Of a stretch of DNA of 64,000 nt, positions 1-64,000 are shown in pieces. Made by a program: the position numbers and the translations under genes. Source of the DNA: an uncultured virus (IMG/VR IMGVR_UViG_3300030109_004479). Its lineage: Duplodnaviria; Heunggongvirae; Uroviricota; Caudoviricetes. The notes under the pieces are model-generated. The model was given only the letters and a program-made list of their open reading frames with translations, was not told where the DNA came from and ran no database searches. The stretch covers positions 1 through 64,000 of IMG/VR virus record IMGVR_UViG_3300030109_004479, one strand, 5' to 3'. How positions within the stretch are numbered: position 1 is the stretch's first letter; each line of letters begins with the position of its first letter.

Positions 1-1811
1 ATGATAGTGATATATATTTTGATTGCGATGACGGTTCTGGCGGGACAGAAACCTACTTCTTTTTAGATGGATCTCTTTCTGGCGGTAGTCCATATACAGT
101 TTTCCCAGACGACTCTATCTTAACCTTTGGTAGTGGTGGTGGTGACATGACTATTCACCATGATGGCACAGATTCAAAGATTCGTAATCAAACTGGTGAT
201 CTTTATATTACGCAGAACACTAACGATGGTGATATTATTTTTGAGTGTGATGACGGTAGTGGTGGTGTAACAACCTATTTACAACTAGATGGAGGTGGTG
301 CTTTAACCAGATCATACAGAGCATTCAGAGTACAAGATGATTACAAACTTCAAGTTGGATCTTCTGGAGATTTAGACATTAAACACACCTCTAGTAATTC
401 TTACATTGAAAACCACACAGGTCATTTATATGTAACTAACACAGCCGATGATTCTGATATTATTTTTAGAACTGATGACGGGTCAGGTGGTATAACTAAA
501 TATTTTCAATTAGATGGTGGTTTAGCTGACGGCACAAATGCTTACACAACTTTTCCTGACAACTCTAGAATAAGATTTGGAGATGGCCTTGATCTAGATA
601 TTCACCATGACGGGTCTAACAGTTACATAAACCAAACTGGTACTGGTAATTTATACATTCAGCAGACTGTTGATGGGGCTGATATGGTTTTTAAAAATGA
701 TGACGGCAGTGGTGCGTTACATGAGTATATGCGTTTAGATGGCGGTATGTATCACGTTGTCTTTTCTAAATCCACTCAACACGCAGACGGGGCTTATGGA
801 AAATTTGGAACTGGTGGCGACCTTCAATTATCACACAATGGAACTAACTCTTTTATAAAAAATACCAATGGAGATCTCTATATTGAAAACTCTGCGGATG
901 ACAAAGACATCATCTTTAAATGTGATGATGGTAGCGGTGGCACGACAACCTATTTCTCTTTAGACGGATCAGGCGCACCAAATCCAAGGACAACTTTTCC
1001 AGACAACTCAACACTTCAGCTTGGAACAGGCGGTGATTTACAAATATTTAATGATAGCGCAGATTCGTATATCCGTGAAAATACTCGTCACCTTTATATT
1101 CAAAACACTGCTAATGATTGTGATATTTATTTCCAATCAGACGACGGATCAGGCGGAACAGAAACCTACTTCTACTTAGATGGGTCAGTATCCAGTGGCA
1201 ATCCAGTTACTAAGTTCCCTGACAACTCTATACTAGCTTTAGGAACTAGCGGTGACTTCTACCATTACCATGATGGGACAGACTCTTACCATGCTAACTT
1301 CACTGGAGATTTCTACATAGATAACAATGCCAATGATAAGGATGTTATACTTAGATCTGATAATGGTTCTGGTGGACTTGCTGCTTATATCACTTTAGAT
1401 GGCTCTGCTGGAGATATTAAGTTTTCTAAAAACGTAGATGCCTCTAGCCAGAACATTGTTGCCTACTACTTAGAGGGAACATACAAGAGTTTCTTAATAG
1501 ATCACCCAACTCAAGAGGGTAAGAAGTTAAGGCATGGTTGTTTAGAGGGGCCAGAACACGGAGTTTACTTTAGGGGTAAGTCTTCAGATAACATTATAGA
1601 ATGTCCTGAATACTGGATGGGCCTAGTTGAAGAGGATTCTGTAACGGTACAGCTTACAGCTATTGGCCCCAATCAGAACATATATGTAGATCATATAGAC
1701 GAAAATGGTAATATCCATGTTGGAAGTAACACTGATGAGCCTTTGAACTACTATTACACTGTAAATGGTGAGCGAAAAGGGGATAAAGTAGTCGTTGTAG
1801 AAGACGCATAA
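1..1811 (+). CDS. Tail fibre, C-terminal part (5'-truncated), with DDGSGG repeats and a C-terminal intramolecular-chaperone-like domain
   Basis: Frame is open from nt 3 (DSDIYFDCDDGSGG...). Seven ~70-75 aa repeats. C-terminal KSFLIDHP...LRHGCLEGPEHGVYFRG motif is typical of fibre chaperone tails. Confidence 0.85.
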   Translation, partial: DSDIYFDCDDGSGGTETYFFLDGSLSGGSPYTVFPDDSILTFGSGGGDMTIHHDGTDSKIRNQTGDLYITQNTNDGDIIFECDDGSGGVTTYLQLDGGGALTRSYRAFRVQDDYKLQVGSSGDLDIKHTSSNSYIENHTGHLYVTNTADDSDIIFRTDDGSGGITKYFQLDGGLADGTNAYTTFPDNSRIRFGDGLDLDIHHDGSNSYINQTGTGNLYIQQTVDGADMVFKNDDGSGALHEYMRLDGGMYHVVFSKSTQHADGAYGKFGTGGDLQLSHNGTNSFIKNTNGDLYIENSADDKDIIFKCDDGSGGTTTYFSLDGSGAPNPRTTFPDNSTLQLGTGGDLQIFNDSADSYIRENTRHLYIQNTANDCDIYFQSDDGSGGTETYFYLDGSVSSGNPVTKFPDNSILALGTSGDFYHYHDGTDSYHANFTGDFYIDNNANDKDVILRSDNGSGGLAAYITLDGSAGDIKFSKNVDASSQNIVAYYLEGTYKSFLIDHPTQEGKKLRHGCLEGPEHGVYFRGKSSDNIIECPEYWMGLVEEDSVTVQLTAIGPNQNIYVDHIDENGNIHVGSNTDEPLNYYYTVNGERKGDKVVVVEDA

Positions 1812-1826
1812 AGTTACAAAAATCAC

Positions 1827-1854
1827 TTGAATCTTAACGTATTCTACCTATTCT
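1827..1854 (+). promoter_or_regulatory. Sigma70-like promoter, leaderless type
   Basis: TTGAAT-N16-TATTCT, 6 nt before ATG 1861. Confidence 0.6.
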
Positions 1855-1860
1855 GTCGGT

Positions 1861-2070
1861 ATGGCCGAAGAAACAGTTAAAATTGAAATTCCGACACAAT
1901 TCGTACAAGTGATTTATCAAGCACTAGACATCGCTACAAAACAAGTAGGGTTGAATGGTGCTGAAGCTCTTGTCGTAGTTGCCAAGGAAATTGCTAAACA
2001 AACTGGAGAACAACCTCCTGCACCAGCAGAGGCTCCAGCCACAGAAACTACTGAAGAAAGCTCAGAATAA
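1861..2070 (+). CDS. Hypothetical protein, possibly fibre-associated
   Basis: 69-aa ORF with its own promoter, coupled to the next ORF (TAATG). Confidence 0.7.
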   Translation: MAEETVKIEIPTQFVQVIYQALDIATKQVGLNGAEALVVVAKEIAKQTGEQPPAPAEAPATETTEESSE

Positions 2071-2300
2071 TGCCTGATTTAGACTTATCTGAAGGAGAGT
2101 TTAAGCCACATTGGATGTTTAATCCTGTCCCTGAAGCGGATGGAATTAACGAGGGAAAGAACGATACACGCACTGCCATCTCTTATGAGGACTATAAAGC
2201 CTTGAGAGCCAAGGGGTGGGAGACAGTGAGTGATGTGGCAGATAGCCACACAAATGACCCTGATCCAGAGCCTACCGAAGACGTAGTTTTGCCTGATTAA
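2070..2300 (+). CDS. Hypothetical protein with FKPHxM motif
   Basis: FKPHWMF...AISYEDYKALRAKGW resembles ORF 46170-46337. Confidence 0.65.
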   Translation: MPDLDLSEGEFKPHWMFNPVPEADGINEGKNDTRTAISYEDYKALRAKGWETVSDVADSHTNDPDPEPTEDVVLPD

Positions 2301-2316
2301 TAGGGTTTTCAGCACC

Positions 2317-2344
2317 TTGATTGAGGCTACAAATATGCTATATT
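2317..2344 (+). promoter_or_regulatory. Sigma70-like promoter for the lysis cassette
   Basis: TTGATT-N16-TATATT with TGn extension, 9 nt before ATG 2354. Confidence 0.6.
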
Positions 2345-2353
2345 TTTAGCTTC

Positions 2354-2527
2354 ATGAGTAATAGTGAAATAATAGCTAAAGGAGTTACAGGGGTAACTGG
2401 CTCTTTAATAGCAGTTACAATCCCATATGCTGAGGTTATTCAATGGGGGATTCAAGTTGTTGGAGGACTCTTAGGTATTACGGTAGCTATAATTACTTTA
2501 TACAATTTAATTAAGAAAAAGAAATGA
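2354..2527 (+). CDS. Putative holin/antiholin
   Basis: Two hydrophobic segments and a KKKK C-terminus; first gene of the lysis cassette; ATG 2354 preferred over TTG 2321. Confidence 0.6.
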   Translation: MSNSEIIAKGVTGVTGSLIAVTIPYAEVIQWGIQVVGGLLGITVAIITLYNLIKKKK

Positions 2528-2688
2528 ACAAACAAGCAATCTTAGGAATCATACGTCATATCCTTACTTTTGGTGGAGGTTTTATGACTCAGAATGGATT
2601 AGCTTCTGGTGAGGAAGTTACTACTGGTGTATCAGCAGCCGTTACTCTTGTGGGGGTTATATGGTCTATCTTGTCTAAGAAAAAGTGA
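2524..2688 (+). CDS. Putative holin (54 aa, not in the ORF track)
   Basis: MNKQAILGIIRHILTFGGGFMTQNGLASGEEVTTGVSAAVTLVGVIWSILSKKK: two TM segments, basic tail, overlaps both neighbours. Confidence 0.7.
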   Translation: MNKQAILGIIRHILTFGGGFMTQNGLASGEEVTTGVSAAVTLVGVIWSILSKKK

Positions 2689-2879
2689 CTCATTTTTTCC
2701 GCATAATAGTATTAGCGTTAGAAGCTTACGTAAACTATACTAAAGGTAAGCAACGCAGATACATTTATGAACTGGAAGATAAAATTGATAAGCTTGCTGC
2801 TGATGGCAGTCCTGCTGCCAAGCTGCAAATTGAGAGACTTAGTGGGCGACTCAAGCTTGAACGAAACCGCAATATATGA
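2685..2879 (+). CDS. Putative i-spanin (Rz-like)
   Basis: Short N-terminal hydrophobic stretch followed by a helical/coiled region; overlapped by a lipoprotein ORF in another frame. Confidence 0.5.
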   Translation: MTHFFRIIVLALEAYVNYTKGKQRRYIYELEDKIDKLAADGSPAAKLQIERLSGRLKLERNRNI

Positions 2880-3012
2880 CCCACCTACAGTTACCCTTAT
2901 AAAAGGGTACGATTACCCCTTTAAAGAGGGCAACCTCATGGGCCGTGGACAGAAGTTCCATAGTGATTTTTCGTACAGACGTGCTATAATTATTGGTAAC
3001 AATAATAAATAG
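2767..3012 (+). CDS. Putative o-spanin lipoprotein (Rz1-like)
   Basis: Signal peptide with lipobox-like LLPSC; starts inside the preceding ORF; located in the lysis cassette. Confidence 0.55.
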   Translation: MNWKIKLISLLLMAVLLPSCKLRDLVGDSSLNETAIYDPPTVTLIKGYDYPFKEGNLMGRGQKFHSDFSYRRAIIIGNNNK

Positions 3013-3608
3013 TGGCACGAGAAAAAATAAAAAAAACCCTAAGCAGAGATGTGGATAATGAATACCCATTTCTACCTGAAGAGCTTCAACCCTATGATCT
3101 ACCTCGTAAGGCTATTATTGACGCAAAGAATCCAACAGAAATTCTTAGTGAAAATCGTGAAAACTTTGGTGTCTACGATCCAAGAGATTTCAAAAAAATG
3201 GTAAAGCGGTCAGGGTTTACTAAAAAAGAGCTTTTAAAAAGATTCAGAAAACCTAGTAGGCTAGCCTTAGATAAAGAATTTCGTCGTAAAGAAAGTATTC
3301 AAAAAATGTTAAACGAGTCTAATAGATCTCCATCTATAGACCTTATGAAAGCTTATAGCGAGGAACAGTTAAGGGGTCATGATGATAAACTTATGCACAG
3401 ACATGGTCAAAAGTTTGAAAGAGGGTTTTTAGAGATTCCCAAAGGAGCACTTAGTACTGATGAGTTTATAAAGAGGATGAGAGAGGATCGCCCTTCAATG
3501 TTCATGAGGCCATCCCCGTCGATGAAGGTTTTAAAGCCTGTAGAAGCTCCTTTAAGGAAAAAGCTGCTTAAAGAATACTTAGAGAAGAAAAAATCTAAAG
3601 GCGTTTAA
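3012..3608 (+). CDS. Hypothetical basic protein
   Basis: 198-aa ORF abutting both neighbours. Confidence 0.6.
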   Translation: MAREKIKKTLSRDVDNEYPFLPEELQPYDLPRKAIIDAKNPTEILSENRENFGVYDPRDFKKMVKRSGFTKKELLKRFRKPSRLALDKEFRRKESIQKMLNESNRSPSIDLMKAYSEEQLRGHDDKLMHRHGQKFERGFLEIPKGALSTDEFIKRMREDRPSMFMRPSPSMKVLKPVEAPLRKKLLKEYLEKKKSKGV

Positions 3609-3611
3609 AAA

Positions 3612-4166
3612 ATGATAGCAATCTGCGTAGGACACTCTCGACCAAATGATTCAGGAGCAGCCTCTGTAACTGGAGTCACTGAGTGGGATTACAACTCCCA
3701 ATTAGCTGATATGATCGGGGAAAATCTAAAGACTCCTCATAAGATTTACTCTACCTACAAGGGAACTAGTTACTGGAGTTCCATGAAATGGCTTGCTAAA
3801 ACTCTCCGTAATGATGCCGTCGAAGCAGCGGTTGAGCTTCATTTTAATGCCGCTACTCCTTCTGCTACAGGACATGAGTGGTTGTACTGGAAAACTTCTG
3901 AAAAGGGTAGACTTTTTGCTCGTGCTTTAAGAGATTCCTTTGAAGATTGTTTTCCTCAGTTACGTAGCAGAGGAATTAAAGATCGTAAAAAGGGAAGCAG
4001 AGGAGCTGGTTTTCTTAGGCTAACACACTGCCCAGCCGTTATAGCAGAACCATTTTTTGGCAGTAATAACGAAGATTGGGAACTTGCATTAAAAAGCATG
4101 GAAGGAATAGCCACTTCAATAGCAGGAGGGATTGAATTATATAAAGATCTTTCTGAAAGGTGGTAA
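3612..4166 (+). CDS. Endolysin, N-acetylmuramoyl-L-alanine amidase (Amidase_3)
   Basis: Zn-amidase motifs ICVGH...E, ELHFNA, AVIAEPFFGSN. Confidence 0.9.
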   Translation: MIAICVGHSRPNDSGAASVTGVTEWDYNSQLADMIGENLKTPHKIYSTYKGTSYWSSMKWLAKTLRNDAVEAAVELHFNAATPSATGHEWLYWKTSEKGRLFARALRDSFEDCFPQLRSRGIKDRKKGSRGAGFLRLTHCPAVIAEPFFGSNNEDWELALKSMEGIATSIAGGIELYKDLSERW

Positions 4167-4467
4167 TGTGGGACTTCCTAAATCCATTGCTATTGCAGGA
4201 CACCGAATAAAGGTAGAAACTGTCCCTTTTGGAGATGATGATCCTCCTTACGGTTTATATTTTCACGACAAAAAAACTATTCAAATCAACGAAAAAATTA
4301 AAGGTAAAACTTTATTAGAAACTATAAGGCATGAAATGATGGAAGCTAGCTTACTCATAAGTGGAGTAGGCTGGTTAGAGTCATATGAACAAGAATCCGT
4401 TGTTCGGTGTATGGAAGAAATATTTTTTCCTGCATGGGAAACGTTTTTAAAAACATATAAAACATGA
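4132..4467 (+). CDS. Small zincin/metallopeptidase-like protein (HExxE variant)
   Basis: YGLYFHDKKTIQIN...TIRHEMMEA...EQE pattern; true start may be GTG 4168. Confidence 0.5.
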   Translation: MNYIKIFLKGGNVGLPKSIAIAGHRIKVETVPFGDDDPPYGLYFHDKKTIQINEKIKGKTLLETIRHEMMEASLLISGVGWLESYEQESVVRCMEEIFFPAWETFLKTYKT

Positions 4468-5006
4468 AAAATTTTGTTGAAGAAGATTCAGAAACAAAAG
4501 GAAGACTTTTAAGGTACAGAATAAAAGGAGTTGATATTGAATTAGCTCAAGATAGGTGTGATGAAATGGGTATTCTTCCTAATTCTTTTACTCGTGGAGT
4601 AGGAAGAATGGTTGGGTTCTTAGGAGAAATAGCAGTTAATAAATTTATACCAAAATCTAAATACGTAGGACATAAAGTATTTAAATACGATTTAGTAAAA
4701 GGCAAAAATAAAATAGAAGTAAAAAGTAAAAGTTGTGCTAGTTCTCCTAAAGAACATTATGTAGCGTCTGTTAACGCCCCCAAGAAATTTGACCCCGCAA
4801 ACGACACATATTTTTTTACTAGAGTGTCAAAAGATTTAAGATTTGTTTGGATAGTAGGGTGGATATCTAAAGATTCTTTTCTTAAAAAAGCTTCTTTTAA
4901 AAAGAAAAACGAAACTGATGAAGAGGGTTTTGTATATAGGGCATCAGGATACCACATAAAAATAAAAGATTTAAAGTTGCCTGAAACGTTTATTCGTAAG
5001 GACTAG
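4464..5006 (+). CDS. PD-(D/E)xK nuclease-like protein
   Basis: GFLGEIAV...YDLV...IEVKSK...VWIVGW. Confidence 0.55.
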   Translation: MKNFVEEDSETKGRLLRYRIKGVDIELAQDRCDEMGILPNSFTRGVGRMVGFLGEIAVNKFIPKSKYVGHKVFKYDLVKGKNKIEVKSKSCASSPKEHYVASVNAPKKFDPANDTYFFTRVSKDLRFVWIVGWISKDSFLKKASFKKKNETDEEGFVYRASGYHIKIKDLKLPETFIRKD

Positions 5007-5268
5007 TATCCTCATCGGGAGTATTAATATATAAAGGTACTCCCTCTCCTGCTACTCCTGCAACGTTAAACCAAAAGTACTCATCTGCGTCCTTTAGTGT
5101 CATCTCTTGAGCTAATACATCAATACATTTGTCTATGGAATAAACAGCTCTAGGAGGTTCATTTTCAAGTTCTAGCCCAATAAAAGCTTCATCTAAACCA
5201 TCAGCTAGAATTACAGAAGAATTTGGAGAGTGTAATTCTATAAAAGACTCTATTTGTTTTCTATCCAT
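4990..5268 (-). CDS. Conserved hypothetical phage protein
   Basis: ADGLDEAFIG...RAVYSIDKCI...DADEYFWFN motif is common in aquatic phage replication blocks. Confidence 0.7.
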   Translation of the reverse strand: MDRKQIESFIELHSPNSSVILADGLDEAFIGLELENEPPRAVYSIDKCIDVLAQEMTLKDADEYFWFNVAGVAGEGVPLYINTPDEDTSPYE

Positions 5269-5269
5269 T

Positions 5270-7435
5270 TTAAAACGGGTCTACTCCTGTACTGTCTCCC
5301 AAGTCATACTTTTCGTCAAGGTCTATAACCCAGTACTTACCTCCTCCTTGCCCCATAGATCTTATAGGCCTTACAGTGTCATTTTTCTTGCTTACTTCTT
5401 CAAGACTATTCATACCTTTTCTAAGAACTTCAAATTGAGAAGATATTCCTAAATGTTTCCCGTCGTTTAATAGGAGCATTCGGGATTGCAACTCTATCAA
5501 AGTTCCAGTCCAGTAAGGTTCAACAACATCCATTTGTTCTCTACTGCGTTTACAAAACCAATCAAGCAACTCCGCTATACTGCTTCTACTTGAGTTGTCG
5601 TAAGAAGCGTCTGCAATAGCAGGATCTATATAACCTTTTACTCCGTATCTCGCATTGCCAAGCAATCTTTTGGGGATTTCCATCTCTATAATTTCTCTTA
5701 ACAAGTAAGGTAATTCCTCTGCTATCTTAGCCTCCAATTCATGGTTTGGAGGAAACTTACTAGAAGCATTTTTACTTACCGCAACAGCTAGTATTTTATC
5801 TGAATTACTAGAATCCATTGCAGGAATGACAGACAAACTATTTGCGTCGTTATTTGTTGTCATAAGTATTCGACCAGTCCAAGGAACAGTAACTGCGTTG
5901 CAATACTTAGCATTAACTTCTATTTTTGGATTAGCTATAATCCTTTTATTAATTTCTGTGGCTTTTCTTTGATCCTGTAAAGAGGAAGCACTTACGGTAT
6001 CATCAACAACCCAAAGAGCTTTAGCCGCTAACTCTTTATTAAAAGTTGTATTACCTGCAATATAATCACTAGCGTCTGCAAAGCCCCCTACTGAAGCTCC
6101 TATAATTTTATTAGACAACAAAGTTTTACCTTTGTTAGTCCCTCCTACTATAATAAAACACTGGCCTTGAGCTATAACTCGATATAACACTGATTCATAA
6201 AAACGTTTCCACCAAGCAAAGAAATAATCAATCCCTTCATCAAAAAGTTGTTCTATAAAATTCATTAAAAACTTACACTTATTAGGGTCTCTAATTTCTG
6301 AAGGTTGGATAGGCATCAGGTTTTGACTATTAAGTATTTTGTTTGAGTTAAACCTGACCACTCGTTCAGTGTGCCATATGCAGGGTGCAACTTCATGGAC
6401 TCTATTATTTTTAGCTATTGAAAGAAGCCCTGCATCTACCTCACTAATATTTTTATTAGGTTTTATAATTTTAGAAAACCCTCTGCTTTGAAGCTCTAGT
6501 GCCAAAAGCCTTTCTGAAATAGTTACAGGATGCCCTTCATCTAATGAATAGTAGCTGTTTCCTGAATACCAAAACTCTTCATCAAGTACGCTATACTTCT
6601 CTGCTTCGTATTCTTGGATAAATTTATCTCCTAATAAATCTCTCCAAGACATAAAACTTTTTGGAGCTCTTGTAGAGAAACACACCATACCATCCTCTAC
6701 AACCATACATCCTTCGCTGTCCTTAAAAGGGTCAACAAAAAACAGGGGGCCTCTAGCCTTTAGAGAAAAGTCTTCCTCCCAATACGAAAAATTTTCGTAC
6801 TTACTCCTAAGAGCTTCTTCTACTTTATCTAAAGGAATATTAGTGTCTCCAGAGGTAGGAGCTTTTTTCATTAAGCAGTTAAATAAAACAGGTTTATAAA
6901 CGCTTGGGTCTACAGGTTTCCCAACTTTTTGAACCTCTTCAAATAAATGAAAAACTTGAGCAGCTTCGTAAGAAGCTACATCAAGACCTGCAAAGCATCT
7001 TGAAACACCTAAAACTTTTCCAAGCTCCTTAGCAAACAAAGGGTATACCTCATGAGGAATAGCTAAACCTTCCTGTTCTTCAAAAGGGTAAAAGGTTCTT
7101 ATATAACCAGAAAATGTTTTGTGTATGTATTGAGGCAGCGTGTATTTTTTATCTATAGCTTCTAGTAGCTCAGGCATATACTCCCAATCAGGTGGAGCAT
7201 CATAGTCAATAGCCAACCCATAAGAAATATTAAGGAGGTTCTTACCTGATATCCTTTCTGAAGGGCAGTCCCCCTCTTGAAGAGTAATAAAATAAGAATC
7301 AGTCTTAGGGTCGCTACACCATTTTTTGTACTCAGGCTTAGACTTAAATTTAGGTACTGGGGGTAACTTGAGTTTACTAATGTCTTCAATCTTTTTTGTT
7401 TTTTTATCTCTTAGGTTTTTTATATATCTAAACAT
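5270..7435 (-). CDS. Primase-helicase (AEP-like N-terminus, SF3/DUF5906-type NTPase)
   Basis: IDYD and KTFSG in the N-terminus; Walker A GGTNKGKT, Walker B WVVDD, motif C MTTNN; adjacent to the polymerase. Confidence 0.75.
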   Translation of the reverse strand: MFRYIKNLRDKKTKKIEDISKLKLPPVPKFKSKPEYKKWCSDPKTDSYFITLQEGDCPSERISGKNLLNISYGLAIDYDAPPDWEYMPELLEAIDKKYTLPQYIHKTFSGYIRTFYPFEEQEGLAIPHEVYPLFAKELGKVLGVSRCFAGLDVASYEAAQVFHLFEEVQKVGKPVDPSVYKPVLFNCLMKKAPTSGDTNIPLDKVEEALRSKYENFSYWEEDFSLKARGPLFFVDPFKDSEGCMVVEDGMVCFSTRAPKSFMSWRDLLGDKFIQEYEAEKYSVLDEEFWYSGNSYYSLDEGHPVTISERLLALELQSRGFSKIIKPNKNISEVDAGLLSIAKNNRVHEVAPCIWHTERVVRFNSNKILNSQNLMPIQPSEIRDPNKCKFLMNFIEQLFDEGIDYFFAWWKRFYESVLYRVIAQGQCFIIVGGTNKGKTLLSNKIIGASVGGFADASDYIAGNTTFNKELAAKALWVVDDTVSASSLQDQRKATEINKRIIANPKIEVNAKYCNAVTVPWTGRILMTTNNDANSLSVIPAMDSSNSDKILAVAVSKNASSKFPPNHELEAKIAEELPYLLREIIEMEIPKRLLGNARYGVKGYIDPAIADASYDNSSRSSIAELLDWFCKRSREQMDVVEPYWTGTLIELQSRMLLLNDGKHLGISSQFEVLRKGMNSLEEVSKKNDTVRPIRSMGQGGGKYWVIDLDEKYDLGDSTGVDPF

Positions 7436-7436
7436 C

Positions 7437-9230
7437 TTATTTTTCGTATCTTTCTACAACTTTACCTTCTGCATCCAAAGGAATATCTGGGATCCAAGAA
7501 GGAGGGGTTTTCATTATTTTTACTACATCTTTTAAAGCTTCCTCCGCTTCCTCTTCTTCTATTTCTATAACTACCTCATCGTGCACATGGCATATTATAT
7601 TAAGCCCTGTTTCTGCTATCCTAAGCATACAGTCACAAAACACATCTCTAGCCAAAGCCTGTGAAGCGTTTTCAGCCAATAAACCTCCGTAAAGTTTTAC
7701 GGCTCTTCGTGAAGAGTTTTTTACAACTGTTGCAAAATACTCTTTCCTTTGTATAGAAACATTCTTTTCAAGATCCTCTACTTCTGTAGTTCTTGAGTTT
7801 ATTCTTCCGTACTTTAATTCTCTTCCTGAAGGAAGAAGTATATTAAAATCATAAGGTGAACTCGCTACGTCTTTAAGTTCTTTAGTTAAAGATCTCCAGT
7901 AAGAAACGACCTTAAACATTTTTTCTCTGTACAAATCAACAGACGCTTTAGCCTCCTCCTCAGTCATCCCAGAAATTGAAGCAAACTTTCTGTAACCTAC
8001 TCCATACCCACAACCCAAAACCATTGTTTTAACTTTGTGTCTAATGTCAGGTTTAATGTCTTTTAAAGACCCTTTGCTACTTTCCCAAAGACCAAACTCA
8101 ATAGCAAAAACTTCGTAAATGTCATCAGCTTTTTTTATGTCTTCCAGTATGCTTTTAGATTTAGCTAACCAACACAAAGTTCTTACTTCAATTTGCGATA
8201 GGTCTACAACTACTAATTTTTTACCTTGAGGTGCTTTAATTAAATTTCTTAAATTGCACCCAAACAAATCTCCTCTTGGTAGGTTTTGTAAATTTAAGTT
8301 ACCACCAGAACCACTAAACCTCCCTGTTACAGAAGCTCCGAAATACATTATGTTTCCATAAAACCGCAAGTCAGGCATTGTCGCATACTCAAAACTTTCT
8401 AGCTTTCTTTTTACCGAATTGACTCTCCTGAAATTTCTAACAGATTCAATCCAGACATGCTTTTTACCGTGTTTCTTTATCCATTCGTTTGCTTCTTGAT
8501 TAGTCATAGCCATACTGTCGGGAGGCTCGACACCTGCTTTCCTGCATTCAGCATTAAAAGCTTTTCTAGATAATATTGGAGCGTTATCTATCCAAGGTAT
8601 TGTGTTTTCAACTTCAAATAAAAGCTTATTAATGTGGTCTTTTGATTCTTTAAGTAATTCTAAATCGATTGGGAGTCCTCTTTGAGAACACCTTCTGTTG
8701 AGCAAACTAATAGCTCTTTCAAAATCAGACCATTTAGGAGACAACTTATCCCACAACTGCAAACAATATTCACTGTCTAGTGTTGCATACTCAAGTACAT
8801 CTTTTTTAAATTCTTCACTCATAGATGACCAAGTTTTTCCTTTCATGGCATCTCTTGTTTCTTTACTCAGGTCTATCTTTAAAACTTCTTCTGAGGCTTT
8901 TTTTAATGATCTTGGGTACCCACAACAAACAGCCATATCCGCAGTGCAGTGCCACTCTTTAAAATCCACTGAATCCCACCACTTTTCCTTCACCCCATAA
9001 AAATATAATGTCTCGTCAAAAGATGCGTTGTGTGAAAGGACTCGCTGTCCCTCAAGCATAGACCAATCAAATTCTCTAGGATTACCTACAAAAACAAAAC
9101 CGTCGTCTCCTACTACGCTTATAAGATACGCATCAAAATCAGGATGAGAGAAATAACCTAAAGGCCCTAAAATCCTAATAGAGCAGCTTTTGTCATAATA
9201 TGACTCAAAATCTAGGGCATACGTATTCAT
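7437..9230 (-). CDS. polA: DNA polymerase, family A (3'-5' exonuclease plus polymerase)
   Basis: Exo motifs LDFE, HNASFD, YATLD; TGRFSG, NLQNLPR; motif A DLSQIEVR, motif B RHKVKTMVLGCGYG, motif C HVHDE. Start placed at MNTY (9230). Confidence 0.95.
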   Translation of the reverse strand: MNTYALDFESYYDKSCSIRILGPLGYFSHPDFDAYLISVVGDDGFVFVGNPREFDWSMLEGQRVLSHNASFDETLYFYGVKEKWWDSVDFKEWHCTADMAVCCGYPRSLKKASEEVLKIDLSKETRDAMKGKTWSSMSEEFKKDVLEYATLDSEYCLQLWDKLSPKWSDFERAISLLNRRCSQRGLPIDLELLKESKDHINKLLFEVENTIPWIDNAPILSRKAFNAECRKAGVEPPDSMAMTNQEANEWIKKHGKKHVWIESVRNFRRVNSVKRKLESFEYATMPDLRFYGNIMYFGASVTGRFSGSGGNLNLQNLPRGDLFGCNLRNLIKAPQGKKLVVVDLSQIEVRTLCWLAKSKSILEDIKKADDIYEVFAIEFGLWESSKGSLKDIKPDIRHKVKTMVLGCGYGVGYRKFASISGMTEEEAKASVDLYREKMFKVVSYWRSLTKELKDVASSPYDFNILLPSGRELKYGRINSRTTEVEDLEKNVSIQRKEYFATVVKNSSRRAVKLYGGLLAENASQALARDVFCDCMLRIAETGLNIICHVHDEVVIEIEEEEAEEALKDVVKIMKTPPSWIPDIPLDAEGKVVERYEK

Positions 9231-9250
9231 AATTTTCTTAGGGTTAAAGT

Positions 9251-9335
9251 AGCCCTGATGACACCCCCACGACATCATCAGGGCTTTTGCTGAGGGAGGT
9301 ACTCCTACAAACCCCCCTCACTTGCTGAGTAGCAA
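9251..9335 (-). promoter_or_regulatory. Three tandem hairpins in the polymerase leader (terminator/attenuator-like)
   Basis: Stems 9251-61/9275-85 (11 bp perfect), 9291-300/9311-20 (10 bp, one G-U on the minus strand), 9322-26/9331-35. Confidence 0.6.
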
Positions 9336-9336
9336 A

Positions 9337-9666
9337 TTACTCTTTACTTGGAATACCCGATGATATTTCGGTAACGGTGTTCTTAGATGGTGGAACAACT
9401 TTTTTATCCATAGACTTATTAAAAAACTGCAAAAGAGTTGTTATCTTATCTTTTTCGTCTCTTAAAATATTAGCCTTATTTTCCAAGTCTTTTTCGATAT
9501 CAAGTAAGCTTTGGTAATGCTGTTCTATCACCTCATGTACCACTTCTTTCTTCTTAACTTCCATAGCTTTTTCAGCTACCTCTTTTATGTGAGCTTCCAT
9601 ATCTTCAGTTATTTGAACTGAGTTCACTTCATCATCGACTACAAATGGTGGTGCTTTTTCGTCCAT
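9337..9666 (-). CDS. Hypothetical coiled-coil protein
   Basis: 109-aa ORF in the replication operon. Confidence 0.65.
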   Translation of the reverse strand: MDEKAPPFVVDDEVNSVQITEDMEAHIKEVAEKAMEVKKKEVVHEVIEQHYQSLLDIEKDLENKANILRDEKDKITTLLQFFNKSMDKKVVPPSKNTVTEISSGIPSKE

Positions 9667-9670
9667 ATTA

Positions 9671-10345
9671 TTAGCTTCCTAAAAGTTGACTGAAGGTTAT
9701 TGCTTCCTCAGGAGCATTCTCGCTCGTTGGTTTTAAGGTTGGTATAAACCAACTGTGCTGTCCCTTCGTAATTAGTTCTGTGCCAAAAGACCAAACTTTA
9801 GCAGCAATAGGCAACGCACTATTAAATAGCTGAAAAGTGTTTAGTTTTTTGTACGTAAACTTATATCCATCTTTACTAACGTTAATGACACCAAGAGCAT
9901 AATTAGTGTCTCCAATAGGATATTGGTAGATATCATCTTCAGAACCTTCTGGTTGAGGAATCAAAAGAGTAATATCTGCAAAGACAACCATCTTACCGTA
10001 TTCAGAATCATTTTCTACTTCTGACCTTTCAGCTTCACTCCACGCCATTCTAGGCATTTCATCACTGCCAAAAGGAACGTTTTCACGCCATCCTTTTTTA
10101 GTGTGTCCTATGATAACATCTACTCGGTCATCTTTTTCTAAAAGAACATCTGTTTTATCTATTACAATGCCTCCGATAGGCCCATCTATTTGACTCATTT
10201 TTTGAATCACGTTTAAACGTGGAACATCCACATCCTCTAAAGAAACAACAAAACCTCCATCGCCTGAAGCACACAACGCTGTGTCCTTACTAGCAACTAT
10301 TTCTGCACTTTCTTCTTTTTTACTTTTTTGCTTAACTGCACTCAT
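9671..10345 (-). CDS. Putative ssDNA-binding/annealing protein
   Basis: DVDVPRLNVIQKMS motif and C-terminal SWFIP; acidic; lies between the DUF2800 nuclease and PolA. Confidence 0.5.
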   Translation of the reverse strand: MSAVKQKSKKEESAEIVASKDTALCASGDGGFVVSLEDVDVPRLNVIQKMSQIDGPIGGIVIDKTDVLLEKDDRVDVIIGHTKKGWRENVPFGSDEMPRMAWSEAERSEVENDSEYGKMVVFADITLLIPQPEGSEDDIYQYPIGDTNYALGVINVSKDGYKFTYKKLNTFQLFNSALPIAAKVWSFGTELITKGQHSWFIPTLKPTSENAPEEAITFSQLLGS

Positions 10346-10347
10346 GT

Positions 10348-10375
10348 TTTATATTTTATATTTTATATTTTATAT
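10348..10375 (-). repeat. (ATATAAA)4 tandem repeat in the SSB-like gene leader
   Basis: tttatat x4 on the plus strand, 2 nt from the start codon. Confidence 0.85.
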
Positions 10376-10404
10376 TTAGTTTCTAAGAACCTCTGTTCTT
10401 AAAA

Positions 10405-11529
10405 TTATTTTTCAGATAGTGTATACCTTTTTTCAGAAAAACTAATCACATCTTCTGACTCTAACTCATCAAGAAAGTCATGTGCTGCTTGCCCTTTCTC
10501 TCCGTCAGGAGCTTTTTTACTTACTTCTTTTGCTAGGGCACCTAATGGCATTCGCACAGTATCCATTATTTCTTCAGGAGATAAACTATATTTTTCTGCA
10601 ATCTCCATTAATTTTTTGTTATCTTTGCAAGATCTAGTAGAGCCCATTGATTTAAGCCTAAGAGTAGGGAACTCTTTTCCTGATTTAGCAACATCAACCG
10701 CTTTGGCTTTTATTCGTGTAGCCCAGTTACTTACAATCTTTGCCACAACCCATAACTGTTCTAGAACTTCAGGATCATCAGGATCTGATATGTCCACATC
10801 TTTATCAGGCAGCATAGAAAGCCGTTGAGCAACTTCTACAGCAATAGCCCCACAAGCAGGGCACCTATCTTCAAACATGCAAAACCTACAATTTACAGAG
10901 GGAGATAACTCATCTAGTTCGGGGGCTCCTGTATCCCACTTAGGGCGTACTTCTTGTCCTTTTAAAATAACATCATTAAGTTGTTTTGTTAGCCCTGCAA
11001 TGTCATCTCTAGTAAAAGTTTCGTGAAGAACTTCATTTCGTACAGGTATATAAAAAACAAATATAATTTCTTCTACCTCAGGAAAAGCTTGAAACGCACC
11101 TAAGGTATAGGCTTTCGCTTGCCAATTACTTCGTGGGGAGTCTATAACAGATATGCCTGTTTTGTAATCGGCCATTATGGCTTTATCACCCCTAACTAAA
11201 AACCTATCACAAGTTCCCCATGTAGATGTTTGACCCAAATCAACGGTTACTTGAATCTCGTTCATTTCTTCAAACTCAGATTCTCCAAAAATACTTTTAT
11301 TAAAATCGTCTTCGTCTTTTACTATCTGCTCATAAATTTCTAACTCTTCTTCATCGTGAAGAGCAGAGGGGTCTCTTACCTCTAGAGCTTCATGAATACG
11401 GGTGCCTTTTTCAGCAGCAGCGTTTGTGCCTGAAGTGCTTTTATATCCTGCACACCCTGCTACGTACTTTAAACTTGATGGACTAAACTCTGCGTGTCCT
11501 CTGCTTCCGTGGTCTGGTGTTTCAGTCAT
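10405..11529 (-). CDS. DUF2800/Cas4-like PD-(D/E)xK exonuclease
   Basis: HAEFSPSS...C, GTRIHEALE, GTCD, DYKTG, QAKAY, CRFC...C. Confidence 0.85.
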   Translation of the reverse strand: MTETPDHGSRGHAEFSPSSLKYVAGCAGYKSTSGTNAAAEKGTRIHEALEVRDPSALHDEEELEIYEQIVKDEDDFNKSIFGESEFEEMNEIQVTVDLGQTSTWGTCDRFLVRGDKAIMADYKTGISVIDSPRSNWQAKAYTLGAFQAFPEVEEIIFVFYIPVRNEVLHETFTRDDIAGLTKQLNDVILKGQEVRPKWDTGAPELDELSPSVNCRFCMFEDRCPACGAIAVEVAQRLSMLPDKDVDISDPDDPEVLEQLWVVAKIVSNWATRIKAKAVDVAKSGKEFPTLRLKSMGSTRSCKDNKKLMEIAEKYSLSPEEIMDTVRMPLGALAKEVSKKAPDGEKGQAAHDFLDELESEDVISFSEKRYTLSEK

Positions 11530-12835
11530 TTGATCCTGTATGTAATGTGTTTAAATTAGCTAGTTTAGCTTGAATAGATTTAACCACGGTTTCCTCAACA
11601 CTCCCCGCAGCAACCAATATCTTTTGTAAAGCATGGCTCTTGGCTCCGTTCCTATGTATTCTTCCTAACGCTTGCATATAATCTTTAGCTGAAAAGGTTG
11701 GACTAATTAAAGCAACTCTTGGGTAATCCCCCATAACGTCGTGCAAACTTAAGCCTGTCCCACCAGCGGCTATATTAACCACCAATACTCTTTCTTCGTC
11801 TAGAGAAAAATCATCTATTATTGCCTGTCTCCTATAAGGGTTCTGACCTCCTATGATGCTAGGGCACCCCAATTTATCTGTAAGGGCATCAGCGGTGTCC
11901 CTAAAATTTACAAAAATAACTACAGACTTGTCTTGGTCTTTTAAGTCTTCCGTCATTTCAACTATATCATGAACTTTTAAAGACTCAGCTAATTGTCTAG
12001 CTCTTAGTATATTTACAATATCAAACTCATTGTCAGTAACTGAACCATTTTCCAAGTACTCTGAAACTATAGAAGGAGTTACTCCATAATTTTCGTAAGC
12101 TTCTAATATTTTTTTGGAGTCTTTAAATTCTAAGTGTTCTACAAACACTCTATTCTCTTTAAACGAATCAGGGAAGTCTTCGATGGTTAACCTATAAGCA
12201 GCTCCTTGTTCACCGTACATTGTGCAGTGTACATCTTTCAATCGTTTCCTACTTAAAAGTTTCCATTTACCCCAATTGTCAACAGCGCATCCGTTGTCTT
12301 CCATCCATCCTTGCCAACTATTAGGTTTTTTATTTAAGTCATGCAACCGCAACATATACCCTAAAGCTCTCATTTCAGTAGGATCTTCTGCTGCGGTCGC
12401 AGACATAGCGTGAATTAAATGTCCGTGTTCTTCCGCTTGTTTCACAAGGCTTATTAGTAACTGAGCGTTCTGAGTCCATGCTCCTTTGCATTTATGAACC
12501 TCATCAAATATAACAAACGTAGGCTCTTCAAAAAGCCACTTCATTATTTTTTTCCCTTTCTTAGAAAGAAACGCAGTTTTACCTGTGCGTATTCTTTCGT
12601 AGTTCATAACGCAATCAGGCTCTACCCCCATATCTATCATTTCCCTATCCCACATAGGGATAACAGCTTTAGGGCAAATAACGGCTACACGCATACCCAA
12701 CTGTTTAGCTAAATATGCGGCAACCACTGTTTTGCCCGTTCCTACTTCGCTTGTATCAAGAGTGTGTTTCCCTTGTTTTAAGCTAGCTAGAAAATGATCT
12801 GCTGCTTTTTGTTGAGGAGTATATAAAGTTTTCAT
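11522..12835 (-). CDS. SF2 (SNF2/DEXH-like) helicase
   Basis: EVGTGKT, FDEVH, MSATA, AGGTGLSLH, QALGRIHRNG. Confidence 0.9.
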   Translation of the reverse strand: MKTLYTPQQKAADHFLASLKQGKHTLDTSEVGTGKTVVAAYLAKQLGMRVAVICPKAVIPMWDREMIDMGVEPDCVMNYERIRTGKTAFLSKKGKKIMKWLFEEPTFVIFDEVHKCKGAWTQNAQLLISLVKQAEEHGHLIHAMSATAAEDPTEMRALGYMLRLHDLNKKPNSWQGWMEDNGCAVDNWGKWKLLSRKRLKDVHCTMYGEQGAAYRLTIEDFPDSFKENRVFVEHLEFKDSKKILEAYENYGVTPSIVSEYLENGSVTDNEFDIVNILRARQLAESLKVHDIVEMTEDLKDQDKSVVIFVNFRDTADALTDKLGCPSIIGGQNPYRRQAIIDDFSLDEERVLVVNIAAGGTGLSLHDVMGDYPRVALISPTFSAKDYMQALGRIHRNGAKSHALQKILVAAGSVEETVVKSIQAKLANLNTLHTGSND

Positions 12836-12879
12836 TAACTTCCTAATACTACAGGAAGATAAACATGTCCAAACTTTTT

Positions 12880-13383
12880 TTAAGAAAAGTTAAATTCGTG
12901 TTTTTTTATATAATGAGCAATTAAAAAAGCGTCAACCATCCCATCGTGGGGGGTCTTGGCTCGTGGGCTTTTCAGCCATTTTTCTAAAGGCTCTATGGTA
13001 GAAGCTATCTTAAGAGCTTTTTGTTTAGATTGGCCTTTATTAAATGTTCCTAACATAGATCGTTGCCAGTCTCTAACCACTACGCACCGATGCCTCCACC
13101 CTTGAATTTCACACAAACCTAAAAGTTTACCAAAAGATAAAGCCATAGACCTTACCGCTTGAGAAGACCTTGCGTGTCGTAAAGGTTCTTCTATAGCTAT
13201 GAATAAATCTTTTGGCGATTCATCTAAACCTAATATCCATTGATATGTTTTATAAGTATCCACTTCTCTTTTTCCACACCTTTCCAATGTTTTCATTGGA
13301 GTTTTAGCTATGATATCTCCCGTGCGAGAAGAAAGTCCTACAAGGCCCCCATCTAAACCATTATCTATTCCGACAATTGTCAT
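12880..13383 (-). CDS. RuvC-like Holliday junction resolvase
   Basis: IVGIDNGLDGG, IAIEE, FGK...G, WQRSM, HDGMVDAFLIA. Confidence 0.8.
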   Translation of the reverse strand: MTIVGIDNGLDGGLVGLSSRTGDIIAKTPMKTLERCGKREVDTYKTYQWILGLDESPKDLFIAIEEPLRHARSSQAVRSMALSFGKLLGLCEIQGWRHRCVVVRDWQRSMLGTFNKGQSKQKALKIASTIEPLEKWLKSPRAKTPHDGMVDAFLIAHYIKKHEFNFS

Positions 13384-13628
13384 TAACTTAAAATCTCAGA
13401 AGAAACAATTAACCCTCCATACTCATCGGCTGGGAGATATACATCAATGTTTTTTCTTAAACTTTGTAATAAAAAAATTTCATGAGCTGAAGTAGGAAAA
13501 ACTCTATAATACTTTCCAACTAAACAATCCTGTCTGAAATAAAAATCATTTCCTTTATTTTCTCTAACAAGAACTTTAGGGTTTTCTACCTTTTCTTTTT
13601 CTGGGAAAAATAATTTTTGTCCTTTCAT
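13383..13628 (-). CDS. Hypothetical protein
   Basis: 81-aa ORF translationally coupled on both sides. Confidence 0.6.
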   Translation of the reverse strand: MKGQKLFFPEKEKVENPKVLVRENKGNDFYFRQDCLVGKYYRVFPTSAHEIFLLQSLRKNIDVYLPADEYGGLIVSSEILS

Positions 13629-14215
13629 TAATCTTCAGGATCAACATCTATAACTTTTTTAGGGTTTACTTTAACGGCTCCGTTTCCTAAATCAGCTTTA
13701 GTGTTATTTAAAATATTTATATCAATTTGTAATCCTTGGCCCGACCCTCCTTTGTTATCTATATTTAGATTACGCCTAATCAATTGATCTAGTTCACTTA
13801 ACTCTCTAATAGTTCTTGGCCCTCTTAAGTTTTTTAAATTATCTCTAAGAAGTTTAATAGCAGAAGCAGCTACATAGCTTTGGTATTTTTCAGCAGGGCT
13901 ATTCTTAGCTTCTGATATTTCTAGTATTGCTTTTTCTTCTTCTGCTCTAGCTTCTAGTTTTGCTAACTTGATTGCTTCGTGAGTCTTTTTATCTAAGTTT
14001 TCGTCTAGAGCAGTTTGCAAAGGATCAATATCATCAGGTTTTGGGTTTGCGCTATGTGAGTTTGTTTTGGGTTCTACGCCCTCTGCTCTTAACCACCTTC
14101 GTAAGGTAGATGTATTTATATCTAACTCTTTAGCAATATTTACCAACGTATAATCTTCGTTATACAATTCGATTGCTTTCTTTAGCAGTTTTGACTTTTT
14201 AGATCTCTTAGACAA
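13628..14215 (-). CDS. HTH protein, candidate terminase small subunit
   Basis: N-terminal HTH (TLVNIAKELDINTSTLRRWL), central helices, C-terminal beta-like LQIDINIL; adjacent and divergent to TerL. Confidence 0.55.
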   Translation of the reverse strand: MSKRSKKSKLLKKAIELYNEDYTLVNIAKELDINTSTLRRWLRAEGVEPKTNSHSANPKPDDIDPLQTALDENLDKKTHEAIKLAKLEARAEEEKAILEISEAKNSPAEKYQSYVAASAIKLLRDNLKNLRGPRTIRELSELDQLIRRNLNIDNKGGSGQGLQIDINILNNTKADLGNGAVKVNPKKVIDVDPED

Positions 14216-14224
14216 TACCCTTTA

Positions 14225-14253
14225 TATATACTAGAATTATATGTAAATATCAA
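14225..14253 (-). promoter_or_regulatory. Sigma70-like promoter for the HTH/replication block
   Basis: TTGATA-N17-TATATA, 9 nt before TTG 14215. Confidence 0.5.
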
Positions 14254-14259
14254 CTTACT

Positions 14260-16023
14260 ATGGCTAGTATTAACAAATTTGAACCTTACCTTGATTCTAA
14301 AACTCAAAAAATTTGCGTAGGGGGTTTATACATTCCACCAACAAATACACTTACTGCTTTATTATATGGTTTTGGTAAGCATAAAAATTTAAATGCTAAA
14401 GAGTATTATTTTTGGAGAGTCTGTGATGAGCTTTGGAACAACGATGAACTTCCTGAAAAACTTATGGTTAGGCATCCGTGGGCTACCTCTATGATTAAAG
14501 CAGCTCTTGGGAATAAATACTTAGCAGTGGGAGGTGCCGCTTCTTCTGGTAAATCACACACAATGGCTGCTTATGCTATTGTCTGTTGGTTAGCTGCGCC
14601 AAGGGATACACTGGTTCTTTTAACATCAACCACGTTACGGGAAGCACGAAAAAGGATATGGGGTTCAGTGATCACATTACTAAACGTTATAAATGGTGCA
14701 CCGTTCAGGATACGGGATTCAATAGGAAACGTAGCTTATATAAACGAAAAAGGAACCCTTATAGAAAAAGCAGGTCTTAGTTTAATAGCTTGCGAAAAAA
14801 GCAAAGAAAAGACAGCAGTTGGTAAATTTATAGGTATTAAACAAAAAAACGTGCTGGTGGTAGCTGACGAGCTTAGTGAACTTAGTGAAAGTATTTTACA
14901 AGCGGGCCTTACAAACCTATCTAAAAACCCAAGTTTTAAGCTTATTGGTATGAGTAACCCTGCTTCAAGGTACGATGCTTTTGGAGTTTGGGCACAGCCT
15001 GAAGACGGGTGGGACTCTGTTTCTATTGATGCAGACGAATGGAAAACAAAATACGGAGGGAGGTACTTGAGATTAGATGGAGAAAGATCCCCCAACATTA
15101 TAGCAGGAAAAACAATATATCCTTGGTTGCCTACAGAAGAAAAACTACAAGAAGACAGGGACTTACTAGGCCCTGATTCTAGAGGCTATAAACGAATGGT
15201 ATCTGCTATTTTCTTTGAAAATGACGAAGAAGAAACAATATACTCTGAATCAGGTATAAGTCGTTCAGGTTCAATGAACACCGTACAGTGGAAAGGGAAC
15301 CCTATACCGTGTGCAGGTCTTGACCCTGCTTTTAGTAATGGAGGAGATAGGTGTATTCTTTATACAGGGTTAGTTGGGTATGATTTAAGTGGTCAGTATG
15401 TGTGTGAACTAAAAGATTCTATCCCCCTTTTGGACGATGCCACCAACACAGCGGTGCCTCGTTCATACCAGATCGTGAAGATGTTACGGACGGAACTGGA
15501 GAAAAGGAAGATTGATCCTGCAAATCTGGCGGTGGACTCGACGGGTGCTGGGAATCCTTTTTGCGACATAATCGAAGCAGAAGGTCTTTTAAATATTTTA
15601 AGGGTATCATTCGGAGGTAAACCTTCTGAGAAAAGAGTGTCTGTCAATTCTAAATTAATTGGTACAGAGCTATATTCAAACAGGTGTAGTGAGTTGTGGT
15701 TTGCTGGTAAGGAGTTAATGAGGACAAAACAATTGTTTGGTATATCTAATGAACTGGCAAGTGAAATGACAGGCAGAAGGTTTGAAATGTACAAGTCAGG
15801 GTCTTTAAAAATGAAGATAGAATCAAAGCCTGAGTTTAAATCTCGCTTAGGAAAATCGCCAGACGTAGCGGATGCTGCTTTCCTTTGCATCGATGTTGCT
15901 CGCCAGAGATTAGGATTGGTTGCAGCCGAACCTCCTAATGCTCAAGGAGTAGCGCAATCAGGGTCTCAAAAAACTATTAAGAATCTTACGGGTATGTTAC
16001 GTGCTCAGGTTCTTGCAGATTAA
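14260..16023 (+). CDS. terL: Terminase large subunit
   Basis: Walker A GGAASSGKS, Walker B VVADE, MSNP; nuclease motifs GLDPA..GGD, AVDSTGAG, SPDVADA. Confidence 0.9.
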   Translation: MASINKFEPYLDSKTQKICVGGLYIPPTNTLTALLYGFGKHKNLNAKEYYFWRVCDELWNNDELPEKLMVRHPWATSMIKAALGNKYLAVGGAASSGKSHTMAAYAIVCWLAAPRDTLVLLTSTTLREARKRIWGSVITLLNVINGAPFRIRDSIGNVAYINEKGTLIEKAGLSLIACEKSKEKTAVGKFIGIKQKNVLVVADELSELSESILQAGLTNLSKNPSFKLIGMSNPASRYDAFGVWAQPEDGWDSVSIDADEWKTKYGGRYLRLDGERSPNIIAGKTIYPWLPTEEKLQEDRDLLGPDSRGYKRMVSAIFFENDEEETIYSESGISRSGSMNTVQWKGNPIPCAGLDPAFSNGGDRCILYTGLVGYDLSGQYVCELKDSIPLLDDATNTAVPRSYQIVKMLRTELEKRKIDPANLAVDSTGAGNPFCDIIEAEGLLNILRVSFGGKPSEKRVSVNSKLIGTELYSNRCSELWFAGKELMRTKQLFGISNELASEMTGRRFEMYKSGSLKMKIESKPEFKSRLGKSPDVADAAFLCIDVARQRLGLVAAEPPNAQGVAQSGSQKTIKNLTGMLRAQVLAD

Positions 16024-16149
16024 ACTAGAGGGGGGAGGGGTATAAAGTTTATATTACACTGCTCACATTTTCTACTGTAATACAAAGTACACACAGTGGA
16101 AAGTGTGAGAGGATCTAAAGAGAGTTTATATATAGGGGGTACCTCTAAA
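16022..16149. repeat. Dispersed ~125-bp palindromic element, copy 1
   Basis: Shares 21 identical nt (ACAGTGGAAAGTGTGAGAGGA) and its overall layout with 40562-40682; 17-bp stem 16062-78/16093-109. Confidence 0.85.
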
Positions 16150-16221
16150 TGAACTTTTGACTTTATTTACTATGAATTTAAATTATTAAGGTATTTTAAA
16201 TTTTACTAATATTTTTATAAC

Positions 16222-16827
16222 ATGGCTATATTTGACTTTCTTCGTCGCAGGAAAAAACTAAAAGAGGATCAAAAGCTTTCTCCTACTAAATACTTACAAG
16301 GCATGAAAGATAGCCCCATTGGGATGGGACAGCCTGAAGTTATAGGTAAAGGTTCTGATCCAGATATTGCCCCTTTAAGTGCTCCTCGTACAAGACTTGA
16401 CTCTATTAAACCCTTAAATATCCAAAAGCCTAAACAAGATGAAAGGGAATTTGATGTGGAACCTTATGGATTCCTTTGGAACAAAGACAAGGTTAAGCGA
16501 GATGTAAGAGCTGAAAAACCAAATGTAGATATTTTTAGGGATAGAATGATGTCTAGAAGGAATAAGAGGAAAAAAGATGCTCAAGCACGGTACGAAGAAC
16601 AAACAGCAGCTAGAAGTAAAAGAGCGGGAGCTAGAAAAGAAAGAACTCCTGAACAAAGGCAAAAAGAATATGATGAAGCGTTTAGTAGGCCCTTAGGAGA
16701 AAACACAATAATGGGAATAGCTTCTGCAAATATAGCGGGAAGGCAGCAAGCTATGATAGACAGGGCCGCTAAGAGACGAGAAGAAAAAAGAAAAAAAGAA
16801 GCAGCTAAAAATAATAATAATAAATAA
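16222..16827 (+). CDS. Hypothetical basic protein, possibly internal virion
   Basis: 201-aa ORF heading the operon that contains the giant protein. Confidence 0.6.
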   Translation: MAIFDFLRRRKKLKEDQKLSPTKYLQGMKDSPIGMGQPEVIGKGSDPDIAPLSAPRTRLDSIKPLNIQKPKQDEREFDVEPYGFLWNKDKVKRDVRAEKPNVDIFRDRMMSRRNKRKKDAQARYEEQTAARSKRAGARKERTPEQRQKEYDEAFSRPLGENTIMGIASANIAGRQQAMIDRAAKRREEKRKKEAAKNNNNK

Positions 16828-16828
16828 T

Positions 16829-18229
16829 ATGGGCCTCCAAGATTTAATTTCTACCCCGTTCGGTCAATCTATGTCTTCTAGACGTAGAACCGTTTCTCCA
16901 CGTTCTGCACGTTTTAGGAGTGCCGCAAGAAGAATAGGAGAGTTTACTCCAGAAGGCAGAAGGTTAAAGCTCCAAGGGGAGCTTATGAGAATGGATGAGC
17001 CTAACGTAGCTACTCCAGAATCTAACTCTTTGATGCAGCAAGGAGAACAACTTAAAGCTGCCTATGCTAGCGGAGCTTTTGAAGGAGCAAAAGATTTAGC
17101 TCCTTTGAAAAGACAATGGTTTTCTGACGTTAATGCTGCAAACTTATCTGCCCAAGATAAAGAGGGTATAAGGCGTATGTTTGTTGAGGATTTTGATAAA
17201 GCAGGAACTGCTGCTGACGCAGAACAAAAAAGAGTTTTAGATTTAAAGAATCAAGAGTTAGCCATAAAATCTACAGAGCAAAACTTACAAACTGGAAAGC
17301 AGCTCGGAGACCTTAGGGAAGTTGGTCTTAATAAAGCTCGAAGGGATTTTAAACAAGAAACAGAAGCTTTAGATCAAAGAGATGAAGTTCAAGATGCACT
17401 ACAAAAATTTAATAGAGCAATGCAAAAAATTGATGCAGATTTTGCTGCGGGCACTTTGGACGTGGGTCGACGAGAACGAGAAAGAAAGAAAGAAATAGCT
17501 GACCTTTCTATTATAGGGTCTAAGTATCGTTTGGATAACAATCAAGTAGGCGCAGTTAATGCTGCTTTGCAGGGAGCAGGAAGCGAACTTAGGTACGAAA
17601 GATTAAGATCAGATAAGAAAGAAGATCGTGAGTTTTCTAGAGAGGTTTCTACACAAAACTTTATTAATAGTACGGCTGCATCTATAGGGTATGTACCTGA
17701 CTTTGCTAAATCTCAACAAGCTCAGTTGAATGACGCACTAAATGCGGTTAAAACGTTTAGGGAAGGACAAGCATCTTTAGCTTCCAACGTTAAAATTACA
17801 GAAAGCATAAGTTCAGCAGTGACTGAATTGAAATCATCTATTCCTTTAGAATCAGACGATGTCCCTGATGAAAAAACCGCAGCTCAAGTAAAGCTTACAA
17901 GTTTATTATCTGGATTAGAAACGTACAGTAGTGTACTTCCTCCTTCTGCTAAATCTGAAATAGATAAAGAAGTCACAACGTTAAAGACTAAAATAAATAA
18001 TAAAGGATGGGTTAAAGTAGACCCTTCTACAAAAACAGAAGTCGTTGTTAAAGAACAATATTTATTGTTAGCTAATGACATACGAGCTACTGCGGATAAA
18101 CTTATATTTTTAAATGCAACTTCTGGTGTAAAAGAAAAAGGTCAGACAACCCCTGTTAATACAAGCGACTTAAATAATTTACAAGGAACGACTCCAAAAA
18201 AGAAAGCTCCAACTCCAGCTCCCAAATAA
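16829..18229 (+). CDS. Putative internal virion (ejection) protein
   Basis: 466-aa helical, A/Q/K-rich ORF immediately upstream of the giant protein, as in podovirus ejection-protein clusters. Confidence 0.5.
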   Translation: MGLQDLISTPFGQSMSSRRRTVSPRSARFRSAARRIGEFTPEGRRLKLQGELMRMDEPNVATPESNSLMQQGEQLKAAYASGAFEGAKDLAPLKRQWFSDVNAANLSAQDKEGIRRMFVEDFDKAGTAADAEQKRVLDLKNQELAIKSTEQNLQTGKQLGDLREVGLNKARRDFKQETEALDQRDEVQDALQKFNRAMQKIDADFAAGTLDVGRRERERKKEIADLSIIGSKYRLDNNQVGAVNAALQGAGSELRYERLRSDKKEDREFSREVSTQNFINSTAASIGYVPDFAKSQQAQLNDALNAVKTFREGQASLASNVKITESISSAVTELKSSIPLESDDVPDEKTAAQVKLTSLLSGLETYSSVLPPSAKSEIDKEVTTLKTKINNKGWVKVDPSTKTEVVVKEQYLLLANDIRATADKLIFLNATSGVKEKGQTTPVNTSDLNNLQGTTPKKKAPTPAPK

Positions 18230-18235
18230 AAACCA

Positions 18236-21200
18236 ATGGCTGAAAAAAACAATTTTTCTGACTTTCTCCCTTCTTCAAATAAAGATACTACAGGTAAGTC
18301 TTTACAGTGGGGGCCTAAACAAAAACTAAATACGTGGCAAGGAGGGTCTTATGATCAATATCTAGACTACGTTTTTGATTACACGGTAGATGCAATAGGC
18401 TCAGGGGACTTCGATCAAAATAGATTTGATGGAATAATGAGTGCTTCTTATGAAAAAGCTAAATCAATAGACCCAGAGAAGGCACAAAATTTCAACGATT
18501 ATAAAAGTTCACTATTTTCTGATGATGTTCCTTTTGAAAAAGAAGCTGCTTTATATGAAAAGTTAAACACTTTTAATCCTAATATCCATGACCAAGATAA
18601 AGTAAATTTTTTTAAAGCACACCATGTTGATCTTTATGGTGAAGATAAAGAAAACCAAACTCCTTTTTCTAAAAGAAAACCTGTAGGAGAAAATTTATCG
18701 CAAGAAGAACAAGTATACGCTGCGACTCGTGATCATTTTGATTCTTTAAAAAGAGAAGTCACGGGTGAGTTTTCTGAAAATAGGTTGCCTTTTTCTTCTT
18801 ACTATGATGAGGAAGGTAAAAGACAAGTTAGCGTTGCATCTACACAATTTCTTACAAGTAAATTTCCAAACTTTAAAAATGCTTTCAATAAAGCTTTAGA
18901 TAGTGGAGCTATTTCAAAAGGAGATTTATTACGCATAGCCCCGCAGTTGCAGTTTTACGGTGATTTCAAAAAGACAGTAGATGAAATACAAAGAACTAAT
19001 AAAAACGTAACAGCGGTACAAGATAAATTAGTAGAGCTGAGAACTGCGGCTAATAATATTAAAGAACAAGAGGGCTTTGATAGGGTAGGGCCTGACGATC
19101 TTTATGATTTTAGAGCGAGATTCAAAGGAGACTCGGAGCGCAGAAAGGTTATGAGTGAACTAGCCCAACAAAATGTTGAGGCTAGTAAAGCGTTATCTGC
19201 GATAGAAATTTTAGTTCGTTTAAACGATTTAGAGTTAAAAGAAAAAGCTGCTGTAGATGCAGTTACAGCTACAGATTATTTTGTTCCTGTTAAAGGTTTG
19301 TTTTCTGATGCTTTCAAAGCAAGTTTTAAACGCTCTGTAGGAGATAGGTTTGATACGGCTATTAATTATATTGGCTTGGGTAGTGGGCGAGAAAATATTT
19401 TTAGAAATAGGATGCCTTTAGATCCTCTAACTATCAATGCCGATAGATTAATTAGTAGGCTAAACCAAGAAGAGCGTGAGTTTTTAACAAACCCCAAAAA
19501 AATAGCGGATTCTTTAAGAGCCGCTGTACCTTCATTAAAGGATTCTTCTGATGAGGAGATACTAGATAGTATGTTTCATGTAGTGGGTTCTGCGTTAAAC
19601 AACTCAGGAGCTTTAAATTATTTTAAAGATGACAAACAAAGATATTTAAATATTAGGAAGTTCGCTGACTTTGGTATATCTGCCCACCCTCAGTTAATGC
19701 TAAACAGAAATGTGTTTGAAAAAGCTGTAGCCCAACACCCTGAGTTAGATGAGCAGGAAAAAAAGTTCTTAAAAGAATCAAGAAAAGATTATTTAAATAA
19801 TACTTATAATAATTCTGTTAGGTTAATTACAGAAGCAGGTAGGGGAGGTAGGCAAATATATAAAAGTTGGACGAAGTATCTTGAAGAAAACTTAAAAAGC
19901 TCAACAGATAAAAAGAAGTATGAAATACTCGACGACTTTTTAGCTGATGAAGATAACTATAGTGAGCTTGCTGCTTACGGGGAAGCCTCAATAAAAGGCA
20001 CTGTAGATGGAGGGCTCTCCGTAGTTTTTGGATTAGGGGCTCTTTTGGGCAGCGAAGGAGCTTATTACAATTATGAAAAAGCAAGACAACGGGTTAATAA
20101 AAGAAAAGAGCTAGCAGCTTTGTTTGGGGAAGATGGCAAAATTCTAGAAGCATTTAACATACTTCCTGAAGTGGGTGTTGATATTGCACTGACTGGAGGA
20201 ATTTCAGCGGTGATTAAAAAAGGAACCACAAAACTTTTAACGAAGCAACTTGCTTCAAAGGGGTACAAGATATCTTCAAACGCTGCTACGAGCAGAGCCT
20301 TAAGAGATGCTTTTTTAACTACAGATTCTAAACTTTTAAAAGATAAAGCCGCTCGTCTTATCCTTGATAAAGATGGGTTAGTTCCGTTAAAGGGATCGTC
20401 TACTAACGTTATAACAAAACTTGTTGATGATTTAACTGCAATATCAGGAGGTAAAACAAACAAGCTTACAGATTTAGGAAGAGTTGCTTTTAGTGTAGGA
20501 GCACCCGCAGGAGTTAGATCAGCAAGCATGTCTTATTACACTTACATGGATGCAATGCCTGACTCCATGACGTATGAGGAAAAGAGAGAAGCCGCTTTAG
20601 GGGGTGCTCTCTTTAGAGGTTTAATTACTGCTGGAATCACTATTGGCTTTTCTGTAGCAGGTAAAGGAAGTGTTGAATCCTTTGGTGCTAAAAGAATGAG
20701 AACCATTCACGATATTAAGGGGATTAGACACGCAAGAGCTAGTTATAAAGAGCTTATCAAAATGTCTTCTGCTACAGATAAAGCAGGAAATTCTTTATTA
20801 AATAGAATAGTAGCAGAGGTTGCGGCTAAAACAGGAAGAGAAGGTTTAAGCAAGTCTATTGCTCACGGACTTACTGGATTAGTCACAAAAAAAATACCAT
20901 CAGCTTTTAGAAAGTACGTGCTTCCTGAGAGTATAGAGGAGGGACTAGACGAGTTTTTAGGGAGCTTTGTTGATCAGAAAGTTTTAAATGAAAACATTTC
21001 TTTCGGAGACAGGATGGCTAATACAATACACGCTTCCGTCTTAGGAGGGTTTATGGGAGGAGGCATACCTGCAATAGCTACTTTAGCAGCCAAAGTTAAA
21101 AGTAAATTAAAGCTAGGCCCTGATGAGTCAGCAATAACAGAAGCAGTATATAGAGAAGCTGTTGATGAGGTTATAGCTGAAGCCGCAGAGATTAATGAAA

Positions 21201-24200
21201 AAGCAGCAGCACTGCGGGAGAATGGGGCTCCCCTGACAGCTGAAGTTTTAGAACAAAACAGGAGGCAGCTTCTTTCTGGTTTTGTTAAAGACCCTGTAGC
21301 ACCAGCAGGTTCTTTTAATATGACTACTACTGCCAATACTGTTATTGATGCAGATAGAGATCCTGAAGAAGTAGTAACGGTTTTAGCAGAAGACATTACA
21401 GGGATGTCTGAGATAGAAACAAAAGAAGGATCTAACTTATATCAAGTAGAGTATGTGCCTAAAGATGGTTCTGGAGAAGTTCGTGTAGCTTATACTAAAG
21501 ATGCTAGCGTAGCTAGAGTTAGTGTTAGGAAGAAAAAAGTAAATGATAGGCAGGAGTCTTCTCTTGTAGAAATAGTAGACTATCCTTTGATTCCAAATGT
21601 AACAGATCAAGCGGATCAATTAGCCAAGCAAGAAGGAATCCAATTAGCAGTAGATACTTTTGTAGATCAAAATAGGGTAAGCCTAAAAAATAATGACATA
21701 ACAGTAGTTACTGATCCGTCAGAGGATACACTGATACAATTAGGTTTAGATATAGATCCTGAATCTGAAAAATACCAGAGCATAACGGGCAATGAATATT
21801 TCGTTGATATTACCAATGAAGGAAAAGTTGTTTTGGTTTTAAACACAAACAACATAGCGGAAACATCTTCCTCTATTCCTAAAGCAAGAAGGTCTAAGTT
21901 TGTTAAAAGTTCTTTTGTCGAATCAATGGCTGCTGCTTTTGAATTAGTATCTAGCAGAAATAAATTTTTACTTTTAGATCAAGAATCTACAGGGACTCTC
22001 AGCCTTAAAGATTTCATAACCAGAGAAAGAACAGCAATCTATGAAGAGATGAGCCCTTACGAAAAAGACAGGGCTGCTTCTTTTGTTTTAGGGGAAGATC
22101 TTGTTGAGGGGTTAGAAAGTAAAGTAACAGATAAAGAAATTCTAGTTGCTGCCCACATTAATTCACTGGTTCAATTTGAATTATTGGGAGGTACTAAAGA
22201 AGTAGAAAAATCTGCATGGGGAGGTAAAGCACGAGGAGGAGCATTATCAAATTCAGTAAAAGAAAAACTCTTAGATATATTAGATTATTTAAGAGCTGCT
22301 GTTAAAACTGCACAAGATACTTTTAGACCAGTTATTAGAGAGTACATCAACAACATATCCGATAAGTTAACTTCAGAGTTTTTTACTGAATTAGAAAAGA
22401 TTACTCCTGAAGAGTTTAGTAAAATAATTGAAAACAACGAAGGCGTAGAGGGAGCTCAAGGGGAGCAAGGAGTAGAAGGTGTTGAAGGAGTAGAGTCTTT
22501 AGAAGACATACCAGTTGCCTCTCAAACATCTATACCTCAAGTAATAAACGTTTCTTCTGCACCTTCTCTAGATATCCCAATCGTAAAAAGTTTAGACTTT
22601 AACGTACCCCAACCTGAAAAGGCTGGCGTAGTTCACGGTCTTAACCAAGACACAGGGGATACTGTCGTCATCGAAGGACTGAGCATAGACGAAGCTCAGA
22701 CATATGTAGAAGGAGTATCTATAGTTAATAGCAATAACCCTGATTTAATAGAACCTACAAAAGTAAATAACTTATTACTTGAGGAAGGGTCAGATTATAA
22801 TTCTGATGCCAATACTAAAGTAGCTTTAGTTTCTTCAACTAATTCTGTAGCTGTAGATTTAAGTGATGTAAGAACCGATGACGATTTGTCTCCTTTAAGA
22901 GAAGCTATACTTCAAAACCCTTTATTTTCAAGGATGATACTAGAGGGAGAATTTGATGGGAACAACGTAGCTTTTGTTATTAAGATAAGACAAGGCCAAC
23001 CCCCTGTTTTATTGGCAGTTCCAAAGTCTGTTGATTTTAGCAGAAACTTAACAGAAGAAGATATAGTAGCTCTTAAAGAAGCTGATCCTGTAGGAGTCAG
23101 AATAGGAAGACTGTCTGATCCTGTTAAAGAAAAAATAGCTTCACACATAGAACAATTAGCGGATAAAGGTTTAGGTATTCGTCTTTTGGATGGGCTGCCT
23201 GTATCAAACGTTAACCCCGAAGTCCAAGACCAAACAGATTTAGATGTTCAGTTATCTTCTATATCTTCTCCAGAAGAAGTTGTTGAGCCTACAAAAGAAG
23301 GCGTAGCCGACATAGATCCTGATGAAGCTGAAGAGGCTCCCGACATAAAAGATAAAGCTATCAAAAAACAATCTCGTTTAGCAGATAAAATCTTACGCTC
23401 TGTAAAGAGGAGATTATTAAGAGAAGGAACTCAAGCTTACGAAAGTAATGGAGAGCCTTATGTCGCTTGGTACGACTCTGCTAGAAAAGCTATAGGTATT
23501 AATTCTGAAATGGTGAAAGATTTGCTAGCGCAGAACAAACCAGCTGCTGGTAAAGCTATAATAAATCTAGCTATTGATGAAGAATTAATTCATCAAATAT
23601 CTTGGGAAACTTTAACATACAAAGAAAGACAGAACGCCATAGAAGAACTTGTCAACGCTGACAAGTTAGGAGCTAACGCTCTTATCAGAATGGCTAAAGA
23701 ATACAATGAGCCTATAAAAGGGTACCCCGTTGAAAAAGTAATAACGTATTTACGTATGGGTCAGCCTGAGTATTTAGACTTACCCGAAGGTGTAGAAATA
23801 AATAATAAGAACAGAGCTATTAAAGAAAGCTTAGAAGAATATTTATTTGAAGAGCTTGTAAGAAAACATGTTTCTTTGGTTAGTAGACGAGGCTCTACAG
23901 AAACTGATTTTGATTGGCTGAGGATTAAAAAAAACCAAGGAATACTATCTTTGTATAAAAAATACATAGAGAACTTTTTGATGGGTAGGATTAGATCTAA
24001 AAACCAGCTCAACAAAGATTCTAAGATGGGGCCTTATTTTGAAATAGCTGTTAACAAAATAGCTAGTGAGTTTAAAGCAGCTAGACAAGGATTCCGTAGG
24101 AAACCTGACCCTACACAATTAGATGATTTAGATATAGACTTAGGAGTCTATGGAAAACAAAACACTTTAATAGGTAATGAGATAAACACAGTCGCTCCAG

Positions 24201-27200
24201 AAGAAGAAGAGCGAGAGGAGTGGATGTCAGAAATAGACCCTGAAGAAGTAAAGAGAAACGTTGTTGTTGGCAAGACTGTAGGTACAAGAAGTCCTTCTGC
24301 AAAAGGAACAGAAGGTCAGGGGGCTGACCCAAACAATCAGGTAGATCTAGCATCTTTAAGATTAAACCCTGAAGCGTACAAAAAGAATGCACTTGTTCTT
24401 TTAAATTTCCCTATAGTTGCAAAAGAATTTTCAGGAGATCCTTTACTAGGAAAAGTAAGGAAGGCTAAAAATCCTGTAGACAAAGCAGAGATTAAAAAAG
24501 AAGAAGCTATACAAGACATAGCACAATCTAAAAAGAAACTTGTAAGCGATTTAATAAGTTTTAAAGTAAAAGAAAAATCAGATCAACTTAAACCTGAGAG
24601 AAAAGAAAAAGCTGACGAAGCAAGACAATCTTTTAAAGATTCTGAGAAAGCTTCAAATAAACTGAACTCAGATGTTAAGAGATTAAGGACTTCTCTTACA
24701 CGAGCTAAGAAAAATTTAAGAGCTTCTATTAGGAAAGAAGTTAAAAATATAAATTCTGAAATAAGGAAAGCTTCTGCTGTAGGCAACAGTGATAGAGCAA
24801 AAGCTTTAGAAGAACAAAAAGCAGAGATTGAGTCTGTGCTTTTAGAAGAAAGTAAACCAGCTATTCTTATTGAGGAATTAAATTCTAAAATAGAAGATTT
24901 ATTACGCAAAGGAGCCAGACTAAAAGGCAATGTTAGATCAGCTAAAACTGTTATGAACAGTGCTCTTAAAGAGTATAGCAAACCTAAAGTCCTTAGATCT
25001 GAAATAAAAATATCCTCTGCGAAGGCAGTAGACATTATTGAAGAGTTGGCTCAAGATATTAAAGACGGAAAGCCTGTTAGGGTAGGAGCTAAAAGTTTAA
25101 TTGTTAAGCTAGAAGCAATTAAGAAAAAAGAAAATCAACTCACTAAGTTTAGTGCAGACCTTAAAACTAAAACAGATAGACTGTCCTCTAAGCTAAAAGC
25201 TTTAGCAAAAGCTGAAAGATCTTATCCGATAGAACAAGCAGACAAAATTTATTCTTCTTTAAATGATGTAGCTACTAAGAACTTAGGCATCCTTATAAGG
25301 ATGTTCCCTCAAGACTTGAGAGTGTTCGCTTCTCTTTGGTATGATGGTGCAAACTTAATAGCCAACAGGTTTGCTGATGCTTACAATATTTCTTTGGAAC
25401 AATCATCAGCCATACTAGCTGTTAATAGCCCACAAAAAGACTGGTATATGAACGTCGCTTTAGCAGAACGGACAATGCATATATACACTGCTCGTCAGGG
25501 ATATGTTTTTGATTCATCTATGGCTAATAACTTTTTAAAAAGAGCGGGAGAGCCAGAATTAAAAACAGATAAAAATGGTAATTCTTATTACGAAGGCAAC
25601 GCAACTCCTGTATATGATGACGAAGGAAACCACGCAACAGACAGCGAGGGCATACTTCAATTTAATAATTGGGACAGCCAGAAAGCTAAAGACAAAAGAG
25701 ACAAAGAAGCTAAGATATTAAATCTTGGATTAAGAGGTAAAGCACTTAAAGACATACAACCTATATCTTTTAATTTTAAAGGTAAAAAAGTTTCTTACAG
25801 CAAAGAAGCACTGCAAGCTCGATTTGTAAGGATGTTCTCTGAAGCTACAGCAAACACATCTTTTAGAGACCCTAAGACTTTTAATGTTATCAGACCTGAT
25901 GGAGCTATCTTAGATAGACCTACTTTATCAGACAAAGGTAAACCTCGTTCTATAGCGTGGGGTAGTTACTCTACTATAGAAAAGTCGATTAGAATACTAG
26001 AAGCTCCTCAAGATCAAGAGATGGAGTCTGTATCTAAAGAACTGGGGCTCATGCATAAAGTCCGTTCTTTTTACAATAACATCGCAGACCCTTCAAATTC
26101 TTCGGGTCATGTTACTATGGACACACACGCCATAGCTGCTCTTTTACTAAAACCTGTCAGTGGAAATAGCACTGAGGTTACTCAGAACTTTGGTGGTAAG
26201 GGAACATCATCTGATGCTACTTTGGGGTTGAGTGGATTGTACCCTGCTTTTGCTGAAGCATATAGATCAGTAGCTTTCCAAAACGATTTGTCGGGAGCTA
26301 ACTATTTAGTTAGAGAAGTTCAATCAATAACATGGGAAGCGGTCAGACAATTGTTCCCACCTAAATGGAAGAGCAATAAAAACCACGTAAGGGTAGTAGC
26401 AGAAATATGGAATGACTATGAACTAGGAGATATTACTTTTGAAGAAGCTCAAGAAGATATAATAAAGTTTGTTCAGACTTCTAAGGCGAAAGGTATGCCT
26501 GAAGAAGAAGCGTTATCTGTAAGCGAAACGATAGACTCCGCTAACCTCAAAAGAGGTATAGGTGTAGGAAGACCTGACTGGGGGCAAGCTGCTCCATTGA
26601 CAGTTAAAAAAGGTATAGAAAAACCAAAACAATTTAGTTCTATATCTTGGCAAAACTTAGACGCTAAATACAAAAAATTAGCTAACACTAAAAACGTACA
26701 AAAACACGCAGATCAATTATTTAATTTATTGAGAGAAGCTTCCGACCAAGCAGAGAAAAGAATACCAAATTCATTTACTTTTCAAGCTCCTGATTTTAGA
26801 TCGGGTGGTATTGAAAGAGATATTGAAGTTGTAAAAAATCCAAAAGGAGATGATTTACTTAAAGGAGAAAACAAATTAAGCAGAGATTTCATACTAACAC
26901 CCGCCAACAAATATGCATTTACTCCTTCTCCTTCTATATATGTTTCAAGAGCGTTAGGGCTTCAAGAGTTTCTTCTTGTATCTGAAGTGATAAAAGAAGA
27001 TGGCTCTCTATTAGTTACAATCAGAAGTGGTACAACAGAACCTTATTATCTTTCAGGAGCAGGACTAGAAACTGCAAGGAGATTCTATGGGGAAGAAGCA
27101 GAAATAGTTTTTGATGTGGGGGAGGATTCTTATAACGAATCTCTAGCTGAACAAATAAAAGACTTGTCTCCAGTTAGATACGAAGGGGGGAGTGTAATGC

Positions 27201-30200
27201 CTTTAACTTTGAGGCTTGCACCACTTCAGGATGATCTTAAATATGAAGAAGTTCCTGTTGATGACGACTTAAATAGGTTAGCTCAAGTAGAAAACACATT
27301 GCGTGATCCCTACGATCACGCATCAAGATACGACGAGCATGGTTCAGCTATGGTTTCTGTAGATGACAAATTAAATACAAATATAAGAAACATTTTAGAA
27401 ACCGTAGTTAATACTAAAAATGTTAAAACTGGGGAGCCTACTATATTTAAAGAAATGGCTCAGACTTTACTCGAAACTTTTTCCGACGATCTTTTAAATG
27501 TCCGAGTTAGGAGATCTGATAAAGATCATTCTTACTCAAGTCCTGCTCGTGGGATTTTCTTAGCCAACCAAGAGACACTTAATGTTCCTTCTGATTACCC
27601 AAACGCTATAAAAGAAAGTGTTACACAAAAATTAGAAACACTTACAGTTAAAGAATGGTTGCACTCAAAATTCAAACACCCAATAGATGCGATACTAAAT
27701 TGGGACGGAATAAAAAAAGGGTTAGAATATGAAAACGATAATTACTCTGCGCTCGATGAAACCCCTGACATAAATGATTACGGAGATTATTCTGATCTTT
27801 CAGACGAACAAAAAATTATTCTTGAAAGGTTTGTAAAATATTATGCAGGGGATAGAGAAAGTACTGATAAGGATCATCTTAACTTTAAAAAGAAACCTGA
27901 ACTTCAAAAAATTATTAGCTGGAATAATGTTGAAGATTTTACTAGCTCTGAATTTTTTCTTAATGAAGGCAAAAATTTTGCAGCTGATAAAACAAAAGTA
28001 AAAACAACAGCCAAGTTTATATTAAAAGGTGTGACCCCATCAACTGTAATCCATGAGATTATGCACCAAGCTACCCAAAGGCAGTTTGATAAATTTATTG
28101 AAAGTAAACTCCCAAGAAAAGACTTAGATAAAAAAGCATTAAAGAATGGGTATAAAAAAGTATCCGAAGATCAGAACACACCTCAGCCTATACGGGATAT
28201 ACTCAAGCTTTACTTAACAGCAATAGATTACGGAGACACTTATCTCTTAAAAAAATCAAACTTTGGTTTTGATGCGCCATCTAAAAGAACTACTTATGCT
28301 ACGTCGGCTATGAGTAACTATAATCCTACTTCCAAATCTACTTTTTATGGGTTAGGAAATATAGACGAGTTTGTTGCAGAGGCTTTTTCTAATATTGAGT
28401 TTCAAGAATGGTTAATGTCTATTCGTGACCCTGAGGCTGATGCAAAAGGAGAGAGCAAAAGTCTTTGGGATAAGTTTGTTGATCTTATAACAAATCTTAT
28501 TAACAATTTTAGATTAAACCCAGATTATGTCTCTTCAAGAGGAGTTCCTATTCGAGAGTCTCTTCTGAGCTCAACAGTAAAAGCTGCCTTAGAAGTAGCT
28601 TCAATGAATAGGTATGTTGATCCTGAGCTATACACAGCAGAGCAATGGGCTACTACGTCGGGGGCCAAAGCAGCAATAAAAGAAGCAAAGGCATTAAAAG
28701 CACAGAAAAAGGTTAAGTCACCAAATCCTCAGAGAGTTGCTGACGCTGATCCTAAGTATGGCATTTTACGTATAGAAGCGTTGGGGTTAAACAAACCCCA
28801 TGCTACAAGAGAGTTCTTAGATAAGAACTATAATTTAAAACAAGAAAGCAGTCAAAACACTCAACGGCCTAATACGGTTGAAACATATAGAAACTTGTGG
28901 GATTTCATCGAGGGAACAGCTGAAGAAACATATAATAGAGAAGCTGCTGAGGATATAGTTAGAGGTAAATCATTTAAAGACTACACGTTTAACATTTTGG
29001 ATTGGGGTTCAGGAAAAGGTTTAGGATCTCCCGCTCTAGAAGAACTTTCTAAAAATAGTTATGTACGTAAGGGAGGAAAGATGGGAGGAGAATGGGGAAC
29101 AGATTTTGCATTTAATTCTTTGGAACCTTATTTCCAAGATGCAGAAGGATCTGTTGCTCCTACTCTTAAAAAGAACCCGCCCGCTGAGTCTCAAGATTTT
29201 ATTATAAACAACGTAGTTATGAACGTTGTCACGGCTGACGAAAGAGTTGAGATTTTAAAAGACATTTATAAATCTTTAAAAGAAGGAGGCAAGGCAATAG
29301 TAACTGCTCGTAGTGTACTTGATGTATTTAATACTAAAGGTCTTACAGTGGTAGGCCCTGCTGAAATCGTAACTAAAAATAGTTTTCAAAAAGGTTTCAA
29401 CAGTGAAAGTCTTAATGCTTTTGTTAAAGAAGTTTTGCCAGAAGCTATAGTAAATATTAAAGGATCAAAAACTTTTGATGTAAGAATTAACCCAGAAGCT
29501 GTTTTAATTGAAAAGCCTTTTGCGGCTGGTGCAGATGTGGCTTCGGATTCGGAACAGGGACTACAGTACTCGAAAATTCGTTCAGGAGATTTGCGTAATA
29601 AAAGGCAAACTATTTACAGTGTTCAGAAAGAAGCCGAAGCATCAGCAGAATATTTTACTCCAAAGAAGTTACAAGAACTTAGGAAATTAATTGAAAGCAA
29701 TGTACCCCCTGAAATTATTAAAGGAGCTTCTTTAACTTCCTACACAAATACATTTAGGCTTGGAGGGCATGTAGAACTTGAAAGATATATAAGAAACAAT
29801 TTTTCAGGAGAAGACGCTATTAAGGCTATAGAAAAAATTACAGGTAAACCTAACTCATCTAAGACTCCTCCTCTTAGAAAACCGTACACGACCATTCGTC
29901 AGATAGGTGGAAAATCTTTTAAAGATTTTATGCAGAACTTTTTTACCCCTTATTTAAATGGTAAAGCTGATTCTAAGATTATAAAACTTATAGAAGATAA
30001 TGTTCCTGAAAACATTATTAAAGAAGCTAAAGAAGTTGAGCCTCCAAGGAAAGTTGATCTTGTTGTAAAAGGAAATTGGACAGGCGAAGAAGCTGTACAA
30101 GCAGTAGAAAAAATTACAGGTAAACCTAACTCTTTAAAACCAACTACCCTTAAAGCTAGACAAGAACCCAGATCTTTAGGTGGAGAATCTTTAAAGAATT

Positions 30201-33200
30201 TTCTTAGGAATTATATGGTTCCTTATTTAAGTGAGTTCGGTGGTGACTTGGAGTCTGATAAGGATCTTAAACAATTTACTAAAATCAGAGGAGACGAAAC
30301 CTTCTCTGAAATGAATGCATCTAGACAAGAAGCAACAGCCAAGGCTGATGATGCAATTAAAAAAGCTTCGTTCGGCATGGATGTAGAAAGGATCATGGCA
30401 TTATTTGGGCCTAAAATGTACGACGCTAAACTGGCTAAAGTTCTTGTAAAAGAATCAGCTCAAAACTCTTATGATGCTCTTAAAGATTTATTTGAAATTG
30501 ACCCAAATTTAAAACCTGAAATTGAATACGGTTCTTGGACATACGGCAATAGCGAAATAGATAAAGAAAGAGCTTGGAAATGGGGGCAGATTATCAAAGG
30601 AAGAAAATATGGAGAGGTAGCAGTACCTGAAGAATTAATTGAAGACTCAATTAAGGCATTAGAAAAAGGCAAAGCATTTGGTGATAGTCAATGGTTTTAC
30701 GTCAGGGATAATGGAATAGGAATGAATCCTGAGATTATAAATAATGCTTTCTTTACTTTGGGTGGAAGTTACAAACAATCTAAAAAATCATCAGGAGGTT
30801 TTGGTCTTGCTAAAATTCAAATGCTGCACTCAGCGGAAGAAGTTTTTATAAAAACAGTTAGGGACGGAGTTCAGACAACTGTTCGTGTAGACCACGACAC
30901 CTTGATGCAACAAAAAGATTTTGATATGGTAACTACAGAGGTACCAGAGGGAACCCCCTCAGGTACGCAAGTCTGGTTGAAGTATCCAAAAGAAATAGAT
31001 GGTCAAGCAGTTGATATGAAACAGTATGAGTATTTGCCAGACCAAAACATTTATGATGAAAACTTTGAAATAAAAATTAATAATGATGGTGAACAATCAT
31101 CGACCTTAAATATAAATACTTTTGATCAAGATCATGGGTTTGAAAAAACTGTTGTAAAAACACCTACTGCTGACGTCACAATTCGTGCTTTAAAAGTAGG
31201 CAAGTACGACAAGGATGGGAATAAGATATACAGTTTATCTTCAAAAGAATCTCCTTGGGGCAAGTCTTATGATAATAGCACTATTAAAATATTTTCTAAT
31301 GGTTTACTTCAATTTGAAAGGAAAACCCCCAACGTTGAACCCAATGATCATTTTGGGGACAAACTGCCTTATCATTTCATAGTAGACATTAATTCTAATG
31401 CAGACACTGCTAGCCTTGATTATCCTTTCAACAACAACAGAGAGGGTTTCTCTCCTCAATGGACAGGCAAAAGTACTTCAGAACCTACTCATCCTATTCA
31501 AAAAGTTATAGATGACGTTGTAAACAAATACAGAAAAGAATACCGTGAGCTCACTTTTTCACAAGAGTTTGATATTATAAAAGGTATAGATGGGGCTGAC
31601 CCTAAACCAAGTGTTCCTGTTGTGTACAACAATATGAACTTTGATTTAAACAGTGACGAGTTATCGCTAATGAATGATATATCTAAAATTATTTTTGATA
31701 TATCAGATGATCTCTTGGATGTATATAAACATGATTATTTTAATAATGAAAACAGTCTTCGTAGTAGGAACTACGTTGAAAGAGCTTTAAAAAATAATGA
31801 GAAAGTTGAGCATGAAAAAGATCCTTCTAAGAATGATAAAGCAATATCCTACCACTACGGGGCAGCCCTATCAAAAAATTGGGGAGGTGTAAATACATCT
31901 AAAGAACCTAATTTAATTTTAGTAAACCCTGTTTATTCATCTACTTTGTTTGATAAAGAAGGAGACATCAGAAGTGATATAGGTATAGAAGGGTTTGCAG
32001 ATTACATTACAGATATTATTTTCCACGAAGTAAATCACGTAAGTCAGAATAACGAAAACGCTGGATTTACTTATGCTTTCTCTGCCATCAAAGGATATAA
32101 ATCTATGCTTGATCCTATCTTTCAAGACAGTAGGCAAAGAATATCTGAACTAATACAAAACAATTATGACACCATCAAAAGAATTAGACAAAAATTTGTT
32201 AAGGGAAGCACTAAATTTCTTGACGCAGAAATACAAGGAAACGGGTTCATTGACTCGGTCAATGAATCTGACGATGTACGTGGCAGAGAAGTACGGAGCC
32301 AAAGGGAAGCTATTGAAGAAAACTTTGGAAAAAACTTCCCCCATGATGAAATCCAAGTCACCGACAGAGGTGTTACTTTACTTGAAGCGTTTAGCAAAAG
32401 AACCTTCAAAGCAGACGAAGTAAATAACGATCCACCTATACAGCGTACACGGATCAGTGCACAGCCAGAAAATAATTGGTCATCCCTTGCAGGTAAACAA
32501 GTAGGAGGTTTATATATTTCTTCTGAAGCTATTGAAGACGGTTACTCTATTCTGGAGAAACCTTCTAACAAAGTGAAGAAAGAACAATATGAACAAGCCA
32601 AGCTTAGATTAGAAGCACACTTAGAAGAAGAAAGAATAAACGCAGAGTCAGAAAACGACAACTACGTACCTTTTTCATATGATCTTGTTTCGATTGAAAA
32701 AGATCAGGTTCGATTCATGTTAATGTCTGATCTTAAAGAAGCTCATCCTTTTGTTGTAGAATCTTTAAGAGTACCACACAGTGCAGACGGAGACATACAA
32801 GAAGGTCGTATAGGAAACGCTATCTTCCACAGGATGGAAACTATTTTAGGTCAACGCCATCCTCTTTACAACTACCACAAAACTATCACCGATCTTGAGT
32901 CTTCTTTAGGACTACTGGGGTCACCAAGTGGATCAGAAAGAGTATGGAAAGATCAGATCGAAAGTACAGGTTTGCGTTACGAAGATTTACTTAAAGAACA
33001 CCAGATTATAAAAGATAAGTTTTTCCCTGATGACCAAAGAACTAAGATCCACACGAAAGATCCTACGGAAGCTCCTGAGTATTTAGAAGCTACTGAATCA
33101 TGGAATATGCTCACTGACATATTGAGAGCGGATATACCTGTAATGGAGGATTCAAGGGGAGTTAAATACTTACAGCGTTTATTGTACAGATCGAAGGCAC

Positions 33201-36200
33201 ACCCTGAATGGAAAAAAGGGGGCAAGTACTGGAGTCTTTTCTTTGGGCCTAACGAAAGAAAGTTAAGAAGATACATAGAAAGATCTAACTTCTTTAAATC
33301 TACTATTGGAAATAAAGTTTTAGCTTACAAGAACACAACAGATGAATTACTTAATTCTGTTTATGTGCAAGCAGGTAAAGAGATACCTTCTCAGGTCATC
33401 ATGGATGCTACTGGATCAACTGATTTAAATGCTCCCGAAGAAATACTTGCACAGATTCAAGAAGATTATCTTAACGAACTGGATGGCGTAAACACGAATG
33501 AAGAGTTAACGGCTGAAGAGAAAGAAAAAGCATTCTTAGATGCATTTAATAATCGAGAGGCTGCTAAATCTAAAGCGAGAACAGAAGCTATTAAAGCAGC
33601 TAAAAGAAAGCAAAACCAATCTATAGCAATAATAAGAAATGATTCTCCAGAATTGGCAGACCATATAGTTTCTTTAAGAAAGTTAGCTGACACTTTATCT
33701 TCTGAGGTAGCTGACATAATTTCATTCACGGCTCCTGATCTTAAACTTAGAATAGGTGCTGGTCTCCAATTGTATTTAACAAAACAATACAGAATATTTA
33801 CCTACAAGAAAGGCGAGTGGGCTAATGAGTTCTTAAATAAAGAGGTACACAAAGATGCAAGAGACTTAGCCTTAGATTACTTTGCAACACATTGGAAAGC
33901 TCAAAGAGTTGAGCACCTTATAAAAGAAGGGGGCCTTACAAAAGAAAGGGCAAACATCGAAGCTCAGGCAGAGCTAGAGTCTAATGATGACTTGGCTCAA
34001 CAAGCATTGGAAGAGTTCTTAAAAAGCTACGAAGGTGACTACGGTGTAGATAGTTTTAAGAGGAGGGGCAATTTACCTGAGGGAATGAGAGCTGCTCTTG
34101 GAGAGTTTAAAGAAGAATCTAACTTAGATATCTTATACAGAACAGTAATAAATCTTGGAGGGTTGGCTTCTAAACTAGCTCTTAAAGATCGTATTGTTAG
34201 TGAAGGAATAAAAGCAGGGTGGTTAGTAACTCAAGAAAAGATAGCTGAGGAAACCGCTAGAGCTAAGAAGTTTGACAGACCTAATCCATATAAAGATTAT
34301 GAAGAGGTCAGCAAAACTACATCTTCGGATAGCGATGTTGCTGAAGTTGCGGGCTCTGAAGGAACCACAAAATTAGGAGCTTTTAAAGTTAAGTTTAATC
34401 CTGATGGTACCGCCAAAGAAGCACCAACAAGAAAACCACCAAACACTGATCCTTTAATTAATTACAGAGTTAAAACAGAAGACGGTTCTGTCGAGGAAAA
34501 AGGTAATTTGTTAGCGCATCCTGAAGTGGCTAGCTACATAAGGTCTATACTTAATCCTGAAAAAGCAAAAGATTTAAACTTTGCTGAACAAGCAGAGAAT
34601 ATATTAGCTCAGATATCTGGATTGAGTCTTGTATCTAAAACAGCGGGTTCGGTACCCTTTTATGAGAGACAGGTTCTAGGCTCTTTCTTATTCTTAAGTC
34701 AAAACGGGTTACCCGCAAGTGAGATAGCAGGTTATATCCCACAACTTGGTTCAGAAATTAAAAGGCAAGTGTTCCCTTCAGGAGTATTTAATAAGAGAAG
34801 TTATACTCAAAACGATTCTGCCGACAGGGGCAGCATGGGTTATTACGCACAGCTCTCTACTTTAGGAGTTCTAGACGGTGGTGTTAATTATGCGTTGTTG
34901 CGAGATTTGTTAGGGGGAAGTAAAGGCTTTTCCATATCAAGAGAACGTGATGCCGAAGATATTCAATTAGAAATTGATAACTTACAAGACCCATCCAGAG
35001 CAGAAAAGTTTAAAAGCAAGTTGTTCCCAGAAGGAAGTGTACAAGAAAAGACTTTGTTAAAGGCAGCTGGCATGATCGCAGGTACTGGAAGTATCGCTTC
35101 CAAGAAGGCGCAAGCTTTGGTTTTAGCATTAGATAACGCTATGAAAATCGTTGCTTTTGAATATGAAAAGCAAACTATCTTAGCCGCTAGACAAGACTCA
35201 ATAGAGGCTAATAGAAATGACATGTACAAAGACATGACCAATGCAGAGGTTGATGCCCTTGCAGGTGATATCATTTTGAAAACGCAACAGTCTAGAAGTC
35301 AAAGTGCTCCTATCGTAAAGTTCTTTGCAGAGTTTCCTGTGGTCAGAGTCATCACGGCTCCGTTTGCTAGGTTCATAGGTGAGAACCCAAGACTGATGAC
35401 TAATATTCCACGTCAGGCAAGAGCCGAACAGAAAAGTGAGAACCCTATCATACAGGCAAGAGGTAAACGAAGAGCCAACGGATTTATAGGAACAAACTTT
35501 GTTTTGTATATGGCAATTCCAAAACTTGTTCANNNNNNNNNNTGTTTGTAACTAATCTAAATGACGAGGACGAAAGAGAATTTAGAGAAGGCAGTCCTAA
35601 GTGGTCAAGAATCCAAAACTTACTTTATGTCAGACAAAACGGGCAACTAAACTCCATGAGTTTCAGTTATGTTCATCCTATGTCTCCAATCTTAGATTCC
35701 CTAATGCGGGGTTTTGAGAGTGCAGTAAGGGGTGAACCTAAAAAAGCAATAGAAGCTCTAACTACAGATTACCTATTAAACACATTCTTAAACGAGCAGA
35801 TTATGTTCTCCGCAATGATGGACGTGTTCGTATTTAATGAAGACGCTAACACGGGCAGAGAAATCTACACTGAGTATTCCCCCGATGCTCTTCAGTTGAA
35901 GTTAAAGTACATTTATGAAAAAGGTTTAGAGCCGCCTTCATTAACGGCCACTAGAAAAATAATTAAAGCAACAGGAGATGCCGACTACAAAACAGGAGAG
36001 GATGCTAGAACATTTATGGGAGCTCCATACTACAGTCCTGAGGGGGAGTTCTTTAGGCATATAACTCCTGTTAAATTCCACGCACTTCAGTTAGAGCAAC
36101 TAGCAAGGAGACGCTTCAAAGAAATTCAAGGCGGGTTGTATGGTGAACTCTCCAGAAAAAATGTACTTCTTAACGAAGAAAAAGGTTATCAAAATAAACA

Positions 36201-36510
36201 AGTCCAAAAAATTATTAACAGGGAATACCAAGCGATGGAATCAGCTTTGAAAGATGCTCGTGCTGCTTACTTAGTTTACTCAAAAGCTTTAGGTGAAACA
36301 GCTGTTAAAGATATAATGAAAGGAGCTAGACTTAGAAAAAGTTTAGTAGATATAGTAGCTAAGGGATACATAACCACTGAAGACTTCCAAAGCGAAGGAC
36401 AAGGTATAAAGGATTACTTGTCAGACAGAAACTTAGACATAAGAAGACAAAGAGTTATAGATGCCTACAAAAATAGTATGGGTGGATCACTCCTTAGGAG
36501 TCTTGATTAA
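18236..36510 (+). CDS. Giant (~6,000 aa) polyvalent/ejected protein: zincin, DUF7178-like, SAM methyltransferase and GHKL ATPase domains; interrupted by an N gap
   Basis: Open from 18236 to the Ns at 35533-35542; the frame of ORF 35656-36510 is open back to the gap. Motifs HEIMH...EFVAE, LDWGSGKG...NVV, KESAQNSYDA...DNGIGM...GGFGLAK, HEVNH, WYDG...SPQKDW...KVRSFYNNI...VTMDTHA. Confidence 0.8.
35533..35542. other. Assembly gap (10 N)
   Basis: Run of N in the sequence. Confidence 1.
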
Positions 36511-36670
36511 GTAGAACCCCGTACACCGTACATTTTAAACCCCTCATAGATCATGATACAGTGTACAGGGCTCATCGTGGGAAAGTAACAACGAAGTAAA
36601 ACCTTTCTCCACGAGGGGGACGCATTTAAGTCCCTCAGTATTATCAGTAGCGTGTATTGAAGATATATAA

Positions 36671-36949
36671 TTAAAGCTCGTCGTCAATATTATTTGAATT
36701 ATTTTTAGGTTCTCGTAGAACCATCTCATAAAAACTAGTTATAGCAGCAGCTTTATCGGGCCCTTTATACAAAACCACATCAAATTTAGATTCAATATTT
36801 GGTATGTATGAGTGGGCTACTACTGCGTAATTGTCCTCTCCTGAGCCCGTCTGAGCATACATACATATGCTTTCATAAGGCCCTTGTTCAGGTTTCTCTA
36901 GTTTTAATAGTACTTCCCTGACTGCGTTAGGTTCTGTTGCTGTTTGCAT
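36671..36949 (-). CDS. Hypothetical protein
   Basis: 92-aa ORF overlapping the upstream gene. Confidence 0.6.
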   Translation of the reverse strand: MQTATEPNAVREVLLKLEKPEQGPYESICMYAQTGSGEDNYAVVAHSYIPNIESKFDVVLYKGPDKAAAITSFYEMVLREPKNNSNNIDDEL

Positions 36950-37235
36950 AGTTGTCTATGTGTTCATTCAAAGACTCAAGAGTATCTTTTACGCTACTCT
37001 TGTGTTGTTTTACTTTCTTCTCAGCCATAATGACTGTAGAAAAATGTCTATTAAACATCTTACCCACCTCTACCAAAGTGTACCCCCTAGCCCGTGCCGC
37101 AAACATTCCTAAATGCCGCCACTGACACACAGCCGCATCTCGTGTTCCGCTTTTTAAATCTTCTGCCGAATAGCCCGAAACGCTAGATAAAGCATCTAAT
37201 ATATGTGCCGACGATGTCTTTTTATGTAGTATCAT
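36927..37235 (-). CDS. Stand-alone DnaA C-terminal (domain IV) HTH protein
   Basis: SAEDLKSGTR...RHLGMFAAR..GYTLVEVGKMFNRHFSTVIMAEKKV matches the Bac_DnaA_C pattern. Confidence 0.8.
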   Translation of the reverse strand: MILHKKTSSAHILDALSSVSGYSAEDLKSGTRDAAVCQWRHLGMFAARARGYTLVEVGKMFNRHFSTVIMAEKKVKQHKSSVKDTLESLNEHIDNYANSNRT

Positions 37236-37437
37236 TTGTATGTAAAATATGGTTTAACCTCTTAGCTAATTTATTGTTCTTTAATTGAAAGGGCTCCCCC
37301 ACAAAAGCGGGCATCTCTGGTGGTGAAATTATAGGGAACATTTTCACAGAGTCAGGTTCTACTATTCCTTCATTATCTATTACACCCTCTATCATGAAGG
37401 GCATATTATTTGGAAATACTTCCCTAATTATCTGCAT
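37222..37437 (-). CDS. Hypothetical protein
   Basis: 71-aa ORF with a leaderless-type promoter. Confidence 0.6.
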   Translation of the reverse strand: MQIIREVFPNNMPFMIEGVIDNEGIVEPDSVKMFPIISPPEMPAFVGEPFQLKNNKLAKRLNHILHTNDTT

Positions 37438-37442
37438 ACTTA

Positions 37443-37471
37443 ACTCTAATCTTTCTATAATTTCAACGCAA
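37443..37471 (-). promoter_or_regulatory. Sigma70-like promoter, leaderless type
   Basis: TTGCGT-N17-TAGAGT, 5 nt before ATG 37437. Confidence 0.45.
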
Positions 37472-37704
37472 GTTCAAAAATGGGGTGGCATTCATACGTT
37501 AAAAGGAAAACATGTAAATTTTTTTTAAAACTAAAACTGGCTCATAAATCGCTCAGGAATGGAGGCAGTGATTATTAGGTAAGTATTAGCCATATATTAA
37601 TAAGAGCCTTTTAAGGGCTGTTTTAAACCCCTTCAGAATTAAATACAGAAGGCAACGGTACAGGATAAATCCATACAGGCGATTCTCAGGCAGTTTAAAA
37701 TCAC

Positions 37705-37740
37705 AAAAAAAAGCGGTGCACCCATTACAGGTACACCGCT
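37705..37740 (-). terminator. Intrinsic terminator of the early operon
   Basis: Minus strand AGCGGTGTACC-loop-GGTGCACCGCT followed by a T-run, just after the stop at 37759. Confidence 0.8.
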
Positions 37741-37758
37741 CAGTGTTCAGTATTTAAT

Positions 37759-37941
37759 TTAGCTATCCTTTACAGACTGCTTAGTGACCTGAACTTTGGT
37801 CACCTGATTAAGCTCATCAACATAGGATATTGCCTCCTCTATTTTTTCTTTTATCTCCTTTCCAGTGGGCTCCAACTCGCACCAATGCGACGGAGCTCCA
37901 TAGAAAGTGAACTTATATAATTTTGCTTTTTTCATAACCAC
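37759..37941 (-). CDS. Hypothetical early protein
   Basis: 60-aa ORF overlapping the upstream gene and followed by a terminator. Confidence 0.55.
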   Translation of the reverse strand: MVMKKAKLYKFTFYGAPSHWCELEPTGKEIKEKIEEAISYVDELNQVTKVQVTKQSVKDS

Positions 37942-38279
37942 GGTTGGATATCTTTTAAAGTTCGTTTTATAAAATAGTTAATTACAGGTGCCAATCCTAA
38001 CGGACTAACAAACTTGCGAACCTGCCTTAACATTTTTATCCTATCTAAACCTGAGCGCACTATTTGACGTTCCTCAAGTGTGAGGGGCTCCAGAGTTTCT
38101 AAGTCTAGAGCTGTAATCCTATCCCACGATTGCCTCCTAACAACTGCCCAACCAATTGATTTTGCATATGTTAGTGCAGACTTACGAGTAGGGAAAGGGA
38201 TCTCAAAGTCAGGGCAGAGTCGGCTAACTAAAGCCCACTCTGACCCAACTCTGATTAGATAACTACCTGACCGTGCCAT
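37932..38279 (-). CDS. Hypothetical early protein
   Basis: 115-aa ORF coupled to the DUF932-like gene. Confidence 0.6.
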   Translation of the reverse strand: MARSGSYLIRVGSEWALVSRLCPDFEIPFPTRKSALTYAKSIGWAVVRRQSWDRITALDLETLEPLTLEERQIVRSGLDRIKMLRQVRKFVSPLGLAPVINYFIKRTLKDIQPWL

Positions 38280-39448
38280 TAGCTGACTAACTCAGGTGCA
38301 GTGGTTGCTAATAAAGAATCACGCTTAACAGTTGGAAGCGTAATCAACTTTCCTGCGATCTCCTCCAACTTAACTCGACGGCTAAATGATTCAACCTCCT
38401 GAGCCATGCGAGTCACTGCGGCCTGTACACCGTACAAGTTAGGCTCCTCATTTTGCATGGCCATCTCAGCTATCTTAGTTTCGATATCTGAAAACTTATT
38501 TTCAGTACCAACTCTTTTTATAACCTCAATTGGATCACCAGTTACCTGTGCCTCATGAGACTCTTTTAAAATCTCAGCGAACTCGGCATGCTTCTTAGGA
38601 TCAAGTGCCGCTCTGGTAGCGTCAGCTATAAGTACTTTAAGTGAAGCTAACTCAGCCTTGCGGAAGCTATCAGCTTGTAACTTACCGTACTCCTGAGAGA
38701 TCTTAGAACCTCTATGAACCTCTCGGAATTCCATATGATTCTGCTGACCAAATCTTAGGCCATTTAAGCAATAAGCATCACACGCAAAAAAGCTACCTTC
38801 AAAGGCCCCATCACCTGTACCACTATTTGAAATACTGGTACCTAAGTGAACTTCCCTGTCACCGTTTGCAGTTGGCATTACTACCACTGGATCTTTTGTG
38901 ACAATGTTAAAGTAAGTACGCTCCATAGTAGCTCGGCCACCTAAGATTACATACTCGGTATCATGCTCTTCAATTACTGGTATCATGGTCTCAAGAATGA
39001 GATCATCATCTATTGGCTTGTAAGTATCACCACAGAATGCCCTTGCTACAAATAAGCCTGCCTCATTTTGCTGAGACCTTACCAAGAACTTTCTAGAGTC
39101 TCTCTCAAACTGCTCGTTAACAATTTGAGTAAGCAATGGCTTCTGGTCAGTCTCAACTAAGTGATCACTGAGTGAGCTGAGGCCCTTAGCCAATTTGCCA
39201 TACATTTTCTTATTGAAGTGGCGGTTGGTTGGGAACTCGAATTGTGGCTTGTTAGGATCAGTGTTCGACAAGTTAAAGGTGAACCGTTTCATTTCCTCAC
39301 TCCAGTCAAATCTCATTTGTGAAGAGTGACCAATCAGGTCGACACGCTCACGAGAAATTTGCTCCCACAATTTATCCAAAGGTCTTACCGCAGCATTCTT
39401 GCTACTTGATCTTGGAGTTAATACGGCTTGTTCATTTTCTATATTCAT
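38279..39448 (-). CDS. DUF932/DUF945-like protein
   Basis: RAFCGDTYKPIDD...GTSISNSGTGDG...CLNG...HRG...NLYGVQAAVT pattern. Confidence 0.7.
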   Translation of the reverse strand: MNIENEQAVLTPRSSSKNAAVRPLDKLWEQISRERVDLIGHSSQMRFDWSEEMKRFTFNLSNTDPNKPQFEFPTNRHFNKKMYGKLAKGLSSLSDHLVETDQKPLLTQIVNEQFERDSRKFLVRSQQNEAGLFVARAFCGDTYKPIDDDLILETMIPVIEEHDTEYVILGGRATMERTYFNIVTKDPVVVMPTANGDREVHLGTSISNSGTGDGAFEGSFFACDAYCLNGLRFGQQNHMEFREVHRGSKISQEYGKLQADSFRKAELASLKVLIADATRAALDPKKHAEFAEILKESHEAQVTGDPIEVIKRVGTENKFSDIETKIAEMAMQNEEPNLYGVQAAVTRMAQEVESFSRRVKLEEIAGKLITLPTVKRDSLLATTAPELVS

Positions 39449-39542
39449 AATGTATATTTTGTTTTTCGTTGTTTGTTAGTCAGTACTAGTTGTAAGTGCT
39501 GAAGTGTGCACCCTGCATTGTACAGGGTGCAGTGTTCAGTGC

Positions 39543-39728
39543 TCACTCCTCAATAATAAACCAAGGCGATAGGTCGCCAGACTTTACCGACTCATTCAAA
39601 TACTTAAGCAACTGCTCAGTGACATCTTCTGAACTGCTACCAGTGAAACTCAAGTTGCATGACGCACTAAAGTATTTCGTTTCATCAGCCGTACGCATAA
39701 GCTTACCGTCTTTAAATTTATACTTCAT
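39543..39728 (-). CDS. Hypothetical early protein
   Basis: 61-aa ORF with ATGA coupling. Confidence 0.55.
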   Translation of the reverse strand: MKYKFKDGKLMRTADETKYFSASCNLSFTGSSSEDVTEQLLKYLNESVKSGDLSPWFIIEE

Positions 39729-39961
39729 ACTTCTGAATCGTTAGAGCCCCAGTCTGAAGTACCGTTATTAAAACGGTTTACTACGTCACCTACGTTGACC
39801 TCAAGTTGGCCGACAAATGGGGCACAAGCTTGGGTTATTACGTTGCTGACCTGTACAGTGTCACAAGCTACGATTTTAGTTACCGTACCAAACAATGTTC
39901 TCTCACATTCTAAGGCTCCATAGTTAAAGGCGACAAAGTCACCACGTTTTATTGTATTCAT
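39725..39961 (-). CDS. Hypothetical early protein
   Basis: 78-aa ORF with an upstream promoter and A/C-rich leader. Confidence 0.6.
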   Translation of the reverse strand: MNTIKRGDFVAFNYGALECERTLFGTVTKIVACDTVQVSNVITQACAPFVGQLEVNVGDVVNRFNNGTSDWGSNDSEV

Positions 39962-40006
39962 AATTTCGTTGTTTAGTTGTTTGTTAGGGGTTCATCCCCT
40001 CAAGTA

Positions 40007-40034
40007 ATAGTACTAGCTGAGCTCTACAACTCAA
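40007..40034 (-). promoter_or_regulatory. Early sigma70-like promoter
   Basis: TTGAGT-N16-TACTAT about 45 nt upstream of ATG 39961. Confidence 0.55.
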
Positions 40035-40076
40035 CAGTTAATTAAGATAAACTTATTAGCCATATGTGATTAACTT

Positions 40077-40139
40077 TATAGGGCTCAGTGCTCAGGGCTC
40101 AGGATTCATTGTACAGGATACGGTGTTCAGGGCTCAGCT
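40077..40139 (+). repeat. Degenerate 7-bp tandem array (9 units)
   Basis: tataggg|ctcagtg|ctcaggg|ctcagga|ttcattg|tacagga|tacggtg|ttcaggg|ctcagct. Confidence 0.8.
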
Positions 40140-40561
40140 TGGAATGTATCAATATGAATCTGGCTTTGGAGTTTCAGATATCAGCACCGCTCATTGAATA
40201 CTGAACAATGAACACTGAAAAAAGCATAGGGATCAGCGGGTGATATTCGTTACTCACTGAGAGTCATACAGTTGTACAGGAATCAAGACTAATCATTACG
40301 CATATTGTAGGAAGTTATGACGCCACGGGTGGGGGTGGTAGTTTTCGTGGCAGATCCTCCTACATATATACACCTTTATAAAAAAATTAATGGGAAATTC
40401 CATTTTTTGTAGCGGGTTTTTTATTTTTAATAAGCGGTCGCTCAAAAAAGGCACCGCTCTTTTTAAAAAACAGGTTAAATAAGCGGTTACCGCTCATAAT
40501 AATAGTATATAATATTTAGATAAAAAGTTTGCAATACTAAGGGAGCCGAGATATCGTAAGA

Positions 40562-40682
40562 AAACAGAAGGGGGTGGGGGGTCAGAAAGCTTTAATATAT
40601 AGTGCTCACAGTTTCTACTGTACAGTGGAAAGTGTGAGAGGACTAAAGAAGAGTTATATATAAGGGGGGTACCCCCCTAAAA
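40562..40682. repeat. Dispersed ~125-bp palindromic element, copy 2
   Basis: Homologous to 16022-16149; near-palindrome at 40605-40638 centred on CTGTACAG. Confidence 0.85.
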
Positions 40683-40684
40683 CT

Positions 40685-41128
40685 ATGAAGAAACAAATAC
40701 CATACGCTAAGAAGTACGAGATAAACGAAGAGCACGACATATTTAACAATGGTAAGCTTTTAAAACCTTCCGTTAAAAATGGTGTGTCCTATGTAAACTT
40801 GTACTGTGATGACGGGTCACGGAGATACCTTAAGGCTTCTAAATTGGCCGAGGACACGTTTAAACCAAAAAAGAGGACAATCACATCAGACATCATCTTA
40901 AACAAGATGGGAGCAAAACTAATCCCTCTTTGGGAGAGGTACGCCATTACTGATTACGGAGCCGTGTTTTGTGTAGACCCTCCCAAGAGGGGGAAAGGAG
41001 CGAACGAGTGTTTCATGGTTAAACAAAGATTTATACGAGACACACCATATGTAACCCTGCATAGTTTTTCGGGAGACAGGAAAACAATAAAGGTGGATGA
41101 CTTGATGAAAGAGGCGTGGGATTATTAG
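40685..41128 (+). CDS. Tandem NUMOD4-like domain protein without an HNH domain
   Basis: IPYAKKYEINE...LKP...YVNLY...KLAEDTF and IPLWERYAITDYG...YVTLH...DLMKEAW; no HNH motif seen. Confidence 0.6.
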   Translation: MKKQIPYAKKYEINEEHDIFNNGKLLKPSVKNGVSYVNLYCDDGSRRYLKASKLAEDTFKPKKRTITSDIILNKMGAKLIPLWERYAITDYGAVFCVDPPKRGKGANECFMVKQRFIRDTPYVTLHSFSGDRKTIKVDDLMKEAWDY

Positions 41129-41131
41129 ACC

Positions 41132-41160
41132 TTGCTGGGACTATTATTTAGATATAAATT
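41132..41160 (+). promoter_or_regulatory. Sigma70-like promoter for the portal gene, leaderless type
   Basis: TTGCTG-N17-TAAATT, 7 nt before ATG 41168. Confidence 0.5.
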
Positions 41161-41167
41161 TAAGCAC

Positions 41168-43381
41168 ATGTCTACAAAGTACGATATTGAAGCGTTAAAT
41201 GATTTAGGTTCTTTAGACGAAAAGGGAAAACCTGTTAAGTCTCGATTAAAAGATGTAAAGAGTGCCCTAGCTATTTTTAATAATTTATTAAAAGCGGATG
41301 AAAAGTCAGCAGTGAACCGTGCTCGTGTGGACGCAATGTTTGATGGGGCGAGTCCTTATAATCAGGGAACGTTAAATTCCAGCGGTCAGGGGTTAAAAAC
41401 AAATTTAAATTTTGGGGAGGCTCAGAGACTGCTTGATGTATCTCTTTCAGCGTACGTTGATTTATATTCGTCGTTAGAGAAACTTGTAGAAGTGAAGGGT
41501 ACGATGGGAGACCCTTCTGAGGTTGGGTATTTTGAAGATGTTGTTTCTGAAGAAATAACTCATTTATTGCGGAGTTGGCCTGAGTTTCACAGTAGTTATT
41601 TAAGACTGTGCACTACTTTTATTAAACACGGAGTCGCCTTTTCGTATTTTGACAATCCAGAAGAGTGGCGGTTTAAAGTAGGTTCTTTTGCTGATATTTT
41701 AATACCGAGGCAAACACCTGCTAATGAAAACTGTATTGATGTAGCAGTGGGCAGGAGAAACTATTTATTGCATGAATTGTATGCTTTTATTAAAAACCCT
41801 GAAGCAGCTGAAAAAGTAGGTTGGAATGTAGAAGAAGTAAAAAGAGTCATCCTTAAAAATGCTACTACTTCCTCAAGAAACTACAATACTGTTGGAAACA
41901 ACTGGGAAGCTTTACAAGCGCAATTAAAAAACAACGACATTTACGAAGGGCATCAGAATCCTACGGTAGCGGTGTTACATTATTGGGTGCGGGAAATGGA
42001 TGGAACTGTAAGTCATTATATTTCTGCGGAAGAGTCACCAAAGGATTTTATGTACCAAAAGTTAAGTAGGTATGACAAACCAGAGAGAGCATACGTTTTG
42101 TTCACATATGGAACAGGTAGTAATGGTACATACCATTCTATCAGGGGGTTAGGACATCGGATCTTTAACCACATTCAGACAAGTAATCGATTGCGTTGTC
42201 AGATGGTGGATGGAGCGATGTTGGGTTCGGCAGTTATGATTCAACCAGAGAGCCAGCGGGCGTTAGATGAATTAGGGTTCACTTATTATGGAGCATATGC
42301 CGTGCTCTCCCCCAATGTTAACATTATAGAAAAAGCTGCACCAAATTTAAGTACAGCTGTACAGCCAGCACTGAATGACATATCCAATCAGTTGGCAATG
42401 AACACTGATACCGTAAGCACTTACGGCCAGCAGAGTTCACCGTACAAGAATCAGATGCAGGTTGTAGCTGACATGGATGTACAGACTAGATTGTCAGGTG
42501 CATCCCTTAATCTGTTTTATGCATCATGGAATCGTTTATTGCGAGAAATTGTACGTAGAATAGTGAGTAGTAAGAAGAGGGACAGGGATCTTGATGATTT
42601 TTACACTAGATGTTTTAATAGAGGGGTTCCCGTTGAGTTTGTTAAGTCTTTAGACCTAGATAGAACGAAAGCTGTTAGGTCTATAGGTAATGGTTCTTAT
42701 GCAAATAGATTGGTAGCTCTTAGGGAGTTACAAGCAATTTCAGGTTCTTTTGATGAAGTTGGTCGTAAAAATCTTACTCGTGACATTGTAGCTACTCGTG
42801 TAGGACATGACCTAGCTGACAGGTATGCGCCAAACGTGGAAGTAGATAGGGAAACTGTAGATAACAAGATAGCTATATTGGAAAACCAACAACTTTCTGA
42901 GGGAACACCAATCCCTGTTATTTCAAATGAAATGCATGGAGCTCATTTACAAATTCACGCACCTGCTTTGATGCAGATAATAGAGCAACTTAACGCAGGA
43001 GCCGCAGACCCAGTCTCGTCTTTACCAGCCTTGCAATCTTATTATCAACATATTTCTGAAACGGTGCAGCAGCTTGCGGGCGACCCTGCTGCCGAAGGGT
43101 TAATTGGAGAAACTAAACAAGTTTTACAGTTTGCTGAAGAGATGATTAATAACACATCTAAACAAGTTCAAAAGATGCAAAGAGAAGCAGCTCAGTCGCA
43201 AGGGCAAGAATCTGAAGGAGGAGGCGAGATGCAGACTAAAATTCAAGAGCATCAGTTAAAGATGCAAATGGCTCGTGAGAAAGCCAATTTGGACTTAGAG
43301 CTTAAGAAAGCTAAGTTTGAGCAAGAGCAAGCTATGAGAGATGCAGAAAATGTCTTGAAAATGCAACAGGATATGGCATAA
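41168..43381 (+). CDS. Portal (head-tail connector) protein
   Basis: ~740 aa, Q/E-rich helical C-terminal barrel, upstream of scaffold and capsid genes; assigned from synteny and composition. Confidence 0.7.
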   Translation: MSTKYDIEALNDLGSLDEKGKPVKSRLKDVKSALAIFNNLLKADEKSAVNRARVDAMFDGASPYNQGTLNSSGQGLKTNLNFGEAQRLLDVSLSAYVDLYSSLEKLVEVKGTMGDPSEVGYFEDVVSEEITHLLRSWPEFHSSYLRLCTTFIKHGVAFSYFDNPEEWRFKVGSFADILIPRQTPANENCIDVAVGRRNYLLHELYAFIKNPEAAEKVGWNVEEVKRVILKNATTSSRNYNTVGNNWEALQAQLKNNDIYEGHQNPTVAVLHYWVREMDGTVSHYISAEESPKDFMYQKLSRYDKPERAYVLFTYGTGSNGTYHSIRGLGHRIFNHIQTSNRLRCQMVDGAMLGSAVMIQPESQRALDELGFTYYGAYAVLSPNVNIIEKAAPNLSTAVQPALNDISNQLAMNTDTVSTYGQQSSPYKNQMQVVADMDVQTRLSGASLNLFYASWNRLLREIVRRIVSSKKRDRDLDDFYTRCFNRGVPVEFVKSLDLDRTKAVRSIGNGSYANRLVALRELQAISGSFDEVGRKNLTRDIVATRVGHDLADRYAPNVEVDRETVDNKIAILENQQLSEGTPIPVISNEMHGAHLQIHAPALMQIIEQLNAGAADPVSSLPALQSYYQHISETVQQLAGDPAAEGLIGETKQVLQFAEEMINNTSKQVQKMQREAAQSQGQESEGGGEMQTKIQEHQLKMQMAREKANLDLELKKAKFEQEQAMRDAENVLKMQQDMA

Positions 43382-43388
43382 GTCATAA

Positions 43389-43715
43389 GTGGCTAATAAA
43401 AAAGTAACATCTAGAAAAATAATTTCCCTTCCTATACCATTAGATTTATGGTTTAAGGATGTCAAAAAAGTTGAAGAGTTGCGTGAAATCTTGGGATCTG
43501 AGGCTTTGCAGACGGCAATTGCTATACTCAAAGAAATTTCAGGCCCCACCAACGGAGGAATTGGTTCCGACCCAGTTACAACTAGTCAACGTTACGCTTG
43601 GAGCGCAGGGTACCGTGACGCTTTCAATGATCTCTATAAGTTAACTAAATATAGAACTGAAAATAAAACACAAGTACAGGAAGAATGGAAACACATTCAG
43701 ATACAACAACAATAG
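43389..43715 (+). CDS. Hypothetical head-module protein
   Basis: 108-aa ORF between portal and scaffold. Confidence 0.6.
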   Translation: MANKKVTSRKIISLPIPLDLWFKDVKKVEELREILGSEALQTAIAILKEISGPTNGGIGSDPVTTSQRYAWSAGYRDAFNDLYKLTKYRTENKTQVQEEWKHIQIQQQ

Positions 43716-44848
43716 ACGGGCCCACAACAATAGAAAACATTCCAGACCAAAATAATGGGTCTGAGGATGCTTCTTTTTTTGATGCAATAGAACAAGCTCT
43801 AACGGGAGCTAGTGAGGATCAACCCCAGCTAGAGGCCCCGCCAGAGCCAGAAGCCCAGCCAGAACAAGAGGCCCAGCCTGAATCAAAAGAAACTGAAACA
43901 AAGTCAGAAGATTCAACCCCTGATCCTTTAGAAAGTTTGACTGAAGATGTAGGAGAAGAGTGGACTCCTAAGGCAGCTACTAGATTTAAACAATTAAAGA
44001 CTGAATTAAAAACAAATAGAAGCGAGCTCGAACAACTTCAACAAGCGGTAAAAGAAAAAGAACAACAAATTTCTGAAATGAAAGGTTTATCTGAGAATGA
44101 AGATTTTTCTCAGATGAAAGAAAAGCTAGCCGAATTTGAAAGACAACAATCTTTTAATGATTTAGAAAACACAGAAGCTTATAAAACAGCAGTCTCTGAG
44201 CCTTTGGAGGCTGTTTTTGATACTTTAAATATTTTGGCTGAAAAGTATGAAGTTGATCCTGATAATATTTTAGATGCTTTGGATATGGAGTCTATAGAAG
44301 AACAAGATGAAAAAATATCTGATATTTTTCATGGAGCCTCTGATAGAGATAAAGTTAAAATATTTAGAGCAATAGAAGAGATTGAACCTATTCTTGAAAA
44401 AAGAGAAGAACTTCACAAGAATGCAGAAGAAGCATTAGGAGAAGCTAAATTATTAGAAGAGGAGAAAAGTAATGCTATTGCAGCAGAGGAGTTAAAACAC
44501 AGACAAGCAGTTACTCAAAATGTAATAGACAGAGTGTCTGAAAAACTACCTTTTTTAAAGGGCCTTGAAGGAGTGGATATGGAAGCAATTAAAGAAAAAG
44601 CGTATGCAGAGTCGCCAAATGTAATACATCCTGTTGATTTTGCTTACAACTCTGTAGCTGCTCAATTGCTTCCTACTTTGATAAAGGAATATTTTCAAAC
44701 TGTAAAAGAAAATGATTCTCTTACAGATAGACTTGCTGACTATGAAACAGCGGAACCTAACATGTCTGGACAAGTTTCTGGTAGATCTGCTGCTAAAGAC
44801 AATTTAGATTTTGCTTCTGCAATTGAAGCAGCCCTTAGTGGGAACTAA
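43685..44848 (+). CDS. Putative capsid scaffolding protein
   Basis: Very acidic low-complexity N-terminus, RFKQLK coiled coil, position between portal and capsid. Confidence 0.65.
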   Translation: METHSDTTTIDGPTTIENIPDQNNGSEDASFFDAIEQALTGASEDQPQLEAPPEPEAQPEQEAQPESKETETKSEDSTPDPLESLTEDVGEEWTPKAATRFKQLKTELKTNRSELEQLQQAVKEKEQQISEMKGLSENEDFSQMKEKLAEFERQQSFNDLENTEAYKTAVSEPLEAVFDTLNILAEKYEVDPDNILDALDMESIEEQDEKISDIFHGASDRDKVKIFRAIEEIEPILEKREELHKNAEEALGEAKLLEEEKSNAIAAEELKHRQAVTQNVIDRVSEKLPFLKGLEGVDMEAIKEKAYAESPNVIHPVDFAYNSVAAQLLPTLIKEYFQTVKENDSLTDRLADYETAEPNMSGQVSGRSAAKDNLDFASAIEAALSGN

Positions 44849-44865
44849 CTAAACCAAACAAATAT

Positions 44866-45063
44866 ATGAAAAAAATTGCATTATTATTGTGTGTCATTCC
44901 AGTTCTATTCTGTGGTGTTTCTTGTAGTACATTAAACACTGGAGCAGGTATTAACGTACCTTTTACAGATAATGGCAGTGGAGAACCTGTGAAAGTCTCT
45001 TTAGAGGTTAACGCAAAAGTTCTTCCTCCTAAATTCTGTATAGGGTTAGATATAAAGGAATAG
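44866..45063 (+). CDS. Small lipoprotein
   Basis: MKK, hydrophobic stretch, lipobox-like GVSC. Confidence 0.6.
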   Translation: MKKIALLLCVIPVLFCGVSCSTLNTGAGINVPFTDNGSGEPVKVSLEVNAKVLPPKFCIGLDIKE

Positions 45064-45065
45064 AC

Positions 45066-45278
45066 ATGCCCTCCCCAGATTGGGAGCAACTGTATAGAGA
45101 GAAATCTTTAGATCTTATCCGTTGCAGGATAAGATGCTCTCTGTACAGGGAGGGAGTAGAAAAAACTTTATACCATTTAAAAAAATGGGGGTATAGCCCT
45201 CATGAATCTTTAAAGTCTCAACATTTAGCTGAGGACGGGGTGTGGAAGCGTATTGAAAACAAGCGATTGTCTCAATGA
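45066..45278 (+). CDS. Hypothetical protein
   Basis: 70-aa ORF in the operon. Confidence 0.45.
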   Translation: MPSPDWEQLYREKSLDLIRCRIRCSLYREGVEKTLYHLKKWGYSPHESLKSQHLAEDGVWKRIENKRLSQ

Positions 45279-45294
45279 AAAAATAGTATATATT
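45267..45294 (+). promoter_or_regulatory. Sigma70-like promoter, leaderless type
   Basis: TTGTCT-N16-TATATT, 6 nt before ATG 45301. Confidence 0.6.
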
Positions 45295-45300
45295 TAAAGC

Positions 45301-45606
45301 ATGGCTGAATTAAAAGGAGCAAAAAGAGTTTTAAAGCAAGCATTAAAGGATGCTAAAAATAAAAAACGCACAGCAAAAAAAGCCCGTAAGTACGAAAAGT
45401 CTGACCAATTTCGTGGGCCAAGAGATCCACGGTCTATGAAGATTAAGAAGAAAAACTTACCCTTTGAAATGGGTGGTAAACAAGGAAAACAAAGTCTTTC
45501 TGAAATAGATGCGGTTGAAGCAATGGGCAAAAGCAAACAAAAAACCCCTAAAAAGAAGGAACCTGTGCGTAGAAGATTAAGAGCAGACGACCCTAATGTA
45601 GATTAA
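45301..45606 (+). CDS. Lys/Arg-rich small protein
   Basis: 101 aa, highly basic. Confidence 0.65.
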   Translation: MAELKGAKRVLKQALKDAKNKKRTAKKARKYEKSDQFRGPRDPRSMKIKKKNLPFEMGGKQGKQSLSEIDAVEAMGKSKQKTPKKKEPVRRRLRADDPNVD

Positions 45607-45607
45607 G

Positions 45608-45916
45608 ATGGCAAAGAAGTTTAAAAGACTTGCCTCAGGAAAAATAAAGTATAGAGGAGAAACTTTTGCAGGTTTTAATAAACCTAAAACAACTCCTAGC
45701 CACCCTAAAAAAAGCCACATTGTTTTAGCTAAAAAAGGAGACAAAGTAAAAATTATTAGGTTTGGTCAAAAGGGAGCTAAAACAGCTGGCAAACCAAAAG
45801 CAGGTGAGTCTCGTAGAATGAAAATGAAACGTAAATCTTTTAAAGCAAGGCACGGGAAAAATATTAAAAAAGGAAAAATGTCAGCAGCTTATTGGGCTAA
45901 TAAAGTAAAATGGTAA
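45608..45916 (+). CDS. Conserved basic phage protein
   Basis: FNKPK.TP.HPKKSHIVLAK.GDKVK.IRFGQ.G...RKSFKARH...SAAYWANKVKW, recognised from aquatic phages. Confidence 0.75.
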   Translation: MAKKFKRLASGKIKYRGETFAGFNKPKTTPSHPKKSHIVLAKKGDKVKIIRFGQKGAKTAGKPKAGESRRMKMKRKSFKARHGKNIKKGKMSAAYWANKVKW

Positions 45917-45917
45917 T

Positions 45918-46109
45918 ATGAGTTTATACGAAAACATACACAAAAAAAGAAAAAGAATAAAAGCTGGGAGTGGAGAGAAGATGAGGAAACCTAACTCTAA
46001 AGGAGCTCCTTCAGCGCAAGATTTTAAAGATGCGGCAAAGACAGCTAAATATACAAAAGGACAAAAGAAAGAGTTGAAAGCAGCAAGTCGTAGATCAAGA
46101 AGGTCATGA
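45918..46109 (+). CDS. Conserved basic phage protein
   Basis: LYENIHKKRKRIKAGSGEKMRKP.SKGAP...FK.AAKTAK motif. Confidence 0.75.
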   Translation: MSLYENIHKKRKRIKAGSGEKMRKPNSKGAPSAQDFKDAAKTAKYTKGQKKELKAASRRSRRS

Positions 46110-46168
46110 GATATAATAAAACAAAAAAGCCAGTCAAGCCTAAGCCTAAGCCTAATACTAAGTACTAA
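46106..46168 (+). CDS. 20-aa Lys/Pro-rich peptide (not in the ORF track)
   Basis: MRYNKTKKPVKPKPKPNTKY; ATGA overlap upstream and 1-nt gap to the next ATG. Confidence 0.5.
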   Translation: MRYNKTKKPVKPKPKPNTKY

Positions 46169-46169
46169 A

Positions 46170-46337
46170 ATGAAGAAAGCTTTTAAAAAGCACATGATGT
46201 ACAAAGATGGTAAAGGTGTTATGGCTAACACTTATGAAGACCATCTTAAACTTAAGAAAAAAGGATATGGGCATAAGAAGCCTAAGTCTTTTACAGAAGC
46301 TGTCGAAGCTGGCTTAAAGAAAAAAAGTGGATACTAA
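46170..46337 (+). CDS. Basic 55-aa protein with FKxHMMY motif (not in the ORF track)
   Basis: MKKAFKKHMMYKDGKGVMANTYEDHLKLKKKGYGHKKPKSFTEAVEAGLKKKSGY. Confidence 0.7.
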   Translation: MKKAFKKHMMYKDGKGVMANTYEDHLKLKKKGYGHKKPKSFTEAVEAGLKKKSGY

Positions 46338-46620
46338 AACTATACTATCACTAGGGATAGGGCTTGTAGTACAAGCTGCGGGTATAGTGTGGTGGGCTTC
46401 TAAACTACAATCTGAAGTTCAGCACAACGATTTTCAAATACAGATGATCGCTAAAGATGTAAGCGAAAACTCAGAGTTTGTTAAACTTTGGCCCGCAGGT
46501 AAGTGGGGTTCTGGGTCACTACCTTCTGATGTTCGTCAAGATTTGAAGATAGGAATGCTAGAAATGGACATGGATAAAGTAATGTCAAAGTTGTATAACG
46601 GAGTACCAAAGGATCATTAA
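46327..46620 (+). CDS. Membrane-anchored coiled-coil protein
   Basis: N-terminal TM segment (LGIGLVVQAAGIVWWAS). Confidence 0.6.
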   Translation: MDTKTILSLGIGLVVQAAGIVWWASKLQSEVQHNDFQIQMIAKDVSENSEFVKLWPAGKWGSGSLPSDVRQDLKIGMLEMDMDKVMSKLYNGVPKDH

Positions 46621-46621
46621 T

Positions 46622-46990
46622 GTGAGATGGCTGTTAACAGCCCTGTTTTGTAGTATTGCCCCGTTACTTCAAGCAGACGATCATTGGGGAACTATACCAC
46701 CAGTACCTGATATAACTATAGAGCATGACATCTATAGTGGGTGGATAACACTTGGTTGGGTATCAGATTCTACTTTTGACCGTCCTATCTGGTATATAGT
46801 AGAAGTAAAACAGGTAGATCAAGATGGTGTTATAGACCCAGAGTTCCTTTGGCATAGGCCATTTGTACCAATACGTAGTAATTTCAACGAGTATATCTCG
46901 TTTAGATTACAATACAAAGATTCCAATGGAAAAATCTACGATTGGATAAGCTCAGAAATGTTTAGGGTCAGGGTAATGTGGGGGGCTTAA
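46622..46990 (+). CDS. Putative secreted beta-rich protein
   Basis: Signal-peptide-like N-terminus (…PLLQA|DD) and W/Y-rich beta-strand pattern. Confidence 0.5.
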   Translation: MRWLLTALFCSIAPLLQADDHWGTIPPVPDITIEHDIYSGWITLGWVSDSTFDRPIWYIVEVKQVDQDGVIDPEFLWHRPFVPIRSNFNEYISFRLQYKDSNGKIYDWISSEMFRVRVMWGA

Positions 46991-46999
46991 AATTCAAGG

Positions 47000-47028
47000 T
47001 TGCTTAAATATTTTAATAGGTTTATATT
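47000..47028 (+). promoter_or_regulatory. Sigma70-like promoter for the major capsid gene
   Basis: TTGCTT-N17-TATATT. Confidence 0.6.
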
Positions 47029-47039
47029 TTACCTGTCAC

Positions 47040-47204
47040 GGGTCGGTTGCTCTAGCCATTAATTAGTTCAGACCTAAAACGCACTAAGAATTTTGCGGTT
47101 GCTCTAGCCTTAAATAGTTCTAGTCAAGATTCAATTAACTTTGAAATAGACCACAATCCATCGATATGGAGTGGTCTGCCTTAACTTAACTTAACTTAAC
47201 TTAA
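47040..47204 (+). ncRNA. Candidate structured cis-regulatory leader of the capsid gene (tandem motif, hairpin, (CTTAA)5)
   Basis: CGGTTGCTCTAGCC at 47044 and 47096, each followed by TAGTTC and closed by a different outer stem; hairpin 47148-47177; CTTAA x5 at 47180-47204. Confidence 0.5.
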
Positions 47205-47223
47205 ATAATTAGAAACAAATAAA

Positions 47224-48543
47224 ATGGCCGCAGACTTCGGACTACCACACGATTTTGCAACAGATGCCTCCGCAGCAGTAGATACTGTTCTTACCCAAGA
47301 AGCGGGGCGAATTGGTGCAGATATTCACAAGGCAACTCTCCACACATCACCGTGGATTGACCTTATTAAACAAACAACCTTTCCAGAAGGAATGGGGTAT
47401 CAATTGAGTACACTTATTTATGACCGTGCTCTTCCACTATCTCCTATTAACAAGGACTTTACTGACTCTGGTATTAGTGTAGGTGTTGACTTTTCACCTA
47501 TCGGATCAACTCACGGAACTGCCGCTAATGGTATGTCTGCGAATCAGCAAGACCAGACTTTGTCTATAGGTACTGAGAAAGCAAGTGTTAACACTCTTGA
47601 CTTCACTAAAGTTCAAAAGAACTACAGCCTTGAGAGAGCTATCGTTGAGTCTCCACGAATTAACGTTGAGGAACTTCGCTACACTGCTCACAGAACTGAG
47701 CAACTTCGGGCTATTATGGATATTCTGAAAGAGTCTACCCGCCATTCGTGGGAAGAGCGTTACCGTGATGAGTATTCTAAGCTCTGCGACAACGTAGTTG
47801 AGTGTTCAGCCTCAGGCACAGCCACTACTACTAATCTTGAAGGAACGGTTCTTACCGCTATTAACGTAGATACTGGAAACAACGGTTGTGACATTGACGC
47901 TAATATCTCCAACAAGATTCTTGATGATATTTACTTCAAACTTGTTAGAGCTGGTGCTGGAGCAAACGCTTATGGCCGTGAGAATGGCCGCCCAGTGTTC
48001 TCCCTTGTTCTTTCGTCTGAAGCATCATATCAATTGATGACTGAAGCTGGATTCCGTGATGACGTGCGTTACAATAATGCTAAAGTTTCTGACCTCATTG
48101 CTCCATTAGGAGTTGAGAAGAGCTTTAGAGGTTTCTATCACTTGGTAGATGATCTTGCACCACGTTTCTCATTTAACGCTAGTACTGACAAACTGGAAAG
48201 AATTGATCCTTACACTGTTAGTGATACTACTGGTTCTGCAACGAACAAGGTTATTGTTAACACTGCTTACGATTCTGCCGACTTTGAAGCAGCTTACGTT
48301 CTCGTTGATAACGTGATGGAGTCTTTGATTCCTGCACCAATCACTAATGCTAACGGATTATCCTTTAATCCTGTTAACTACAAAGGTGAGTTCAAGTGGA
48401 CTAACATCCCTGATGTAACACTTAACCCAGACGGAACTATTGGTTTCTTCAGAGGTATTCTTGCTTCGGCTTCTAAGCCAATCAAGACTAACTTCGGGTA
48501 TGCCATATTGTTCAAGCGTACAAGTAGTACACCTGCTGCTTAA
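47224..48543 (+). CDS. Major capsid protein
   Basis: 439 aa; follows the scaffold; dedicated promoter and leader, downstream hairpins; codon usage suggests high expression. Confidence 0.75.
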   Translation: MAADFGLPHDFATDASAAVDTVLTQEAGRIGADIHKATLHTSPWIDLIKQTTFPEGMGYQLSTLIYDRALPLSPINKDFTDSGISVGVDFSPIGSTHGTAANGMSANQQDQTLSIGTEKASVNTLDFTKVQKNYSLERAIVESPRINVEELRYTAHRTEQLRAIMDILKESTRHSWEERYRDEYSKLCDNVVECSASGTATTTNLEGTVLTAINVDTGNNGCDIDANISNKILDDIYFKLVRAGAGANAYGRENGRPVFSLVLSSEASYQLMTEAGFRDDVRYNNAKVSDLIAPLGVEKSFRGFYHLVDDLAPRFSFNASTDKLERIDPYTVSDTTGSATNKVIVNTAYDSADFEAAYVLVDNVMESLIPAPITNANGLSFNPVNYKGEFKWTNIPDVTLNPDGTIGFFRGILASASKPIKTNFGYAILFKRTSSTPAA

Positions 48544-48550
48544 TTCTAAA

Positions 48551-48578
48551 GTGGGGTTCCCGTAAAAAGGAACCCCAC
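48551..48578 (+). terminator. Strong hairpin after the capsid gene (leaky terminator or stabiliser)
   Basis: GTGGGGTTCC-8 nt-GGAACCCCAC; no clear U tract. Confidence 0.6.
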
Positions 48579-48606
48579 ATAATATTAATTTTAACTATTA
48601 AAAATT

Positions 48607-48753
48607 ATGCCAACTTTAGATGATTCGCCTATATTAGAAATATTAACTTCTACTACTATGGCTGACGACGACCTTGTATTGGTCTATGATCAGTCAGAGC
48701 AAAAGATAAAAGCTATTACAATAGCTCAACTTAGAGTAGATATTAACGTCTAA
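48607..48753 (+). CDS. 48-aa putative capsid decoration/anchor protein (not in the ORF track)
   Basis: MPTLDDSPILEILTSTTMADDDLVLVYDQSEQKIKAITIAQLRVDINV; DD-LVLVYD-S...K-ITI motif recognised from virion accessory proteins. Confidence 0.6.
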   Translation: MPTLDDSPILEILTSTTMADDDLVLVYDQSEQKIKAITIAQLRVDINV

Positions 48754-48774
48754 CCTTAAAGGTTTACTATTCAC

Positions 48775-48821
48775 AATAATCCCCGATCCTCTTGATAAAG
48801 CAGGGGATCGGGGTTATTTTT
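48775..48821 (+). terminator. Intrinsic terminator
   Basis: ATCCCCGATCCTCT-loop-AGGGGATCGGGGT followed by TATTTTT. Confidence 0.8.
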
Positions 48822-48840
48822 GTACAACCAATTATTTATT

Positions 48841-49320
48841 ATGCCGACTGTAGGAAAAAAGAAATTTAAATACGATGAAGAGGGTATGGCGGCTGCTGAG
48901 GCAGAAGCTGCTGACTCTGGACAAGAAATGAGTATGGTGGATAAAGTAGATGATACTTTGTCTGGTTTAGAAATGCCTGAGCAGGATATTGCTATGCCTG
49001 ATGAAATAGAACCCTCTGTAGATGAAATGGCTGAGGAGGAACCAGAAACAGACGTTCTTGATCAAGGTTTATTGATGCAATTATTTAGAATTGTTTACAG
49101 GCAAGACTATGATCCAAACAATCAAAAGCACCAGTCTCAGTTATCTGTAATAGAGAGCACTCTGGATCAAAACCCAGAAATGGCTAGCAGGTTGAAAGAT
49201 GGTGAAATGTCTATGACTGACTTTGCATTGCGTGTATATAAGGGAATGGTTCCTTCTGAAGAAGCTACAATGACGGCTCCTGCTGTTACGCCTGAAGCAG
49301 GTAATTCTTATATGGCTTAA
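48841..49320 (+). CDS. Acidic, Met-rich hypothetical protein
   Basis: ORF starting MPTVGKKKFKYDEEG, a motif recognised from aquatic phage small proteins. Confidence 0.65.
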   Translation: MPTVGKKKFKYDEEGMAAAEAEAADSGQEMSMVDKVDDTLSGLEMPEQDIAMPDEIEPSVDEMAEEEPETDVLDQGLLMQLFRIVYRQDYDPNNQKHQSQLSVIESTLDQNPEMASRLKDGEMSMTDFALRVYKGMVPSEEATMTAPAVTPEAGNSYMA

Positions 49321-49321
49321 T

Positions 49322-49870
49322 ATGGCACTTACCTCTTTAAACTTAGTTCAGCAATTATCTGCTAACCTTACCTCAACAGGGATTAGGGGGAATATTCCAC
49401 TCGGTGGTACGAACACAACCGTGCTTAGTTCGGACGATGCCGATTACATGTATGAGTTTACTATAGAAGCAGCCGCTAATGGTAATGTAACAACATGGAA
49501 CTTAGCTACAAATCAGTTAACAAATACCACTGGGAATGCTTACATAAATCAACCTTCAGGAGCTATTGCACGGGATGCTAATGGGGATGAAGTGCATCTT
49601 CCTGATGGTCAAAGTCCATCTGTAGATGATAAGATTGTAGCCATATATTATGAAACTGAAGCAACTAATACAGGAAACATTGCGATTGCTGCTTCAAACC
49701 CTGTTTATGGCACAGTTACTTTTAACTCAGGAGTAGGGACTACTGTAGGAGTTAGAGTTCCAAGATCCGCTTTATTTATTCCAAGATGGGAGGCTTCTTC
49801 TGGCACAGTTACTTTTACGTTTAGTGCATCTGGAGATAAACTACACGGAATTTTCTTAGGCAAGACATAA
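49322..49870 (+). CDS. Putative virion structural protein
   Basis: T/N/G-rich beta composition, located in the tail block. Confidence 0.55.
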   Translation: MALTSLNLVQQLSANLTSTGIRGNIPLGGTNTTVLSSDDADYMYEFTIEAAANGNVTTWNLATNQLTNTTGNAYINQPSGAIARDANGDEVHLPDGQSPSVDDKIVAIYYETEATNTGNIAIAASNPVYGTVTFNSGVGTTVGVRVPRSALFIPRWEASSGTVTFTFSASGDKLHGIFLGKT

Positions 49871-49873
49871 TAA

Positions 49874-51355
49874 ATGGCAACATCCCCGAACAGAAGACAA
49901 CGGGTATTTGAGTTCGCAACTCCAAAGGTAGCGGATTTAGTTGTTGTCGAAGTGGTTGACGTTAGCAGAAAAGCGGGGTCTGCCGAAACTATAAGTGATA
50001 GTGCTTATGGGTCTAATCATCCTAACACAGATAAGTTTCCTGACTTTAAATTAGCTTTAATTAAAAATGCTGATGAAGATCAAGGCCAGTTTCAATACTG
50101 GTATTATGTAAAAGACAGGGCTAGTCAAGACGACTATAACTGGGAGTTCCAAGCTGCGGGAGGCTCTAATCCTTTGTATGATACTGTGGTCAGAACGTAT
50201 GTAACTCTTCGTAGTAGCTACGAAACCAACTCTCCTAAAATAGGTTACAATACATCCGTTGATACCGAAGCTTTATTAAACTTAGGTCAGAAGAAAGATA
50301 ATAATACTTACATGCCTTCGGGCGATACAGACTTAACTCCCTTTTCAGGAACCGTCTTGGCAGGTACAGACTCTAGTGGAGCGGCTATTCTAGCAACTAG
50401 AACAAATGGAGTTAAATTTGACACTGATTATATTTTATTTGAAAGAAGACAAGTTCGTTCAGGAGATGAGACTTTGGATTCTTTATATGTTGTAGAGCAG
50501 CGGGTATTTATAAAAAAGATCCCTATTCGTGGAACGGACGTAGACGCAGAGTTTAATTTTGCTCTTCGCTCTAAACAAACAATTTTTCATAAAGACGAGC
50601 TACCTGTAAAAACTACAGTGTTTAAGGAATCAGACACAACAGTACCTACAGACCCTTCTAAGAACACTTCTCAAGTTTTTGCTTTAGGGAACGCAGCTAC
50701 TGCTCAGGGCCCTATTCCTTTTTTTGGATCTAAGTTAATAGATGGTGAGGGGTCTAATAAATTTGGTATTCTTTGTGAAGGTAGACAGTTGTCAGATAAT
50801 TGGTATTCTATTTCTGAAAAAGAAGTTGTTAAGACAGATACTAATAACTTAGTTCGATCTTATACTACATATCAAAATTATACGTGGCCAGCTGTTCTTG
50901 ATCGAATTGCAGATGAAAACTGGACACGGAATGACGGGGGTACCGACACCATAGTTTATCCTATCTATAAAAGAGGTGCCTATAGTGGCCCTACTAAAGT
51001 ATTAGTTCAATTGTATTGGACAGACTCTGATACTGGTTTTCCTACATCTACTTCTCAAGACGGAGGGCACACTCATATAGGAACAATAAATCCAATGCTT
51101 CCTGAGCCTTTAGTATTTCAGACTCCCATAGCAACGGTAAACGTACCTCCTACTTTACATAACCAAATTTTGGTTACAGCTACAACAGGAAGCAACCACC
51201 CTGTATACAATTATATAGGAACTCGCTGGCTGTTTTTAAAGACAAATCATGTAGATTGGCCTGACACTATTATAATAGCGGATTCACAGAGACCTTATAG
51301 AGGAGGTTTTTTGAGGGAAAAGATAACTGCATATAAACCTGTAGCTTCTACATAA
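49874..51355 (+). CDS. Putative tail protein
   Basis: 493 aa, beta-rich, located in the tail block. Confidence 0.5.
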   Translation: MATSPNRRQRVFEFATPKVADLVVVEVVDVSRKAGSAETISDSAYGSNHPNTDKFPDFKLALIKNADEDQGQFQYWYYVKDRASQDDYNWEFQAAGGSNPLYDTVVRTYVTLRSSYETNSPKIGYNTSVDTEALLNLGQKKDNNTYMPSGDTDLTPFSGTVLAGTDSSGAAILATRTNGVKFDTDYILFERRQVRSGDETLDSLYVVEQRVFIKKIPIRGTDVDAEFNFALRSKQTIFHKDELPVKTTVFKESDTTVPTDPSKNTSQVFALGNAATAQGPIPFFGSKLIDGEGSNKFGILCEGRQLSDNWYSISEKEVVKTDTNNLVRSYTTYQNYTWPAVLDRIADENWTRNDGGTDTIVYPIYKRGAYSGPTKVLVQLYWTDSDTGFPTSTSQDGGHTHIGTINPMLPEPLVFQTPIATVNVPPTLHNQILVTATTGSNHPVYNYIGTRWLFLKTNHVDWPDTIIIADSQRPYRGGFLREKITAYKPVAST

Positions 51356-51356
51356 C

Positions 51357-52412
51357 ATGGCTGATATTGATGCTAGTGGTAGAGGAGATGTAAAAGAATC
51401 TGCTGGGTCAAGCCTAACAGAACTTAATTTAGTTGATAACCCCTACGGTGAGTTTCAACACAATATATTTGATGCAAACTACGAACATTCTCCGTACACC
51501 TCTTTTAATGGTTCGGGGGCCTCTAGTGGTTCAGGTTCTGGGTTAGGGAGTATAACTCCTGTACATCCTTTTAAATTAGAAAGATTTGTAGATTCTTCAG
51601 GGAGCCCTAGGACTCGTTTATATAAAGGTTATTTACGATATTGTATTAATACTTTTAAAACAATAATTCAAAGTGATACTAAAACGACTACTGCTTATAG
51701 CACTTCTGCAAATGGTTCAGATGCTAATTCAAAAACACACACTGAAAGTGCTCATACCCACAGTCTTACTGACTATACTGGAAGTGTTTATTCTTCTGGT
51801 GGATCATACTCCGACACCCCCCACCAACATAATTTAGGAGGTAGTACTGAAGGAGTTGATTCTCCAACTGATGGGCATTTTCACAAGATTCCCGATTTAG
51901 TACCTTCAACCTCAACAGTAGATAAGTTTGTGTGTGTTCATGGGCAGACGGAAGGGCAAGGAATTTTAAGAGATGTGTCGGCAAACGGTTTTGGTGAAAT
52001 TACAAATGATTTAGGGGAAGGCACGGGGGTTTATGCTATGGACTTACCTGTTGGAGATACATTTGGTTCTATTTTTTTAAAATGGAAAATAGTTTTATCT
52101 GATACGGTTGATCTTTCTGGGGTTACTATAAGTGCTGCTGATGTAACAATTCACAGAGATGCTGCTGTAACTAAAGAAGCTCACGAACTTTCAGACGATG
52201 ACCAACTTCCTAAATTAGAATCAGACAACGAAGGAGCTAGTATGACTAATTTTGATAGAGGAGGTGAGTCTGAAGATGACAGGACGGCTTACTTTTATGT
52301 AAAAATAGGCGAGTCCTACCCTGCTGCGGAAGGCTCCCTTAAATCTATTGTGCAAATAACTTACGATAATATTAACTGGACTCCTTTACTAATATCAAGA
52401 GCGAGTACATAA
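51357..52412 (+). CDS. Putative tail spike/needle protein with HxH motifs
   Basis: HPFK motif; AHTH, PHQH and GHFH in a G/S/T-rich segment. Confidence 0.5.
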   Translation: MADIDASGRGDVKESAGSSLTELNLVDNPYGEFQHNIFDANYEHSPYTSFNGSGASSGSGSGLGSITPVHPFKLERFVDSSGSPRTRLYKGYLRYCINTFKTIIQSDTKTTTAYSTSANGSDANSKTHTESAHTHSLTDYTGSVYSSGGSYSDTPHQHNLGGSTEGVDSPTDGHFHKIPDLVPSTSTVDKFVCVHGQTEGQGILRDVSANGFGEITNDLGEGTGVYAMDLPVGDTFGSIFLKWKIVLSDTVDLSGVTISAADVTIHRDAAVTKEAHELSDDDQLPKLESDNEGASMTNFDRGGESEDDRTAYFYVKIGESYPAAEGSLKSIVQITYDNINWTPLLISRAST

Positions 52413-52421
52413 TGGGGCTGC

Positions 52422-53117
52422 ATGGTAGACCCTAAGTATATAAAGCTTAGTTATTGGTTTGATCGCATCTATGTTATTAATAGACCTGACAGACCTGTTC
52501 GATTAGCTAGATTTTTTAAACATATAGAAGAACTCGGATTAGCAGAAAGGCATGAAGTTATAGTATACCCAGCAATTATGGGGAATAAAACAACGTGCCC
52601 TCCTTATTTTTTAGCGGGAGCTGGAGCGTGGGGGTGCTTAAAATCCCATAGCAATATAATAGAAAATGCTATTATGGAGGTAGAAATTAAAGGAGAGACA
52701 CACGGAATAGATAGTATTCTTATACTAGAAGATGATGTGCAGTTTATTGATAACCCTTACCAATTGATATTTAATTTTTTGTCTAATATCCCTAAAGATT
52801 GGGATCAATTATATTTGGGAGGCCAACATAGAATGAAACCGATAGCTACTGAAAACTCGGAAATTAAAAGGGTTATAAGTACTAATAGGACGCATGCTTA
52901 TGCTTTAAACAGTAAAATTTATAAAAAAGTATATGCACATATTAATAATGCTACTGACTATATAGGCAAAAAAGATTATCATGTAGATGGTCAGTTAGAA
53001 GAAGCCCACAGAAAACAGGCATGGAACGTGTATTGCCCTCCTAAATGGCTAGCTGGGCAATGTGCTAATATAAGTGATGTAAGTAACACGGAAATCCCCT
53101 ATAAAATATGGGACTAG
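52422..53117 (+). CDS. Glycosyltransferase family 25
   Basis: IYVINR.DR..R, GAWGCLKSH, ILILEDD, WDQLYLGG, THAYAL. Confidence 0.85.
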   Translation: MVDPKYIKLSYWFDRIYVINRPDRPVRLARFFKHIEELGLAERHEVIVYPAIMGNKTTCPPYFLAGAGAWGCLKSHSNIIENAIMEVEIKGETHGIDSILILEDDVQFIDNPYQLIFNFLSNIPKDWDQLYLGGQHRMKPIATENSEIKRVISTNRTHAYALNSKIYKKVYAHINNATDYIGKKDYHVDGQLEEAHRKQAWNVYCPPKWLAGQCANISDVSNTEIPYKIWD

Positions 53118-53125
53118 TTGACAGC

Positions 53126-53153
53126 TTGAATTAAGCACAATTTCTCTTATATT
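53126..53153 (+). promoter_or_regulatory. Sigma70-like promoter
   Basis: TTGAAT-N16-TATATT, 9 nt before GTG 53163. Confidence 0.55.
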
Positions 53154-53162
53154 TAGTATATT

Positions 53163-54218
53163 GTGCCAGCATTAACTACCCAGCAATTAGAGACTACTCA
53201 TAAAAAGTATTTAGATGCATCTAATGCTTCCCCTTCTGATTTTTGGGAAGCCTTAAATGAAATAATGCCCAGAATATATAAAATGGGCTACTGGCGGGAA
53301 ATGCTTTTAGAGCATTCCCAAAGTGCTAAAGATGAATACATATCACTGCCTCCAGAAACCGATTCATTAGTAGCGGGTATATTAGATAATAACCCGTTAC
53401 CTACAAGATCCTTATGGCACGACTATAAAATTTTTGGTACTAATGATCGGGATGACACCCTTTTAAGTTCTTTTATTGATGATGGGTATGCTCCAACGTA
53501 CAGGGATTTAGTATCAGGCAGCCAGTATAAAATAAAATATTCTTCTTTAAAAGGCCCTTTTAACACTAGACCTGAATTAGGAAAAATAAACATTAGGTTT
53601 AGGCAACACAGCGATGCAACAAATCACCACGGTGTAATTCATCCAGAAACAAAACTAGAGTTATCTTCTTATACAGAAGTTACTCATGATTTTAAAGCTT
53701 CTTTTTCGACAGGAGACGCTGCTGGATTTGAACTTGATTTAGTAGCAGATACCGATGTTACGGACATAGTGTCTATTACTTGGTCTGATATGGAATCGGA
53801 TCATCCTATAATTGTTGTTGCGGAATATCAAGGAGTAGCTGGAGAAAGCATAACTACAGATAGTACAAAAGATTTAATGCTTGCAGAAATTAATTCAAGA
53901 AATGGAGTATCAAGGTACAGAAGATTTAGGGTAGGAGGCACAAACGATACCTCAACAGCACATTTACTTTTGAAAAGAAGATGGATAGATTGCGACAGTG
54001 CTCATGATCTAATTCACATCCCATCTAATGCAATTATAAAACACGCTCTTTTAGGTAAACTGGGAGAAGATAACGGAGATGCCCAAAGAGCAGAGTATCA
54101 TTGGGGCTTAGTAACCCAACTTTTAGAATCAGACACTGACTCTTATAGGGGGACTGCTAAACCCACTTTAAACATAGCCCCTAATGGCGTAGGTGGTGGT
54201 ATGTTAGGGATGTATTAA
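53163..54218 (+). CDS. Putative head-tail adaptor/tail tubular protein
   Basis: Helical N- and C-termini around a beta core (…YISLPPE…), as in podovirus adaptors; precedes the fibres. Confidence 0.5.
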   Translation: MPALTTQQLETTHKKYLDASNASPSDFWEALNEIMPRIYKMGYWREMLLEHSQSAKDEYISLPPETDSLVAGILDNNPLPTRSLWHDYKIFGTNDRDDTLLSSFIDDGYAPTYRDLVSGSQYKIKYSSLKGPFNTRPELGKINIRFRQHSDATNHHGVIHPETKLELSSYTEVTHDFKASFSTGDAAGFELDLVADTDVTDIVSITWSDMESDHPIIVVAEYQGVAGESITTDSTKDLMLAEINSRNGVSRYRRFRVGGTNDTSTAHLLLKRRWIDCDSAHDLIHIPSNAIIKHALLGKLGEDNGDAQRAEYHWGLVTQLLESDTDSYRGTAKPTLNIAPNGVGGGMLGMY

Positions 54219-54245
54219 CAATTTAACAATAAAACAAATTATATT

Positions 54246-54527
54246 ATGGCTGAAAACAGAACATTAAAAGGAATATATGGAGAAGCAGGAGCTACTATGC
54301 GTAGCGGGACTGAGTCAATCGAAAAAGATATATGCGCAATTCTCGTTATTGAGGCTGCCGTCTTAGATGCTACGGGAACTATTTGGGCTGAACTTACTGA
54401 TACTGGTGTGGGAGCAAAAGCCCTAAAGGGGGGTGTTACTCTTCCTGCGGGAATTACTATCTACGGACAGTTTTCCAAAGTCACCTTGGATAGTGGCACA
54501 GTTCTTTGCTATCACGCTTCTAAGTAA
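54246..54527 (+). CDS. Small virion-associated protein
   Basis: TLPAGITIYGQFSKVTLDSGTVLCY motif recognised from aquatic phages. Confidence 0.6.
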   Translation: MAENRTLKGIYGEAGATMRSGTESIEKDICAILVIEAAVLDATGTIWAELTDTGVGAKALKGGVTLPAGITIYGQFSKVTLDSGTVLCYHASK

Positions 54528-54529
54528 TC

Positions 54530-55003
54530 ATGGCTAACATAGAGATTAAGAGGGGTCAGCAGACTCAAGTAGATATAAAGTATATCCCTTCGGGGGAGAC
54601 ATATACTAAAAACTTTTTTAATGCTACGACTCTTGGTTCTGCTCCTAAAAAATTTAGGCATAAAGCTTCATTAGTTCTTAGGAGGAAAACAAATAATTCT
54701 GTTCAGGGAGAGGTTGTAGATACTTTAACTACGACAGACACAGCAGCGTCAGCTTCTACCTCATCTTTACAATCAACATCGGGGAGGATTAGATTTCCTA
54801 ACGTAGGGGCTTCTAATACAGCTAACGCAAATATCACATTGCACTTTGATACCGCAGCTTCTGATGCGCTCCCTAACGAAAAAATTACTATTTTTGGCGA
54901 TTTAAAAATTACTGATGTTGCTCCTGACGGTAGCGAAGCAACTACTGATGAAGTTATTAACTCTTTCCGATTAACTTTTGATATAATACCAGAAATTATC
55001 TAA
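54530..55003 (+). CDS. Putative fibre adaptor (BppU N-terminal-like)
   Basis: IEIKRG...GDLKIT...FDIIPEI pattern; directly upstream of the long fibre. Confidence 0.45.
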   Translation: MANIEIKRGQQTQVDIKYIPSGETYTKNFFNATTLGSAPKKFRHKASLVLRRKTNNSVQGEVVDTLTTTDTAASASTSSLQSTSGRIRFPNVGASNTANANITLHFDTAASDALPNEKITIFGDLKITDVAPDGSEATTDEVINSFRLTFDIIPEII

Positions 55004-58000
55004 TGGCAAATGAAGAAGCTACTGTTTCACAGACGGTCAATACGGTTACCGTTACACCACCCGCAGCAAGCACATTAAGTGTAACTTCTGCGACAGGGGG
55101 TACTTTAACATCTCCTGAAAGCACATCTAGCTTAGTTGCGGTAACAGTTGCTCCATCTACAGCAAGTTTAACAATAGAGAGCAAATTAGCCCCTAAAGAT
55201 AGCCCAATATTTACAGGCACTCCTACAGCACCGACAGCTTCTGCGGGAACTAATACGACTCAGATAGCGACTACTGCGTTTGTTAATAGTGCAATTACGC
55301 TAGAGAATACTCTAGCTGAGATGGATGATGTTAACTTCACATCTCTGGGAGATAATGAGATCATACAATATGATACCTTCTCTTCTAAATGGTTAAACCA
55401 AACTTTGTCTGAAGCAGGTATTGCTTCGACATCATCTTTATCTGCACACACCAGTGCAACGAATAATCCTCATAGTGTCACCGCTACTCAAGTCAACTTA
55501 GGAAATGTTACTAATGAGTCTAAGGGCACGATGTTTACGAGTCCTACATTTACAGGGACTCCGCTTGCACCTACTGCATCAGCAGCGACTAACAGTACAC
55601 AGATAGCAACAACTGCTTATGTTACTACTGCGGTTAGTAACCTAATAGACTCAGCCCCTGCTGCACTCGATACGCTTAATGAGTTAGCAGCAGCTTTGAA
55701 TGACGATGCTTCGTTCTCGACAACAGTAACTAATTCGATAGCTTTAAAAGCACCTTTAGCAAGCCCTGCTCTTACAGGAACACCTACAGCACCTACAGCT
55801 AACGCAGGTACAGACACTACACAGATAGCAACGACAGCTTTTGTAAATGCTGCGGTAGCTTTAGAGAACACTTTAGCTGAGATGGATGACGTTACGTTGG
55901 CATCTTTAGCTGACAATGAATTACTACAATACAATTCTTCTAATAGTAAATGGGAGAATAAAACGATATCAGAAGTAGGGTTAGCTTTAGCCTCTGATTT
56001 AAGCACACACATTGGGGCTACTAACCCACATAATATTACTTTATCTGGTCTTGGAGGACTCCCCCTCGCAGGTGGCACGATGACTGGCAGCATCGTCTTG
56101 AATGATGATGTTAAAGCTATTTTTGGAACTAGCTCCGATGGTCTTGAGATTTATCACGATGGAAGTAATTCAATAATTAAAGATTCAGGCACAGGAGTTT
56201 TAAATATACAAGGATCTACTCAGGTTAATATCGGGGGAGTTAATGGGCAAAATGGTGTTCAGTACATCGAAGGAGGTGCTGTAAGGTTGCGTCATAACAA
56301 TGTTGTAAAACTAGATACAACATCTACTGGTGTAACAATAACTGGAGAGTTGGTAGCTACCTCTTTAGACATATCTAACGATGTTGATATTGATGGTACG
56401 ACAAACTTAGATGCCGTTGATATTGATGGCAACGTACAACTGGATGGAACTCTCACTGTTGGAGTAGACGATACAGGCTACGATGTTAAATTCTTCGGAG
56501 CTACTTCTGGCAGATATCTTCTTTGGGACGAGAGTGCAGACGCTTTAAGGCTAACTGACTGGACTCCATTATATCTTGGGGCAGGTAACGATCTTCAGTT
56601 ATATCACGACGGTACTAATAGTAATATAATTAATACCAATGGAGATCTTACTATTCAGAACTCCGCAGATGATAAGGATATTATCTTCCAATGCGACGAT
56701 GGTAGTGGAGGTATAGAAACCTATTTCTATTTGGATGGTTCAGCTTCTTCAGGAAATCCGATTACTAGATTTCCTGACGATAGTCGATTAACCTTTGGAA
56801 ACAGTGGTGATTTAAAAATTTACCACAATGGAACTGACTCATACATTTCTAACAATACAGGCAGTTTAATTATTGGTGCTTTTGGTGATGATAAAGACAT
56901 TATATTTAAATCTGATGATGGCAGTGGAGGCACAGAAGTTTATTTCCGTTTAGACGGCAGTCTTTCATCAGGAAACCCATTTACTGTTTTCCCTGATAAT
57001 GCAAGATTAGCTTTAGGGACTAGTGCCGACATGACGGTTTTTCATAACGGCACAGATAATTATATTATTGGAAGCACTGGAGACATGTACGTCAGACAGA
57101 GTGCTAACGATAAAGATATAATTTTTGAGTGCGATGACGGAAGCGGTGGAGTAGAAACCTATTTCCGTTTAGATGGTTCTGCTTCAAGTGGTAACCCTAT
57201 CACAAATTTCCCAGATAATTCTTTTTTATCTTTTGGTTCAAGTCATGATTTTAGTATTTACCATGATTCGACTAATACATACATCGCTAATTCAACTAAC
57301 GATTTATACATTCAAAATAATGCTGACAATGCGGATATTATATTCAGGAGTGATGATGGCAGTGGTGGTGTAGCAGAATACTTCCGTTTAGACGGTGGTG
57401 ATGAAACAATTATTTTTTCAAAAACCCTTGATGTTACTGGAAGTCAAAATATAAAGCTAACTGACAATGGTAGACTTAGACTCGGAAACAGTAATGATAT
57501 AGACATATATCATGGGGGTGCTAATTCTTTTTTAATAAATAGCACGGGCGATTTAACTATCAGAAATGCTGCCGACGACAAAGATATTATATTCCAAGCA
57601 GATGACGGTAGTGGTGGAAATGAAACCTATTTTTATTTAGATGGTTCCCTAAATTCTGGCAATTATCCGATAACAGTTTTTCCAGATGATTCTTCTTTAT
57701 GTTTTGGCGACGGCAGAGATTTAGTTATAGCTCATAATGGAACTGACACCAATATTAATAATTATGTTGGGCATCTTAATATTATTAATAGAGCCGATGA
57801 TAAAGACATTGTTTTTTATTCCGATGATGGCAGTGGAGGCACAGAAGTTTATTTCCGTTTAGATGGCTCTTTTTCTGGAGGTGACCCATATACAGTATTC
57901 CCAGACAATTCAAATTTAGTTTTAGGTACAGGAGGTGATTTACATTTTAATCACGATGGTACTAACTCATCTATAAAAAATCATACAGGAGATCTTCAAT

Positions 58001-61000
58001 TTATTCAGTACGCTGACGACAAGATGATCCGTTTCTATAACGATAACGGAAGTGGCGGTACTATAGAATATCTTAGAGTTGATGGTTCAGAGGAAAGAAC
58101 AGTTTTTTCAAAAGATGCAAGGTTACTAGACGATGTTAAATTAAACTTTGGGGCAAGTTCAGATCTAAAGATCTACCACGACGGGAGTAATTCATACATT
58201 CGAGACGAAAGCGGAACAGGTGATTTAATAATCAGCACAAATGCGTTCAGATTAAAATCGGCAAATAATGGCGAGACTATGATGACTGCCTTTGAGGATG
58301 GGGCTACTAATTTGTACCATAATAATGTACAAAAGTTTGAGACAACCTCCACAGGCATAGCAATTACAGGAGGTATAACAACAACAGGAGCTTCTACTTT
58401 ATCCAGCACACTTACAGTTGGAGTGGATGACACAGGACACGACGTTAAATTTTTCGGGGCTACAAGCGGTTCCTATATGCTTTGGGATGAAAGCGCAGAC
58501 AAGTTAATTTTAAACGAAGCTTCTCTACAAATTGTAGACGCTACCCCTAATATTCAGCTATATGATTCTGACACAGCTAATCAATTCAATATAGATTTCA
58601 ATGGTGCTGACGTTACGTTTAAAGCTGCTACACCCGATGGAGATATTCTTTTCCAAGCTGACGACAATAGTGGTGGGTTAGAAACCTACCTTTACTTTGA
58701 CGGAGGTAATAATAATATAAAGTTTTTAAAAGACACTAATTGGGTAGATAATGAAAAAGCTTTATTTGGTACTGGCAGTGATTTAAGAATATTTCATGAT
58801 AGTGCTCACAGTTATATACAGAGCAACGGTACAGGTGACCTTTATATCCAGCAATATAATGATGACAAAGACATAGTCTTTCAAGCTGATAATGGGTCTG
58901 GGGGTTTAGATACTTATATGTTGTTGGATGGAAGTGCCACAAACATAAAAGTAGTCAAAGATTTAAATGTTAGCGATTCAGCAAAATTAACATTGGGCGA
59001 TGGTAGTGATCTAAAGATTTACCACGACGGGACTCATAGTTATATAGATAACAGTTCAACATTTCTTATTTTAGAAAGTGACAATATAATTTTAAGGAAC
59101 AACGCAGGAGACGAAGACTACGCCAAATTTTTAGGTGATGGAGCCGTTGAGTTATATCACAACGACGTAAAGAAATTCGAGACAACTGCTGCTGGGGCAA
59201 CTGTAACAGGAAACCTAACGGTATCAGCCGACCTCATTATCAATGGTACTACGACTACGGTTAACAGTACGACTGTCACGATTGACGATCCTGTATTCAC
59301 CCTTGGTGGTGACAGCGCACCTTCAAGTGATGACAACAAAGATAGGGGTATCGAGTTCCGTTATCACAATGGTTCTGCTGCTAAGATAGGTTTCTTTGGG
59401 TGGGACGATAGTGCTTCTGTATTTACCTTTATTGCTGATGCCTCGCCATTATCGGAAGTTTACAGTGGATCTGCTGGCAATGTGGCGTTTGGCAATATAG
59501 CAGGAACTTTAACCACAGCAGCCCAAGGCAATATCACTTCGTTAGGTACACTCACTACTCTTACTGTAGATGATATAACTATTAATGGTTCTACTATTTC
59601 TGACGGAGGTGCTTTTTCATTAGACGTTGGAGCCGATATAACATTCGATGCAGGTGGTGGTGATATCATATTAAGCGATGATGGTACAATAGTTGGTACT
59701 CTCAGCATGAATCAGAATGGTGGGGACTTTGAGATAAGGTCAAGAGTATCTGATAAAGATTTAGTATTTAAAGGTAATGATGGAGGTTCAGAGATTACTG
59801 CACTTACCATTGATATGTCAGCAGGTGGCGACATTGTCGCTGTAGATAATAAAAAGTTCAAGGGAACAACTTATTCAAGCTCTTACATAAAGTTTGAAGA
59901 TGATACAAAAGTAAGTGCAAATAGTGACATTATATTTGATGTTAATGGTTCTACGGAATTAATGCGTCTTGAAGAGGGAGGTAACGTAGGTATAGGCACT
60001 ACAAGCCCTGCAAGAACTTTATCAGTTGTAAGTGGTTCTGGAATTGTTTCTACATTCACAAGCTCAACATCAGAAGCTAAAATATTTTATAAAGCTAGTG
60101 GTACATCAGGAGATTACCATGTGGGTACAGGAGCTAGTGGGGACAACTTAATACTACTCGCAGGGACTTCGGAAAGGATGCGGGTTACTTCTAGTGGTAG
60201 CGTGGGTATAGGAACTACAAGCCCAGATGAAAAACTTCATGTATTAGGAGATATATTAATAGATGCTGGAAGCGTTAACACTAATACTGGAGAACTAGCA
60301 TTTACAACCCAATACAATACAGCATTTATAAAATCAAGTTACACTGATCCCGCAAACATTACAGAAACCTATTTGGCTTTCCATGCGAATACATCGGGGG
60401 CTGCTAATGGAACTGTAGCAGAGCAAATGAGAATAGCTGGCAGTAAAGTAGGTATAGGTACAACCTCTCCACTTTCAAGACTCGATGTACGAGGAACAGT
60501 TCAAGTAGGTGTCGATGACACAGGACACGATGTAAAATTCTATGGTGCTACGAGTGGTTCCTATATGCAATGGGATGAGAGTGCCGATAAACTGATTTTA
60601 ACTGAAAGCTCTTTGCAGGTTATTGCAGGGACTCCTAACATTCAGCTATATGACTCCAGTTCAACAGGTACTTTTGATATTACTCTGGACGGGGTTAACA
60701 CCACTTTAAAGAATGGAGGGACTGACGGAGATTTAATTTTCAGTTCCGATAATGGTAGTGGGGGAGAGGAAACCTATTTCTTTTTAGATGGGTCATTGAA
60801 TACTGACTCGACTCCAAAAACAGTATTCCCTGACCACTCTAAGTTACTTTTCGGTTCAGGTAATTTTGATCTTAGGATTTATCATGATGCCACAGATTCT
60901 AGAATTGAAAACAATACTGGCGATTTATACATTATAAATTATACAGATGACAAGGATATTATATTCCAATCTGACGATGGGAGCGGTGGAATAGAAACCT

Positions 61001-62493
61001 ATTTCTACTTAGATGGTTCATTATCAAGTGGAGAGCCTAATACCGTATTTCCAGATAATTCACATTTGCGTTTCGGAACTGGTGCTGATTTAGACTTCGT
61101 ACATGATGGGAGTAATACTTATATAAATAACTCTACTGGCGATTTATATATTACTAACAATGCTAACGACAAAGATATTATTTTCCGAAGCGATGATGGC
61201 TCTGGTGGAAATGAAACCTATTTCTATTTAGATGGGTCAGCTTCTTCTGGCAACCCTATTACAATATTTCCAGATAACTCTTATTTGCAGTTTGGAACTG
61301 GTATGGACTTAGGCATAGTCCATAATGGAACTAATGCCCTTATTTCAAACACAACTGGAAATATTAAGTTTACTAATTATGCTGATGATGCCGATATAAA
61401 GTTTGAATGCGATGATGGTAGTGGAGGTGTTACAGAATATTTCCGTGTAGATGGGGGCGCAACAAACATTCTTTTTAGTAAAGAGTTAAGGCTACTTGAT
61501 GGCGTTCAGATCCAGTTGGGTACTAGCCTTGATATGTTATTTATGCACAATGGTGCAAATGGGGCTATTACAAATAATACAGGCAACCTTATTATTAAAA
61601 ATAACAATGATGACGGGGATATAATATTTGAATGTGATGACGGGTCAGGTGGTATAGCTGAATATTTCCGTTTAGATGGTGGGTTAGGTTATTTATTTGT
61701 TAGCAAAACTTTAAACTTTGCTGACAATGTCCCTGCAACATTTGGCCCAGCAGGTGATTTAAATATTAGGCATGATGGAACCGACTCATCAATTACTAAT
61801 AACACAGGAGACTTATACGTTCGCAATACCGCAGACGACAAAGACATTATTTTCAAAGCGGATGCTGGTGGTACTGAAGCTGAGATCATGCGGATCGATG
61901 GCTCGACAGGTCGGGTTGGAATAGGCACTACAAGCCCAGCACAAAAGCTCCATGTAGAAGGAACGGCAAGAATTACTGGTCATACCGATATAGCAAACTC
62001 AATAGACATATCAAACACTACAAGAATTTATACAAAGTTAGGTGTAGGTAATAGTAGTTGGGTTACTCCCACCGAAGCGTTAGAAGTTAGAGGAAATGCA
62101 AGGATAGGAAGCAGTACAACTAACGGACATTTAATTGGCAGAAAAGATTATTCAGTAACCCAAACCTTCTCAACTGGCTTAACAGTCACACTGGCCGACC
62201 ATACTGCTTGTCATGTAAAAGTATTCATATCAGGTGATTGGAGCAACCATAGTTCCTTTGCTTATGTCGGTGAGTTCTTTATACAGAACACTGGCAATGT
62301 GGGATCGTACAATGAGCCAGGAATTATACTAACAGAACACGACAATTTAACTACTGATGGGATCTTATCACAAATCGTAGATGGGACAGGGGACAGTTTC
62401 ACAATTCAATTTAGAGCAAACACTAGTAGTGCAACGTCAGTATCAGGAAGACTTTGTTATCACGTAATGGGAGACGCATCAGCAGTATCATAA
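55003..62493 (+). CDS. Long tail fibre (2496 aa) with multiple repeat families
   Basis: 3x SP.[FL]TGTP.APTA...T.QIATTA[FY]V, LDTLNELAAAL, ~14 DDGSGG-type repeats, 4x VGIGTTSP, 3x VGVDDTG.DVKF.GATSG. Confidence 0.85.
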   Translation: MANEEATVSQTVNTVTVTPPAASTLSVTSATGGTLTSPESTSSLVAVTVAPSTASLTIESKLAPKDSPIFTGTPTAPTASAGTNTTQIATTAFVNSAITLENTLAEMDDVNFTSLGDNEIIQYDTFSSKWLNQTLSEAGIASTSSLSAHTSATNNPHSVTATQVNLGNVTNESKGTMFTSPTFTGTPLAPTASAATNSTQIATTAYVTTAVSNLIDSAPAALDTLNELAAALNDDASFSTTVTNSIALKAPLASPALTGTPTAPTANAGTDTTQIATTAFVNAAVALENTLAEMDDVTLASLADNELLQYNSSNSKWENKTISEVGLALASDLSTHIGATNPHNITLSGLGGLPLAGGTMTGSIVLNDDVKAIFGTSSDGLEIYHDGSNSIIKDSGTGVLNIQGSTQVNIGGVNGQNGVQYIEGGAVRLRHNNVVKLDTTSTGVTITGELVATSLDISNDVDIDGTTNLDAVDIDGNVQLDGTLTVGVDDTGYDVKFFGATSGRYLLWDESADALRLTDWTPLYLGAGNDLQLYHDGTNSNIINTNGDLTIQNSADDKDIIFQCDDGSGGIETYFYLDGSASSGNPITRFPDDSRLTFGNSGDLKIYHNGTDSYISNNTGSLIIGAFGDDKDIIFKSDDGSGGTEVYFRLDGSLSSGNPFTVFPDNARLALGTSADMTVFHNGTDNYIIGSTGDMYVRQSANDKDIIFECDDGSGGVETYFRLDGSASSGNPITNFPDNSFLSFGSSHDFSIYHDSTNTYIANSTNDLYIQNNADNADIIFRSDDGSGGVAEYFRLDGGDETIIFSKTLDVTGSQNIKLTDNGRLRLGNSNDIDIYHGGANSFLINSTGDLTIRNAADDKDIIFQADDGSGGNETYFYLDGSLNSGNYPITVFPDDSSLCFGDGRDLVIAHNGTDTNINNYVGHLNIINRADDKDIVFYSDDGSGGTEVYFRLDGSFSGGDPYTVFPDNSNLVLGTGGDLHFNHDGTNSSIKNHTGDLQFIQYADDKMIRFYNDNGSGGTIEYLRVDGSEERTVFSKDARLLDDVKLNFGASSDLKIYHDGSNSYIRDESGTGDLIISTNAFRLKSANNGETMMTAFEDGATNLYHNNVQKFETTSTGIAITGGITTTGASTLSSTLTVGVDDTGHDVKFFGATSGSYMLWDESADKLILNEASLQIVDATPNIQLYDSDTANQFNIDFNGADVTFKAATPDGDILFQADDNSGGLETYLYFDGGNNNIKFLKDTNWVDNEKALFGTGSDLRIFHDSAHSYIQSNGTGDLYIQQYNDDKDIVFQADNGSGGLDTYMLLDGSATNIKVVKDLNVSDSAKLTLGDGSDLKIYHDGTHSYIDNSSTFLILESDNIILRNNAGDEDYAKFLGDGAVELYHNDVKKFETTAAGATVTGNLTVSADLIINGTTTTVNSTTVTIDDPVFTLGGDSAPSSDDNKDRGIEFRYHNGSAAKIGFFGWDDSASVFTFIADASPLSEVYSGSAGNVAFGNIAGTLTTAAQGNITSLGTLTTLTVDDITINGSTISDGGAFSLDVGADITFDAGGGDIILSDDGTIVGTLSMNQNGGDFEIRSRVSDKDLVFKGNDGGSEITALTIDMSAGGDIVAVDNKKFKGTTYSSSYIKFEDDTKVSANSDIIFDVNGSTELMRLEEGGNVGIGTTSPARTLSVVSGSGIVSTFTSSTSEAKIFYKASGTSGDYHVGTGASGDNLILLAGTSERMRVTSSGSVGIGTTSPDEKLHVLGDILIDAGSVNTNTGELAFTTQYNTAFIKSSYTDPANITETYLAFHANTSGAANGTVAEQMRIAGSKVGIGTTSPLSRLDVRGTVQVGVDDTGHDVKFYGATSGSYMQWDESADKLILTESSLQVIAGTPNIQLYDSSSTGTFDITLDGVNTTLKNGGTDGDLIFSSDNGSGGEETYFFLDGSLNTDSTPKTVFPDHSKLLFGSGNFDLRIYHDATDSRIENNTGDLYIINYTDDKDIIFQSDDGSGGIETYFYLDGSLSSGEPNTVFPDNSHLRFGTGADLDFVHDGSNTYINNSTGDLYITNNANDKDIIFRSDDGSGGNETYFYLDGSASSGNPITIFPDNSYLQFGTGMDLGIVHNGTNALISNTTGNIKFTNYADDADIKFECDDGSGGVTEYFRVDGGATNILFSKELRLLDGVQIQLGTSLDMLFMHNGANGAITNNTGNLIIKNNNDDGDIIFECDDGSGGIAEYFRLDGGLGYLFVSKTLNFADNVPATFGPAGDLNIRHDGTDSSITNNTGDLYVRNTADDKDIIFKADAGGTEAEIMRIDGSTGRVGIGTTSPAQKLHVEGTARITGHTDIANSIDISNTTRIYTKLGVGNSSWVTPTEALEVRGNARIGSSTTNGHLIGRKDYSVTQTFSTGLTVTLADHTACHVKVFISGDWSNHSSFAYVGEFFIQNTGNVGSYNEPGIILTEHDNLTTDGILSQIVDGTGDSFTIQFRANTSSATSVSGRLCYHVMGDASAVS

Positions 62494-62494
62494 A

Positions 62495-64000
62495 ATGGCA
62501 GACCAAACTATACCAACAATTAAAAATTTAAGAGGCAATATCGGAATCGGTACTGCGAGTCCAGCAGAAAAACTTCATGTTGATAGTGGCAACATTCAAC
62601 TTACTAATGGCAACTACATAATCTTTGATGGGCCTACACCAAAGCAAACTAAAATGCGTTCTTACTATGATGGTAGTTCAACGCATTTAGCAATGACTGT
62701 TGCTAACACATCTATTTTAGATTTAAAGGCTGATGGACTAGTTACATTTTCTGGCACTGGTGGTGGTGCATTAACCATTGGTTCTCATATAGATTTGGGG
62801 GACAGTCAAAAAGTAAGGCTTGGTGCTTCAGATGATCTACAGATCTACCACGATGGAACCCATAGTTATATAACCAATAATGTAACTGGTAGTCTTTATA
62901 TACAGTCAGGAAATTCAATACAATTAGAAAGCTCCACTGGAGAAAATATGCTTGTAGCAACTGCAAATGGTGCGGTTGAATTATACCACAACAACTCCAA
63001 GAAGTTCGAGACAACCACAGATGGAATCGCACTTCACGGTAATGGCTATATTGATTTACCTGATAACGGACGAGCTAGATTTGGGGCAGGTTATGATTTA
63101 GCAATTTATCACAGTGGTTCTCATAGTTACATAAAAGATGAAGGCACTGGAGGACTTTATCTCCAAACAAACGGCCCTGCTATTTACTTCCAAGATACTG
63201 ATGGAAATCCTATGGCTCAGTTTACTGATGGTGGTCATTGTTTCTTAATGTCTGAAGGAACTACTAGGTTCCAGACATCTGCAACAGGAGCCACTATAAC
63301 TGGCGACTTAACAGTTACAGGCGGTCTAACCATCAATGGCACAACGACAACCATAGACACTACTAATTTATTAGTTGAGGATAAGAACATTGTCATAGGC
63401 AATGTAGACACCCCATCTGACACAACGGCTGATGGTGGTGGTATTACCCTGAAAGGTGCTAGTGATTATACTATTGCATGGAGCAATTCAACAGATTACT
63501 GGACATTTAACCAAGGCATTGAAATTGATGTAGGCAGTACAAATGCCAAAGGAATAAAAATTGGCAACGATAGTTATGATGCCTCAATCATTCCAACTAG
63601 TCTTGGAGGTGTTGCTATATCATCTAGTGATCCATTTTTGTTTTATATAAATAGCGCAGTCAGGGCAACATTTACAACTGATGGTAAATTAAATTTTCCA
63701 GATAATGGTCGAGTAAGTTTAGGATCTGCAAATGATTTAGAGTTATGGCACTCTGGCAGTCATAGCTATGTAAGTAATAATGTTGGTGATTTGTTTATTT
63801 ATAATAACACTAACGACGGTAATATTACATTTTATAGCGACGACGGTTCTGGAGGTGTTACAGAATATTTCCGTGTAGATGGAGGAGCTAATCAAAATGT
63901 TTTCCCAGTAAGTGTTTTATTAAATGATGGTGTTTACTTACACATGGGCACGGGTTCTGATCTACAAATTTGGCATGATGCCACTAACTCTAACATTCAG
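62495..64000 (+). CDS. Second tail fibre, N-terminal part (3'-truncated; absent from the ORF track because it has no stop)
   Basis: MADQTIPTIKNLRGNIGIGTASPAEKLHV... open for 502 codons, ending ...SDDGSGG...DLQIWHDATNSNIQ. Confidence 0.85.
   Translation, partial: MADQTIPTIKNLRGNIGIGTASPAEKLHVDSGNIQLTNGNYIIFDGPTPKQTKMRSYYDGSSTHLAMTVANTSILDLKADGLVTFSGTGGGALTIGSHIDLGDSQKVRLGASDDLQIYHDGTHSYITNNVTGSLYIQSGNSIQLESSTGENMLVATANGAVELYHNNSKKFETTTDGIALHGNGYIDLPDNGRARFGAGYDLAIYHSGSHSYIKDEGTGGLYLQTNGPAIYFQDTDGNPMAQFTDGGHCFLMSEGTTRFQTSATGATITGDLTVTGGLTINGTTTTIDTTNLLVEDKNIVIGNVDTPSDTTADGGGITLKGASDYTIAWSNSTDYWTFNQGIEIDVGSTNAKGIKIGNDSYDASIIPTSLGGVAISSSDPFLFYINSAVRATFTTDGKLNFPDNGRVSLGSANDLELWHSGSHSYVSNNVGDLFIYNNTNDGNITFYSDDGSGGVTEYFRVDGGANQNVFPVSVLLNDGVYLHMGTGSDLQIWHDATNSNIQ

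Follow-up and report, generated by a model that had tools for sequence, protein, structure and literature searches.

An uncultured marine phage encodes a giant protein of roughly 6,000 residues in which a short peptide, Q-x-[ST]-x-I, sits at the joints between modules, is constrained as a peptide, and marks the points from which whole modules are exchanged among homologs. The same chain carries a zincin with an intact HExxH motif (HEIMH). From sequence comparison, we propose with modest confidence that the tag is a processing site for this zincin, probably cut after ejection into the host, with the linkers doubling as swap points.

The giant gene and its modules

The giant gene lies at positions 18236-36510 (+) of the window, the 64,000-nucleotide stretch of phage DNA that was analysed, and encodes about 6,085 aa. 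Its ORF call (18236-35551, +) ends at a stop that is an artefact of an N gap at 35533-35542; contigs from three of the four runs compared have 8 fewer letters at this gap, and the near-identical homolog P0003 is 6,085 aa long. A PHROG 2 terminase and a capsid-like atlas match identify a terminase-portal phage, with the portal itself inferred only. Because of the gene order and the homology of its zincin to internal virion proteins, the giant gene probably encodes an ejection protein of the polyvalent type, the third and largest in a podovirus-like phage. The features are as follows.

14260..16023, + strand: terminase large subunit (PHROG 2, E 1.6e-11)
16222..18229, + strand: two smaller genes (201 and 466 aa) just ahead of the giant gene, whose products are probably ejection proteins 1 and 2; assigned from order and composition only, with no family match in family/profile scans
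18236..23248, + strand: N-terminal scaffold of weakly hydrophobic Gly/Ala-rich helices and acidic linkers, without the motif; no family match
23249..23266, + strand: QLSSIS, doubtful site, Gln not conserved
23579..23593, + strand: EELIH, degenerate zincin-like motif with Glu in place of the first His; lies in the 303-aa segment that precedes site 24158
24158..24175, + strand: junction tag QNTLIG, start of the DUF7178 module
24158..26629, + strand: DUF7178 module, 824 aa (Pfam PF23802, E 1.7e-17)
26630..26647, + strand: junction tag QFSSIS, start of the zincin module
26630..28675, + strand: zincin (MPTase) module, candidate processing protease; HEIMH at 28052-28066, third-ligand Glu at 28367-28369
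28676..29563, + strand: SAM-dependent methyltransferase-like domain (weak Pfam/NCBIfam matches, below cut-off)
29564..29581, + strand: junction tag QYSKIR, start of the variable slot
29564..30271, + strand: variable slot, occupied in this protein by a module of 236 aa with an internal duplication and no known family
30272..30289, + strand: junction tag QFTKIR, start of the GHKL cassette
30272..32440, + strand: GHKL ATPase and HEVNH cassette, 723 aa (Pfam PF13589, E 2.2e-06; HEVNH at 32024-32038)
32441..32458, + strand: junction tag QRTRIS, start of the 198-aa module
32441..33034, + strand: 198-aa module of no known family (no match in atlas, Pfam or NCBIfam), with a tag at both ends in 10/10 homologs
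33035..33052, + strand: junction tag QRTKIH, start of the C-terminal scaffold
33035..36510, + strand: C-terminal scaffold, homologous to the sister-clade scaffold, with no conserved motif inside

The joint between the zincin and the methyltransferase-like domain carries no tag in this protein. Hydropathy gave only marginal membrane helices along the chain.

Six sites are conserved at aligned junctions

The original prediction listed seven Q-x-[ST]-x-I peptides, and all seven lie in frame in one ORF, at residues 1672, 1975, 2799, 3777, 4013, 4736 and 4934. A regex search confirmed that the motif exceeds shuffled controls, with eight matches against 1.65 expected, a count that none of 2000 global or 2000 local shuffles reached. 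The eighth match, at 25400 (residue 2389), falls inside DUF7178 and is due to chance, since 9 of 10 homologs have QAAAVL at the aligned position. In this protein alone, the motif loses significance once the look-elsewhere effect is corrected for. Of the three-position patterns that are possible, 28,800 in all, it comes 9th, and when 5/6-mer cliques were sought blind in the giant protein, the motif did not emerge and the result did not beat 8 shuffles. A composition proxy for disorder (0.53-0.80 around the seven sites, 0.61 overall) does not discriminate.

The significance comes from the homologs. Ten homologs of 46-92% identity retain six sites (24158, 26630, 29564, 30272, 32441 and 33035) at aligned junctions; the one departure is in P0006, whose 26630 site has Asn as its third residue. 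The earlier claim that the motifs fall at module junctions therefore stands for these six but not for the 23249 site, where five homologs have ELSSET or ELSSGT, two have IKSSVP and one has QKSSIP; QLSSIS is identical only in P0003, and the fragment P0005 does not cover the position. Across 53 distinct junction 26-mers, drawn from 68 sites and partly chosen by motif, with the alignment as a check, Gln is present in 53/53, Ser/Thr in 52/53 and Ile/Val in 53/53, and the entropy of the flanks is 2.6-3.7 bits.

Modules are exchanged from tag to tag

Homologs have gained, lost or replaced entire modules between one motif and the next, which bears out the suggestion that the motifs are junctions for domain shuffling. 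In relatives the variable slot holds unrelated modules of 155, 193, 214 or 415 aa, or none, and an ART-like module was also found among them. The GHKL and HEVNH cassette has been swapped between lineages and is missing from P0010-P0012. When breakpoints were called blind to the motif, 127 of 192 ends, which are not independent of one another, fell at most 15 residues from it, against 7.8 expected; 35 of the 192 lay more than 100 residues from any tag. Relatives have untagged joints as well: one in P0014, one in L039, and that of a ~165-aa insertion in P0008/L086. Chance matches would agree with the lack of significance in the single protein and with the two of eight matches that are not conserved, but the concentration of breakpoint ends and the conservation at six aligned joints refute chance for those six sites, and as a general account it is almost certainly wrong.

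The tag might also be a recombination footprint without function in the protein, multiplied by duplication and by crossovers at microhomologies. Crossovers do cluster at the tags, and uniform Ser codons in the sister clade (AGC at 7/7 sites of L017, where its gene share is 0.33; TCN at 3/3 in L014) hint at homogenisation of the DNA. Yet the crossovers are spread between -93 and +70 nt, and the six sites of this protein have pairwise only 6-11 of 18 nt in common, with third positions free. Over 46 DNA sites, 37 of them distinct, Gln is encoded by CAA (21) or CAG (16), position 3 by ACN, TCN or AGT, which are unrelated codon boxes, and Ile by ATA, ATC or ATT. The synonymous codon variation and the scattered crossovers thus place the constraint on the peptide. 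In addition, tags 24158 and 33035 persist at joints where no swap is seen among these homologs. As sole cause, a footprint is largely refuted, and we consider it improbable.

Integron and shufflon cassette systems have a conserved DNA site and a fixed crossover point; a site-specific system of this type was rejected on the same nucleotide identities and crossover scatter.

The HEIMH zincin as candidate protease

The original prediction assigned processing either to one of the protein's own zincins or to a prohead protease. The GHKL-linked HEVNH was rejected as a needed protease, being absent from P0010-P0012, which keep the tag; HEIMH remains the candidate. Its HExxH and downstream Glu (here HEIMH at residue 3273 and E3378) are kept in 10/10 close homologs, and this zincin is the only intact catalytic candidate kept across the tagged clades. 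The module has an insert of about 150 aa ahead of the HExxH helix. Its model (pLDDT 80.6, against 36 for a single-sequence fold) weakly matches zincins, with Z 5.6 for lethal factor and 5.3 for PPEP-3, and podophage ejection-protein structures, with Z 6.6. All fold Z-scores are below 8, and Foldseek against the PDB returned nothing at E<=0.001. Profile comparison relates the clade to 9sfn_G and 8vb2_A (E 3.5e-08 for one and 0.0027 for the other), with HExxH and Glu aligned. The zincin clade also occurs in these short ejection proteins and may therefore have another job.

The evidence speaks against a prohead protease. Head-maturation protease codes (T4 gp21, phiKZ gp175, SPN3US gp245) are short motifs on internal cargo read by a phage protease, and in codes of the T4/phiKZ type the same motif is found in capsid, scaffold or portal leaders. 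In contrast, the motif described here is confined to the joints of the giant protein: Q.[ST].[IV] has 0 matches in ORFs 41132, 43685 and 47224, the inferred portal, scaffold and capsid, and no prohead protease gene was named among the ORFs scanned, many of which have no family. Family/profile scans left most structural ORFs without a family name, so a protease gene could be missed among them, which leaves room for cleavage by an unrecognised head-maturation protease; a host protease is the other option of this kind. Against such an enzyme stand the motif-free structural proteins, and a fixed host protease would not account for three different clade-specific tags (below). We regard cleavage by another enzyme as distinctly unlikely.

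Clade-specific versions of the tag

A sister clade with the same scaffold carries an I-[RA]-[YLRF]-S-[RK]-A tag in the same register, and the L091 version reads [ST]-[QR]-[IF]-G. The suspected likeness to D-I-R-[FY]-S linkers was borne out, as relatives sharing the C-terminal scaffold carry DIRYS, IRFS or IQRS in the same register and at the same joints. The same zincin clade is placed differently in the sister clade and in L091, each with its own tag version.

The sister tag was not seen in DUF7178 proteins with other scaffolds (L006-L008, L019-L021), and in 35 further long proteins whose zincin is similar, the tested patterns were at most modestly in excess, which counts against zincin processing. 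Among 78 ORFs of at least 2,500 aa in the loci compared, 10 were flagged as enriched in one of three tag patterns; on inspection L028, L060 and L160 looked like scattered matches. The flag missed the close clade itself and is therefore a rough screen. A search for a cultured relative gave no match to the sister-clade zincin; three phage records share part of DUF7178, which in one of them, CRP-738, sits in an 835-aa protein.

A possible but doubtful alternative is that the tag is a docking strand that is not cleaved and binds the scaffold, the EELIH domain or a chaperone, for module folding in the capsid core or for paced unfolding and threading. It would explain the peptide-level constraint and the position at joints equally well, and the EExxH domain beside the first tag is conserved, in 9/9 homologs covering the segment and also in L091 and P0013. 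The sister clade, however, keeps a tag while the regex found no EExxH there, which argues against docking on the EELIH domain. The drift of one tag over all joints of a clade fits a single co-evolving reader, for which the zincin is the only intact candidate.

Docking is also favored by related HExxH proteins that remain intact, which count against processing by the zincin. N4 vRNAP (PMC5512222; PMC13434306) and P23-45 gp96 (10.1101/2022.12.01.518664) carry an HExxH/metallopeptidase domain and occur at full length in virions or in recombinant form, and PhiM1 gp48 (PMC11440229) is also full length, judged by its modelled length. The untagged joints, the distant breakpoint ends and the low fold Z-scores count against zincin processing too. 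For the related zincin-type domain, papers on podophage and crAss-like proteins propose peptidoglycan attack.

A model for processing after ejection

In the zincin-processing model that we favor, the giant protein would be packaged whole and would reach the host cell by ejection. The conserved scaffolds at its two ends would probably be part of the ejection channel, and effector modules in series would make up its middle. Q-x-[ST]-x-I would be a recognition peptide that the HEIMH zincin cuts in cis or in trans after ejection, freeing the modules. Speculatively, the cut could fall on the N-terminal side of Ile, given that every second residue of an extended strand faces the same way. Since a new module would be useful only with a site at each end, selection would hold the tag in place at joints, and module exchange would use the conserved linkers as crossover zones. 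More tentatively, the family as a whole may consist of true self-processing polyproteins, in which the zincin and a private five-to-six-residue tag would co-evolve, the protease module could move within the chain, and the tag would act as a plug-in standard for trading effector cassettes released at infection.

This idea can be tested with recombinant fragments, since a candidate enzyme and six candidate sites are now defined, together with natural swaps and three tag versions that occur in nature with their cognate zincins. The tags also mark exact module boundaries of uncharacterised effectors, the 236-aa and 198-aa modules among others. If the tag is cut, it would reveal a new sequence-specific protease family; if it is not, an undescribed docking code in ejection proteins.

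Comparison with known systems

Like phage-type polyvalent proteins (Iyer, Burroughs, Anand, de Souza and Aravind, 2017; PMC5512222), the protein is a giant multidomain chain of unrelated enzyme modules with an HExxH...E zincin, and its disparate activities comprise DUF7178, zincin, methyltransferase-like and GHKL domains. No LPD Pfam match was found in it, a scan that may miss remote members. The 2017 study predicted autoproteolytic domain release, drew the analogy with viral polyproteins and cited the processing of P1 DdrB; its main text mentions neither a cleavage site nor a motif at junctions ('linker' 0, 'boundar' 0). For the present protein and its relatives, a defined tag, tag-to-tag exchange and clade-specific tag versions were demonstrated. 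As in a self-processing polyprotein, a motif recurs at its domain junctions, with some joints untagged.

A related zincin domain is found in the podophage ejection proteins PhiM1 gp48 (PDB 8VB2, PMC11440229) and 9SFN chain G. These two, together with phi24B gp47 (10.64898/2026.04.10.717836) and N4 vRNAP gp50 (PMC13434306), further resemble the giant protein as large packaged proteins in a three-gene arrangement, which is probable here. These four proteins span 1,263-3,500 aa; the accessible sections of the reports describe no junction tag or cut, and read the zincin-type domain as a cell-wall enzyme or give it no role. Similar by description are the cargo proteins gp65-gp67 of a crAss-like phage (10.1101/2020.03.07.982082), where a zincin lies beside cargo and a fused polyprotein is called 'likely cleaved', with no site defined in the text available. 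The literature searched holds nothing on junction tags in phage polyvalent proteins. Self-processing is an idea proposed since 2017, its sites unnamed in that literature; here six candidate sites are defined.

A junction tag in a probable giant ejection protein

The virus record, found in marine metagenomes, comprises 67,291 bases, most of them in the window, which encodes a family A DNA polymerase and a helicase, a terminase, tail fibres and a capsid-like protein. The tag-bearing open reading frame (18236-35551) terminates in a 10-N gap (35533-35542), where contigs of three of the four sequencing runs compared have 8 letters fewer. Because the gap has 8 letters too many and a near-identical protein (P0003) has 6,085 aa, the giant gene extends to 36510, the frame at 35656-36510 being its C-terminus, split off by the gap. 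Podophages have an established gene order for three ejection proteins; with the two smaller genes directly preceding it, the giant gene would complete that order.

18236-36510 (+), giant gene, probable largest ejection protein
36927-37235 (-), small protein like the C-terminal DNA-binding domain of DnaA (E 6.3e-11)
41132-43381, probable portal gene
43685-44848, probable scaffold gene
47224-48543, probable major capsid gene
52422-53117, glycosyltransferase family 25-like gene amid tail genes (weak match)
55003-67294 and 3-1811, very long tail-fibre-like genes (2,496 and 1,599 aa), two or three in number, related and with repeats in common

The portal, scaffold and capsid candidates have no convincing match in Pfam, PHROG or NCBIfam; for the capsid candidate, the matches are large viral clusters without a name, in one of which 11% of members carry Phage_capsid_3.

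The original prediction placed seven Q-x-[ST]-x-I peptides at domain boundaries of the giant protein, and all seven are in frame (23249, 24158, 26630, 29564, 30272, 32441 and 33035). The protein holds 8 matches against 1.65 expected, a number reached in 0 of 2000 shuffles. However, among the 28,800 three-position patterns possible in this protein the tag pattern comes no higher than 9th, and a blind clique search of it did not recover the tag, which from the giant protein alone could be chance.

Homologs were more telling. A search for long proteins with the C-terminal region as query gave 12 matches: the window's own protein, 10 close homologs (P0003-P0012, 46-92% identity overall) and a distant one (P0013). 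Six aligned joints keep the tag across the close homologs, but the 23249 site has lost its Gln in seven of the nine that cover it; the extra match at 25400 sits within the DUF7178 domain and is not kept. Across 53 distinct junction 26-mers (68 sites, partly picked by the motif, the homolog alignment being the non-circular check), position 1 is Gln in all 53, position 3 Ser or Thr in 52 and position 5 Ile or Val in 53, with flanks at 2.6-3.7 bits of entropy. The alignments show the tag to be real at six of the seven sites.

Effector cassettes are exchanged at the tag

Segments cut at tags align end to end between homologs, among the matches listed. The slot at 29564-30271 is occupied by five unrelated modules in different relatives (236, 415, 214, 193 and 155 aa), while P0010-P0012 lack both the slot and the adjoining GHKL cassette, one tag remaining at the joint. 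Compared with P0003, the window's GHKL cassette has 50% identity between flanking modules at 95% and 98%; compared with P0009, the cassette has 98% identity between flanking modules at 56% and 64%. A motif-blind breakpoint search of 14 proteins gave 192 segment ends (non-independent counts, protein pairs having events in common), with 127 at most 15 residues from a tag against 7.8 expected, 143 at most 30 residues away and 35 beyond 100. In contigs of two studies, 481 other letters replace 29548-30268. As originally proposed for domain-shuffling junctions, cassettes swap from tag to tag, which indicates that the tag marks where they are exchanged.

P0006 (L088) carries, at residues 3717-3733 and just before a tag, a 16-residue remnant of the end of the 155-aa slot module, which points to a deletion that took one tag and most of the module and kept the next tag. 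This module (L087:15392-15856, L083, P0014) is ADP-ribosyltransferase-like (Exotox-A_cataly, E 2.1e-05, below the cut-off) and common to lineages otherwise ~50-60% identical. The 415-aa module (L005:15500-16744; P0004 3767-4181), with no Pfam match, looks by eye like a 2H-phosphoesterase plus a ParB-like domain, with the variant peptide QFSYSK between them.

Relatives carry other versions of the tag

We collected 160 loci by DUF7178 patterns (best 80 of 185 and best 80 of 97). L009-L014, L017 and L039, a sister clade, have DUF7178 and, where the locus extends that far, the C-terminal scaffold (E down to 1.5e-40). They carry I-[RA]-[YLRF]-S-[RK]-A, DIRYS included, at the same joints, with 5-8 matches against ~0.5 expected in six of the group for this pattern fitted by eye. 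Their modules likewise align tag to tag, and the two tags are in the same register (I-Q-R-T-R-I in the window, I-Q-R-S-R-A in L017), which supports the early likening to D-I-R-[FY]-S linkers. The sister tag was not found in DUF7178 proteins with other scaffolds among the fetched loci. A third version, [ST]-[QR]-[IF]-G, also fitted by eye, occurs in locus L091 (4 matches against 0.1 expected), and P0013 has a single tag-like peptide and a zincin without the first His. DUF7178 also occurs in gp40 of Roseobacter phage CRP-738 (L163:10285-12792), an 835-aa protein encoded between portal and capsid genes; this cultured phage offers a possible model for the domain.

The tag is constrained mainly as a peptide

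In a codon survey of 37 distinct motif DNAs (46 sites, nine loci), Gln is CAA in 21 and CAG in 16, position 3 is written ACN, TCN and AGT, and each of the three Ile codons occurs. The six tag sites of the window have 6-11 of 18 nt in common, and six crossovers lie at -17, -3, +41, -93, +70 and +25 nt relative to the Gln codons. Such variety, limited sharing and scatter argue against a recombinase site; synonymous codon use and scattered crossovers instead suggest selection on the peptide and ordinary recombination in conserved linkers. At module joints, the tag acts as a signal at the level of the peptide. A purely peptide-level view is weakened by the sister clade, where L017 writes Ser as AGC at 7/7 sites (gene share 0.33) and L014 as TCN at 3/3, which hints that tag copies also spread by DNA exchange.

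An embedded zincin is the candidate reader

Proposed readers were the protein's own zincins or a prohead protease. The HEVNH motif of the GHKL cassette is missing from P0010-P0012, which keep the tag. As to a prohead protease, the tag is absent from the window's inferred portal, scaffold and capsid proteins, and family searches named no protease gene among the ORFs scanned. The HEIMH domain fared better: HExxH and Glu3378 are kept in 10/10 close homologs, and its profile picks up the only HExxH domain that the sister clade has, as well as the one in L091 (E 1e-06 to 1e-12). There the zincin lies before DUF7178, not after as in the window; the protease module moved rather than being lost. A model from an 18-sequence alignment (pLDDT 80.6) resembles PhiM1 gp48 (Z 6.6, rmsd 5.9, 158 aligned), anthrax lethal factor (Z 5.6) and PPEP-3 (Z 5.3), values that are weak by themselves (5.3-6.6). 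Two further matches of the profile, 9sfn_G (E 3.5e-08) and 8vb2_A (E 0.0027), line up at HExxH and Glu; the regions aligned to the zincin clade are 411-556 and 379-489, respectively.

The PhiM1 gp48 domain was called endolysin/exotransglycosidase-like by its authors, the words 'protease' and 'peptidase' being absent from the available text (PMC11440229); its HExxH, downstream Glu and alignment with the zincin clade make re-annotation possible. Window ~21830-22180 (residues 1200-1315) looks by eye like another zincin-like domain, more decayed and lacking metal ligands, and the zincin profile has no match there.

Cleavage, docking and known polyvalent proteins

We somewhat favor the view that the tag functions in the manner of a polyprotein processing code, whose most likely reader is the embedded zincin once ejection has taken place. 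According to the available texts, virions contain P23-45 gp96 at full size (10.1101/2022.12.01.518664) and N4 vRNAP is packaged unprocessed (PMC5512222); for PhiM1 gp48 inside the capsid, the model covers 1,103 of 1,263 residues. A cut, if one occurs, would therefore have to follow ejection. The main rival, a docking tag that is never cleaved, appears rather unlikely. The N4 vRNAP structure is of a single recombinant chain, and the accompanying model keeps its domains joined (available text of PMC13434306). We count against cleavage the tagless joints, namely the zincin-methyltransferase joint in the window, a ~165-aa insertion that P0008 and L086 carry, and a single joint in each of P0014 and L039, together with 35 further long proteins whose zincin is similar, which show at most a modest excess of the tested tag patterns and may use other tags.

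Comparison drew on the available parts of PMC13434306, 10.1101/2020.03.07.982082, PMC11440229, 10.64898/2026.04.10.717836 and 10.1101/2022.12.01.518664. In the literature searched, mostly outside subscription journals, we found no description of junction tags in phage polyvalent proteins. MPTase autoproteolysis was predicted for these proteins, with no cleavage site named in the main text of PMC5512222, whose supplements may bear on novelty. Pfam matched no LPD family in the giant protein, though distant ones could escape such a search; it otherwise has the testable features of the phage polyvalent proteins described there.
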